Part shown: positions 1 through 64,000 of the stretch, one piece after another
How the letters are laid out: the number at the start of each line of letters is the position of its first letter
Position numbering within the stretch: the stretch's first letter is position 1
From: Raillietiella orientalis
Lineage: Eukaryota
Reading direction: 5' to 3'
DNA length: 64,000 bases
NCBI GenBank assembly: GCA_036172245.1
Contig: JAYWIR010000003.1
Coordinates: 6,510,001-6,574,000 of the forward strand
Notes under the pieces: generated by a model
Told to the model about the DNA's origin: nothing
Databases searched by the model: none
What the model saw: only the letters and a program-made list of their open reading frames with translations
Made by a program: the position numbers and the translations under genes

Positions 1-767
1 TTGACTGTTGCTGCTCGGTGAAGAAGGAGTGTGCATCAGCAAGGGTCAGTGATGACATTTTTTCAATGACCATGCTTCTTGCACTTGCCCCTGACCACCG
101 GAAGGGGATCTCTCAGCAGCAGCAGTTTCCCACCACCACAAGCATGGTGGACCCCCAGTTCTTCCTTTCTTCTTCTTCTTCTTCTTCTTCGGCCGCCGCC
201 CCTTTCCCTTGAAAGCTGCGGCAGCCAAACCGTCCCACACTTTTGGGGGAATTTCCGAGGGGGGGGGGGGGGGGGTTTCCCCTCGGCAAAAGGGTCGACC
301 AGGAATTTCCAAAATCGACTGGGAAGCGCTTTCCGCCCCTGCCGGAGCAGCACATGGTGGAAAGAGCTGCTGGCGTTCCGTGGACGGGCAGCCGTTCTCA
401 TGTAATCCCGTGATTCCAGCCTTCTCCTTGGACTCCCCATAAATGTGTTCCTCCTCGGCTGCCCCACCTGCATTCCACGACCAGGGCCTTGTGAGCTTCG
501 ACGAGCAATGTGTGGTTATGGTCGGAAGCATTGCTGGATGAATAGCACAGAAAAAAAGAATGCCTTCTTCCCTCGGTAAAAATTTCCCCGACTTTTCCAT
601 TAACGAAAGAAGACTCAAGTCGATTTACGGTACGTTTTTTCCCCGAATAAGCAGCATTCCATTTCTTTTTCTTTTTTTTCTCTTTCAAAAAGAAAAGGAA
701 AAAAAAAAAAAAAAATCAAGTCCATCCATGAGTTGATACACGTATATATGTACATGTGTACTTTCAG

Positions 768-3700
768 ACTGCTTGGACAATGGTAGCAACAAAAAGGCTT
801 TGCAAGAAGCTGAGAAAGTCTTAAAAAAGGCTCCTAACCTGGAGTGTGCCAAGGTACGCGAGTGTTTAGGTTACATCATGGCATTCCCATTTAAAATTAT
901 CTCACAAGTCAACATGTACATGAAAATGTATAGAGTAATCATAGTGTCGATTTGTTTTCGTAAACAGTAAAAGTTGTTCCTTACGCTTGTAACTGTATCT
1001 TCGAAAAATTGTTTCGTAATGTATTGTTCAATTTGATAGTCTAATCAATCCTTTGCTTTGGTTTGTTGGATTATAATGCGTTTGACACATGTTTCAACCA
1101 ATCATTCAATTTCTGGAGAGACTGCTTATGCAGATCACATGTTTTGGAACGTCTTTGTGTGAGGCTCTATCAGAGCCTTCGTTTCATAATATTATTCTGT
1201 ACTCAGGTATGCTCGATCAGTGAATCATAAGTCTACCATTTTCAAGAAATTTTGCCTGAAGCTTAACATGGTTACATCACAAATGTTAAGCTGTATAATA
1301 TGTCAACTTGTGTTCACCGAACCTTGGTTCAAAACTGTAAAACCATATCACTTGAATTCAACAATTCTTCTGAAAGAAGGATTGTCAGTGATGTTCATAA
1401 GTATGCAGGCAATAATAATCCACCTTTGTGTCATGAGTGTACTATGAAATCTACTTGTGCATGAGTCATTTTTGGATTGAATGTCTTTTTGAAATATTGT
1501 CCTTAATGCAGAGGCAGAAAAAAAAAAAGAAAAAAGCATTACAATAGATAAAGTTAGCAAATACTCTCAAGTGCCCATGATTCAGAGGCATTTATGAGTT
1601 ACATTATTGGTTACAGTTGCCTTTTTTGTTTTGTTTTGTTTTGTTTGCTTGTGAAGTTGAGAGCCTCATTTTGTAAACAAAAGTTTCAGACTTTAGCCAC
1701 CCACCCTCGACTTCAAGTATGTTTATAGCTTAGAAATCTAAGAATCTTGTTGCAATTGCTTTAGCAATATCACTAGTTGATTCGGTTAATATGCCTTTGT
1801 TCAGAAACGTATTAAATTTTGTTTGCCTGCCCAGAGAATTAGAAACTATTGTACGTAGGCACTTTCACTGTAATTTTTAAGCCATGTACTGTTCTCTGAA
1901 CTATAACTTGGAGAAAATGTGTGGGGTTTCAGGGTTTCCTTTGTAATACAGAAAAATTAAGGTTGCTTTTTTGTAATGTGGTTCTGTTGCTCTGTTGTTA
2001 GAATGAGTTGTTAGAATGGGTTCCATTTCACGAATAGTGATAAGGTCAGTCATTACATTTGAGAAGAGAATGTGCATGTGACTCTATGGGGATGAGAAGA
2101 AATGGCTGACTGAATGCATGAATACTTATTTAATTTCTGCAGTAGTTCATATTCGTCGTACGTCAAAGGTATACTGTCACAAAAGTACACATCGTATTTT
2201 ATTTTCATCATTGCAATCAACTTACAATGATGATCGCTGAGGTGGAGGAGGGGGGTTGCCACCCGGGTACGCCCAGGGCGTTGGAGGAGGGGGGGGGGGA
2301 ACAGACTGATCTGCAGGCGTTAAGGTTGACTTGTTTTTGAGCAATGTGGTTTCAGTCAAAAGAAAAATGAAGCAAACAATCACGGATTATAAAACGGAAA
2401 TTGTATTCTGGAATTTTCACATCAGTTGTGATTTTCATAAAAGAGTGAACAACAGTTATGTAATTAGATGTATATCTGAGTTGTAAACAAATAAGGGGGG
2501 GAAAAACCCATTCATTCAAGAGACGTTAATCTTAAATAGTTTGGTGATCATATTTTGTTTGAAGCATAACTGCTGATGCAAAAAGTAAACATCTTCATGG
2601 AGCTGGAAAAGCAGTAGTACAAGAACAAACTCTTGTCCTAATTATATCCGTATTGGTTTATGGATTAATTGGAAATATTAAATTGCTAGAGGAAAAATTA
2701 ATCTTATGTCAAGGTAGATTTAACGACTTGATTAGTTAACAATTGCTATCATGTGGAGACAGTTCCAGTTTAAGTAAATGAGTGTACTTCTAATGATTCT
2801 GCAGAGGTTTGGTACAAACGTTGACCACAGTTCTCGAGTTTTCATGTAAAAGAATGAAATTATCTCCAGTTCTCTTGTATTTGTTTTGTGTTAAGAGAAT
2901 TTAATTTACAGGAGATAGATTTTCTCTAGTCATCAACAAATTTCTGCAACATATTCACAGAACGAGTTGCTTGTCAAAATGAACGCTTGTATTGTAACAT
3001 TTGCTGCAAATTTGCACTGCAAGAAAAGATGTATTGGTAGCTGAAAACTGGACGGCTAGGGCATCACTTTTGACTATTGTACTTTGTTGTGGTGATGCTT
3101 TTAAATGACTCCATGTAGAAATGAACTGCATGGTTTCCCATTAGAATGGAAAAATATGAGAACGAAGCTGCTAAATAGTAAATGGTCCTGCACAGAACTT
3201 GTAGTTTGGCATGATGTGCTAGGAAGTTGACCTGTCAATCTGCTGATGCATTGCAACTATGCAGATTGTGATTGAGGATGCAGTCCACTTAATGACCGCA
3301 TCCTAAATCACAATCAGCACATCATGCTGGATGACAGCCCACAGGAAATTTTTTGTTTGTTTCTTTGTTCTTCTTTCTATTGTGAGCATGAGCATGTAAG
3401 TTGCAGTATACTTTTGTTTGAGACGTTCATGTGAGTAACGATATGTTCGTTAGGCATTAAGTTTATAAAAGGCAGAAACAAATGTTCTAATGTTTTTCAG
3501 GTTTTGAAAGCATTGTCTCTTTTTCGTCTTTCTCGTCAAAATGAAGCAACTCAGATTCTTACTGAAGTAAGAAACCATGTTCCCACTGATGACGCTACCC
3601 TTCAGGCCATGAGCATTTGCTATAAAGAAATGCACAAACGTAACGTAATTTTATTGATTTTTTTCGAAATACGAATTTTATGTGCAATTGGAATGACTGA

Positions 3701-6700
3701 TGTGTTCTTTTTAGCTGAATTGATTAGTGAATTGTATGAAGCTGTTTTGCAAAAGGAACCTAACAATGAAGAGTTCTTGACTCATTTATTTATGAGTTAT
3801 GTTCGTTTGGGACAGTATAAAAAGCAGCAACAGATCGCCATGATGTTGTATAAATTGAAGCCTAAGAATCCTTATTATTTTTGGGCCATTATGAGCATTG
3901 TGATGCAGGTTAAAATCAGTTACCATTTAATAATATAATAATTGATAACATGTGCATAATATCAGTGAATCATAAGTGTCACACATTTGTTAGTTACATT
4001 GGGACGCTAGACGAATTGTATGTAAAAATTGCGATAGAATGGATGATGATATCTCAGATCACGTGATTTTGTTTTTATTGTAAGGTGAAGTTTAATTATT
4101 GGTTATTTTCTGCAACCTACCACATGTTGAGTGTGTTTGTGAGGGGAGAATTTATTCACATTTCATCACCCTGATACCAGTACAGAAAAATTTCCAAACT
4201 TTACAGTTTATAAAGACTAAATCTACATGTAGCTGTTGCAAGTAATGCATGATTCATTGTTTTTATTTTGATGTAAATTGCAATAGCAGCACAGGTAATA
4301 TGAAGTAGGTTGTAACATGAACTGGTAACATTTTTGGTATTAGTGTCTTTTCGTTAACTGAAAATTAAAATGGAAAGAATAGGATATACATAGATACATA
4401 TCATTATGTATATGTACATTTATTGACGCACTTAGCTTGTGATTTTCTTCATGAGTTTTATAAAAAGTACAGAACATATTATAGCCTACAGCTTAAATTT
4501 TCCGAATTTACCTGAAGAATCTGGGTGGATTTCAAAAATCCAACAGAGTAGCATTTTTGAAGAAGGAAAAATCATCATTTATGCGTGTAAATTTTATTGA
4601 AGAAATTTTCTGAGGCTTTGTTTGAAAAAAATAAGGAATTTGCAGAAAAGATTTTGCAAAAACATTGCCTCAATCGTAATCACATGGTGTTTCATGACAT
4701 GAGCAAATGCTGACAATGTCTTAACAGGAGATACAGGTTTAGGCTAGGTTGGTGGGAAGTCCTTATACTTTAAAGTGTTTATTTTTTTCCACCAGCCTAT
4801 CAGAAAACCTAAGTCAGAAATCATTAGAAGCAGCTAAAGCTAAAGGGTCATGTGATGTTTGTTGGTAGAGTACATTAGCTCTTAAGCATGTCTTGAGTTT
4901 CATTCTGCTACTAGAGCTACTTGAGAGTACTTATATATCTGTTTGATTTTTTCGATTCTTGAGCGAGGGAGTAAAGAAAGTTAGGGAGTGTTTACAGAAG
5001 AGGAAAGCTGCTATTTCAGTAGAAAGCATTCAGAAATATAGCGAGGCAAGTGAATATGTGAAGGCTTTTGTTAATTGTTAATCAGTTTCTATGCTGATAT
5101 TTCATTTAAGAAATTATTAACTCCACTAGTGAAAAAAAAAAAAAATAAATGCATTATACAAGAAATAAGATACTCCAGTAACAGATTCCTATGTAAGTGC
5201 AAACAGTTGCAAAATTACCCTGTGGTGTGCACTTAATTTATACATTTGAGATGTGGAATGTATGAAATTTATACAGAACTAAGCACCATGTGCCCATGCA
5301 TGTTATCACACCTTTTGAGTGATTTAGGTGGAATGTTAAGTGTAGGAAGCTTTAGTACTAGAAGAACAAATGAAGAAAAGTGCTCTGAGAATATTGTTTT
5401 TTCAATCAGAGGGATGCATAAAATATTTGGCATGTTGGAGATAAGTGTTGATTGTAATGTGATAGCTTCTGTTCTGGTTAGTGGGATCGAACTGTTTTCT
5501 GGAGAAGTGCATGATATCCAAAGTAGAATAGATTAAGCATCATGCTTCTATGCAGATTGCACCATTGTGTTGCATGTAGATGAGCTGTTGAAATTTACAA
5601 GTAAATCAAACTCTTTGAGACTGCTAATTTAGAGCTTTAGGAATTCTCGATCTCAAACATGCTGTTCTTTCAAATCACATGTATGCAAACTAAAAGCAGG
5701 TTATGAATAGGCCGGTAAAAACTCCTCAACTTTGTAGGTATTGACAGACTTTAATGAATGACATCGTATGCACAATGGGTGTGACTGACAAGTTAGGAAG
5801 TAAAGCAAATTCATGGAAACGCACTGTTCCTCAGAAGCGTAGTTAGATTTTTTTTTCCTTTTTCTTTTTTCATTTCACAGTCTTTACGAGTAAGTTTTAC
5901 ACAACATTGAAAGCAGGTGCTAGAGTTTTTGAGATATTTTTTGATCAAGAATTTTTGGTGCAATGCAAGTGAAAACAAGTCAGTAAAATTCCTGGAATGA
6001 GGGGATACCTCAAGTTAGACTGATTGCATTGGATGATCATAAATAAAGAATTTAGAGAAAGATTAAGGTGCTGCACGTTCCTTGAAGGACTAAAATTGAA
6101 ATAATGTTATAATATCTTTTTTAAGAAAATTAGAAAAAGTTCCACATAAGGGAGTACAGTGGTAATGAAAGATTGTTCTGTTCGACCCAAAGTGGATATG
6201 GGATCATTATTTACAAATTTGGTGGAAAACCAAAGTGTAGACATTTATTATTATGGTTTGCTTAGGTAAATGTAGTCACTCATCAGCAAGTAAAATGATA
6301 CAAACAGATGAGTCAGAGGTAATCTCAAGAAAGGAATTGTATCTGATACTACTGCTATATGAAACATTTCTCGTTGTCAATTACTGGCGAGTTGATGTAA
6401 AAATTGTCAAGTTGATGGTACTACTTTGCAAATTACTACTAGTAACTTCTAAAGGGGTGCTTATTGAAATGGAGTGGATTCTGCATATATCAAAAGCAAA
6501 TATTAATCATTGAGACTAATCGGAACTTACATGATTGTGATCTAAAAGTATTGCCCACAATTTATTTTTAGAAATGAAATTTGAAACTTACATTTAGTGA
6601 ATACATTCATCCAACCAAGCAAAAAGTTGCATAAGCTTTTTCTTGAACGTTGTGGTTCATGTTGAAACTGCTGCGAACGTTAACAGTAGTCATGTCTTGT

Positions 6701-9700
6701 AAATAACAACGGTTTGTACATTTTCCTGGCATGCTTCGACAGTGATATTTTAATGTAGTGACCACACGACTCGGAGAGGTTTCATTGGTTTTAACCGTTT
6801 CTCTGAAAACACTTTATGAATGAGAAATGTGATGTAGTTCATTTAGGGGTGTTACTCAGTCATGTTTTTGTTTAGGTGCAACCAGGTGACAAACGCTCAA
6901 TTTTGCTTCCCTTAGCAGAACGCATGATCACGAAATTTGTGCAAGAGGACAGAATAGAAGCTGAAGCAGAGTTACATTTGTATGTTATGGTGCTTGAATT
7001 GCAGGTAAGGTTTTATGAAAATGAATGCAGAAGTGGCAGAGATTATATCAGTTGAATAGGGAAAGTATGAAGAAGCACTGAAAGTATTGGATAGTCCTCT
7101 GGGGGAGCAGCTGTTTTCAAATGAAAATTTTTTGCAAAACAAACGGCTGGAGCTGTTGCAATTAACAGGAAGATGGAAGGAATTACTTGTGATAGTCAAG
7201 GATTCGTTAGTCAAGGAGTAAGTCTAAACAGCTAGAGTAAAGAATGCTGAAAGTAGATTGTGCTCTCCAGCTCGGATTTGTGGAATCTGTACAAGGCCTA
7301 TTTTGCAGCAATATTTGAAAGGCAGTGTTTGGAAAGTCAACCTGACAATAATGCTATGCTATGTCATTTACAAGAAGCATCCCTCTTCCTGCATCAGCTT
7401 GCAGTGTTGGAAATGAAGAAACCATATCCTGCCAGAGGTCCATTTCTTGCCAAACTGGAGTTCTGCAAATTAATTAAACAGCATGACTTGGATTGTGGGA
7501 ACTTTACGTTTTTAGGTTGTGCATTGAGCATTAAGTCAACGGAACTTATGATGTGTGTAGGTTGTGTGCCTGCTGATTGCCTGTTGAATTATTTTCGTCT
7601 GTTCTGCCATAAGCCTTGCTGTTTTGGTGATATGCAACCATATCTGTTTTTACTAGAAAAGACTGATGTGCCTAATTTCCTGCAAAAGTTGGAATTGGAC
7701 AAGTGCCGTGTTGACCAATTCACTTCAGTAAGACAAACTGCTAAAATAATCATCCAGATTTTTTAATTTCAGGAATCCGAAATATTTAACCACCTCAACT
7801 GTTTGTATCTGCATCATTATTTGGGGTACTCCAAGAAACAAACTCAGGAAGAACAGTTTCAATTTTGCAACAGCCTGTTGCATTTTAATAAGCAAACACA
7901 ACATTTGTGTCCTCCTTCTACCAGTGAAGTCAGGTATTATACCCACGGACCACAGAGCATCTGACCTGTTTGTTTTCATGCACAGAAGTAGTGATGGATA
8001 CGTTATTTTGGCAGCCCATATTTTGTTTGATTTGTGGAAGGGTACTCAAATGGATTCTTACCTCATGTACTTGTGTGCCTGTTTGGAGGATGTGCTCAAC
8101 CAGTCTCCAGCGAACCATGTCATCAAACTCATTCTTTGCCGAGTGTACAACCTGATTGGTGCGTGGCAGGGGAATCCGCCTCCCAAGTAATGTGATTGCC
8201 AGGAGCCTTTGGTTGTACCTTAGAAGTTTTTGAAAAGCTGGATGTTAAGCAGATTCAGTTAGATACGCTGGGTCATCACGTAGCTCATCATGTGGTGTCT
8301 CTAGGTCATTTCCCAGCCTCAATTGCCGTTTTTGGTAACACATTGCGTTTCTTCACATCCAATTACAAAGAAGTAAGGCCTAATCTGATTTGTTGAGTGG
8401 GTGGCATGTTACCTCTTTGCAGAGCATGGAGCATCTGTTGTCAGCTTACAAGTTCGGTGCTTTCGGGAAAATCAAGGAATTCCTTGACCTCAGGGAAAGA
8501 ATCAATAAGTCTTTGTTATACCCTCTGCTTACAGTGGAGCGCATGTTGCTGGATTTGATCATAACTTCTTCTTCTCCATCAATGAGTGCACACGTGGCAA
8601 ATTACTTGGAGGTCATGTCAGAGCAGGACTGCTTGCCTAACTGGGAGAGCTTACGAGATAACCGTGATCTGCAGGTGTTACCATGCTTTGATCCTCCAGA
8701 GAGGTAGCCAAATGGGCACATTCTACAGGGCGCATATCAGGCTTCCCGCCTATATTTAAGGCAGGCTGCAATTAGCTTTGTTGAAGAATCTTTTGCACAA
8801 GAGATCTGCTACCTACAGATTCGCTATTGGATGTTACGCTGTTTGGTAGCTTCTATTCAGTTAGGGCTGACACAGTCTACCAAAGATAACATCCCGTCTC
8901 ATCAGGAGAGCTTACAGAGGTTATCCGACATGAAGTGTAATCTAGTTAGATGCTGGCATCATGCCAAGAACAGTAGCCTCGGCAAAAAACCAGGAATTTT
9001 CTTCCCTGGTCCCTATCCATCCCACTTATGGATGCTTGTTCAGGATGAATACCTCCAGCCAGTACTCTTGTTGCTGGAAGTCATTGAGAGTGCCGCCTTA
9101 CATTCAGAAGTGGAATTCAGTCAAGACGCTAGCATCATTTTGGAACAAATGACCATGCGTCATTGCCAGAAAATTGCAGATGCTAGCCTGTCTGATCTAT
9201 CTAATTTTCGTGTGCTCTTACAGTCCCTTGTATGTTTGGTAGAAGTGAGTAAGGATGTAACTGTGATTCTGTAATTTTGTGCAATTGCAGTGTTTCAGTT
9301 TTGTTGCAATTTTATGTGGAGTCATGTACGTCATGTTCCGACCAAAGATGGCAGGGATCAAGAAGAAGAAGAAGCAAAATAAGGAAAACAACAAACTACA
9401 GCTTGTTCGTATATTGCGTGTGTATGCCTCTCTTTGAAGTGAAATTTTTGCCCTACCAGTCAGATATGCTGAAATCATTCCAAAGTGTATTAAACCAGTG
9501 CCATTCTGCAGCAGAAGTCTTGGAGTCCAGTCTTAAAGAGTTCCAATCATCTTTACACTACGAATATCTCGAAGATTCTTTCAGATCGCTGCAAATAGGC
9601 GAAGACCTCGTTTCTACATCCAAAGTACTTTCTGGAATTCATTCCAGCTTTTGCGTTTCCTTGAAAGAAATTCATCAACTTCTACAATTAAAGATTAAAT

Positions 9701-9723
9701 ATTTTTCGTCCCTCAAATATTAA
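768..9723 (+). CDS. NAA25: N-alpha-acetyltransferase 25, NatB auxiliary subunit (psidin/MDM20 orthologue), 5'-partial. Exons: 768-853, 3501-3639, 3715-3908, 6876-7004, 7060-7217, 7271-7515, 7561-7727, 7773-7933, 7986-8158, 8203-8372, 8423-8703, 8761-9244, 9291-9404, 9460-9723
   Basis: Peptides LDNGSNKKALQEAEKVLKK..CAK/VLKA, PTDDATLQAMSICYKEMH, EEFLTHLFMSYVRLGQYKKQQQIAMMLYKLKPKNPYYFWAIMSIVMQ, LPLAERM..EDRIEAEAE, KPCCFGD, LDVKQIQLDTLGH and AYKFGAFGKIKEF match metazoan NAA25. All introns are GT-AG with consistent phases, giving about 921 codons in the window ending at TAA 9721-9723. The first coding exon was not found in 1-767. The 7516-7560 and 9405-9459 introns are the least certain. Confidence 0.95.
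5980..6480 (+). mobile_element. Highly decayed piggyBac-type transposase fragment inside an NAA25 intron
   Basis: Broken-frame peptides in piggyBac order: WNEGIPQVR (cf. LW..GIP.FR), EFRERLRCCTF (cf. RF.EILRCLRF), IWDHYLQ (cf. IWD.F..NC), VD..LGKCS (cf. VDE..FRGRCS), IVKLMV..ITTSNF (cf. VVK.LV..ITTDNF). Many stops and frameshifts; no TIRs identified. Confidence 0.45.
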
Positions 9724-9790
9724 TGCCAGTTGGTTCCCACGGCACCAGTAAGATATTAGACTGATTAGCCATATCGGAATTTTTTGACTT

Positions 9791-9796
9791 AATAAA
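9791..9796 (+). terminator. Probable polyadenylation signal (AATAAA) of NAA25
   Basis: AATAAA about 70 nt after the stop codon, followed by T-rich/GT-rich sequence at ~9850-9875. Confidence 0.6.
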
Positions 9797-10855
9797 ATTT
9801 GAGTCGTTCCTAACGAATTACTTTCCTTTCGAAATGGAGCAAACAAAGTATGTTTTTTTTTTTGTTTTTTTTTGGGGTGGGGGGGTGGGGGGCACAAAAG
9901 GAAGGCGCAGGGCTTTCCTGCCGATGTTGCGTAGGGAATTCCCTGATGCTCAGGTGGCTGGCCGCACCGTGCCATCCGCTCCATCCACTGTGTCCACGAA
10001 AAGCGATTGGTGGCGTGCGAGTGCCCCGAAGGCGACCGCCCGTCATGCGAAGATATGGAATGCGTGAAAGACGACACTGCGTGTCCGCGTGCACGGTGCT
10101 CGCTAAGGGCAGCCTCGGGGCGGCAGGGCAGAAACGCTTTCCCCACTTGGTTTCCATCCACGAAGTTTGTTTGTTTTTTTTTTTTGCCTTCCCCGCGTGC
10201 TTTCGACGAGGAACCGGTGGTATCACCGGCAGTCATCACGGGGAAACCGAAACGGAGGTTTCGAAATTCACAGAAAAAGAAAGAAGAGGCTCAAAGATCC
10301 GAAAATCGAGACCGCCGCCTATCTTGGGTTACGGTTTCTGGATCAGGAAGCGACGCTATCCTGGAAATTAACCGAGCACCGACCGATCTCTCTGCCAGAA
10401 GGGGTCGTCCGCCCGCCGCGTAGCATCCGTACGACTTTGTCTGCGTACACACGTGGGCTGGGCCGGTACTTTGGATGGAATTCGTCTTCCTCCCGCTCCC
10501 CTCCGTAGCTCTCGGAACGACGAGCGCTCCCGGGCTTTCAAGAAGTCACCGAGTTCAGGAGTACGCGACTCCACGAAGAGAAACACCCAGAGGGTCGTTC
10601 TATTCTTCACATGCAAAGCACATGATTTCGATACTCGAGAAAAGTTCCCGTTCTACTTTTGATTCTTCTTCAGCGTCTCGGATTTTTCCCGGGTGCCCTG
10701 GCAACCGGATCCGACAATTCGATGGTATGGATCCGGCAAGGGAATGCTGCAAGAAGTGTCCCCTGGTCCCGGGGGCACTTCTTTCAGCCAGGAGCGCGGA
10801 GAAGAAGTTGACCGTGACGGACTCCTCGCAATGCGAGAAGACACGGAACGCTCAA

Positions 10856-11493
10856 CCCCAGAAGGGATGTGACGCGACGACCCAAAATGACCCTCCGCCC
10901 TGGTCAGCGCTGCGACAGCACGCCGTTCCAGCTGCCTTCCGTATGGCCTGCAGCCGTGAGAATTGGTCGGTCTGGTTGCACTTTGTGCCCGGCTGTGCCG
11001 CCTACGACACCTTCTTACGCGTCACATTCGTACCCGTGGCCTCTCGTGATGAAATTTTCACACGAAGAGCTGACGAAGGGCGCTGCGAAGGTGCAATCGG
11101 GAAGGATTCGATTCATCTGATGAAGGCCGAGATGCAGACGGCGGAAATTCGGAAGCAGAGAGCGTGCAGGAGGACGAAATTCCAGCTAATGGATGTGGAA
11201 AACGTGAGCCCGATGCACGAAAGGAAAAAAGAAGAAGAAAAAAGAAGTCATTTGTTGGCAGAAAGGGATATCAATGGCATCGATCTCCATTTCACGCCAA
11301 ACAAACTCTCACCCTAAATGGAAATATGGCGGCGGCAGACGTGCCTGGACCGAAAGGAAACGCAAAAAAATTTGCCAAAGAACGAAAGGCACGGAAATCA
11401 TTTTGCAATGATGAAAATGACACACGCGGCTGCCGAGTTTTCAAACGGAAGAGGGAAGCGAACAATCGCGGAAGTATAAAGCAGCACACTACC

Positions 11494-11526
<33 letters not shown>

Positions 11527-12085
11527 GAAGAAGAAGAAGAAGAAGAAGAAAGGCACGAATGCGTGGCGTCCCCAAGAATCATGGATCGAGCACTTGTGAC
11601 CTTTGGCCTGAGCGGCTCGGGATTCCGGTATTTCGAGTAGCGACGACCGGGGAAAAGATTCCCATTCTGTGTAAGTCGCCTCCGGTTCGATGGTGGACCG
11701 ATCAGGGCCGAAAGGCAAGCTGCAGACGAGTTTGCAGCAACCGAGAGATCTGTGGAGTGGATTTATTAGTAACTGTCGCACTTCTTGCAGTAGTCCGAGT
11801 GAATGCACCCCGCTGTCCCCTCCGTTCGCGGGGACGCCGTTCGGCTTCCTCTTCGAGGAGGGAAGGGAAAAGTGCATCCGTTGCAAGAAAGTCCGATGAC
11901 GAAGGCCCTTATGTTGGGAGTGCGTAAATCACCTATAAAACAGTTTGTAAAGATCATTGTAATCCATTGACGTAAAGGAAAAAACGTTTGTGAAAAACTG
12001 TGGGATTTTTTACCATTTCGATTGGTGCCCCATGTGGCACCGCGTGACCATTCGTGCACAAAACCGTCACGTTACCCTTCCGGGG
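10856..12085 (+). mobile_element. Internally deleted, non-autonomous piggyBac-family DNA transposon (~1.23 kb) carrying a transposase pseudogene
   Basis: Left end TCAA|CCCCAGAAGGGATGTGACG (10852-10874). Right end CGTCACGTTACCCTTCCGGGG|TTAA (12065-12089). These form imperfect TIRs with a TTAA-type target site. Inside, across frameshifts: acidic N-terminus from ATG 11049, FVGRKGYQW..PGPKGNAK, GVPKNH..DLWPERLGIPVFR, KRFPFCVSRLRFDGGPIRAERQAADEFAA, RDLWSGFISNCR, then directly the C-terminal Cys-rich domain CIRC..CWEC..VCKDHC. Confidence 0.85.
11494..11550. repeat. Compound (GAT)n(GAA)n microsatellite inside the piggyBac fossil
   Basis: Directly visible trinucleotide runs. Confidence 0.95.
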
Positions 12086-12942
12086 TTAAACCTCCATCTC
12101 TTATTCCTCGGGTTTTCGAAGGGAGGAATGGCCGGCCGCCCCTGCTGCGCCGGGAGAATGTCCAAAGCTGCGGCGACCCCGAGCGATGATGCTGCCAACA
12201 CGCGCCCTGCAGCTTCTTGCGATAACAGCGCATCCCTAAGATCGCTACTACCGACCTACCAAAGGATGCAAACAAGGGAGCAACACGCGGATTTGTAATG
12301 CGTGTCGTCTTCGAGGACCTCTCGAAGACCGCCAGTAGGGCGCCCTGAAATCCAAAGTTTTTTTTTTTTTTTTTTCCTTTTCCTTTTCCCTCCCCCCCCC
12401 CCCTTTTTTTTTTGCTGTCCATTGCAATTTGAGGTTTTCTTCGATCCTTCCTTGCGACAAACGCACGTGCATCAGGCAGGATTTCTGGATGCGTGATCTC
12501 AACCGCAGTTCGTTGCCTCCCTGTTGTCTGTTCGGAACAAACGTTCCGATCATTTCCGAAATACGATCGAAGGCTGGGATGGCATCCCCAGTTTTCGATA
12601 GGTGCAGGCGCGCTCGACCCCCTGGCATCTTCCTGATCGTTCGCCACTGCGTTCTAGGGCAGAGAGAGCTTCCCCTCTTCATGGAGGGGACGGCTTGGGC
12701 AGCTCCCGTTCCCCTCCACCCCTCTCCCCCAGCGAAAGAATCGCCTCCACCATCGCCCCAACTCCACATCACGAAAGAGTCCGGAGTTGTGGTGGCAGTC
12801 CCGTTACCACGACGACGCTTCTCCAGTGCTGCTCCCTGCCACCACCACTTCGTGCGACAGCGCAATACCGTACAACCGCTTGACGCTGTTGTACGCCGCC
12901 AGGGGGCCCGTGTGATTCTTCGAGTTGAGGGGAGGGGGTGGG

Positions 12943-13535
12943 TGTACCTCGGGAGGGTGCCATCCTTGAATCCAGAAAGGGCTCCGGAGAAGGGAGTTCC
13001 CGTTCCTCTCGCGCCTGGGGAGGGATCCTCGAAGGGGAACACCTCCACCCTGGTTGTCTCCGAAGCGAACCTCTTCCTTATTCTCTCCGGAGGGAACCCG
13101 CAAGGGAATCGCTCCCGTTTCCTCCTATGAAGAGACCCACGAAGGGACGCTTCCGGAATTCCTCAGAAGGGCGGCGCTCCCAGAAAGGAGCAGCGCACTT
13201 CTTTGCACCTTGGAGAGGTGGTAACCCACCAACTCCATGGTACGAGACGGAGGACCCCCTTCGAAGGGGGGGGTTCCACTTCTTTGCGGAACCGGAGGGG
13301 AATCCCACTCCCTGTTTCTGTTTCCTGGAAGGACCTGGTGGTCGACTCCCATTGCCCCCCGGCCACTCATCGGTGGCATCCGGTTCGAACCAGTGCCTCA
13401 CCCGAATGAACAGTGGTCAACCAGCGTCATCTCGCGGGAGCAACTCGAACCCACGACGCACCCTCCCTCTCTCAGTGTCGATTCTTTCCGAGCATTCGAA
13501 CCCGCGACGCTTGGTTTATCACCCGGTCACGCAGG
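12943..13535 (-). mobile_element. Dispersed repeat copy 1, tRNA-derived SINE-like
   Basis: Colinear similarity to 26697-27335. Shared blocks: GAATCCAGAAAGG, GGTTGTCTCCGAAG, CTCCGGAGGGAACCCGCAAGGGAA, AAGGGACGCTTCCG, TTCCTGGAAGGACC, GGTCGACTCCCATTG, ATTCGAACCCGCGACGC. Minus strand has a B-box-like GGTTCGAAT at ~13494-13502. Boundaries are approximate. Confidence 0.75.
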
Positions 13536-16500
13536 GACGTTTCTTTTAAAAAATTTGCAAACATACATGTGTAGGGCCCTCGGCCCTTGGCAGCGGAGGG
13601 GGAGGGAAGCAAACAAAAAATAAGAAAAAGTATATACAAAAATTGGGAGGGTTAGGGAAAGGATCACCGGGTGCCTGGAGGGCGTCTCGGTGACGCCCTC
13701 CAGCACCCACGACGCTTGGTGGCGCCACGCCCGGCGACCGTGACCACATGGCCTCCGACGTGGGCCACGGAGCAACCCACAATTATCGACGTCACAGCGA
13801 TTCCCCGGCTTAGCGAACGGCACCCCCTCGACCCCGGGTGCACATTCCGGTGCACACACGCTGGTACGCACTGCGACTCATCTGTCCGTACGCCGGAGCC
13901 ACGACGGGCGATTGCGTACTCGATGACCCCGTCACCTCCGACCGGCCCTCCTCAAACGAATGTACGGTGAAATCCACTTCAACACGAAATTTAACGTTCG
14001 TGCATGCAAATTTAGCTACTGTGGCCCACTCCCGACCCTCTCCCCCTTCCCCAGAACTTCCCGCCACGCTTCATCGGGAGCGAGAAGCGAACGCTGGAAA
14101 GTTTCGTTCTTCGCGGATCGCCAACTGCCGGGCGACCAGTGCGCGGGCAGTTTTGAGAGCGTAGCCTCGCCGCAGCGGACCCTCCCATGCGTAGAGGGGG
14201 TGAGAGTGGCGCTGGGGGGAAGCAGCGGGAAGGAGAGACTGACGCTTCGAGGTCTCTCCTTTGGGAGCAAGGCTGCCGGACCAAGGTGGGAACTGGGAGG
14301 AAGTGCGTCCTGGAACACGCAGTTGCTGCACCCCTGCGATCCGCCAGAGAGGCGCGGCGCGCTTGGAAGGCTTCCTGCTCGGGGAAGTCGCCGTCGCCTG
14401 CGCTGTGCCGAAAGGGGTGGCGCAGAGGACGAGCGGCGTACGGGCGCGCCCAGGTTTCTTGCCTGGGCACTCATTATAAAAATAAAAATACGTTGTGGTG
14501 GTAGAACAGTTGGTTCTACCACGTTCAAATGTTCTTCACCACTTGCCACCTGGGGTCCGATGCGGGGACGCAGGGAAGTTGGAGTTTATCACTGCGTGTT
14601 TTGCGGCGTCCCGTTCATCCCATGGAGGACGCTGGCGAGTTGGTGTTTTTTCCATTCCTAGATGGTGCCATCTCGCGGCGATCCCCAGAAGGAGTTTCGT
14701 CCGGTGGGTGGCAGCTCTGTGGTCAGCTTTTCAGCCAACGGTTGCCAAGCTCGCGGCTTGTGGAAGCGCCTCACGCACGAAGAGGCGCTTCACAACGGCT
14801 CTGGGGTTGCTACCGGGGATCCGAAGGGCCGTCGAGAGAAACGTTCCCACAGGGGCCGGAGGACAACACAGTCAGGAGTTAGACGCAAGACGGTCCCTCC
14901 TTCCCCTCCCCTGGGTCTAGTGGTAGAGGCGGGCTTTGCATTGAGGGATGCCCCGATGCAAGACCAGCAGCGCCGACTCTCGCCACTCGAGAGGGGGGGC
15001 GCGGAGGTCAGAAGGAGGTGTCTCTTCGCCGTCGCTTCGAGGGAAACTCCCTGGGCAGGCCGCCGCGCCTGGGCCGCCGAGGGCTCCGCAACAGGGGAGG
15101 CGATTGACAGTGCCGCCAGTCGGGTGCCTCCCTCCGTGCCCTGAGTGGAGGATCCGCCCGACGGGGCGGGTAGGAAGGTGCGGAGGACGCAGGGTAGGGG
15201 AGGGGGGGCTCCCGACGGCCTTTCACCTTCCCCGCGGCAACTCCGTGCCATCGCACGGGCGATGCCATGAGCATCGTCCGTGAGCGCAGCGAGCGGCGGA
15301 CGTTTCCAGGGGATCCGGCGGGTCTTCGCCCGACCACGTGCGCGCGTCGCGCACCCCGCCCCCCCGCGTCCCGCTGGTCGGCGACGGCTGGTGCACACTG
15401 AGCCGGGGAGGGGGGCATCCCTTAGGGCGACAGACCACGATTGCCGGAGCGACTCGCTGCCGCGCGGAGTCGGAGAGCGCACGTCACGTGACGCGATGAC
15501 GAATCCTCTGCGTCGTCACTACGCAACGGATCGGGAAACGGAGTGCCGTCGTACATCCGCGGATACCACAATCCACTACCACTACTACTACTAATGATAA
15601 TAATTAATAGCAATAATGATAATAAGGACAACATCGCACGTGCCTATCGGATCCGAATTGATTTTTGTTTTCCCCCTTTTCGTCGTCCACACCCTTTGCG
15701 CGCAATCCCCCGACGCTGATGGGAACGATTGCGTATCCGCTCCAGATCGACCTGGCTCCGTAGAAGACGCAAGAAGAGTCCCCTCCCCCCCGCTCCTCAT
15801 TCCCTTCCTCTCCTTCCGCCGTTACCTTCGGCCGTCTCCGTGGTGCCGGGCGGATTTCCACAGCGGTATCCTCCGTTGTCGGGACCGATCCCGCCGAGGA
15901 GTGCAGTCGGTGTGGGCCGCGCGGCCCCTGGTAGGGGGAGGCAGAAAGGTTGCCACGCACCGGGACAGGCGGCAGATCGCGCGCGGGCAAAGAAAAAGTG
16001 CCGACCTGGTCAGCGGTGACCGGGGGCTGGCAGGCGCTGCGCTTCCCTACAGCCGCGGGTCCGGGCGCGCGGTGGTGCTCAGAGGGATGGGAGGGGGAGT
16101 GTCCCAGAAGATCCCTCCTGTCTCAAGAGGAACCGGAAGGGAGGCAACCGGTGGATGGCGGCGGACCATGCCACCTCGCTCTGCCGCCTCCGCCCGTCAG
16201 GACGCTCATCGCCTCTGACGATCCCGTCGGCGCCGGCGCCTGAGGAAGGCGGCGGAAGCTGGAAACGGGTCGTGATGCTGGCCTTTGGAGGAAGGAAGGG
16301 AGGAAGGGGGGGAGAAGGAGGAAGGGAGGCAGAGGAAAGAAAGGAGGAGGAGGAGTCGCAGAGGATGCAGAAGCGTTCGAGATGGCGCTGTGGGGACGCC
16401 GCTTAAGCGTGGGAGTGGAATTGCCCAGGGCAGACGTCCACCTGGGTCGGATTGCTTCCTGCGTCGGCGTGCCCAGCACGACGATGGTAACCTGGGCGAC

Positions 16501-17009
16501 GTTGCCAACAGCCACTTGGGGTCGTGATTTGTCTCAAGGGACCGAAAGCGGCTGAGTCTGAGGACCACTCCGCATGCTTCAGGGGTTTCTTCGGCTCGAC
16601 CTCTGCCTTCCGTGGCAACGAACTCGCAGGGGAGGAAGACGGTCGCCGAGAACGACGCCCGCGGGCGCTTCCGTCTGCCCTGCAGCCTCCCACCTCCTCC
16701 GTGGCGCCTTCCGGGCGGCTGCGGTCGCAGGAACACCTTGGAGGCCGGAATGGCTCCCGAGAGCCGCTCTTCCCGGCTTGGGATGTCACGGAGGTTCCTC
16801 GCCCCACGGGGGCGCGCCGAATGCGCCCCTTAGGCGTTTTCCGTCTCCCGTGTGAACCCCAGGCGGCAGCGTTCCCCGTTGCCGAGCGGCGAGGCAGTCG
16901 ATCTTCCCCTCCCTCGCTACGCAACAACGGGGCGTCGACATGGAAACGAAAAGAGGAGGGAAGGGTCTCGGAGAGAGGAGCGGCAGCGGAAGAGAACCTC
17001 GCGCGGTCC

Positions 17010-18531
17010 ATGGCTTTCCTCCGGCTTCTCCTAGTCCTCGTCCATATGCCTCTCGGCACCGGGCAGAAGCCTCGAGGCGCCGCCGGCCCCGCCTCCGCGG
17101 TGCCTTCCCCTGCTGCCGCAAAGCCCCCCCCAACCATCGCAACGCCCCCCTTAACCGCCGCAACGCCCCCCCCTACCACAACTGCGCCCCCTCCACACGC
17201 CGCAGCGCCCACCCCCGTCACAAAACCTCCCCCTGCGGCGACACCTCTTCCTCCTGCGTGGACGGCCCCTGGCCCTGAGGGCGCTCTCGAGAGCAGGAAC
17301 GAGGGCCGGAAGATCCTGCAGCGCTGTGTGCTGGTGGTGCTGGGCTGCAGCATCGCCTTGGTTTCGGTGCTCAACGCCGTCTCCAAGGCGATATCCTACC
17401 GCCGGCAGAAGCGGCTGGTGGCCAGCCGCAAGTGCGTGACGGACGCCGTGGGTTCGGTGAGGGGAAGCAGGGGGTCTGAGAGCGCCAGACTCCCACCCGC
17501 CCTCCCCAGAAATTCATGCGACACTTCGTCCTGCGGATGATGACCGACGACGAGCACTCCCAGCTGCTGATCCACATCATGACCTACCTGGGCGTGGACT
17601 TCCACTGTGAGGCGTTTAAGAGCTTCCAGGAGGCGCGGAGGCATGAGAACGGTCAGTCCACGGCGAAACCCCTTCCGCCCGTCCGCCTCGTTTTCTCCCC
17701 GTCAAACCCTTCCTCTCTTCCGCGGCGGCGAGAAGGAGCTGCCGGCGGAAGCGTCGGGCGCGCCGCCGTTTCTCTCGGGAATTTTCGAGGAGGGAGGAAG
17801 GAAGGAGGTGGAGAAGGAGGAAGAAGGGATAGAAAACGGGGAAGAAGGGGGGAGCTGTGCCACCCTCAGGGGCGGCGCGGGATTCCCCTCCCTTCTAGCT
17901 CTCCCCCACGGGCAGATTCCCTGCCTGGTCCTGCGGAGCAACTTCTCCCTCGCCCACTTCGACGTCATCCTGAGGTTCCTGGGTGCGGAGTACGACTTTT
18001 ACGGGACGACCAACCTGGAGCGCGCCTACTGCGACCTGCTCTTGGACAAGATGCTCTTCGTCCTGCAGGAGTTCCCCAAGTGCGCCTCGTGAGTGCTCCC
18101 CGCCCCTCCTTCCGCCCTTGACCCCGTCTGGCTCCCAGGAGGGTCAAGAAGGACATCCTGTCGAACCCCATGAAGACGATCGGGGAGGAGACCGGGATGT
18201 GAGCGAGTGGTCCCTCGAGGGGGGAGCTGACCCTCCTTCCCGCAGGTTCTTCGGCGGGCTGACCGAGAACGAGCTACACCTGTTGAACCAGCTGTCCTCC
18301 TCCCTGAAGCTGCCGGCCATCATGAAGCACGTGGAGCAGACTCTCGCGAGAGGGGCCCAGTGGGCGGAGGAGCGCCATTGGCTGGTAGGGACCAACATGA
18401 CCGCTGCGGACGTCATGGTCGCCTACGCCCTGTCCAAGATCGCCAAGGTCGTCTCCTCCCTCTTCCACAACTACCCGGCTACGGAGAAATTCGTGGACAG
18501 GGTCCTCGCGAAGCTGCACTGGACCATCTGA
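17010..18531 (+). CDS. Predicted type I membrane protein with mucin-like ectodomain and cytoplasmic GST-fold (sigma-class-like, probably non-catalytic) domain, 374 aa. Exons: 17010-17456, 17510-17651, 17899-18088, 18139-18198, 18246-18531
   Basis: GST part: IMTYLGVDF, LPHGQIPCL (cis-Pro loop), ILRFLGAEYDFYGTTNLERAYCDLLLD, WLVGTNMTAADV (N-capping box), HNYPATEKFVDRV, joined by phase-consistent GT-AG introns of 247, 50 and 47 nt (well supported). Upstream exon encodes MAFLRLLLVLVHMPLGTG, a P/T/A-rich stalk, ILQRCVLVVLGCSIALVSVLNAV and RRQKR. It joins in frame through TCG|gtgagg (17457) to ccctccccag|AAA (17509), a 53-nt intron (moderately supported). Confidence 0.78.
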
Positions 18532-19703
18532 GGGACCAGCAAGGGGGATCCCCGCCCCTTCCCCGGAAGAGAGAGGGGAAGGCGGCGGGGCCAGTAAAGG
18601 AGAAGGAAGGCTGTCGTGAAGGAGTCCGTCTAGAAGGGAGAGGAGCAAAAGGGGGCTTGCCGGTCTCCCGGTGGTTCAGTCGCGGAGGGGGACCTCCGCC
18701 CCTTTCCCTTACGCCTGCCCCCAAGTGGGCTCCCCCCCTTTGCCTCTTAAGCGACTGTCCTCTGGCAACCCTGACTGAGGTGGAAAGAAGAAGTCATGCG
18801 GCGTCGCCCTCTGCCCTCTGTCGGCCTCCAAAGACGAGCCCCTTTTTGGTGAGAGGAGGGGGGGAGGGCGGGTCGTGAGGGTTCCCCCGTGGGCGATCTC
18901 CTGCCCCATTGCCTGGAGATGGCAGCGCGGGCCAGAGAGCAAGGCGCCGTATCCCCCTGGGGGCGGGGTGGGGTCGGAACATCCCTCCCTGCCTTGATCT
19001 CCGACCCAGGACGTCTGGCCCCTTACGCGCGCGCACCGAGGGAACGGTGGCCCGGCATGGAGGACGAAGAGCTGCCCAGCACTTCGGGAGCGGCAAGGGG
19101 CAGGGCTGAAGGGGTGGAGCGCACCACCCCAAGGTCGCGGACGTCCGAAAGGGACCGTAGTCGCGGCTCCCTTTCGGCTGAAGGAGATTCCCCTCTGTGC
19201 ACCCGGTGCTGGGAGTGGAGATGGAGCGAGTCTCCTTCCTCCAAGGGTCGGCGCGGGTAGCCTCCCGGTCCCTTGATGCCGAGCGTGGCAGCGCAGGGGG
19301 TCAGTGGGAGGAAGGGGATGGGGCGTGGGTCCTCGGGCGGCAGGGAAAGTAGGGAAGAACTCAGAGCTGATCCGATTTATTGTGCAGGGAGGCACGGGCG
19401 TCGATATCGAAAGGGTAGGGCGTGGGGGCCGACGGGCGGCTCTCCTGGAGTCCCGAGGAGTCGCCGGCGGACGCCAGGCGACGCTCTCGCGGTTCTGACG
19501 GGGAGAGCGAAGGTCTTCATCCTTCGGGAAAGAGTGCGTGGATAATAGGGAGTTAACCCCGCCCACGATGTGTCGCCGCAGCTCTGAGGTCGGGGAGCCA
19601 AGGGCGTGCAGGCACAAGGGGGGGGAGAGCAGCAGGAGGAAGGAAGAGGGCGAAGGAAACGGAAAGGAAGGGTCAAAGGAAGGGGCAGGAAGAGGACACC
19701 CCC

Positions 19704-22700
19704 TCAGGCGCGTTCCGAACCGACGAGGTGCTTCCCGGAGTCCAGTGAAATCTTTTGGTGCAACGTGGCGTCGTAATTGGCGCACAGGTAGCTGGCGGCG
19801 GCGGCGGCGGCCGGGTGCACGCTGGAGGTCGATCTCGCCTCCAGGGAAATCACATAGGGTGCCACCGCGACGTGCGGTACCTCCGCGGCCGCGGGCTGGC
19901 ACCTCCTGGCGCCTCCTCCGTCGGGAGCTTGACAGGGCGCGGAGAGTCTCCTCGTGCTGGCGCTCCTGCTGGGAGAACAGCGGCGTGCAGAGGGGACTCC
20001 TCCTCCTTTGGCTGGAAGGAAAGAAGAGAGGCGTGGGAAGAGCCAAAGTGTACAAAGGCGACGCCCCTTCCACGGCACTACTTCGGCTCCCAGAGGAAAC
20101 GGATTCCCCCCCCCCCCCCTCTTAAACCCCAAACCGAGAAGATGATGACCGGAGTATCCCAGAAACGGAGTAACGCGGGGCAGGGCTGCCAGGCAGCTCG
20201 AGAGCGAACGAACGAGAGGGCGTTTGGAGCACTTTCCGGAGTAGCGGTGGAGAGGGAGGCTCGTTTGGCAGCAGAATTTCTTGAGCGCTTTCAAGAGTTC
20301 ACATCCTTGGACCGGAGGCCAATGGGAAGGACGTCGTGACGCACCGTTGCTCTCGTGTGCGTACGGAGGTCCGTTGGGAGATGACGGATGCTCATAGGGG
20401 TGAGAGTTACGCAAATGGAATGCGCTTCGTATGTGCACAGGGGACGGGAAGGGGGAGGGGAAGGTGGGGACCCGCTCACCCTCAACCCTCGGCGAGGCGC
20501 CTTCCGAGCCACAGGGGACGTCAGAGGTGAGTCTTGCACCGGCCCTGGGAGGGTACGACAGGCCCGTCTTTTCCCCGTCTTTTCGATTCCCGCCGAAGCA
20601 TGTGCTCCGAGTTCCGGGCCTTCGCACCTTGGAATGGCGGAAGAGGCTCTCACCTTGGGGCGGCTGCTTTTCTTTGAACGCTTGGGGAGACTCCAAGCAC
20701 GCGTCCTTCTTGGCCACACCTTTCGGTTTCCTCTTCCGGGTCTGTATGCCATCTTTCCTCATCGTCAGTGGTCTGTTTATGCCGTGCAGCTTGTAGTAAA
20801 GACCGCAGGCGTTGCACACGGGTTCTCCCTCGTTGTTCCTCCTCCACAGGGTCGTATTCGAGATACCACAGTTGACGCAACACAATCCAATTCTTCTGGA
20901 ACACACCTGGAAAGGCGAAAGACACGGAAAGAAGTTAATTCCGGAAGAGAGAGGGGAAAAAAAGGGGAAAAAACGCAAGAGGCGTCATGCAAGAAAGTGT
21001 GGTCTCCACTGAGATTGCTAAGAATGAACACACAGTCTGTGTTTCGTTGCCCCGAGAGGGCTCGCCTTGTGCCCCCATCGAAAGAGGGCTGGAAAAGGGT
21101 AGCCGAGCCTGCCAGCCAGAAGCGAGGGGACGAACATTTTGTGCCCCCAACACACACTCTTCGGTGTTCCGATGCAACCGGCGGCTGCATGAAGAATGTT
21201 CTTGTTGCTACAGCTGCCGCAGACCAGAGGGGTTTCTTACCAAAGAAGCAAAGATATATTAAAAAAAAAAAAAACAAATAAATAAAGGGAAAAGCAAAAC
21301 AAGAGAAAATCCAGCAGCAAAGAGGTTTCCAAAAATGGAGACCTTACATTGCGAGATCACACGCACGCGCACTCACAGACACAGAAAAGTGGAAATCCGG
21401 TTTGCACATCGCGGAGGTCGTTGCAGTCGTCGCCAGAGGGGCCGCCCTCTCCGTTCTCTCTGCAAGGGACTTCGTTTTCCCGTGTTCTGGGAACGAGGAG
21501 GAGCGAGAAGGCACACTGGGCTTTTGGCTTGCCGATCTTTGAGCTGGCCCTTCTGGAACATCTCTAGATACTGAGATCTCTTCAGACTCTGCTTCGAGCT
21601 AGTTTCTGGGTATGGCCACGCGCCAACCTCCTGCGCGCGCGTCCACTGTCCTTAAGAAAACGCAGTGGACTTTTCCTTGCCGACTCTTCTGGTCAGGTCG
21701 CACAAAGTGCGCGGGCTTTCTTGCTTCAAGGACGGAAAGGACCAAGCGGAACAGGGAAACCGTCAAGCATTCAACGGAAGTCGATAGGGAACTGCTCTTT
21801 CCCTGGAAGATTGTCTCAAGAAAATCCAGCGCTTCCCGGAGAGCATCATCAACTCCTTACTCCATAATGAAGAGAGGGAGAGAGAGAGAGGGGGGGGGGG
21901 AAGCTTGTAATATCAAAGTCCTGCTACTAAATCGGTTATCCCTTCTCGCATTTCCCCCTGGTCATTTCTCCCCGACTAGGTTTCGGATCATCGTTTCCTT
22001 TCCCTTCTCAACTAACCAATCCACATAAAGCACACTCGCACATGCGCACACGCGCACACACACGTACACGTACATATATGTAGTACCATGCGGCTATGCG
22101 ATGAAGCCAGATGTCATGCGTACGGATGTTGCGTTTAGCCTATTTGACCGCGGCGCGCCAGAAAATCGTAGGCTTCCGCCTGGGGGTGTTTTCGGCGAAA
22201 ATAGTCGTTCCGCCTGGCGCAGCCATTTTGCTGGTTCCCTGGAAGCGCCGGCAAGTCAGTCTTTGCGTCCCATGCTTGAAAAACTTGGGAAACATCGCGG
22301 CGAATCACAACGGGGAATAATTACATTACATTATACGGCGCGAAACACGGAACGTTATTCTGGCCCTGGGATGCGTTGCCAGTTCCGGGGGGTTTCCACT
22401 TCCGTGTGTTGCAATGCCTGCTGCTTCCTGCGGTTTCAACAGACTTCCCCGAAGACTTTGCTTCTCGAAGACTTTGCCGCCACCACGAGTCCGCGCAAAG
22501 GGTTCTGCGGAGACTGCGTTCTGCCGGACACGCTGGTGCGCCAGCGTTGGCCCTCGTGATGGACGGGGTCGCAGGCATTCTAGAACGGGCCGGCAGGGGA
22601 GAAGCGGCGCAGCTGGAATGGAACAGGAAGATGTGCAACCAGTTCTACATCCTGGATTCTTGGTGTCCGTGGCAGACTCTCCACATCCGCAGGCGCTCCC

Positions 22701-25700
22701 TATGTTGGGAAAGACCAGCCAGATGCCTTCTGCATTATTCATCTTTCGAAACTCGGCGTATGGAAACTTGCATCTCTTCCTGCCTCGTTCATTCAATGGG
22801 ATTCAACGGCTTCCTTCCGGTCCGATGTTCATCTCATCAGTCCGCTGGGATCCCTCCTTTTCGGAACACTTTGTGGGGATCTCGCCTCCAGCTGACGGAA
22901 CTCTTCCCTCCCTCCTCCCCTCTCTCCTGCTCTCCTCCTTTGAAAGCACCCCAGGGAGGCCTTTCCCCCTCCCTCTCTCTCCTTTCCCATCTCTCTTCTG
23001 AGCTGGAGCTTTTCGGGAGAGGGAGAGTCTTGGCAGGAGGTAGGACAGGCAGTTTCCGGACTTGGCCGCGCAGCACAGGCGAAGCGCAATCCCCATTGCG
23101 CCCAAGGCAGGGACGAGAGAGCCCGGTGGCAGGTCTCCCGGAATGCTCCAGGGAAGGTGGTGGTGGAGGCGGCGACGCTTTGCATCATCTTCTTGCGCGA
23201 TGGAAGCTACTGGACTGCCCGCGCACCAGGCCTCCGGGGTCGACCGACCAACCCTCCGCCTCCGCGTTTGGACTTCCCGTGTCGGCAGCTTCCCTTCGAT
23301 GCGAGAGCTCCGACCGGCGGGAAAAGCCCTGAAGCTCGCAACGCCATCCGAGCGGATGCGCGAGGAAACGCAAATGCGAGAAGAGGGCAGCAGGCGCGTG
23401 CGTTGGCACCTCGGAGATGCCAACGGACGGAAGTACGCGTGGGATGCGGATGTGTGCCGAGAGAGAGAGAGGTACGCGCGCAAAGCTGCGTGCGCACGCA
23501 GCTCGCATCCCAGAGTTCCGCTCCTTTTCGCGCGCGGGCGGCTCCGATCAGCGGGGATCGTCCCCGCCGCGAGACACGTCCGCCGGGAACCCGATGCGAC
23601 GTGGGCAGGGGGCGGCAGGTCCCCCCGCGGTTTTGCGTCCACCCTCCCTCCTTCCTCTCTCCGTTTCCTTGCTCGCGATCGAGCACGCGCCGCCTCAGAG
23701 GGGGAGCGCCTAAGGTCCCTTTGCGCAGGGGTCCACGTGATCTCACCCGGGAGGCGGTCCCGTGGACAGGGAGCGACATGCCGAGCTGCACAGCGACGCC
23801 ACTTGGGCGTTCGGATCCACCAAGTGCCGGCGAGACGAACGAACGCGCCAAGAGGGAAAAAGACTCCAGATTTTCCCCTGGAGGCCGGATCTGCGCTTCG
23901 TCGTGACCTGACCTGCGAAGTCCGGTGCCACTAAGAGGCTCGTCGAGCTGCTCACCCGTCGTACGAGGACCACCCGCCGAAGGGTTTGCTAAAGGAAAGA
24001 GAGAGAGAAAAAAAGGAAACTTGAAATCCGTTGCGGAAGGCAACGAAACGATCGTCCCCTCCCCCAAGCTGCCCCTCTCCTTCCATCTCATTCCCTGCTC
24101 CCCTCATTCCTAAAAACTGCAAAGAGTGGCGGCCCGGAGCGTCGCCGCCACAATCGTGCCACGTCCGAGACCAGTCATCGCAAGGGCGAGGGGACCAGGA
24201 GCCTCTTGCCTGGAGGACGCTCTCGGAGGGAGCCGGGCAACGGAGTTCATGTCCCAAGGCTCTCTTCTCGGACCGTGGACGCGGGTTCCACATCTGCCCC
24301 GCCCTGGGCATATGTATACGGCAGGGAGGCACAGGGGCTCTTAATGAGCTGCTGGAGACGATGGCGAGCAGGAGAGCAGTCTGCCACTTCTCGTCTTTCG
24401 CTCGAAGGAAGGAACCAAACGGTCTCGTAGCAACGGGAGGCGCACCGACTCGTGGGGACAGTCCGCCTGTCATCGCAAGGGCAGCTCTGCGTTGGGCACC
24501 ACTGGTCCCTGATAGCCCAAGAGGTCCCGCTTCCCCTTCCCGGCATCCATTCGAATAAGATGTCCCCAAAGCGCTCTCTCTGATGACTGGACGCGGCTAC
24601 AGAGGCTGCATTCTACTCCTGCTTTCTGAGGAAGCGTCGCGACGTGACGCTGGTGATAACAGCGACAGCCGCAAGGGAGGGGAGGAGGGAGCAGGAGAGG
24701 ATGGGAGCAGGAGGTACCTGCCGGCCATGAGGAGGCACGGGGCTGAGGTGGTAGCCTGCGGCGGCTCCAAGGTCCACTGGGGGCAGCGTGCCGGTTCGCA
24801 TGGCCACGTCCTCCTCCGCCTCCTCATCCAGGAGGTACTTCCGTCTGGCCATCTGCTGCGCGCCGAGGACGCACGCGGCCGGCTCGGATGTCCCGGGGGG
24901 CTCTGGGGGCGCCTCCGCATCCTTCGGCCGCCCCGCCGTCTCTCGACGTCTAGGGAGGCAGAGGCACCGGCGGCGGCACATGCTCAGAGCTCTCCAGAAG
25001 CCCTCCAGACGGCAGAGGTCTGGAAAGCCTTCCGGTGAGTGACCTTCGAGGGTGTCCTCTTTCTAGAAGAGAGCAGGAGGGTGTCGTTTGGGAGGAAGTA
25101 GATCCGACAGCCTGTCCGGGGATTCCGGCCGTGGGCATGGACGTGCTTGGGAGGGACGCTCGTCACGACGTGCGCGTCGTAGACCTCGGCGTCGCGCGTC
25201 GCGGAGTGGCAGGTGTGGGAGGGGGGCAATGGTGTACGACACCTCTCCCTCTCTCTCTCCCTCCCTCCGGGAATAGGGGACCCTCGAGGAGCCTCGAGAG
25301 AGGTGCGATCATCTCGTGAGCCAACACGAGATGATCGCACGCCTTCCTTCTCCACACGCCCTCCTTTGCCATTCTCCGGGAAAGAAGCGACGGGAGCTTA
25401 TGCCGGAATCTGGAGTGCGCCCTTGCAGGCTCCTCCACTTTTTGTGGCGGGCACGCCCCAACCGGCCAGCTGCGGGCGTGAGGAAAAGGAACAACGATAG
25501 CAACAAGAAAAGAAAAAAGCAGTCCGGGATCACACAGAACGCGGCTTCCTCGCGGGGAAGTCCTTTCGTCGCCAAGCAACGAGCAGTTCCTCTCCCGGTT
25601 CCCGGAAGAGGCCGTGCGGGATGACTTCCGAACACTTCGTTCCGCCGTCGATACGCAGTCGCTGCGGGGGTGCAGAAGGCGCGAGCCGACGTGGAGGCTC

Positions 25701-28575
25701 TGAGGGGCCATCCGCAGCGAGGCAGCACCGCCGCAGCAGGAAGGCTGGACGCGTCCAGCCTCCGGCGACGACGACACGCGCGAGGGTCCGCATTCTGGAG
25801 GACCGGAGTCGACCTCACCCTATCTCCGCGCGTGTAAAGGTAGTGGAGAGGGAGGAGCAATGACGCACGCCCTGTGCGCGCAGCACGCATCCAGGACCGG
25901 GAAATCCAAGAGCGCCAGTGGCAGCAAGAAGAAAAACGGACGAGAGCAGCAGGGATAATGACAATGATGATGATGAGAGTACGAACAGCGATGACGAGAA
26001 CAAGAACAAGAAGAGTGATGGTGACGACGGAGAGGATAGCGGCGCAAAAATGGCACGACGACTAGCAACAGACTTGGCGGCGCCGGTCGTGGCAACGGAA
26101 GCGGCACCGGCAACCATGGCGGCAGCGACGGCGAACACAGCGCTAGCATCACAAAACCCATTAAATTACTATCAGAAACCCAGGAGCCACCGTGATGATG
26201 GATGCGAATCGGAACAAAGAAAAGAAGGCACCTGTAATAATGCTGGTGGCTGCAGCGGCGGCGCCAGAGGTGATGGTCATTGTGAAGAAGAGAAAAGGAG
26301 TAGCAGCACAGCAACATCGAGGGAGATGGCAACAACATCGGAGAAAGCAGAAGACGAACGCGCAGATGACGGAAGCGGAGGCCGGCAGACGCCGCAGAGG
26401 AGTAGCGCGGCACCGCCAATCGCAGCAACGCCAGCGGACAGCGGCGCCAGCAGTGGCAGGGGGAACAGCAGTCGCGGCAAACGCAGCCTTACCAGTAAGG
26501 GAGAGGGGAGGGGAAAAGGTAACCGTGGCGACGGCTGAGAATCGAAATCCATCATCGATGGCTCTCGTTTGTGGGGTGGTGACGAGGGCTGTTACAATAA
26601 TCGCTAGCCGGGATGCAAGCAGTGGCATAAATGATAAGGACAGCGTTCGTGGTGGCTAAGGTGTGGCGTGAACACGGTTCCACGCCACCCGCGGAGTGTA
26701 CGTGCTCGAGATAGGGAAGGCATATCAGGAGGAATGGGGTCCCCGCCCTACGAATCCAGAAAGGCTCGGAGTGCGCTCTTCTCACGTTTGGCGAGGGGGG
26801 ATCGCACCTCCCACCTTGGTTGTCTCCGAAGGGAAATCCCTTCCTCATTCTCTCCGGAGGGGGCAACCCGGAAGGGGGTGGTCCTCTCCATTTCATCTAC
26901 TCCGGAGGGAACCCGCAAGGGAACCGCTCCTGTTCACTCCTCTGAAGAGAACCCAAAGGGACGCTTCCGAAATTCGGAAGGGGCGCTGCAGCTTCCCGCA
27001 GGAGGATTCCTTGCACTCTTCTGGAGAGGCGGCGACTCGGAGGGGTCCCCCCGATGTGGGGGATCCAATCTCCGTTGTACGACCGGAGGGGGAACTCCTC
27101 ACTCCTTGGATTCCTGGAAGGACCCGAAGGTCGACTCCCATTGTTCCGGCCTTCATCGGGGGGCCTCCGGCTTTATCCACCGCCGGTGCCACGCCCGAAT
27201 GTCTCGGCCAACCAGCGCCATTGCAGGAGAAACTCGGAAACCAACGACGCAGTGGTGTCAGTTTCTGCCAGAGTATTCGAACCCGCGACGCACGGTGCCA
27301 CGCGCGGAAGCCTTAACCACAAAACCTCCGACGCGGGCTCGCAACCTCATGGACAGCTGTCCATGAGGTTGCGAGCGACCGTGGGGAGGACGTATCGAGG
27401 TAAACGGCCAGGATCACGCCGCCGTTAGCGGCGGCGGCAGGAGGGCTGGGAAGGCGGAGGAGGGAGGAGGCAGCGCGGTGATGGAGGCAGGGAGAGCGGC
27501 GACGGCGCGCAATCTTCGCCCTGCACGCCCCTGGGGTGCTGAAGAAGCGCATGGTGCTTACCAGGCGCTTAGAGGTCTTCACGAGAGGCCGGTTCATGCC
27601 GTTCATCTTGTGGTACAGCCCGCAGGCGTTGCACAGGTAGTGGCCCGTCCCGTCGCGCCTCCACAGGGGGGTGGAGATGGCCCCGCAGTTGACGCACTCC
27701 CGCTCCTCGCTCAGGTAGTCGCACCCGGGGTCTGGAAACGCGGGAAAGGGCTGTCAGCGCCGTCGCCGGGGAGACGGAAGGGAGCAAGCAGAAGGGGAGG
27801 CCACCTCCAGATGGGGAGAGCATTGGGGCCGCTGTTTGCCCTCTGGAGGTGCTCGAGAGAGAGGGGCATCTGACCCCATCCTTTCATCTCCCCCTCCTCC
27901 CTAGAAGGAAGCGACGCGAAGCGCTCTGCCCAAACGCACCCCATCCTACTGGCGGCGGCTGGGACGCAGGGAACTTGGACTGCCCTCCCTGCGGCGGAGG
28001 CAGGGGTCGTCACGGTGAATTCCCCTCTTTTCCCGAGGCCGCGTGAAGACCTCTCTCGCCTCTTTACCCGCCAAAGGAGGCCAGAGAGGCTCATTCTTCC
28101 CATCTTTCCGGGAGCGGGATCAAGGGGGAGGAGGCTGCTGGGCTAGAGAGGGGAGCGTGGGCGCGCACACGGTACCGTAGAGCGCTCTCCTGTGGAAGTA
28201 GTCTCCGTCGTAGGGCCTCCACGCCGGGAAGTGGCCATGTGGCGGGGGGAAGGGACAGGGCGCCAGGCTGGAGGCGCCCCCGCCCGGGAATGGCAGCCGC
28301 GTCGTCTGGAGGGCGGGAGCGCGGGCGATCTGGTGGGCGCCAGAGAAGTGGAACTCGGCAGGGGCGCCTCCCGGCAGCACCCACGGGAAGGACGGCGGCG
28401 GGTGGGGCGCCGGGCCGCTCCCATTCGCCGTTGCGGTGGCAAGGGTCCCGCCGGAGGGCGGGACTTCGCCCTTGAGATGGTAGGGCTGCGCCCCAGCAGG
28501 TTTGGGGCCGCCTGAGTAGAAGGGGTTCTGCTGGAAGCCGGTCGTGGGAACGCTGCTGATCCCCGGGGAGTACAT
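19704..28575 (-). CDS. pnr: GATA4/5/6 family transcription factor, pannier orthologue, two zinc fingers, 376 aa. Exons in transcription order: 28575-28176, 27731-27562, 20906-20654, 20011-19704
   Basis: N-finger [46 protein letters not shown] and C-finger [59 protein letters not shown] are pannier-type. The upstream AWRPYDG..FHR motif resembles insect Pnr. GT-AG junctions have phases 1/0/1 and the CDS is 1131 nt. An acceptor at 28622 implies an upstream 5' exon; a candidate donor lies at 33325. Confidence 0.92.
22640..22850 (+). mobile_element. Possible decayed GIY-YIG endonuclease (Penelope-like) fragment in the pnr intron
   Basis: Broken-frame LGV..APYVGK / T..RCL followed by [17 protein letters not shown], loosely like GVY.IPC..YVGET.R.L..H. 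Weak pattern recognition only. Confidence 0.25.
26697..27335 (-). mobile_element. Dispersed repeat copy 2, tRNA-derived SINE-like, in the large pnr intron
   Basis: Similar to 12943-13535. The minus strand begins GGTTTTGTGGTTAAGG (A-box/D-loop-like, 27326-27311) and then GCGGGTTCGAATAC (B-box/T-loop-like, ~27286-27273) at tRNA-like spacing. Confidence 0.78.
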
Positions 28576-31500
28576 GGGGCCGGCCGAGGAGGGGTGGTCC
28601 CTGCGGCGGTGGCGGCCGGATCTGAAAGAAAAGGCGGCACACCTGGGAGTGCTCACGGTCCGCTCCCCCTGCCCCCCATACCCCCCCCCGGGCAGGCCCG
28701 AGCCTCAGTCGGGAGCGACCGGACTCGAAGGGAGGACTGGAGAACACGAGTTGACGAGGGGAGGGAAAAGGGAGGGCCCTTCGCCTCCCTTTTCCTTCCC
28801 TCCGCCACTCCTCTCCATTCATCCCTCCGTTTCTTCCCTCAGGCTCGCCCGCGCGTCCCGCTGGCGTCCCTGTGGCGACGGATGGAGCGTCCTTGAACTC
28901 TGCGGCAGCAGATGGCCCGGGTGCTGAAAGAGGGGTGGAGGAGGGCCACTCGCTTGCACTCCCCCTCCAGGGGCGGAAAAGGGAAGCCGCGGGCGAAGGG
29001 GCGAGCGGACGGCCCCTCGCGACCCTGCATCCTGCAAATGCTACCTCTGCTCAGAGGGCGCCCTGTGAGAGCACCTTCGTTTTAGCCCGCCGGAGGCTAG
29101 AAGGAGCGGGCGTCCCTCCCCCTTCTGCCTCTTCCCTCGGTCGTCATGGCTCTTCCTTCCTCCTCCTCCTCCCTGTTGCGAGAGGTGCAGGAAAGACTGG
29201 AGGAGTTGAGAGGGGATGGCTGTGAGGGAGAGCACGGCCCTCGTCTTGCGTTGGGAAAGGAAATGGGAGGGGGAGAAGGGAGGGAAAAGAGGGTTCTCTA
29301 CGCATCCCGCGAGGGGGCCTGCAGCGAGCAGCGACTCCCGGAAGGAAAGAATAGGGCCAGAGCTGGACGGTCCGAACCACCCACTCATGGGAGCTATTGC
29401 CCTCCCCCCGGTCAACGACCTCCCCCTCCGCCTCTGGCCCTGAGGGTATCGGGCCGACCCTCCCTGGGCATGGCCGACCAGGGGGTGGGGGAGACTCCTT
29501 CGCGAGTCCGTCTTGAGAAGCTGCTGGACCATGCAGGCGCCTCCTCTCCTCGGGGATCTACACCTGCAGGGGGGAGAGAGCGGGAACTCCCTCTCCGCTC
29601 CCAGGGGGAAAGGGTGGAGGGAGTAGCAGTCCATCTCTTCCCGACCGGGGGCACTTCCCGAAAGATTTCGGCAAAAGTGATGGGAGGCGCTCCCGCACGC
29701 TCCGCACCGCCCCCTCCTCCTGCCAATGGGAGGAGCCCCCGTGCAGGAGCAGGAGGAGGGGCCGGCGGACGGAAGCCCCTTGCAAGCGGACGCAGGGCAG
29801 AAGAGGTCTCTTCCGCCTTCCCGGGGGCCGCGACACTCCTTGCACCGCGTCCGCCATCTCGGAAGGGCCGCCATCGGCGCGCCGCCTTCGGATATCCGAC
29901 TCCCCCCCCCGCCCTTCGCCTCTCAGTTATCGGGTTTTCCGCTGCGCCCGGTCGCGAGAGACGCGAGGAGGTCCCGTCTGGTCGCCGCCGCCTCCTCCGG
30001 CCCTTCCTCCGGCCCCTCGAAGCGCCCGCTCTGTTCCTCCGGTGCGCTCCGGAGCGAATTCCACCCGCCGCCGAGGGAGGCGCCTTCGGCTGCCAAGGAC
30101 GAGGACGCTTGCGCAAGCCGCGCTCCTCTGACGAAACCGCGGCCTCGCGACCCTGCCACGTGGCTTGCCTGCCAGAGGGTTATCAGTGACGCCTGCTGGA
30201 GGCGTATCTCCACCCCCCTCCCGCGGAGAGCGCCCGGGGCCGTTTGCCAACCCGACGCCGGTCTTTGCGAGAATCTCCTCCCCTCCCCGCTCCTTCCCTC
30301 CTTCCTTTCCTCTTCCGCCTTTGACCCCCTGTGCAGAAGCGAGGGTACTGCAGGTCCTCCCCGAGGGGAAGGATGAGGGAGGCTTTCTAATGTCCATGCC
30401 CATGAGATCGGGAGGAGGGAGCCAAGACAGCCGGGAGAGTGCCTTCTCGCCCTTTCTCCGGAGAAGGGAGGGAGAGGGAGGGGCGAGTGAGCGCAAGTCC
30501 CGGGACCTTACGAGCGACGCCAGGGGTGGCGGCGATCAACCATTGGCGACGGCCCAGATGGGGGAGGGAATAGCGGCGTTCTCTGGGAAGACCCGATCGG
30601 TGAGATTCCAGCGGGAGACGCGCCCACGGGAGGGTCCAGCTGGCTGAGCCTGATGCTGGTCCAGAGTCTCCCCCGTGGGTCGCTGAGGAGGGCACGGTGT
30701 TGTGAGGGCTCTTCTCGGTTCCTGGAGGACCCCGCTGGATACCCGATTCCCTTTTCTTTCTCCTTTCTCGGTCCCCGACCTCTCCTTTTCACCCCTCCCC
30801 CCTCTGCACAAAAGATGGGAAGGAAAGGGAAGTAAGGATGAAAAAGGGCCAAGCAGACGTCCCGATACCAACCGAGGGGCAGGTGAGGGACCGAGCAAGT
30901 CCCCTCATGCACCGGCCTTTTCCACCTCGCCCTCGATCCCAAGGGAAGGAGCCGGCGTTGCGCTGCCCCTCGCTCCAGACTGTCGTCCAGAAGAGAAGGG
31001 AGTGGTCCGCAGTAGGTGAAGCGCTCCCTCTGTACCCTCCCCCCTTCCTCTTTGCCTTCCTCCTTCCCTCCCTCAAGTCTCCTCCTTCGTTCCTTCCTCA
31101 GGAAAGGAAGAGGGAGAGGTGGGGAGAGGGCAGTCACCTCCTCTCTCCACTGGCCATGGGACTGTGTCCCGCCTCTCCTATCCGAAAGGACAATTTGCAC
31201 GCGACCGAGATGCAGCTTCCGCTGTGCCAACGTTTCGCGTCTAAAAATACCACGCCGCTTCTAAGCCTAGAAGCGTTGCCAAGGCTGCCTACCGGAAAGC
31301 ACGATTGTTGCGCAGTCGGTGTTGATCTGAACAAGTATTGTTGCCCCGTGCGAAGGACGCATTGTTGCCTGCTCGGAGTCATCGGGCACTCGGACGCCTC
31401 CGTCCCTTGGCCGGTGGCCTCGTGTCCAACCGAAGGTGCACACAGGAAGAGGGCGGTTTCCCTTTCCCTTCTTTGTTTCTCCCCACCACCCTTTTGCCGA

Positions 31501-33993
31501 TGAGCAGCTCCAAGGAAACGGCGGCGCAGTCTACCTGACCCCTTCGCGATTTCCCAAGCACCTCCGTCGCACTCCAGGTCTCGTCGCCGCTCCTGAACCG
31601 ACTCCCTTTCCTCACCACCCCTTCCCCGCTTTCCTTCCCCTTCCCCTCCTGAGGATCCGAGCCTACCCCTCTTCTCGCGAGCCTGCCGCCGAAGGGGAAA
31701 GCTTCACTGCACCACGCCTCCTCCCCTTGCTCTTGGGGTGTCATTCAGGCGAGAGCGGGCCACCCGGAGACATCCCGGGGTGACTGAAGGAGCAGGAAGA
31801 GGAGAGCAGAGGTGGCCGCCGCCCTCCTGGAGGCCCGGAAGGGGTCCACGAAGAACATGATTTCCTCCCTCCGACCCCCTTTTCGCCTTCCTGCGTGCCC
31901 CGTCCGAACTGGGCACCCAGTATGGGCTTTTTTCGGATGAGGAGACCCCATCCCTCCCTCCAGGAGAGATGCCCACTTGGCACATTTGCACATCCCTCTG
32001 AGGGGCACAGTCCCACACACCCCTCCCCGAGGCATGCGCAGGGTGAAAACGGCTACCACAACCCCACTTGGCGTGGGGAAGGGGAGTGCAAGGGACGTTG
32101 ACCCGTCTGCCCTCTGCAGAGGGAGGAAGGGGAACGGGTGGTCATCGCTTCTGACTCCCTCCTTTCGCGAGCCTCGTCGCTGACACGGCCCGGTCAGCTG
32201 TCCCATGGGATGGGCAGAAACGAGCGCTACCCTAACTCCCCCTCCACCCCTACAGACGTCCACCAGCGAGGAGGGAAGCGATAGCTCCTTTCCCTTCCCC
32301 TGCACCACCCCCTCCCTCCCGACACCACGATCTCGGTCACCAGGTCCGTCAGCGCGCGCTCCCCCTCCCGCCAGCCGGAACGAGCCTTGCGCGAACCGTC
32401 CGTCCATCCCGCCGGCCCATCGACAGCGAAGCCTTCCCATTGGTTGAAGAGCTCCCGAGGCTGATCGGAAGCCTCTGATTGGACGACGGGCGGCGGCGGA
32501 AAGCGCTCCCGTCGCCCATGCGAAGGGGCTCGTTCGGCGGCCACTCCGGATGTCCCGCGAAGGGCGGTCGCGTAAGGGAAGGAAGAGGGGGAAGACTGCG
32601 AAGGGGAAGAGGGGCCTCCGCCCTCCTTGCGCCGCGGACTCCTCGTCTGAGGCGCAGGGCGCTTTCTCCATTTGGGGCCAATCCCCCTCCCCCTCTCGGA
32701 GGGGAGGGAAGGGATAGCGGTCGCCGAAAGGAGGCCGCCCAGCGCTGCAGTCCCACTCGCTCGTGTCCACAGGCGCGCCCGCTCCGAGAAGCCTCGAGGG
32801 GGGCTCACTCACGCGGGATGGGCGTCCCCTGGAACCTCCTCCCCTCTGCGACCTGACCGACCCTTTGACCTGGGAGGAGGCCGCCATCCTTGGAAGGGTT
32901 CCAGGACATGCGAGCGTGCGCGGGGCGAGAGCTGGACTTTCAAGGGAACCTCCGCCATCCCTCCTCCGGGGCTCCTCTCCCCGCGCCCACGGGGGAGGTG
33001 CGGTACGCCGAGCGCGCCCAGCAGCGGCCTCGCCAGCCGATTGGCCAATCGGCCGCCTCCGCCGTCCCGGAGACGCCGGCTGCAGCGCGCCCGTTTATCG
33101 CCCGGGAGATGCCACGTGGGGACCCACGGGCCGATCACGCCCCGCGCGGGACAAACACGTCCGCCCGCCCCCTCTCCCGCCTCGACCTCTCCCACGCGCC
33201 CCGGAGGGCGAGGCCTCGCCCCGCCCTTCCCGGAGGGCAGCGGCGCCGGGACGCCGGGGAGGCGCCCGCAGGGGCGTCCCCCGCACCCCAACCCCACCCG
33301 GGACGAAGGCGACCCCGCCTCTTACCTTGGCGACCGGGAGGGCTGAGGCGGCTTCCCTGCGGCTCCCGGAGGGGTGGCGCCGGCGGCGGAGGGGAGGCGG
33401 CCGGCGTTTCCCCGAGGGCGTGCGCGCGCGCGCACGTTCGCTCCCGACGCCGACGCGGAGCGACACGCGCGGGCGTTCGCACGCGCGGAGAGCGCGTCCG
33501 CGAGTGACGCGGTCGGCGGTCTGCCCGTCCGTCCGGCCTGCCACGAGTCGCAGCGGCGGCCGCTGCTGACGCAACCCCGGAGGCGGCCGCCAGCCCGAGG
33601 ACAGGCCGGCCGCCTCCGGGGGCGGGCGACCGCCGCCTCCACGGCTCGTGGCAGGCCCCAGCCGCCCTCCTCCTCCTCCTCCTCCGGCAGGGGCCGACAC
33701 TCCCCCCTCCCACCCCCGCGGGCGGGCGGACCAGGGGGAGGAAAGGCAGGCGCCTTCTCTTCTCCCTCGATGACCCTCCCCTCCCGCCCCCTCCCGGAGA
33801 ACGCTGCACCCTAGGGAGCAGAGACACACCCGCCATCTGTATTTCTTGTTTCTTCTCCCGGGGCGGGACCGCACGGGCCAAGGGCAGTCGCGGGGACCGG
33901 GGGAGGGCGGCGGGGAGAGGCGAGGTGCGCGCCCTCCCGCACCTCCGTAGCCGCTCCTCTTCGCCGTCGTCTTCGGGGTCGTCGGGCGCCGGG

Positions 33994-36900
33994 TCAGCGG
34001 TGGTCTCCTCCTCCCCCGGGCGCGACGAATTCGCCCGCACCACCAGCGGCGATCCTAGCTCCGGCATCGCCCCCGCCGCCGCCGAGGTCCTTGCTCTGGC
34101 CTGCACCGCCGCCCTTCCCGGGCAGCGGCCCCATCGGGAGCACGTCCTCTACCTGGGTCATGGGCACGGACGTGATGACCGCCACGGGCGCCACGTGGTC
34201 CATGTTCTGGAGGCTGAGGGAGGGGAAAAAGAAAAACGGGAGTAATCAGGGGAGCTTCCCGGTCGCGGAGGCCGGCGAGCCTCTTCGCCCCGCCCCTTCC
34301 CACCGGGTCCCCAGTCCCCCCCGTACCCCGTTCCTCGCGGGCAGCAGCAGCAGCACTCACTATTCGCTCATCCCGGACGTGAGGACAGACGTCGCCGGGA
34401 TGCTGAGGGCCGACTCCGGAGAGCCGGTCCCGTACATGAGATGGGCTCCGTTGGGCTGGTCCTGGACGCTGAGGTCGATCTGCGTGCTGGGGAAGAGGTA
34501 CTGGGAGCCACAGTCGCTGAAGATGAATTCCTGGGCCGGGATCTCCAGGGAATCTGAGACGGGGAGTGGATGGGGAGGATGGAAGTAGGGAGGGAGGAGG
34601 AGGGGAGCGGTCCTCGCCTCGGGGGCGGTGCCATACCAACCTGGCTGGACGGTGGCGGCGGGCTTCAGGGCTTTGCTGGGGACGCTGGGGCTCTTCGGCT
34701 TCCGCTTCCGGGTCTGGATGCCCTCTTTGCGCATAGTCTGGGGGCGCGGGGCCTGGAGAGGAGACCCCCGTAAGCGATGCGCTCTTTTGCACTCCTCTCC
34801 CTCTGGCCGACCCCCTGAAGCGCATGGGGATGGGGGAAGCGGACGACTCACGTTGTGCAGCTTGTAGTAGAGGCCGCAGGCGTTGCAGACCGAGTCTCCC
34901 CGATTGTTCCTCCTCCACAGCGTGGTGGTGGTCGTCTGGCAGTTAGCGCAGGATAGGCCGCTCCTCTTCAGCGGACTCTGCAAAGGAAGAGGGTCGTCGC
35001 CCGCCTACTCTCCTTCTCCTACCGGGAGGAAGCCAAGGGGCACGGGAGCGACTGAGGACAGCGACCACCACCACCTCTGCACTCGTCGCCGCCATCTCAC
35101 CGGACGGTAACCCCCGCCCGCCAGCGCCTGACATTCCCTTCCCTGACGCAGGCAGGCAAGCGCCCCCTTCCCTCCTCTTCACGCCCTGCGGCCGCTTCTT
35201 CGACCTGGAACGGACGCTCCTCCGACCTCTTGTCGCTTTCCACCGTGCCGCGAGCACGAAGGGTGCTTTCCGTTCTCCCCGGCGTACCTCTCCCTGGAAG
35301 AATCCCCTAACGTTTGGGGCCGGGAACTTGGCGATCGACAGGGAGCGGCACCTCGGATCCTCGCCCCGTTTCCGGGAAGCGCGAGGGGCGCCAAGTCTCT
35401 CCGAAGGACAGCGAGAGAGGGAGAGGGACGGGGGGTGGTGGAGGTAGGTCGTGGCGGTGCCTTGAAGACTGCAGTTCCCTCTCAGCCCGGCCACTCCTCG
35501 AACGCCGCCAAGCTATGGTTGCAGCTGTCCCGATCCGGGGTCGCGGCAGTCCCACCGCCACCCCGCACCCGGGTTAGCAGGAAGAAACTCCCTCCTTCCC
35601 TCCCGGCATACGCGACCGGGAAGGCTCTTCGCCACCTTTCGGGTCGTCGGAGCTCCTCGATGCCTCCGCGACCACCCATTGCTGTCTCCACGAGCACCCT
35701 TGCCGATTGTTGCAGAGCTCTCTCGCCGTCGGCGCTCATCGTCGGGGAGAGACGATCCGAGAGCGGCGCAGCGTCTCTCGGCACGCTGACGGACTCCCGC
35801 ACTCCTGGCAGGGTCCGACTAGCTGCACCTCTCGCCCCAGCCTTGCCGCCCCACCGCACCTGCTTCCTTCCTTCCGCCTCACCCCGCCACCCCACCCTCC
35901 GGCGGCGGTTTCCCTCACGCCTTCCTCCTCCCCTCTGCTCGTTGCCGCCCGAAGAACACACGACGAGAGCACTCCGCTCTCTCCCTCGGGCCGCCCGCGG
36001 TCGCCCGCCGAAGCGGCGCGAATTGCGAGCACGCGATTGGCTCCCGAGGGCACTCGAACCCCAGCCGCATTCCCGGAGCGGCCGCCTCGGCTTTGATGCA
36101 GGGAGGAAGGGAGGGGAACCTCGTCGGCTAGGGAACAGGAGCTCTCCTCCCTTGTCCCTCCCATCTTTCTCAGGAACGACGTCCTCTTCCGGAGTGCGCA
36201 GCGGACGGTCGGTGCCGACGAGCACGCAGGACGCAGTGTAGGCGGCCGCCGCACGCGGGAGAGGAAGAAAAGAAAGAACGAGACGATGGATGCTTCCTGG
36301 TCACAGATCCGGAGGGGGGAGCTGAGCTTCCGGCGTCTAGGAGATGAGGGAACGGTGGCAGCTCGCAGTTCGAACGTGGGCGGGAAGTCTCTCTCCGGGA
36401 GCGCGCGGCTGCTAGGTAACGCAGGATCGCCCCACTTCCCTCTCTCCCCCTTCCTCCTTTACCGCGAGGAACTGTTGCCGAGGGAAGAAAAGTGCATCCT
36501 CCCTGGAAAGCCCCCTCCTCGACGCCCTCTCGTGTGCGGCACGAGATCCTTGATCACGCGGGGAACCCTTCCTCTTCCTCCTCCTCTCCTTTCAGAAGAT
36601 CGCAGCGAGTGGGGGAAGAGGAGGAGCGAGCATCTTCCGGCCTCTCATCCCGTCCCGGCGCCACCGCCCTCCTGCTTCTCCTCCCCTTTCGCACGGCGAG
36701 CGCCTGCTGCGCAGTTCCCGTACCGTCAGCCGACAATAGGGAGGAGGTCCCAGTCCGGGTTGCTTCCCTTCCCCTGGAACCCTGACTCATCCCGCGCAGA
36801 TTACGGGACTCTCCCGTGGGAGGCGGGCCTGCGCTTGCGAGTGGCCTCGAAGGGGCGTCCCCTCCTCCTCCGGTCGCCTACTGCACGCCCTTTCTTCCCG

Positions 36901-37790
36901 GAGGCGCCTCCCGTCGTCCGCGGACCGCGGGACTCTCCATAACGCGCGCTGGTGCCACGCCTCGTGTCGCGCGTTGCGCCCGCTGCCTGCCCTAGTCTTG
37001 GTGCAGGTGCTGCTGCGGTTCTGGGTCCACCGGAGATCGCCACGGGCAAGGGGGAACGGGGAAGGGCAGGTGGCCTTCCCGCGTGCTCCTCTCGCTCTCC
37101 TCTTCGCGTGTCGGCGGCGAGCGCGAGAGGAAGGAAGGGAGGAGGGGGGGAAGGGCGATGGAGGGGAGGATACTTGCCACTCTTTTGCTGCTGAGGAACG
37201 TTTTGGTGTACAGCTCGGGCTTTGCGAGGCAGCTCTGGCACAGGCCGCTCTTGCCCGTCTTCGACTCGCTGACATTCAGCCACTTGCCGCACTTGGAGCA
37301 GTAGTGGGTGTAGAGCAGCGGGTGAGCGTAGTCGTTCTCTGCGGAGAGGGAGGAAGGGTGGGGTGAAGTGAGCGTCGTCACTCGTGGGGAGAGGGGGGGG
37401 GGGGGAAGGGATGGCTTCCCCTCACCTTTCGACCTGCCTGGGTTGAAGTCCGTCGCCACGATCTCCGGGTAGTCCCAGACGGCCGCCGGCGCAGCCGACG
37501 ACGCCGACGCGTACTGGAAGGCATTGAAGCACTCGCCCGCCTTCGGCTCCGTGACGTAGCCGGCGATCTGCGCGTGGTGGTCCTGAAACGGGAAGACGTA
37601 GTCGGCCGCCGCTGCAGCTGCAGCCGCGGCGGCGGCTGCGGCGGCTGCGGCCGCGGCCGCGGCGTTGGGCTGCCCGAGGCTCGAGTTCTTGAGGGTGACA
37701 GTCCAGCAATTGGCCTCGGGGTCGCCGCTGCCATCTTTCTCTCCCCCCCCGCCGAAAGTCCTGCCGTGAGCCTGAGCTTGGACCTGGGCC

Positions 37791-37822
<32 letters not shown>

Positions 37823-38922
37823 AGCAAGGCCGTGGAAGTCCCCCATGCCTTCGCCACCGCTGCTGTGCAGGGAGGGGTACACCCCGGCGCTCGGAGCGTG
37901 GGGGAAGCCGTAGGCCACGTTGATGGACGGCAGGGTCACCGCTGAGATGAGGGCCTTCTCCATGATGTCGTTCTTGCCGTAACAGGGGACCTCCGAGATC
38001 TTGAACTCCTGGTTCACGTGGTCCAGCTTGGGGAGGCAGTAGGCGTACTCCGCCTTGACCTGGTACTCGGACTGGTCGGCTGCTGCTGCTGCCAGCTGGT
38101 GGTAGATCAGGGAACGCGTTCCGCTCCCGTTCTCCTGGTGGGAGTCCAGGTTCTCCAGGGACGCGTAGCTGCTTCCTTCCTCCTCGCTGTCGTTCTGCAG
38201 GTCGAAGGACTGCAGGTTCTCCAGCTTGATGAACGAGGGCTCCTGAAGCGCCCTAACGCTGCAGCCGCCCCCCACTCCGCCCCCCCCCAAAAGGGGAAGC
38301 TTGCTGTGCAGGGGGGACGGAGTCGACACCGCCGACGCCGCCTTGTCCCCGCAGCTCAGCTGCAGGATCTTCTTCTGGTACAGGTGGACGTCGGCTGGAT
38401 CGCAGAACCTGAGGATGTTCTTGAACGCCTCGCGGGAGGGCAGCTCTTCGGCGCTGTCCTTCGATTCGAACTTGGCCCCCGACCCGGGGCAGCGCCCGGT
38501 CGCGAGGTAGACGGAGGCCTGCTCTTTCGCTGTCTGGGCGTCCGCGGGAGCCGCCTTCGGTCCCTGCTGGCCTCTGTCACACGGCTCGTCGAGCGGCGAG
38601 GGCTTGTTGCAGGCGAACAGGATGGCTCCGCCCCCTTGGGCTTCTTTGGCGATCCCGCCTCCGTAGTCGTGGTTCGGCTCGATCCTGGAGGAGTACGGGG
38701 ACTTGGTCGCCTCGCGCAGGTGCTGCTGGTGCTGGTGGTGCTTCGTCAGGACCTTCGTCTCCCTGCGGTCTCTCTTGGCCGCCGCCTCCGCGCCTGAAGT
38801 GGCGTACGTCTTCGAGTCGAAGATCACGTGGGTGATGTATGGCTGGCCGGGCTCCTTGTAGCCGGAACCAGAGTGCTGTCTGCTCCTCTCTGCGAAATCC
38901 TGGACTCCGGGAGGGAACCGGG

Positions 38923-38959
<37 letters not shown>

Positions 38960-39169
38960 GTGCTGGTGCTGGCTGGAGTCTGCGTCGTAGCCGTGGAAGG
39001 ATTTCTGATCCACGATGACGCTGGGATGGTCGTAGAGGAGGCGATTCTCCTTGTCGCTTTTTTCTTTGGCGTCGCCAACCGCGTCGCCGGCGTCGCAGGC
39101 GTCCTTCGGCTCCTTCCTGTCGCTCGCCTTCCGGAAGTCGGTCCGGAGCACAGGCCGAGGGTGCTCCAT
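33994..39169 (-). CDS. GATAe: GATA4/5/6 family transcription factor, GATAe-like, with degenerate N-finger and intact C-finger, about 851 aa. Exons in transcription order: 39169-37426, 37338-37178, 34977-34852, 34752-34641, 34553-34361, 34213-33994
   Basis: C-finger [59 protein letters not shown] (CANC, LHN, KEGIQ are GATAe-like). The preceding exon has CSKC-x16-CQSC..SKRV. The long GC3-rich first coding exon has polyQ/polyA tracts. Phases are consistent and the CDS is 2556 nt. GATA identity is certain; orthology rests on finger residues and the position between srp-like and pnr. Confidence 0.85.
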
Positions 39170-39694
39170 CGTCCTTATCCAAGTCCGCAGCAGCCCCGCT
39201 GCCTTTCCAAGCTGCAAGAGGAGTTCGGTCTGTCGTGGGGGAGGGAAGCTGGTGGTGAGCGCGTGCGCCTTACGGTCGCTGCCTGCCCACAGGAGAGGTG
39301 AGGCAAGCAGAGACTCCGGCGGCGGCGGGAAGGGGATGGGAGGGAGACGGACGAGTTTCCATGGTTCTCCAGACTGCCTTGTCTTCCTCCCGGACCTGCC
39401 ATCCGGATTCTACCTCGGAGCAGGAGGAGCGGGTGCGCGAGCCTCTTGCGGGAGGGCGCCATCCCCATCGAGCGAGAAGCGATCCGCCGCTGCCCTTCTT
39501 TTCCACCCTCACGCAGTAGGGCCGGGAAAGAGCAACGAAGCCAGCGGCCCCCGTCCGGCGGTGACGGGGATCCAGCTTCCCCCGTCCTCCCCTCATCCCT
39601 CTCGCTCCATCCTCCCTGAGAATACGTCCTCTCCTGGGGCAGGTCCACTGGCGGAGCTGCGGTGGTTCCTGTGGGATGCCGTCCCGAGAACGTG

Positions 39695-39838
39695 TTATCG
39701 TATCCGAAGACATCCCAAAGGATGCCTGGTTCCCTTAAGCCTCCAAGATAACATCTCGATAATTTTGTATCTCGAAAACGCGAAGGAACCCAAAGGATGA
39801 TTCTCGTTTTAGATAATTCTCAGATAAATGAGTGATAA
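39695..39838. promoter_or_regulatory. Cluster of GATA-binding motifs upstream of the GATAe-like coding exon
   Basis: AGATAA at 39746, 39811 and 39822; TGATAA at 39833; CGATAA at 39757; TTATCG at 39695. All lie in an AT-richer patch of about 145 bp. Confidence 0.55.
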
Positions 39839-40520
39839 GATTGCGTGGACCATATATATCTCGCGGCCAAAGCGAAAATGGGCTCACCTCAACACCCTGG
39901 AGCAGAAGAAAACGAAGAAGAGCCCTGGTGGATGCTGCCGCTCCGAAAATCCCGGTGTCTCTCCTTCCTCCCGGTGTGCCGCGTGTGTCTTCCCTGCGGC
40001 TCTTCCTCTCGAGGAGCACACGAGTGCTGGATTCCCAGCTAGTCACTGCGCGCGCGAAGACCGGTCCCCTTCGTGCGGTGCGCCAGTTCTCTCGAAGAGG
40101 AGGAGGAGCAGCAGCAGGGAAGGGGGGGGGGGAGGGAAGGAACGGGAGGAGGAGGAGCAGCAGGGGGGAGAGGGACTGAAGTGGACGCGGGGGAGTGCCT
40201 TTTCCCGAAGACCACGAGCTAGGGAACCTCCGCCGTTGGCCGTGAGTCGGCCTCTCCTCGTAGTGGAGGCAGCAAGAGGAGCAGTAGTAACTCTTCGTCG
40301 CAGCCGCCCTCCGCACCGTGGTCCAGGAACTCCTCTTGTGCGCCCGCGAACCGCAAGCTCTTTCTCCTTTCCTTCTCTCCCGCTCTCTCTCTCTTTTTTC
40401 TGCAATGTTGTTCTCCCTCGTGTCTTTCGAGACGCCTTGCCGAGAGTTGTTTTTCCTGCTTTTCTCTTCTTCCTTTTTTTCCCGGTTTTTTTTTTTTTTT
40501 TTTTTTTGCCTTTTCCAGCT

Positions 40521-40590
40521 TTATCTGCTGCTATACACGACTCAGATAAGGGAAGGCAAATAAAGATACCAGTTTTATCTTGGGTAAACA
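40521..40590. promoter_or_regulatory. GATA plus Forkhead motif cluster (candidate enhancer)
   Basis: TTATCT at 40521 and 40575, AGATAA at 40544, and Fox-type GCAAATA at 40556 and GTAAACA at 40584, within 70 bp. Confidence 0.5.
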
Positions 40591-43500
40591 GGAGAAGAAT
40601 GCGCGGGCCAGCAGGACGAGTTCGCTCCCGAAACCACGAGCCTTCCAGAACGCTCCAAGAGGCACCCGCTCTCCTTCCCACTACTCCGCCGCCTCCCCTT
40701 TCCTCTTTTCCCTCTCTGTAGCTGCTGCATCTTCATCCGAGTAGGAGAAGAACGGAAAGGAGGTCTCTTTTGCTGCTGCCAGCCGGGAGCCACGGCCTAC
40801 CAGTTCCTCCCGTTCCCACGAAGTCCCGGAAACGCGGCACCGAGAGCTACTGCGAGGAGGACCGTCGCACCGACTGCCTCGGTGCTGCTGACAGCGGCTG
40901 CCTGCCAGCAGCTACAGCAGATGGTGACTTGGCTCCTTCATCTGGAACTTTCCGGGAGCCAACGCAGTGCCATAAGTCGACGCGCCTTTCGGTAGCTCCG
41001 CTTCCACGTGACCCCGGACTGCAGAGCGCTGGTGCTCTGTTGCTACTACCGCTACTTCCCGAAGGGGGAGCACGACAACCCCCCTCTTCCCTTCCTTCCC
41101 TCCGCCCATCCGCTACCCTCCTGCCAACTGGCTCACTCTCCTCGCGCACCAGGCGGAAAGCGCGTCTCTCCCTTTTTTGGGGCGCCACCCCGGTCGTTGC
41201 CGTCCTCCTCCTCCTTGGATCCCATGCGCCATGGTAGCAGCAGACGCCGCTCAAGACGGGGGGAAGGGGCGAGGGAGAGCAGGCGAGTGTGCCGCTGCCG
41301 TTGCGAAAGCGCGCAGCTGCGAGTCCGCGCGCGCAGAGATTAGCTGGCGACGTTTCCCAGGTTTCGGACGGCGCTCCAAGACGAGAGCGAGCCACACCCG
41401 GCAGTGCTGTCCCTCTTCGGCACATGCGCAAAAGAGAGAGGCTTGCTTCCTCCTGGTTCCCGTGTGACTCCCCTCCCTATTCCCCCAATTCCTTTTCCTC
41501 CCTGATGCGCGGTCCCTGCTTGAGCACGTCATCTGGAGGAGTCCCACGTTCGCTCCCTGTCGACACTTGGGAGCGCCCCCAAGTCCCACGGAAGGACAGA
41601 AGAGAGGAAGGGGGTTTTCCTCGAGTTGAGTGCTGGGCGTGCAAACAACAAACCCACCGAAGAAGAGGGGAAGAGGAGGACTTGGAGGAGGGACTAGGGA
41701 GCTTTTTCCCTTTTCATCACTGCAAACCCGGGTTCAGGGTGATGCGAGTGTCCACGTGACCCTGTAAGGAGCCACGAGCGTACCGGAAACGGAGTAACCC
41801 TCTGCCTTCTTGGAAGAGGACCGGGAGAGGGCACCGCAGTTGTCACCTCTTTCCTAGAGCGCAAGCGGTCTCGAAGGCTGCGACCGACTTAGCAAGGTAC
41901 TGAGATTGAAGGAAGGTCTTTGGGAAAAGCGGTTCGACTGGGATTGGTTGCAGCGCCAGCGTCTATGCACATGCCACGCCGTCTTATCCTCTGCTCCGGA
42001 AAGCTTCTCCGCCGTCCAGCGCTTTCAGCAGGAAACCCATCCTTTCTTCCGTTGTCTCGTGAAAGAAGTACCTCTGCTTTCGCTGCTTCAGCTGAGGTCC
42101 CGCTTCGCTAGCTTGACTGGCGTTTTTTCCTCCTACTTCATCAGCTGAAAAAGTAAGGGCTGCTCGACGGGCGTTCCTGCTTTCCCTTTCCTTTTTTTGC
42201 TGGCACTTCTGGAGCTTCCTCCGCTACTTCAGCTACCACTTGTTTTGCTTCTGCTGCTCGTGTTCCCTCTATGCCAGATCGGGTGGTACTGGTTAGTACC
42301 GGAGCTGCTTCCACCGAAACCCCTTTTTTCCCTGGACGCTCTTGCCTCGGGCGCAGAGGAGCGCACTCATGCCGAGAAGGCAGAGCAGCGGGACGGCCGG
42401 GACCGTGAGGAGGAAGAGGGCGATGGTCTTCTGGAATAAGAAGGGTGATTACGTGCATGTGGGCCAGGCCACCGGCAGTAGCGCTCCGCAGCCACCTGGA
42501 AGGACGCTCTCGCTACTTCCTGTTTCAAGACAGGAACCAGCAGGAGGGAAAGGTCGCGACTCCCGGAGAAGAGACATTTGGAAGGGCGGAGAAGAACGGG
42601 AGTCGACAAGGGCACTGGGAACCGTAATCAAGAAAGGCATTGCCCCTTATTTAAAGAGATCCTCTCTGACGGGAAACGCAGGAATGTAAGGGCTAGGCGC
42701 GCCATCTCGTGCCTCCTACCGGGATTGGCGTGAGAATTCCAGGACCGCAGGAAAGTCCTGTCAGAGAAGCGTCAGCAAGGCAACTTCGGTCCGCCCTCTG
42801 CTGGCTTAGGTGCAGCATCCCGGGTTCCCCGACCTTCGTGTTTCCTTCTCCCCGCTCCTCCTCCTCTCTTATCTGCACTGGGGATCGCCTTCCCTCGGGG
42901 TTGCTCCAACAACTCTCCAGCAGTGCAGTTGGGATCAGGAGGAAGATCATGTCCCGGAGTCCTGAGGAAGCGTCTCGTGGAGGTCGCCGTGAGGTATCCG
43001 TCCGGAAGCGTTTCCAGAGTCACGCAGAGCGGTCACTGCAGCTCGAAGCACCGGCCCTGAGGAGGCTCAGCTCTCGAAAGCCCTGAGGCACTCGCAGGCG
43101 CATGTCCAGCAGCCGGGAACTCGTGCATGGGTCACAGCTGCTTCGTTAGGAAGGTCACAAGGTTCGAGAATTTTTTCCCTTTTGGTGCTATCGCAGAAGA
43201 GGCTGTCCAAAGGTCACTCGCAAGGTCCATCTCCTCCACAGCCCCGTCCTCCCGAACCTTCCTAAAAGAAGAAACTGGAGGCTACCCGAGCACCGACGTC
43301 TGCTCTGCGCCTTTCACCCCCCACTCTGCATTCTTTCCTCAGAGAGGGGCCGGCAAACGCCAGGAACTTCATGCCGGGCGACGGTTTCCCTCAGGCGAAA
43401 CGAGGAAAATGGATCCGCTTCCCCTCTCCTGCAACAACTTGACCCGGCAGTCTGAAGGTCGGGTCTTACCGGAAGGCTTCAGGTAGAAGACGAGACTGCC

Positions 43501-44419
43501 TCCGAAGCTTGAAGGAAGGGAGAGTCGGAGTGGGTCGTGGGTCGGAGGGAAGGAAGGATGGAGGCTACGTGGGGAGATGCACGCCACTTTTTTTTTTTTT
43601 TTTCTTCCTGGAGCGAACTGCTGACCTATATTCGCTTGCCGGCCAGGAGTGTCCCACCCCAGGTCCCGGCATTGTCTCCAGGAGAGTGGGAATCGACAAT
43701 AAGCGACGGGGGCTCCACTACCGACGTCGTCGGTCCGGGCTCGGGGAGAACGCTGCCCCACGGCTCCGGAGCTGCTCCATCTCGAAGGGAGCGGGAATTG
43801 GGAAGTGGACGGGAAGAGCTCTTGAAAAAACGGGAAATGCGAGATCGAGAAGCGAGCCCCGCCGGCCTCTCCCCGCTCGGAGGCGGCCGTTGCCGCGCTC
43901 CCTTGCTCCAGGCGTCGGGCCGGTGGAGCTCCTTCCCCATGCGAGCCCCGCGAGGGTGGAATGGGAGGACGGAAGGAGGGAAAGACTGCCCTTTGACGGC
44001 GCGTCAGCCCCACTATCGGAAACCACTCAGAGGCTCTCCAGGAACTTCTCATTGAGATTCACCGAGAGACCAGGAAGAGCTCGGCCGAGGCACCTCCCGG
44101 AAGCGCCCGCAATGCCACTTGCTCCTTTCTCTCCAGCTGTTCCCTCCTCGCCCTCACAGCTCGCTGGAGGTAGGACGTTGGCGCACGTATGCAGGAAAGA
44201 AAGGCGAGTCGGGAGCCCATCCGTAGGCGTGCGCTGTCAGTGGCCGAGCGAGCAGCGAACCGGTCACTCTGGAGGGAGGAAGGAAACTCCCGGCAGTCGC
44301 CCTCCTGCCCACCGACGGTGCCCGGCTTTCCGGCGAGCACCACTCCATCCTGGTTGCCGAGCACCCTTAGTATACCGGATCCAGAAGATCTCGCTCCGCT
44401 CCCTTCGTTTCCTAGGTCC

Positions 44420-45014
44420 CGCACCCTTGGGAACACTTTGCTCGCGTTGCGCACATCCTGCATGGAGTGTGATCGGGCGCACTCCCGCTTGTTGCTCCGG
44501 CGGACCTGGCCTTGGTCCCAGGAAACAAAAAGCTGCAACCCCTCCCTTCCCACCCGTCGACTTTCCCGCCTCCCTCTTACCCGCTTATCCTATTCTCCCC
44601 CCCCCCCTCCCTCCCGAGATGCTTTCCCTGAGGAGGGCGGAGAGTTCCGGAAGGAAAGGTGGATGCGGCGTGGCGCGGCTGCTACTGCGTTTCGCGCGCG
44701 ATGTAAACTCTCCAAGGCGGCGGCGTACGGGAATGGGACCTCCCGGAGGGGTGAAGACGGAAAGCAAGATGGGGGGAACGGGTTATCCCTGCCCCCATCG
44801 GAGTTTCGCGACCCTTAGCGTTCCATCTAGGCATGGAGCCAGCTTAAGGGTAGGTCCACAATCGCGTGCTCACACCTTGCCGTCGCGACCCAGAGGACTC
44901 TGGAAAAAGTGGGACTCTGAATCACGCGCACCTTCGGGAACACTTCGCTCGCGTTGCGCACATCCTGCATGGAGTCTGATCGGGCGCATTCCTGCTTGCT
45001 GTTCCGAAGGACCT
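44420..45014. repeat. Pair of 88-bp direct repeats (44420-44507 and 44927-45014)
   Basis: Shared core GGGAACACTTyGCTCGCGTTGCGCACATCCTGCATGGAGTsTGATCGGGCGCA..GGACCT, ungapped, 507-bp offset. Confidence 0.9.
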
Positions 45015-47474
45015 CTCTCTCTTCAGGTGACCTTTTGCGAGAGTTCGCACCTCTGCCGTTGTATCGAGAATTCTTCCCTCCCCTCCCTTCCCCCCCGTGT
45101 CCGTCTCTCCGTGATGGCTGTCCCTGAGTGTACTTCAGATATCCCTCCCTTCGCGCGCGCGCGTGGTGGTGTGACGGCGGGACTCGGGGAGCACGTGGGT
45201 ATCCTCGGCCGAGAAGAGTCCACGTGGCTTGTCCCATGCCTCTCTTCCCCTCCACCTCCTGTCTCCTGCGCTTTCGAGTTTCCATCAGCCTCAAGGACCT
45301 CTGTCTCCTGGACGGGAAAAGCCTCCCGGGCTGAGGGATGAGTTGTGTCCTCGACCGAACTCGTCACAGCCTCTGAGAAGAACGTGCGGTCTCTGCGTCG
45401 GCCCCCATGTCGTGAGATCGTCTCTCCCTGCTTCCTTCCTCTTCGCCTCCTGCCCCTCCTGCCTTCACCCAGTGAGGAGTTCGCGCTCCCGCTGCCGGTC
45501 CACGCTCTTCCTATTTTCGTTTCACTTTATTTCCCTTCTCCCGCTCCCTTCCTTCCCCCTGCTCGCGCGGGTCGCCTCTCGGGACATGGAAGCCTAAGCA
45601 AATGCAAGTGTACAAATGACTCAAAAAGGTCACACCATACGTCAAACTTCTTGACACCGAGGGGGAAAGCTGCTCTAATCCCAGAGCAAATAACCATCAT
45701 TAAGACTGTTGCATGTCACGAAGCTCTTTGCGGATGATGAATCTCCTCTAAAACCCTTAAAGTAATCTCAGGAGGCGCGAGTGGTCCGAGCGAGGGCGGG
45801 CATCCGTCCCGAAGGCCGGACTACCAGGCGCACCTGTTGTGTCTGCTGTGGAGCGTTCCGAAAGACCCGGAGACTCCTTGGCCAGCTGCATGAGCTCAGC
45901 AATGCTTTCTTGCGGTGAAGGGGGGAGAGGGGGGGGAGAGAGAGAGAGAGGGAGGGAGGAAGTCGGAGGGAGGGAGCGAGAGAGGAGGAGAAAGAGGGAA
46001 GAAGAACGCATATCTTCGCTTCTCACGGAAACGGGTGCAAGAGGGGAAGAGCAGGACCAACAAGCTCTGAAGATCTTGCGGGTTACCAGAGGCGAGGACT
46101 GTGCAGGATGAAGGAGGAAAAATGAGGGTCGGAGGAAGAGAGAAGAGGGGAGGCTTGAAGGAGGCAATCAGAACTACAGAGTGAACGAGTTCTTGGCTGT
46201 TGGGATTTGTTTCTGGTCCAGTAATTCCGGATCCTCAACTGCTAACCAAGTCTCAAGGAGCTAGTGCGTCACCGCTGTCCCTCATCTGCTTCTCTTCCCT
46301 CCCTCCCCATATCGACGACTCGGTTTGATCGATCACCCGTTCCGAGAGAGAAAGAGAGAAAGAAAAAAAAAAAACACGCGCACATACACGCACATACGCA
46401 CACTGCACTGCGTGGGACCTGCGCCCCGTGCGAAAGAATCCTCCGATCGATTCTCAAACCACGCGAGTGGTCTCGATGGAGACGCGATCCGCCAGTGGTG
46501 ACTGCTTCTCCAGCGCGCGCACTGTCGCGGCCCGTCGATGCGATAAAAGCACGAGGAACTCCCCTTGAAAGGGACTTCGGAGACGACAGTCGGAATCTCG
46601 GAATCTTCCTCACCGAAAATCGCACGGTCTGCTTACCGTGCCGAGTGACCACCTGACACTTCCTAGAGTGGATGGGCAGAGGGAGGGTTGCCGTGGCACT
46701 TGCACAGGAAACACCCACACGCATAGAGAGAAAGAACAAATGAAGGTGGTCCTCCTTCAGGCGTGCTGAAAGCACCGTCCGCCTATGGAAGGGGAGAGAT
46801 TTTTTTTTTTTTTTTGGACCTTCTTTCAGCTGTGGCCAAAGGAGAGAAACGCGTTGCGTGGGTTCACGTGAGAACTGAGTCACTAGTTGTTGGGTAGCAG
46901 TCCTCGAAATTGATTAGAAACTGACAGATTCAGCAAGTGACAACAGAGTCGAATTTACTAATCGTCTCTGCCAGCCATGCAAACAAGGGTCTCGGTGCCT
47001 TTCTACATCGAGATCTGGGTGGGCTTGAAAAGGTGCTCCTCCTTTTCACGCGTGTCCGTGTGCGCGCTTGTGCGCTTCCTCCAAGCTTTAGAGCTTCTAT
47101 CCCACCACAGAATAAGTGTATGCGTGTGCACGTCTGTTTAGCAGAAAAAGGTGCCAATGAGCAGACCATGCTCAAGGAAGGCCGCGCTGTGAAAGCTCGG
47201 CTGCTTCTCGGAGTTCTTCTGTTTCTAAATAGTATTGTGTGGGCGCTTAGATCCCTCCGTTTGTACTGCGAGATACATCATGGACAACGCAGGGATCTCC
47301 CCTCCCCCCCTCTTCAGCGCACTTTTAAAAACTCGTGAATCCTTCACACACGAAAGCCGCTTTACAATTCACAAGCCTGTCTTTGTCACCATTTAAGCGC
47401 ACGCAGCTTGATAGTTGGCAGTTTTATAATTCCTGCTGTTTTTTGTGAGAAAACAAAACAATGCTGACGCAAAT

Positions 47475-47613
47475 CCTACTGGCATTGTTGCTGTACACGA
47501 TCTATTTTGGGAAGCGCACTGCTAAGCCTACTGGCATTGTTGCTGTACACGATCTATTTTGGGAAGCGCACCGCTAAGCCTACTGGCATTGTTGCTGTAC
47601 ACGATCTATTTTG
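47475..47613. repeat. Minisatellite, 52-bp unit, about 2.7 copies
   Basis: CCTACTGGCATTGTTGCTGTACACGATCTATTTTGGGAAGCGCACyGCTAAG starts at 47475, 47527 and 47579 (third copy partial). Confidence 0.95.
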
Positions 47614-48189
47614 AAAATAGATAAGTCTGCTTGATTGAATTTCGAAGACGCATCTGCTCGTGGAGGATAGCGGTTTTCAGCTCTCCCGTCTTTCCGTACG
47701 GGCCCAAAGTTCTGCTTGCGCACAGTAGGTACCCGATTACGTCCCGAGGTGTGCCTTGCTTGGTGACCGTTTCGCGGACACGGGATCGCCAAATTTGTTA
47801 TGCCTCTCCCCCCCCCCCCCCCCCCGTAATACTAATCTTTCAGAATTATCAGTCCGATTTGTCCTGATCCGTAAACGACTGCCACTAGAAACCACCTGAG
47901 ATCAGAAATTATGCAACAATTCGAAGGTAACCGAAAATGGCTTTTAATTAGCATTATTTCATTTACAGTCATTGAAGATTTATCGTGGCAGGCAGGTAAT
48001 GCACCATCCGTGCAAGGTCCTGAGGAGACTACGGATTGTAGGATGCTGAAGAAATCACGGCACGCGCAGGAAGAGCAGGAATGATTATTTCTGGAGGGGT
48101 GAACGTTTCGGAAGATTCTTTTCGGAAGTGGCAAAAATCGCATGCCCTCCTCCCTCCGTGAACGGATCCGAAATGTCCATCCTCGGCGT

Positions 48190-48330
48190 GCTGCAATGTC
48201 CGAATTCTTACGTTCTTGCAAGCGCACTGACAATTCCAAATGATGTAGCAAAAGTGGGTTCGGAGAAAACGTGCGCAAACATGAAAAACAGCATCCAAAG
48301 AAATCTTCTGGAATTTCAGCTTGCGGTTAA
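48190..48330 (+). mobile_element. Possible decayed hAT transposase C-terminal dimerisation fragment
   Basis: CPNSYVLASALTIP..EKTCANMKN resembles the hAT motif FPN...L...LTIP..S...ERSFS.MK. Lies in an AT-richer block; weak. Confidence 0.3.
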
Positions 48331-50799
48331 TTGCATTCAGTATTTCACGTCAGCATTGTGGACTTGTGAGTATGTAAGACGTTCGGTGTGAGACTTTGGT
48401 CACTGAGGCAGTCCAATGGAACGTTTGCCGTGAGTCATTCACAGTTGCACAGCATTTCTAGAAATTTATTCCGGTTAAAATGCTGGAGGTGCTCCATCAT
48501 ACTGACACTGGGGAGCTGAGTGTCAGTCCTCAGCAACTTGATGTTAATTAAAAAAATACGCTCCTCTTCCTCGATGTGAGCTCGAAAAAGGAAAGCTTTC
48601 AAAGTGAAGACCAAAATTTAATGGAAAGCATTCCTAAAGTCGAAATTTCAAAATCCGTTTGAAGAATAACATGTCAATGAGAGGGAGGGAGAAGGAGGTG
48701 CTGCTGACAAAGGAAAGAGAGAAAAAAAAAAAAAAAAACATGAAGCAGGACAAATATATTTTTCTCGGATGGGTGTTGAATACTCACTACGAACTTCGTG
48801 AAACTGAGGCTTCCCAAGGCAGAAACCCCCTCCCCTTCCCCCCCCCCCCACACACACACTGTTTTGCTGTCATTAGAGCACTTTTTAGTAAACAGCATGT
48901 TAATAATACGGGCAGTCGTACTAAGAGGTACGTATTTCGTGTTGAAGAAGTGGGAGATAACGAATGGATCTGAATATGGATGTGAATATATATTCAGGAA
49001 CACCGTTCACGTGGCACTGTGTTTATGTGTCCAGCAAAAATGCTTGGAGTTGAGGATCCGCGGATGTTGCATCAAGATTCATGTCCAGCATGTATCATGT
49101 TCGTACCATGCTGAAGCTTCATGTCCATCCCAGTTTCACGCAGGATCTGACCGGACTTGGGAACCGTGGAAGCTGAGCTCGGACTGGAAAGTAGGAAGAT
49201 TGCAGTGCGGCTTTTTTTCTCCCCGGTGATTCGGGGGGCATCCTGTTGGCTCTTGAGAGCACTGACAAATGACCTTCGCTGCGATGAGGCCGGTTTGGGA
49301 TGCGAGCCGTATCCGGAGAGTGTTCCTAAGCTTCTGAATCCAGCTATTCCGGAAGACGCGAGCACACTGTGGTTTCGTCTTGTAATTGCGAGTTGTTCAA
49401 GTTCCGAGAGTTTCGAAAATTCCGGGAATTCTGCGCAACGGCATTCGTTCGTCACCGAAAAGTCTTCTGCTCGCATGGAAAGCTTCCTTTTTTTTTTTTT
49501 CCTTCGTGCTCCCAGGGTAAGTTTATTTGGCCGCATTGTAGGAGTGTAAAGAGTTCATCTACGATGCCGTCGCGGTTGGAGTCCCCATCGAACACGGACA
49601 AAGTCGACTGCTGGAACCCCCGCTGGTGTCGAGTCGACTTGGGCTTCTGATCTCCCCGACCCTACCGTTAGCGACGAAAGTTCTTCTACAAGTGTCGGAA
49701 GTAATCGGAAAACAAACAGCGAAAGATGCTCTTCAGGGGCGCTCATGAGTTGGGAGTCAGTGATTTGCGATTTCCCCCCCCCCCCTGGCTCTTGGGCTTG
49801 GGCTGCCTGGCTTTCTTTCCCGTGCAGAAAACCCCAAAGGGCCACATCCGTGCAGAGGAGGCTTTCTCCGAATTGAGGTACTTACGGTCCCGCGAAATCC
49901 TCCCCAGCGGTCCTGCGCCTCCATCGGGAGATCGACCTGGCCGCTTCCCCGACATCTGCGTTGCACCTCTGGGCACACCTTCGCGACCAGGCTGTGTTCT
50001 CCCATCTACGCACTTGAGTACGTGATGTGAAAGACACGTGCAGCTGGTCTTCCTCACCATTTTATTTGCTCACCAATTCCTTTTTCTCCTCCTCCCCCCC
50101 CCCTCTCTCTCTCTCTTTCCCTCCCCCCGTTGCGGAGCAATTCCTCTGGTTACTTCTTCTTCTTCCCCCGTTGCGGAGTAATTCCTGCAACGTGCATGCG
50201 TACACGAAGTGTACGCACACAGAAAAGTCCAGCTGAGAGGAAAGGTATCAATAAGACATGCTATGGTGGGATTTTTATCGGCTCATCACGCCGATCGCGT
50301 TCTCCAGCACAAGAATAACGCATTGCCACCGTCTTATCACTCCGGTCACCGATACGTCATCCCAGATTGCGGGGTCGCACAGTGGCGATTACGCACCAGT
50401 GCGCACTTAATTGGATTGGTTTGCGCGTTGGCCGTAACTTCCCGGCAGGTTGGGTGATTTTCGCAGCTTATAGGGAATTTGAAAACACGGGGGAGAGCGA
50501 TCGTTGGCGCGTAACGCTCTCGGGATTCGCGTGCGGAGGCGTGACACGCGGAAGACGTCAGTTGGAGTCCCACACGTCAGGAAAGAGGTCCGGGTGCGCA
50601 AAGTACAGCTAAAGGGATGAGTTTCTCCTTGATCTTCAAAGATGACCGTTCCCCTTCCTTCAACCCCAGCTGCTCCCTGCTATTTCTTCCTAAAGGGAAG
50701 GGAAGGGAGCGCTCGCTTGTCTGGAGAGCCATCCAAAGGGCCACGACCGGTTAGAAAAAAGAGTGGAACATGAGCAAGAGAAGAACGAAGACAGGAGCG

Positions 50800-52300
50800 G
50801 AAAACGAAGGAGACCGTGCGGCCTTCTTCGGTCTTGAAGAACTAATGCCTTTCTTTCCCACGGATTCTTTGGCAGCGGACAAGAGTCGTCAAGATGACAG
50901 GGTAGACTGCCTCTAGAAGAAACGATGCCTCCGTCATAAAAGAGGTGTCTCCAATTCGGACCCTCCAGAGCGATGGCTGGAAAGGCAAGTAGGCATTCCA
51001 TCCTCAAGGTTTGACGTCGTCGATCCGGTCCACTGCCCTGAGAAGCCTGAGGAAGGCAAGGGCAAAGAACTGATGGTCAAGGTATCGGGGTGGGGTGCAA
51101 AGAGAATGCTTAGGAGAACCTCCGTTCGTTTTTGACTTCACTCTGTTCTCTGTTGCTATTACTCCAGCAGCTGTTCCTCCACGGGCAGTAAAGAGGCACG
51201 CAGGAGGGCGAGAAGGGAAGGGAAGTGGGTAGCGAAGGGCATGGCAAGCTGCTGCTGACCAGCTGAGGCACCGACGGAGAGGCACTCTTCCCGTTCCTTC
51301 CCCTTCAGAATGTATCGCCGTTACCTTCGATAGAGGGGCCGATTGATGGAGAAGAGGGCTTGGGATAACGGAGAGACTCATTTTCGGTGCCTGCCATTTG
51401 TGAGCGGCAGAGGGAAGAGGTCGCCAACACAACTACCATCCTATCTTTCTCCTTCTACTTGCCTTTGTCCCTCCGGTACCCGTTTTACCGGGATGGCTTT
51501 CCCTTCCCTTACTTTGTCTGTATATGACTTCTTAGGAAAGTAGCAGAGACCCCCGGTAGGAAAACCTTTCCGAGATTCAGCACATAACTGCCCTTCCCGA
51601 ATGCCATCCCCCCCCCCCCGCACTTGACCTGCCCAGCAGCGGTCACTCTCTCCTTGCTTTCTCCCCGTGTGCTTGGGAGTATGGAGATAGAGACAGGTGG
51701 GAGGTGGCTCATGAGCAGGGCACCTAGCTAGGGAGACCGTGAAGTTGAAGTCAGCAAGGGTGGTGGGCAACCGAAGGCTCCCACGCTGGGACCGACCGAG
51801 CTTTCAGGAAACGCATGACGGAAAGAGCGGCAGCTAGAGGGGCTGACCCAGTAAGGGTGAAGATAAGGATGGAATGGTGAGGAGGGTGGGGGGTGGCAGG
51901 CAATAGGTCTCTGGGGTCTCCGATCAAAAGCTCCAGGCTTTGATTTCCAGAATAAAGGCTGGCGGAGAAGGCAGCAGAGACGCATTGCTCCCAGGTGCCC
52001 ATCAAGCCAAGAAGGAGGGCAGGTGAAAAGAGGCTTCACACGGAGGTTCCACTTTGCGTAGCCTGCGGGTATTGCAGGGTGACGGAGAGGTCGGCTCGAA
52101 ACCTCCTGTCGGTACTTCCGAGTCAGGAAAGCGTCGGAACAGAAACTCCACGGAGCGGCTAGCAGAAGCAGCTGCCGGAGATTCCAGCAAAGCGATGCGG
52201 AGACTAACGATCCCCCTGAAAAGGAAAAAATGCCTTTTCCCGCAGATCCTGCGCTGGGGCACCTTCCAGAAGACCAGGGCTTTTGTTTCTCGAATCACGT
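50800..52300 (-). mobile_element. Decayed Penelope-like reverse transcriptase fragment
   Basis: Broken-frame motifs in the expected order: ICGKRHFFLFRG (cf. CL..NYF.F.G), LMG..VSAAFSASLYSG..LELL (cf. AMGSPVS...ANLYM..E), HHSILIFTL (cf. HPSIKFT), FNFTVS..PTCLYLH (cf. F.FSVYRKPT...YLH), CTPPRYLD (cf. ICSP.YLD). No intact YxDD found. Confidence 0.4.
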
Positions 52301-55300
52301 GCAATGTGCTGCTCCTTCACTGCTGACCACACGCTTCCGAAGCCACTGGGTTCCTGAAGGCCAAAGGCACAAGTTGCAACCATGCCCTTCCTCTCTTCGA
52401 ATCTTGAGCATCACCCCGAGAAGACAATCAACGCCAGCTCGCGGAGCTCCGTAGTGTCCACTTTCTCCCGAGTCTCCGGAGAAGAAGAAAAAAAGTTTTT
52501 CCTTCCCCCTCCTTCCCTTCCTCTCTCCAATCTTCCCGACAGATGGTCTCACAGGATCCTTCGTCCCCGAGCCATCCGCTGACCGAAGGGAGGGAGTGGA
52601 GGGGGGGGGGGAGGGAGGGCAAGCCGTCGCGAAAGAGAGAGAGAACGTGCTCTCCCGTGCTCTCAAACGGAGTAACTTGAAGCTGAGGTCTCCGATACCG
52701 GACTCCTGGAGCCGAGAAAGTAGCCGAGCCTTCCGATCTCCGTCGTGGATTCGCTCGAATGGCAAGGCGCGCGCTCGTGACTGGGGTCCGAACCAGGGGC
52801 TCCTCGTGTTCCCGCTTGCATTTTTTTTTTTTTTTTTTTCCTTTCTTTCTTCCTTTTACAGTAGCATCCTGTCTTCGACTTCCCTGTTGCCTAGCTACGA
52901 GAGCTGCTTCCAGTGACGTCTCCCGAGTGAACGCATCCCCAAGAATCTCTTGGAGCGGCATTCTCGATGCTCCTCTCCACCTTGCGATGAGCGACGTGCG
53001 AATTTTCCGTCCGGACGGGGAGCATCGCTGAGATGACACCCCTCCTGAGGGCGCGAACGAACGGATGCTGGGGGCTGCGCTTCTTCCCTTCGCTCGCTCT
53101 TGGCCGAAGAGATTCGAGTGGCCCGCGCCTCGCAGCAGGGCACTTCTCACCTCCGTCCTGCGTCTTGCGCTTCTCTGCGGTAGCTGCGCGGAAGTCCGCT
53201 CCGAACAGCCGAGGTGACCTGACCTCCACGGTCAAGTCACCTAGCCAGCGCGGGGACGCCTTGCGCTTATATCTGCACCGACGCTTCCCCTTTAGCGCTC
53301 CTTCCCTTCCGATTCCAAATTTACAAAAAAAAAAATAAAAATAAAACATGCAAAAACGCTCGCAGGGTTTTAAATTTCTCTCACCCCCCCCCCCCCTCGC
53401 TTTCTAGGAGCACAGTGGGACAGCCTCGGTCCCGTCGGGGCGTCACGCTCTCGGGCGAAATTGCATCTCAGAGAGATCCATTCATCTTCGCATGCATTCA
53501 TCCACGTACTCGGGAACACGGCTTTGAGGAGGGGGGGGGAAGGGGGGAGGAGGGGATGGCTGTTCCAGGAAACCAATCTTCCCAGGAAACGACGCTGCGG
53601 AAGCGTTAAGCGCTGAAGTCATCTCCCACCGCTGTTGGTCTCCCTGCAAGAAGAAAAGAAAGCGAACCACTGCAGTGATCGACACAAAGTGGACCGTTGG
53701 GTGCCCACGGACAACTTTGACCTCCCACGAGCCCTCAACTCCGCGGGTATCCTTTCCTGAACTCGCCGACGTAAATCCCAGCTGAGGACCCAATTAGAGA
53801 ACCTCTAAAAGTTGTCGCGATACCTTTCTGAGGAGCAGAGGGAGTTTGAAGATAAAACGAAATTAAATGGGGGGGGGGGGAAAGAAAAAAGAGAGAGAGA
53901 GAGAGAGAGCACGCCACTTCGAGGATTGCAATTTCTGATTGCCCTTTTTATTTTCGAATGCCTATCTGGAACAAATGGAAAAGTACTTTTGTTTTTATTT
54001 CGATCCATCGCATCCTTTTTGGAGATTCTGACTCTGTCCCCACACATCCAGGTCTTGCCTTCCTTCCTTTTTCTTTTTTTTTTTTCGATGCTTGTGTTTC
54101 ACTTATGTTCAAAAGTCACTCAACGGTTCATTTAAGTTTGGAAAGCAAATGGACAAAGCGGACTGCCACCTTCCTGGAGGGGGAGGAGGGGAGAGGGGGA
54201 GGGGGGGGGGCGCTTTTCAGGAATCGCTTCTTTGAGCTCACTTCCTTCAAACCATTGCCATATCGGTTGAATTTATTTTCTGCGTGAAGGGGGGAAGGGG
54301 AGGGGGAGGGGGGAGAAACGTTAACAAATTCAAAGTACCAACGCAACTAACTTCTCGCCAGAAAAAGTTGCTTTAATAAAAGAGATTACTTACCTTCGCA
54401 ACGGTTAGGTGAATGGGGGCACTGTCCGATGTGAGAAACGAATGGGCGATACCGATGGGCAGCGTCGGCACGTTATCTCTCTTCCGTTTTCGATTCGAAT
54501 TTTGACCCATCGAGACAGAACGCGGGAAGGTACGCTGCCTTTTTTGTCACGCGCGTGCCGGGACCGGAGGGAAGCGTGTCGCGGTAGGCCTGCCCCGGAA
54601 ACTCAGCACAGTGCTGCCACCGTTTCTTTTTTTTTTAAAAAAGTTTCAGATTAAGCGATTGTAGAAAATTGTAGACCGGACACACGGGCGGCTTCGTCGC
54701 AGACGGTGGGTTTCGAAGGGTTCTCGCAGAATGCACCACCACCAGCACCAATAACAACAACAACGGCGTCTCCGCTGTTTGTCTTCTTTTTCTTCACTCT
54801 TTTCCCTCTGTCCTCCTCCAAAAACAGGGCGGTGCACTTGTTGCACGGCTGGCCGTTCCTCGCACTCATGGTGGTCGTGCGCAGCCCTCTTGGTTGTCTT
54901 CAGCTGTCTCGCGGGTTTCCCCGATGTTCGGCCGACGCTAACGGGCTGTCACGGCGCGCTTCCCGCCCGCCGATGGCGCGGCCACGTGGCTCCCGCTCGA
55001 CTCACAGCAAGGCGGCCGCGCCGTTGCACAGATGGTCGCGGCGTTCCCGGACCGGAACAGAAACCGGGACATTGGCGGGGGATGCGAATGATGAGCTTCG
55101 AAAAGTAGTGGGAGTGGGAGAAGAGCCGCGCGGGCCTCGGGAGAAAATCCTAGTGGACGCAGGCTGCCCAGAGAGCAGGGATCGAACCGACTTGGGTTCC
55201 AAACGGGCGAGAAATGTTTCCTTCCATCTATTTTTTTCTAATTTTTCGTTTTTTACTTTATTTTATTTTTATTCACTTTTTTTCTTTGTTTTTGCTGTGG

Positions 55301-56443
55301 TGATTACGCGAGTAGCACCATCTGTACAGCCACAATGTGGACCACGAGCGCCCGTGACAGCGATCTTGAACGGACCTCTGAAGCGTGGAGCGGAAGGAAC
55401 CGCCGCCCCACCCACCCCTCCCCCGCCTGCGGTCTGAGACGGTCTGGGACCGCCGCTTCGGGACCGGGAAAGGAAGGAGGAGGGGGAGGGGGATCCAGAG
55501 GCGGGCAGCTTCCGGCAGCATCCGGGAAGCCGGCGACTCCCCGGCACCGCTGCGCCTCCAGGCGGTCACTTCTCTGAAACGCAGGATGGTGGTGGTGGGG
55601 GTTTTCAGCAAGGGTCGCGCCGGCGCTCCTCCCCCTTCTTCCGTTGCAAGCAGCAGCTCCGGACGACCTGGCGGCGTCTGCTGTTGCGGGAGAGCCACGT
55701 GCGACCAGGAAGCTCGCAGGGGCTGTCCGTTCGTTCTCCATGCATCTGCGTGTCGCGAGGCCTCCGTTTCGCTCGGTAGGGCCGTAGGGGAGGAAGGCAG
55801 GAGGAAAAAAGAAAGGTCTTCTTCCCCAATGCGCCCGTTTTGCCGTCTTTCCTTCTGAGCCGGGGGGGGAGAGGGGCGAGGAACTTGTAGCTTCATCGAG
55901 ACCCCGCGGCACCATACCCCCCTTCACGAGACGTCCGAAGGGGTGTCTTTCCCCCCCCGTCCTCTCCCGAGTATCCAGACACCCTTGGGGAGCTCGCGGA
56001 AGACACTGCAAGGGTCGCCCCGCAGGAGAATTACAAGCTGCTGCGACGGCTGCTCGAAAGAACTGAATGGGGTGGGGGTTGGGAGAATCGAACAGCGTCG
56101 GTCGTCCGGGGGCAAGGCTCCTGACTGCTCCCGTTCCTGCCCATTCCCCAGAGGGAAGGGAAGGAGCGTTGCCTTGGGCAACCTGTTTTCCCTCGGAGGC
56201 GGCAAGGAGGCGCCGACGCTGACGACTCGCAGCAGCTACTGAGAGTCTGGCGCCAGCGGCAGCGAGTGGGGCTTCCGGGAGCAGCGAACGGCGGGCCGGG
56301 GCCCTCGGGTTGGCCTTTGGTGCTCGTCAGCCCTCTGGCCGAAGTCTCACCGGAAGGCACGACCGGGAGGAGGGGTCAGGATGAAGGGAACGAGGCGAAA
56401 GGGGGCGAGACGCCCTTCGTGTCTCCCTCTCCGCCCGTCCACC

Positions 56444-59400
56444 TCACTCGGGGGTCTCCACGAGACGCACCCCTGCAGCAGTGGAAAGAAGGAGGCGGAA
56501 TGGGAAAGAAAGGGAGGAGTCGATGAGGTGCAGAGACTCCATCGCCTCCTCCGTCCAGGTGGAGCTCTCTCGTTGGCAGGCAGTCCCGGGCGGGCGGCGC
56601 AGCGGCAAAGAGGGGGGGAAAGGGGGAAAGTCCTGCCCCAACCACTTTTTCTGACCGCGAGGCGTGCGCGCGCGCTCGACCTCCTCCCTCCCCCCGCCCC
56701 TTGACCTCCGTGCGCGGCACCCCTTGCAGAAGTCCCACTTACTTTCCAGAAGGAGCTGCTGCGGACCAGCGACGGTGGCGACTCTGGCGGCGGCGGCGGC
56801 GAGGAACCTCTTCGGGCCGCTGGGCGACGCCGCCTCCGCCCCTGTTGCTGCTCCTCCTCCCCCGCACGGGTGGTCGGCCTTGCCGGCGGCGGCGCTCTTG
56901 GGCTTGCGCTTCCTCGTCTGGTCGGGTAGGGGAGGGGGCCGGTGAGAGGTGGTGGGGATGGCGGCGAGAGGGACATAGGTGCCCCCTCCCCCCCAGCAGG
57001 AGGCGCGAGCGAGCGGTTCCCCTACCCCCTCACCTGGATGCTCTCCTTCTTCATGGTAATGGGGCGATTGACCCCATGCAGCTTGAAGTACAGCCCGCAT
57101 GCGTTGCAGACGGGCTCGCCCACGGCGTTCCTCCTCCACAGGGACGTGTTGCTGGTCTGGCAGTTGGAGCAGCTGAGGCCCACCCTCCTGGCAGGGGACG
57201 GGGCCGCGCGGAAGAGCAGGGGCGGGGCCCCGGTCCCGGCGGAAGGGGAAAGTAGAGCAGGGGCGGGAGGGGGGAAGACGATGGAGCTCCTGGGAACCGC
57301 AGAGGAGGCGCCGCCGCCGCCCCGCCGGGCGGGCGGGCGCTTGCAGGAGGGACCGCCGCTCTGCTCGGCGGGCCGCGCCCCCGGGAAGCCGTCCAGCAGG
57401 ACGCCGCCGTAGCAGCCCGAGGCAGGCAGTCCTGGGGGAAGAGAGGGTGTCGTCGTGTCCCCGCACCGACAAAGGATGGGGGAGGGGGGGAGGCGGACGG
57501 ACGCGCTCTCACGCGAGCGAGCGACTCCTTCCTTACCCGCCGGCCCTTCCTCAGGAGGGCCCGCAGAGAGAACTTCGTGGTCCACCCGGTGGCGGCGCCA
57601 CCGCTTCGGAGGCGGAAAGGAAGCGACGCTCCGCGCGAGCACGTCCTAGGGAAAGGGGTAGGGGTGAGGGGCGCTTACCTGGAGCGACAAAGGCGCCGCC
57701 GCCCCTCTGGTAGGGCGACGGAGGCGGCGGCGCATCCACGGTGTCCACGACGAACGGCGAGGCGGCGGCCGGCAGGGCGTAGGGGGCGGCGGCCGGCGGC
57801 TGCGGTGCCCAGGAGGCGGCAGCGGCGGCGGCGCAGTCCACATGGACGTCGAATGCCTCGTCCAGGACGCCCATACAGGAGAAGAGGACGCCCGAGGAGA
57901 GCCGGTGGGAGGTGGCGGGGAGTTCCGGGGAGGGAGATGTCCAGGGGGCGCGACCGCCTCCCCCTTTTCCCTCCTCCCCGTCTCCCTCACCGCGGGGCTC
58001 CCGGCGGGGAGACCGGTGGCAGCGGAGGGCGGGGGCGAACGGATCCTCACTGCCTCCGGCCGCTGCCCCTGCCACCTCGGCGTCCCCTTCCACCCCTGCC
58101 GCCACCGCCACCGCCTTGCCCCAGTCGCCCCCGGCGCTCCGCCACGCGGCGAAGGCAGTGGCCGCCGCCACCGCCGCCGCCCCCGCCGTCGCCGCGTCCT
58201 CGCCGTCGCCGTCGTTGGGCCCTTCTGGGTGGGAGAGGGCACTGGGAGACTCCGGGCCGGGGTACCAGGCGAGCAGGTCGCTGCAAGGAGGAGCGGGCGT
58301 AGAAGAGCGAGCGAGCGCAGGGAGTGGGGGGGGGGTGGGGGGAAGGGAAAAGGCCAAAAAATAGGTCGACCCACCTCGTGCCGTAGGGATGGACGTCCCT
58401 GGGGCTACCGTAGGGGACATCCTCCGGGAAGAGGAATGCCTGATGGTGGTGGTGATGGTGGTGGTGGTGGTGGTGCCTGGCGAGGGACTGCTTGGGATCT
58501 TCCAGGGGCGCGTACCGCGCGAAGTCCTCGTGGAAGGGCTGGGGGGGCAGCGGCTGAGCCCCGAAGAAGAGGGCCGAGAAGGCGCCGATGCTGGCGACGG
58601 GAGGCAGCGGCTGGGAGGGCGGCTGCGGGGGGTCTCCCGACGTGCCTTCGGGCTGCTGCTCTGGTGGGGGGCCGGACCGGGCTTGGCCCTCTCCAGGGGA
58701 ACACCTCCGGCCCGCCAGCCCCCCGCCACCGTCGTCGTCTCCCCGGAGAGCCTCCACGGGGAAGAAACAGCACTCGTCCGGCGGGGGTGGCGGGCCGGCG
58801 GGGTCGCAGCAGCCGCAGCAGCAGCAGCCGCCGTGCGCCTCCCGCCGCTCCCCCTGGCGGCCCGGCGGCGGCGAAAAGAAGGGGCCTGCGGAGGGGCCGT
58901 GGACGAGGACGGGGAGGGGAGGCAACTGCTCGGGGGCGCAGCTTGCGCAGCAGCAGACGGTCGGCGGCGGAGGGGCTTTCCGGAGCCCTTCCTGGCTTCG
59001 TCGGGGGACGCCCTGGAGTCCCTCCTCCTCTTCCTCTTCCTCTTCCTCTTCCTCTTCTTCTTCTTCCTCCTCCTCCTCCTCCTCTTCCTCTTCTTCCTCC
59101 TCCTCCTGCTGGACCTCGCCCGCGGTCGAGGATTCCGGGGGAGGCGGCGCTGCCGTGGGGAGGTCCTGCTCGAAGACTGAGGGCGGCAGCGGGGCGGCGG
59201 TGGCGACCGGGGGCTTCACGGCGAGGAGCAGCCCCGCGGGCGGAGGAGGTGGCAGCAGCAGCAGCGACGTGGCGGCGGCGGCGGCGGGACTTCTTCCTTC
59301 TGCTGTCCTGGGCGCCGGGATGCGGGTGGGCGCATCCCCGAAGTGGCGGGCGGTCTTCTGCTGCGGGTGGGCGGGCGACCGACGCGTGCGGCGCGGGCGA

Positions 59401-59459
59401 CGGCGCTCACTGGAAGGACAGGCGGGCGGATGAGCGCCCGACCTTGTTCCGGAGACTCC
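56444..59459 (-). CDS. srp: GATA4/5/6 family transcription factor, serpent-like, single C-terminal finger, start codon unresolved. Exons in transcription order: 59459-58375, 58280-57679, 57431-57034, 56917-56743, 56472-56444 (last acceptor uncertain); candidate upstream exon ends at 60987
   Basis: [59 protein letters not shown] (CSNC, TSLWRRN, MKK.SIQ are serpent-type). GT-AG junctions have phases 2/1/0/1. Upstream exons are GC3-rich with polyE and His11 tracts. Extra small introns inside exons 2-3 cannot be excluded. Confidence 0.82.
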
Positions 59460-61109
59460 CTGGAGGGAGGAAAGCCGGGAGGAGGGGCGGAGGCCGCAGG
59501 GGAAGAGCCGCCGCCGCCGCCGCCGCGCGCCCTCCCTCGCTCCCTCCCTCCAGCCCACCCGCCCGCTAGCCCTCCCGCCCGACTGCCTGCCCTCCTGCCA
59601 GCTAGCCAGCCAGCCAGCCAGCCCGCCCGCCTGCCTGCCTGCCTGCCTGCGAAAATATTTGCCCAGGGAGGGGCGCGGTGGGGTCCGCCGCCGCTGCCGC
59701 ACCCGGACGCAGAACGCCCTCGCATTAAAACAGGCGCTTCCGGCTCCCGACCAAACGTCCGTTTGCCTGCCGCAAACATCGGGCGCGCGTCACCGCGCGG
59801 GAAGGAAGGGAGGAGGAGGAAGCGTGCGCGCGCACGCGCGGGAGGGCGGCGGAGGCGGCGGGGGAGGAAGGAGCGAGGGACCCCTCGCGGCAGTGAGCCC
59901 GCTCTGCGCTTTCCTCCCTTCCCCGCTCCGGGCTTCCCCACCGGGGGTGGAAGAACGGCTGCTGCCAAGGCCAGCTCAGCTCACAGGATATCGTCGCGAA
60001 GCCGCTGCCCGATGAGAGGCCCTGCATTCCCACCTGCCAGATTCCGCCTCCTCTCCCTCCCTCCTTTCTGCTTCCCGCCCTCTTCCTCCCTTCCTCCTCT
60101 TCTCCTACCTCCTCCACCTTTCCTTTCTTCCTCCTGCTCCTCCCGGAAGCCGGAGGAGGAGGCGGCAGTGGGAAAGGCGCACCCGCGACTCTCATCGCCG
60201 CGACGGAGCGATGGGGCGCCGGCCTCCCCTTCGCCCTCGGCTGCTCAGAGAGGGAGGGAGGGGGCCGCTCCCCTCTCCCTCTCGCCCGCAAGACGCTGTC
60301 GCGAGCCGCTCGTTCGTCCGGGAAGCGCCGGCAGGAAGACCACGGGTTGCCATGGAAATGGCCCGGAGGTGGTGGTTGCGGAGCCGCGCGGAGAAGCGAC
60401 GTACGCACCGGAGCGCGCGGGCCGTCTTCGAGACGGCCCGATTCCCGCGCCATCTTGGCCTCCGACCGCAGGCAGGCGGGCACGCGCCGAGCACGTGCTG
60501 CGCGCGACAGGTGCTCCCGCGCTCGCGCGAGGGGAGGGAAGGGGAGGGGGAAGGGAAGGAGGGGAGCCAAGATGTACCCCGCCGCTCCCCCGGCCGTCTC
60601 CCTCCTGATGGTGCCCCTCCGTCTCTCGGCTCGCACCGGGAAAGAGGGCCGAGGAACGCAGCGCGCGCGACCCCTCCGCTCCTTGGAGTCAGGACGCCTC
60701 CAAGGACATCCCCCTCCGGGGTGACCCCTCGGGACCAGGTACGGAGAAGCTGCCCCGGGGAGCCATTTCCGGAGGACGGGCGGACCGCGGGGCGCCTCGA
60801 TCCGTATCCCCGGAAAGGGTGCTGGACCCGGGTCCCTTCCGTCCCCACCCTGTCCGGAGAGGAGGCTTCCCCGGGGATTCGCTTCTTCCCTCCCGGCCCC
60901 TCCCGCGCCCTTCTTTCGCGGCAGGGTGGGGCGGCGGCAGGGCGGGGCGAGGAGGAAGAGCCGACCCTCCCCCGGGAGCGACTCACCTGTCCCCTCTCCT
61001 CTTCCCTTCCTCCTGGCTCCGCTGCCGACTTCTGTGGGCGCTCCGTTCGGCCCTCGACGCCGCGTCCTCCTGGCGGCGGCGGGGGTCGTCGGCGACGAGC
61101 AGGCGCTGC

Positions 61110-61142
<33 letters not shown>

Positions 61143-62274
61143 GGCTGCTGCCCCCGCCGCCCCTTCTACATGGGGAGTCGCGCGCGAGGGGGAGGTCGTG
61201 GCGGCGCCCACGCGTCGCGCCGGGAGAGGCGGGCAGCGGAAGGCGTGCAGGCAGGACGACGGGTGGCCACCGCGCGCGCGCCCGGCTCGCTTCCCGTGAG
61301 CAACTGTGGGCGGGCAGCGGCGGCGGCTCCTCCGACAGGTTCCGCCTTCCGGGGAGCGAGGGAGGGGAGACTCGGGTTTTTCGGGAAAAGAAGGAGCGCG
61401 CGCGCGGCGTCCGCGGCGTCGGCGGCTCGGGCTGGGGCCGCCGCGGCTCCCAGGTCGCGGGGGAGAGCCGTCCGCCCGTCCGCCCGAGGCACGGAGGTGG
61501 AGGAGGAGGAGGAGGATCGACAGCGACGAGGACGACGGCGCGCGCGCGCGCGCATCCGTGTGTCCCCTCCCCTCCCCGCTCCTCCTCCTCCTCCTCCTTT
61601 TGCCGAAGGCGACGCGGGAGGGAGAGCCGCGAGGAATGCCTTCGGAAGCGTCCCGGACCGGGGGGGGGGGGTCTCGCAGAGGGCGCTGCGCGCAGAAGGC
61701 CGGCCGGCCGGCCGGGAAAAGGGACGAGCCAGCAGCGGCCGTCACCTCTTCCGCGAGCGAGCGCGCGTGCGCTCGGTTTCACAACACACACCCGAGAGCA
61801 ACGGCGCGCACCACGCGGTTGCCCAATCCCGTAATGGGAAGCGGCGTGTGCTCGGGGGGCGGGCGGGAAAGCTTTTAGCCGGTGGATAACGCACGGAAGG
61901 GGGGGGGGGGGAGAGGGTAGGCGAGCTGCGGGGTCCATTTTGCATGTCATCCAGCCGCCTTCGCCGCCGAGTACCTGCGCGCGTCTCGGCTCCGTTCGGA
62001 TGATGACGTAACGCCGTCCGAGTTGGTGGCGTCGCCGGGCGATCGCGGGACGGCAAGCCGGCAAAGGAAAAGGGGGGCTTCCGGGAGAAAGAAAGAAGGA
62101 AAGAAGGAAGGGGGGAGAAGGAGGGGGGGGGGGGCTTGCTTGCAGCTTGCTTGCTCGTTCTGTCCCCCGCCCGGCTCCACGGGGTCCCGACGAGAGGTCC
62201 GAAGAACGAGGGGAAACGGAAAAGGAAGCGCACGGAGAGTCCAGCGGAAGTGCGCCCTTGGCCGCTGCTTCTCG

Positions 62275-62276
<2 letters not shown>

Positions 62277-62306
<30 letters not shown>
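62277..62306. repeat. (GT)n microsatellite
   Basis: Directly visible dinucleotide run. Confidence 0.95.
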
Positions 62307-62309
<3 letters not shown>

Positions 62310-64000
62310 TTCCCCTTCCGTCCACCTTCTTCCGCCGCCAGGTCGGCTCTTCTTCCCTGCCCCCCGGGCTGCCCGACCGGGCGCCCGACGTCGGGTATGG
62401 GCCGGGGGGAACGCACCTCCCTCTCCTGCCGGCGCTTCGCACAACCGTGGAAACCTCTGGATAAACGCGCGGCGCACGGAAAAGGGAGCAGAAGGAAGAG
62501 CAAGGGAGGGACGCTCCAAACCCGTCCTTTTCCCCCTGCTTTTTGCTTTTCCTGCGCGCCTTACGGCCGCTGCTCGTTTCTCCGCGTGGCTTCCGTTTTC
62601 GCACGGCGCGGCCGCAGAACGGCCGACATCGCGCCCGCCGTCTCAACCGATCGCATTATGAAATCACTTCCGAAGTTTTGCTCGCGGAAAACAAACGCGC
62701 CTACCGCACGCGCGCAGCAACATCCATCCAGTCCGTAAAAATTCGGAACGCACGCACGCATTCATATACATATATGTATAATATACATATATGTGTGTAT
62801 GTATACGTGTGCGTGCGTGTGTGCGTGCTCGGGGCATCGGAAACGGCCAATAGGCGAAAACACCCCAGCAGCAGCAGCGGCGCCCTTTCCCATCGCAACT
62901 GGGTGTCTTGCTGCATCGCTATCGCGGGCGAGTGGGGCCTGACACGTGCAGCTCCCCACTCAGCCACGGCTCTTCCTCGGCCGGATTGCAACAGAACTCC
63001 GCCTCGATCTTGCAATCCGTTATTATCGGCCCAGGGCGCGCGTTTCCTAGGTGAGCGCGTCTGTGCGTGTCCCTTCCCTTCACCCCCCCGGTCCATCTCC
63101 AAGCGCGCAGCGCCTCTCGCGGAGACGCTGCCGGGATGCTCTCAAGCGCGCTCCGCTCTCACGCGGGGCTTGAGGGAAAAGGAAAGCGCAGCATCCCAAC
63201 CGCCCGGTGGGAAGCGACGCTGCCCCAGGAACCGCCTCCGGTACGCGCCCGAGGATGCGAGCGTCCACCACCTTCCGCCGGGAATGAGGTTTACTGCCAC
63301 CCACGTTAGGGCGGCGGGGGAAGAGCTGCGGTTGCCGTGGCGAAGGGGTGGACACGAACAATAAGGGCAAACGCCGGGGCGCTGGAGGGCTCCGCGGCGA
63401 CCCGACCCATCCTCTAGTGGCGGTGACGAAACCCGTGACCGGCAGCGGAAACCCGGACACGCCTGCCGCCAGGAGGCAGGGGGGGGGGGGGAAGGAGGAA
63501 GGACTCGCTCCCCGGGATGCTGCGCGGCCTTGGCGGCCACAGGAGGCAGCCAGTCAGTCGGGGAGGCTGCGGACCAAACGAGTGGCAGCAGCAGAGCCGC
63601 TGCTGCGGCGCCCCGGCACGCCGATGGCCTTCCCTTCTCAGGAGATGGCGGAAGAAGGGGAGGGGGGGAGGGGACGTTTTCCAATTACCCCCTTCCCGCC
63701 CTGGGAAAAAAAATCCTCGGGAACGCCCCCGAGACGTCCTCAGGTTGGAGAAGTGGTCTCTACCGGGTGCGCCAGAGAGGGATGTCGGCGCCCTCTTAGA
63801 GGCGGCGGGGGGACCCGGAAGGATGCAGTCGTTCCTACCAAACTTTTTATTGAAGGATGCTGTGCACCTGGAAGGGGAGGGGAAGGAGAGGGGGTTGGCG
63901 GGAAGTGACGTGTCCCGAGCACACTCCCGTCATCTCTGATTTCTGGTGGCTGCTGTCCGAGTGTTCCCGATGAAGACCACACGCCGCAGGATGGGCAGGG

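What the first reader, a model, noticed from the sequence alone, without database searches (positions are those of the whole stretch)
17010..18531. Receptor-like fusion: signal peptide, mucin stalk, TM helix and cytoplasmic GST fold
Seen: the 17010-17456 exon encodes a hydrophobic N-terminus (MAFLRLLLVLVHMPLGTG), about 70 aa of Pro/Thr/Ala-rich sequence, a hydrophobic stretch (CVLVVLGCSIALVSVLNAV) and a basic stop-transfer (RRQKR). A phase-0 GT-AG intron of 53 nt, typical of this genome's introns, joins it in frame to a complete GST domain. Established: sigma-class GSTs are soluble ~200-aa dimers; known membrane GST-fold proteins (GDAP1, metaxins, mPGES-2) are organelle-anchored and lack a mucin ectodomain. 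Inference: a cell-surface type I protein using a GST fold as an intracellular dimerisation or signalling module. I do not recognise this architecture from any described family, and the ORF track splits it into unrelated pieces.
Basis: partly seen in the sequence, partly recalled or inferred. Interest (0 to 1): 0.85.

Follow-up and report, generated by a model that had tools for sequence, protein, structure and literature searches.

The report
Membrane-anchored GST-like orphan gene
A small five-exon gene in an unidentified animal genome most likely encodes a single-pass membrane protein whose cytoplasmic part is a degenerate glutathione-transferase fold, an unusual combination that so far has no known relatives and no expression data.

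Summary
The described features are in the sequence. Exon 5 passes Pfam's GST_C_3 and GST_C cut-offs. Exon 3 matches only GST-family chains in the PDB, weakly.

The membrane helix and its basic tail share the GST exons' extreme codon bias: 53 of 57 codons end in G/C. The bias stops at the proposed donor, and the 53-nt intron is the only intron-like pair available there. I put the helix-to-GST join at about 0.8, unproven.

The first 92 codons (signal-like start, Pro/Ala/Thr repeats) use codons like non-coding DNA. I put the signal peptide plus stalk at about 0.6. With 18% Ser+Thr it is hardly a mucin.

The GST part has Phe where the glutathione-binding Ser sits and no Tyr near its start, so it is probably non-catalytic.

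No relative appeared among 1.84 billion representative proteins, in metagenome contigs or beside 80 GATA loci. No RNA run was listed.

Verdict: a new variant of membrane-tethered GST-fold proteins, of moderate interest.

The parts
16940..17278 (+). Upstream ATG in another frame, in good context (G at -3, G at +4). It opens a 113-codon frame that overlaps the proposed start codon. It would compete with the 17010 start if transcription begins upstream of it.
   Evidence: ATG positions; ORF 16856-17278; sequence.
17010..17063 (+). Proposed start codon and signal-peptide-like segment (aa 1-18): Arg5, a Leu/Val core, Pro at -5, Gly at -3 and -1.
   Evidence: SP-like starts occur in 5 of 348 control ORFs. 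Codon bias is weak, with 13 of 18 codons ending in G/C.
17064..17285 (+). Pro/Ala/Thr-rich segment (aa 19-92). It includes a 21-nt (7-codon) tandem repeat, 4.8 copies, at 17115-17216. This is the putative extended ectodomain, and its coding status is the least certain part of the model.
   Evidence: Composition; tandem repeat; repeat units in frame. P/T/A codons end in G/C in 31 of 55 cases here against 113 of 129 in reference exons (Fisher 8e-6).
17286..17324 (+). Juxtamembrane segment (aa 93-105), where strong coding-type codon bias begins.
17325..17381 (+). Transmembrane helix (aa 106-124).
   Evidence: Kyte-Doolittle 19-residue mean of 2.53; coordinates. Codon log-odds of +0.41 bits per codon only in this frame, out of six.
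17382..17456 (+). Basic stop-transfer cluster (contains RRQKR) and cytoplasmic linker, ending at the donor.
   Evidence: In 17286-17456, 53 of 57 codons end in G/C.
17457..17509 (+). Intron 1: 53 nt, phase 0, GTGAGG...CCCCAG.
   Evidence: If read through, the frame ends at 17540 and the read-through codons drop to background (18 of 27 end in G/C).
17510..17651 (+). Exon 2, covering the first ~45 residues of the GST-like domain. An in-frame Met at 17516 lies two codons after the acceptor.
   Evidence: 42 of 47 codons end in G/C. No Pfam or PDB match on its own.
17652..17898 (+). Intron 2: 247 nt, GTCAGT...TCTAG.
   Evidence: Only this acceptor keeps the frame.
17899..18088 (+). Exon 3, holding the GQIP loop, strand 4, helix 3 and the start of helix 4 of the GST fold.
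   Evidence: All 60 PDB sequences listed are GST-family chains (including prostaglandin D synthase and S-crystallin), best E 0.012, aligned to their residues ~46-117. 59 of 62 codons end in G/C.
18089..18138 (+). Intron 3: 50 nt.
18139..18198 (+). Exon 4: 60 nt.
   Evidence: 19 of 19 codons end in G/C.
18199..18245 (+). Intron 4: 47 nt.
18246..18531 (+). Exon 5 with the stop codon: the C-terminal helical GST domain.
   Evidence: Pfam GST_C_3 E 7.2e-7 (29.8 bits, cut-off 21.6) and GST_C E 2.2e-6 (28.2 bits, cut-off 20.7). PDB mu-class GST E 0.037 at its residues 123-183.
18593..18598 (+). AGTAAA, a possible polyadenylation signal 62 nt after the stop.
   Evidence: It is a motif match only.

Best explanation
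This is one gene on the + strand with five exons (17010-18531), encoding a 374-aa single-pass membrane protein.

Shown:
- The five exons splice into one open frame through four canonical short introns.
- The last exon is a GST C-terminal domain.
- The membrane-helix exon is real coding sequence in that frame.

Inferred mechanism:
- The signal-like N-terminus (aa 1-18) directs insertion into the ER.
- A repeat-derived Pro/Ala/Thr-rich segment (aa 19 to ~100), probably extended and possibly O-glycosylated on its Thr runs, ends up on the luminal or extracellular side.
- The helix at aa 106-124 spans the membrane. The basic cluster after it holds the rest in the cytosol.
- After a ~27-residue linker comes a 223-residue GST-like domain.

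The GST-like domain keeps fold determinants: the GQIP loop with the conserved cis-proline, and the T-A-A-D capping motif at helix 6. It has Phe in place of the glutathione-binding Ser at helix 3, and no Tyr, Ser or Cys in its first dozen residues. It therefore more likely works as a membrane-tethered binding or dimerisation module than as a conjugating enzyme.

The Met retained two codons after the intron-1 acceptor suggests descent from a soluble GST gene that captured an upstream membrane exon. A soluble isoform starting at that Met remains possible.

My odds: helix joined to the GST-like part about 0.8; signal peptide and stalk translated as modelled about 0.6; the whole statement about 0.5.
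For: -: the frame is intact, 374 aa, with introns of 53, 247, 50 and 47 nt, all GT-AG.
- exon 5 passes the Pfam gathering scores for GST_C_3 and GST_C.
- exon 3 aligns to residues ~46-117 of sigma and alpha GSTs; exon 5 aligns to ~123-185 of mu GSTs. Both are collinear with a ~210-220-aa GST.
- the spliced model aligns collinearly across exons 3-5 with an eEF1B-gamma GST unit and with a GST_C_3 protein (identified). The alignments include the T-x-x-D motif.
- the fraction of codons ending in G/C is 53/57 in the helix and tail. In exons 2-5 it is 42/47, 59/62, 19/19 and 86/94, against 0.65-0.72 GC in introns and flanks. The bias ends at the donor, since the read-through tail gives 18/27.
- only the model frame of 17286-17456 scores positive (+0.41 bits per codon) out of six frames.
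- there is no ATG in any frame between 17050 and 17515 (3.0 expected). The helix can therefore only be translated from 17010 or 17046, or from an upstream exon.
- intron-like pairs occur 0.28 per kb per strand, and the only three in 16900-18600 are the model's.
- hydropathy of 2.53, with more positive charge on the C-terminal side of the helix.
- signal-like starts are rare (5 of 348).
- the repeat period is 21 nt, a multiple of three.
Against: - No transcript evidence: no RNA run was listed.
- No relative anywhere, so conservation of the join cannot be tested.
- The first 92 codons use codons like non-coding DNA. The signal segment has 11 of 16 informative codons ending in G/C (Fisher 0.027). 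P/T/A codons of the stalk have 31 of 55, against 113 of 129 in reference exons (Fisher 8e-6). Their log-odds are negative in every frame.
- C-rich minisatellite DNA translates as Pro-rich in all three frames.
- Differences among the repeat units are not concentrated at third codon positions (my reading of the units printed).
- An upstream ATG at 16940, in better context, opens an overlapping frame.
- C7-C8 homopolymer runs in the stalk could hide assembly frame errors.
- The GST domain begins at a Met two codons after the acceptor. That is also what a 5' leader intron before a soluble GST would look like.
- Exon 2 has no detectable similarity to GSTs on its own, and Pfam GST_N was not hit by any piece.
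- The fold of the whole domain could not be predicted. The single-exon model had pLDDT 55.
Confidence: 0.5

Rival explanations
1. The helix-to-GST join is real but the N-terminus is not as modelled. Translation might start at the second in-frame ATG (17046). The helix exon might be fed by an unseen upstream exon. Or the Pro-rich minisatellite might be read in a different frame because of homopolymer errors. The helix would then act as a signal-anchor, giving a membrane-tethered cytosolic GST-like domain without a cleaved signal peptide or stalk. This is the arrangement I recall for mPGES-2 and FAXC.
For: - Codon usage of 17010-17285 is non-coding-like, while 17286-17456 is strongly coding.
- The switch is sharp, near 17280.
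- An alternative frame over 17069-17275 has 69 codons with high G/C at the third position.
- C7-C8 runs are visible.
- The competing ATG at 16940.
Against: - No acceptor with a pyrimidine tract lies near 17280. AG sites at 17296 and 17321 sit in purine-rich context.
- No other intron-like pair exists in 16900-17300.
- No coding-like segment lies on the + strand between 10 and 17 kb apart from short, weak ones.
- The signal-like start at the first in-frame ATG is unlikely by chance (5 of 348).
- The repeat period is a multiple of three.
Confidence: 0.25
2. The GST-like protein is soluble, 223 aa, and starts at the ATG at 17516. The upstream exon is either a 5' leader whose open frame is a separately translated upstream ORF, or a separate small membrane-protein gene that ends by read-through at 17540.
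For: - The GST-like domain starts exactly at a Met. About 45 residues precede the conserved GQIP loop, as in ordinary GSTs. This is inferred from the collinear PDB alignments and the model.
- The acceptor lies only 6 nt before that ATG.
- There are no ATGs in 17050-17515, so a transcript starting there would yield only the soluble form.
Against: - The helix segment has full coding-type bias, which ends at the donor rather than at the read-through stop (53/57 against 18/27).
- A separate gene would overlap the GST start, with no room for a promoter or UTR, in a locus where neighbouring genes lie kilobases apart.
- The only intron-like pair in the interval is in frame. I estimate the chance of that at about 0.01.
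Confidence: 0.17
3. The gene is not functional. It could be a decaying lineage-specific duplicate, or an assembly artefact that happens to keep an open frame.
For: - No relatives in any collection searched.
- Loss of glutathione-site residues.
- No expression data.
Against: - All four introns are canonical and the frame is intact over 374 codons.
- Codon bias far above the local base composition is maintained in exons 2-5 and in the helix exon.
- Fold-determining motifs are kept.
Confidence: 0.05

Closest known systems
Soluble Tyr-type cytosolic GSTs (alpha/mu/pi/sigma, including haematopoietic prostaglandin D synthase and nematode sigma GSTs)
   Same: - Pfam GST_C_3 and GST_C on exon 5.
- Exon 3 aligns to their GQ(I/L)P loop, helix 3 and start of helix 4.
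- Domain length of 223 aa, with collinear exon order.
- The T-x-x-D motif at helix 6.
   Different: - They are soluble proteins of about 200-220 aa without a signal peptide or membrane helix.
- Here the helix-3 Ser that binds glutathione is aligned to Phe, and the preceding Gln to His.
- No Tyr lies in the first 12 residues of the domain.
- The class cannot be assigned, since the best E-values are only 0.012-0.04.
mPGES-2 (PTGES2) and FAXC: GST-fold proteins with an N-terminal hydrophobic anchor
   Same: A hydrophobic helix N-terminal to a cytosol-facing GST fold. I recall this arrangement for both proteins. PMC10452860 (passages read) lists FAXC among human GST-fold proteins as a metaxin relative, and its Figure 1 legend mentions putative transmembrane helices.
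   Different: - No sequence relation was detected. Pfam gave only generic GST_C families.
- Those proteins have no cleavable signal peptide or Pro-rich ectodomain, and they sit on Golgi or mitochondrial membranes (recalled).
GDAP1 and metaxin-1: tail-anchored GST-fold proteins of the mitochondrial outer membrane
   Same: A GST-like domain tethered to a membrane by one helix, with degenerate or blocked glutathione sites in the metaxins (PMC10452860 passages).
   Different: - Their helix is C-terminal.
- They carry insertions between helices 4 and 5.
- Here the helix is N-terminal and preceded by a signal-like segment, which points to the secretory pathway.
Secreted glycosylated sigma GSTs of Onchocerca (OvGST1, OoGST1)
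   Same: A GST with a signal peptide and an N-terminal extension. I saw the abstract of PMC6939172 in the listing, and the rest is recalled.
   Different: There the whole GST is secreted. Here a membrane helix and a positive cluster lie between the extension and the GST-like part, which should stay cytosolic.
Drosophila GstS1 (sigma GST with a Pro/Ala-rich N-terminal extension)
   Same: A Pro/Ala-rich N-terminal extension before a sigma-like GST. This is recalled and was not checked in any call.
   Different: That extension has no signal peptide or membrane helix, and the protein is cytosolic and catalytically active (recalled).
GST-like N-terminal domain of elongation factor 1B-gamma
   Same: It is the best-scoring hit among 1.84 billion representatives: P0001, a four-unit concatemer with EF1G, GST_N and GST_C domains. 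It is 40% identical over 40 residues around helix 5-6 and 26% identical over 173 columns.
   Different: - No EF1G domain is present here.
- The high score comes from four repeated units.
- The likeness is at the generic GST-fold level.

Membership tests
Cytosolic GST superfamily (GST fold) | C-terminal all-helical domain (Pfam GST_C families) | tested here: met
   Exon 5 scores GST_C_3 29.8 bits (cut-off 21.6) and GST_C 28.2 bits (cut-off 20.7).
Cytosolic GST superfamily (GST fold) | N-terminal thioredoxin-like domain (GST_N) with the cis-Pro loop | tested here: inconclusive
   No Pfam GST_N hit for exon 2 or exon 3 alone. Exon 3 matches only GST-family chains in the PDB (60 listed, best E 0.012) with GQIP aligned to GQ(L)P. 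Exon 2 has no match. The spliced domain could not be submitted to Pfam or to structure prediction.
Cytosolic GST superfamily (GST fold) | Helix-6 N-capping box (S/T-x-x-D) | tested here: met
   T-A-A-D in exon 5 is aligned to T-I-A-D in P0001 and T-W-A-D in P0003. The role of this motif is recalled.
Catalytically active Tyr-type GST (alpha/mu/pi/sigma) | Catalytic Tyr at the end of strand 1 | tested here: inconclusive
   There is no Tyr, Ser or Cys in the first 12 residues after the Met at 17516. However, no tool aligned exon 2 to a GST, so the position is inferred from length only.
Catalytically active Tyr-type GST (alpha/mu/pi/sigma) | Gln-Ser pair at the start of helix 3 that binds the gamma-glutamyl group of glutathione | tested here: not met
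   In both printed alignments (4q5f, 1yq1) the Gln-Ser pair is aligned to His-Phe of the query.
Sigma-class GST | Closest sequence relatives are sigma-class members over the whole domain | tested here: inconclusive
   Exon 3's top hits are nematode sigma GSTs and alpha GSTs. Exon 5's top hits are mu-class. All have E of 0.01 or weaker.
Type I single-pass membrane protein | Cleavable N-terminal signal peptide | tested here: inconclusive
   A crude test only: a 9-residue hydropathy window up to 2.86, Arg5, Pro at -5, Gly at -3 and -1. This is rare among control ORFs (5 of 348). Codon usage is non-coding-like. No SignalP was available.
Type I single-pass membrane protein | One hydrophobic helix with more positive charge on the cytoplasmic (C-terminal) side | tested here: met
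   Kyte-Doolittle 19-residue mean of 2.53 at aa 106-124. The flanks are printed: seven Lys/Arg and one Asp within 24 residues after the helix. Before it there are four Lys/Arg and two Glu.
Mucin-like stalk | High Ser/Thr content (commonly above a quarter of residues) in tandem repeats that carry O-glycans | tested here: not met
   Ser+Thr is 13 of 74 (18%), with Pro 25 and Ala 19. There is a 7-residue repeat with 4.8 copies. Glycosylation is not testable here, and the threshold is recalled.
GDAP1 / metaxin / FAXC | Tail anchor, or insertions between helices 4 and 5, and family-specific Pfam models | tested here: not met
   The helix is N-terminal. Pfam on exon 5 lists only generic GST_C families and Arc1p_N_like, the latter below its cut-off.
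MAPEG (microsomal GSTs) | Four membrane helices and no GST fold | tested here: not met
   Only one window run above 1.6 on the 19-residue hydropathy scan, at aa 101-110 start positions. A GST_C domain is present.

The most novel reading that the evidence does not exclude
This would be the first example of a secretory-pathway type I membrane protein that carries a catalytically dead GST fold as its cytoplasmic domain. A signal peptide and a repeat-built Pro/Ala/Thr stalk would lie outside. A helix containing Gly-x-x-x-Ala and an Asn, residues that could favour self-association, would span the membrane. Inside, a GST-like module would dimerise or bind a ligand or partner at the membrane. It would have arisen in one poorly sampled animal lineage, by capture of a membrane exon in front of the start codon of a soluble GST gene.
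Probability: 0.4. Interest if true: 0.65.

Novelty: new variant of a known kind. Interest (0 to 1): 0.4.

Why it matters
GST folds have repeatedly been reused as non-enzymatic interaction modules, for example in elongation factors, tRNA-synthetase complexes, CLICs, metaxins and GDAP1. The membrane-bound cases I know of sit on organelles, facing the cytosol. If confirmed, a single-pass protein of the secretory pathway with a GST fold as its cytoplasmic domain would add a new context for this fold.

It would also be a clean, datable case of exon capture. The ancestral start codon is still visible two codons after the acceptor.

Its weight is limited for three reasons. It is a single orphan gene without known relatives. 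There is no expression evidence. The ectodomain part of the model is the weakest.

Tried and rejected
- **Whole genome:** none is held, so paralogues outside the window could not be sought. There are none inside the window.
- **Homologue searches, all blank:** exon 5 against longer proteins, a 336-aa exon of the neighbouring GATA locus, and a NatB-subunit exon.
- **Representative library with exon 5:** 4 hits at E up to 0.001. P0001 is a concatemer of elongation-factor-1-gamma units. P0002 and P0004 are repetitive and were not analysed further. P0003 is a double GST_C_3 protein.
- **Atlas look-ups:** no usable lead and no taxon.
- **Metagenome contigs:**
  - Exon 5 gave no relative.
  - The GATA finger exon brought 80 loci. 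None holds a GST-like or helix exon (best tblastn E 2.0). Only the finger exons are alike at the DNA level.
- **PDB with exon 2 and exon 1:** nothing meaningful.
- **Rfam:** no family.
- **Earlier findings of this scan:** nothing.
- **AlphaFold2 of exon 5 alone:** mean pLDDT 55.3, four helices. This is too poor for a fold search, so none was run.
- **Whole-domain tests:** the spliced 223-aa or 374-aa protein could not be given to Pfam, structure prediction, fold search or complex prediction, because joined sequences are not accepted. Whole-domain tests are therefore missing.
- **First splice model:** the version with acceptor 17915 broke the frame and was dropped.
- **Antisense reading of the helix segment:** rejected. 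The minus-strand frames score -0.26, +0.10 and -1.10 bits per codon, against +0.41 for the model frame.
- **Paper searches:** no description of a type I membrane protein with a cytoplasmic GST fold turned up. One search was swamped by papers that use GST as a fusion tag, so this is weak evidence of absence.
- **Organism:** it could not be named.
Full report
**What is there.** The region 16400-19200 was read directly and its splice-site candidates were listed. The introns are 53, 247, 50 and 47 nt, all GT-AG. A first attempt with the acceptor at 17915 broke the frame. Only the acceptor at 17898 works, and it places the GQIP loop typical of GSTs right after the junction.

All quoted peptide elements are present:
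- a hydrophobic start, aa 1-18;
- a 74-residue Pro/Ala/Thr-rich stretch (P 25, A 19, T 11, S 2);
- a hydrophobic helix at aa 106-124;
- a basic cluster containing RRQKR.

**The GST part.**
- Exon 5 alone passes Pfam's curated cut-offs for GST_C_3 (E 7.2e-7) and GST_C (E 2.2e-6).
- Exon 3 alone gave no Pfam hit. Against the PDB, all 60 listed sequences are GST-family chains (sigma, alpha, mu, prostaglandin D synthase, S-crystallin). The best E is 0.012, aligned to their residues ~46-117.
- Exon 5 aligns to residues ~123-185 of mu-class GSTs (E 0.037).
- Exon 2 has no detectable match.
- The pieces are thus collinear with an ordinary GST of about 210-220 residues, whose first residue would be the Met at 17516.
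- In a script, the spliced model aligned collinearly over exons 3-5 with one unit of P0001 and with P0003. Pfam identifies these as an elongation-factor-1-gamma concatemer and a double GST_C_3 protein.
- Class assignment ('sigma') is not possible at these scores.

Two observations bear on activity. In both printed alignments, the Gln-Ser pair at the start of helix 3 is aligned to His-Phe. From established GST biochemistry, this pair holds the gamma-glutamyl group of glutathione in alpha/mu/pi/sigma enzymes. In addition, the first 12 residues after the Met at 17516 hold no Tyr, Ser or Cys, although no tool aligned that part. The GQIP loop and the T-x-x-D capping motif of helix 6 are kept. I read this as a conserved fold with a degenerate glutathione site.

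**Is the membrane exon really coding, and is it joined?** This locus has an extreme codon bias. The table counts codons ending in G/C.

| Segment | Codons ending in G/C |
|---|---|
| Exon 2 | 42 of 47 |
| Exon 3 | 59 of 62 |
| Exon 4 | 19 of 19 |
| Exon 5 | 86 of 94 |
| 17286-17456 (juxtamembrane, helix, basic tail) | 53 of 57 |
| Read-through tail 17457-17537 | 18 of 27 |

Introns and flanks are only 0.65-0.72 GC.

- The segment 17286-17456 shows the same bias as the GST exons. The binomial probability is 1.7e-6 at 0.66.
- A codon log-odds score trained on the other exons of the locus is positive for this segment only in the model frame. It gives +0.41 bits per codon, and the other five frames range from -1.10 to +0.10.
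- The bias ends at the proposed donor. If the intron is read through to the stop at 17540, the tail falls to the background level shown in the table. The bias resumes in the frame that splicing predicts.
- Donor-like and acceptor-like pairs 40-70 nt apart occur 0.28 times per kb per strand in the GC-rich 52 kb. In 16900-18600 there are exactly three, all used by the model. From this I estimate the chance of an in-frame pair in this ~100-nt gap at about 0.01.
- Short introns of this size are normal here. Two introns of 45 and 57 nt separate ORFs that match successive parts of the NatB_MDM20 profile at 7.2-8.2 kb.

I put the helix-to-GST join at about 0.8.

**The weak part: signal peptide and stalk.**

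Evidence against:
- The first 92 codons do not share the bias (13 of 18 and 46 of 74 codons end in G/C).
- Restricted to Pro, Thr and Ala codons, the stalk has 31 of 55 ending in G/C, against 113 of 129 in the reference exons (Fisher 8e-6). The signal segment has 11 of 16 against 608 of 683 (Fisher 0.027).
- The stalk holds a 21-nt tandem repeat (4.8 copies) made of C-rich DNA. That DNA reads as Pro-rich in all three frames.
- The differences among repeat units printed are not concentrated at third positions.
- An ATG at 16940, in better context, opens a 113-codon overlapping frame.
- C7-C8 runs could hide assembly frame errors.

Evidence for:
- No ATG in any frame lies between 17050 and 17515 (3.0 expected). 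A translated helix therefore needs a start at 17010 or 17046, or an upstream exon.
- No acceptor with a pyrimidine tract lies near the point where the bias begins.
- No convincing coding segment lies upstream on this strand.
- A signal-like start of this quality was found in only 5 of 348 ATG-started control ORFs.
- The repeat period is a multiple of three.

I put the modelled N-terminus at about 0.6. With 18% Ser+Thr, 'mucin' is not the right word. It is a Pro/Ala-rich, probably extended segment with a few Thr runs.

**Topology.** The helix scores 2.53 on a 19-residue Kyte-Doolittle window. This is the only run above 1.6 in the model, and a value reached by 73 of 77,718 six-frame 19-mers. Seven Lys/Arg follow it within 24 residues. 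Four Lys/Arg and two Glu precede it. By the positive-inside rule, the GST-like part is cytosolic whether or not the signal peptide is real. Which membrane it sits in is unknown.

**Context.** The window is from an animal-like genome that I could not name.
- A NatB auxiliary-subunit gene lies at ~3.4-9.7 kb on the + strand, in AT-rich, CpG-depleted DNA.
- From ~10 kb on, the DNA is 0.5-0.73 GC with CpG near expectation.
- That GC-rich part holds GATA zinc-finger exons on the - strand. A pattern scan found them at 57097-57171, 34876-34950, 27622-27696 and 20805-20879, and Pfam confirmed the last two.
- The GST-like gene is convergent with the nearest GATA gene. AATAAA lies on the - strand at 19381, and AGTAAA on the + strand at 18593.

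**Relatives.** None were found. Exon 5 found nothing among longer proteins. It gave only four hits at E up to 0.001 among 1.84 billion representatives. Of these, one is a four-unit elongation-factor-1-gamma concatemer, two are repetitive sequences not analysed further, and one is a double GST_C_3 protein at E 2.9e-5. Metagenome contigs gave no relative. The 80 contigs fetched through the GATA finger exon hold no GST-like or helix exon, and they resemble the window only in the finger exons. Two neighbouring genes also found nothing by the word-based search, so the lineage seems absent from the protein collections. Conservation of the architecture therefore cannot be judged. No RNA run was listed, and no genome is held.

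**Comparison with what is known.** The GST part belongs to the GST-fold superfamily. GST_C is met and the N-domain is probable. It fails one defining feature of active Tyr-type enzymes, the Gln-Ser pair.

- Membrane-tethered GST folds are known. I read passages of PMC10452860. It lists GDAP1 and GDAP1L1 with a C-terminal membrane domain, and metaxin-1 with a C-terminal helix and a blocked glutathione site. It also lists FAXC as a metaxin relative.
- From recall, mPGES-2 and FAXC carry an N-terminal hydrophobic anchor.
- Secreted sigma GSTs with a signal peptide and N-terminal extension exist in Onchocerca (abstract of PMC6939172 in the listing).
- A Pro/Ala-rich extension is recalled for Drosophila GstS1.

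What is not described in the searches I ran is the combination of signal peptide, ectodomain, membrane helix and cytosolic GST fold. One search was confounded by GST-tag papers.

**Verdict.** The most likely reading is a lineage-specific single-pass membrane protein with a cytosolic, probably non-catalytic GST-like domain, born by capture of an upstream exon in front of a soluble GST's start codon. It is a new variant of a known kind. Interest is moderate (0.4), because it is a single orphan without transcript or comparative support and because its most unusual part, the ectodomain, is the least secure.

Noticed in passing
window 57097-57171, 34876-34950, 27622-27696, 20805-20879 (all - strand): Four GATA-type zinc-finger exons on one strand within 37 kb. 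They comprise three C-finger-like exons and one N-finger-like exon, which suggests three GATA factor genes in tandem. The N- and C-finger exons of the nearest one lie 6.7 kb apart, whereas in metagenome locus L014 the two finger exons lie about 200 nt apart.
   Followed up: partly
window ~3435-9723 (+ strand): A NatB auxiliary-subunit (NatB_MDM20, NAA25-like) gene lies in AT-rich DNA (GC 0.34-0.43) with CpG observed/expected of 0.37-0.57. At about 10 kb the window switches sharply to GC 0.5-0.73 with CpG near 0.8-1.0. This looks like a methylated housekeeping gene next to a long unmethylated developmental-gene domain.
   Followed up: partly
window 37859-38866 (- strand): A 336-codon open segment has strong coding-type bias (0.89 of codons end in G/C). 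It lies upstream of the 34.9-kb GATA finger exon. It has no Pfam family and no relative in the word-based protein search, and is probably the fast-evolving N-terminal exon of a GATA factor.
   Followed up: partly
window 16940-17278 (+ strand): An ATG in good initiation context opens a 113-codon frame that overlaps the proposed start codon of the GST-like gene. Over the C-rich repeat, this frame has high G/C at third positions.
   Followed up: partly
window 47468-47613; 59021-59107; 11492-11550: A 52-nt tandem repeat (2.8 copies, 95% matches), a CCT/CCTCTT microsatellite (29 triplets), and an (ATG)n(AAG)n run that reads as poly-Met then poly-Lys.
   Followed up: no
loci L001-L080: The JGI and ENA metagenome contigs fetched with the GATA finger exon are eukaryotic fragments of GC 0.31-0.52 (first 20 checked). 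They share only the ~150-nt finger exons with the window, at 75-86% DNA identity. None is a close relative of the window's organism.
   Followed up: partly
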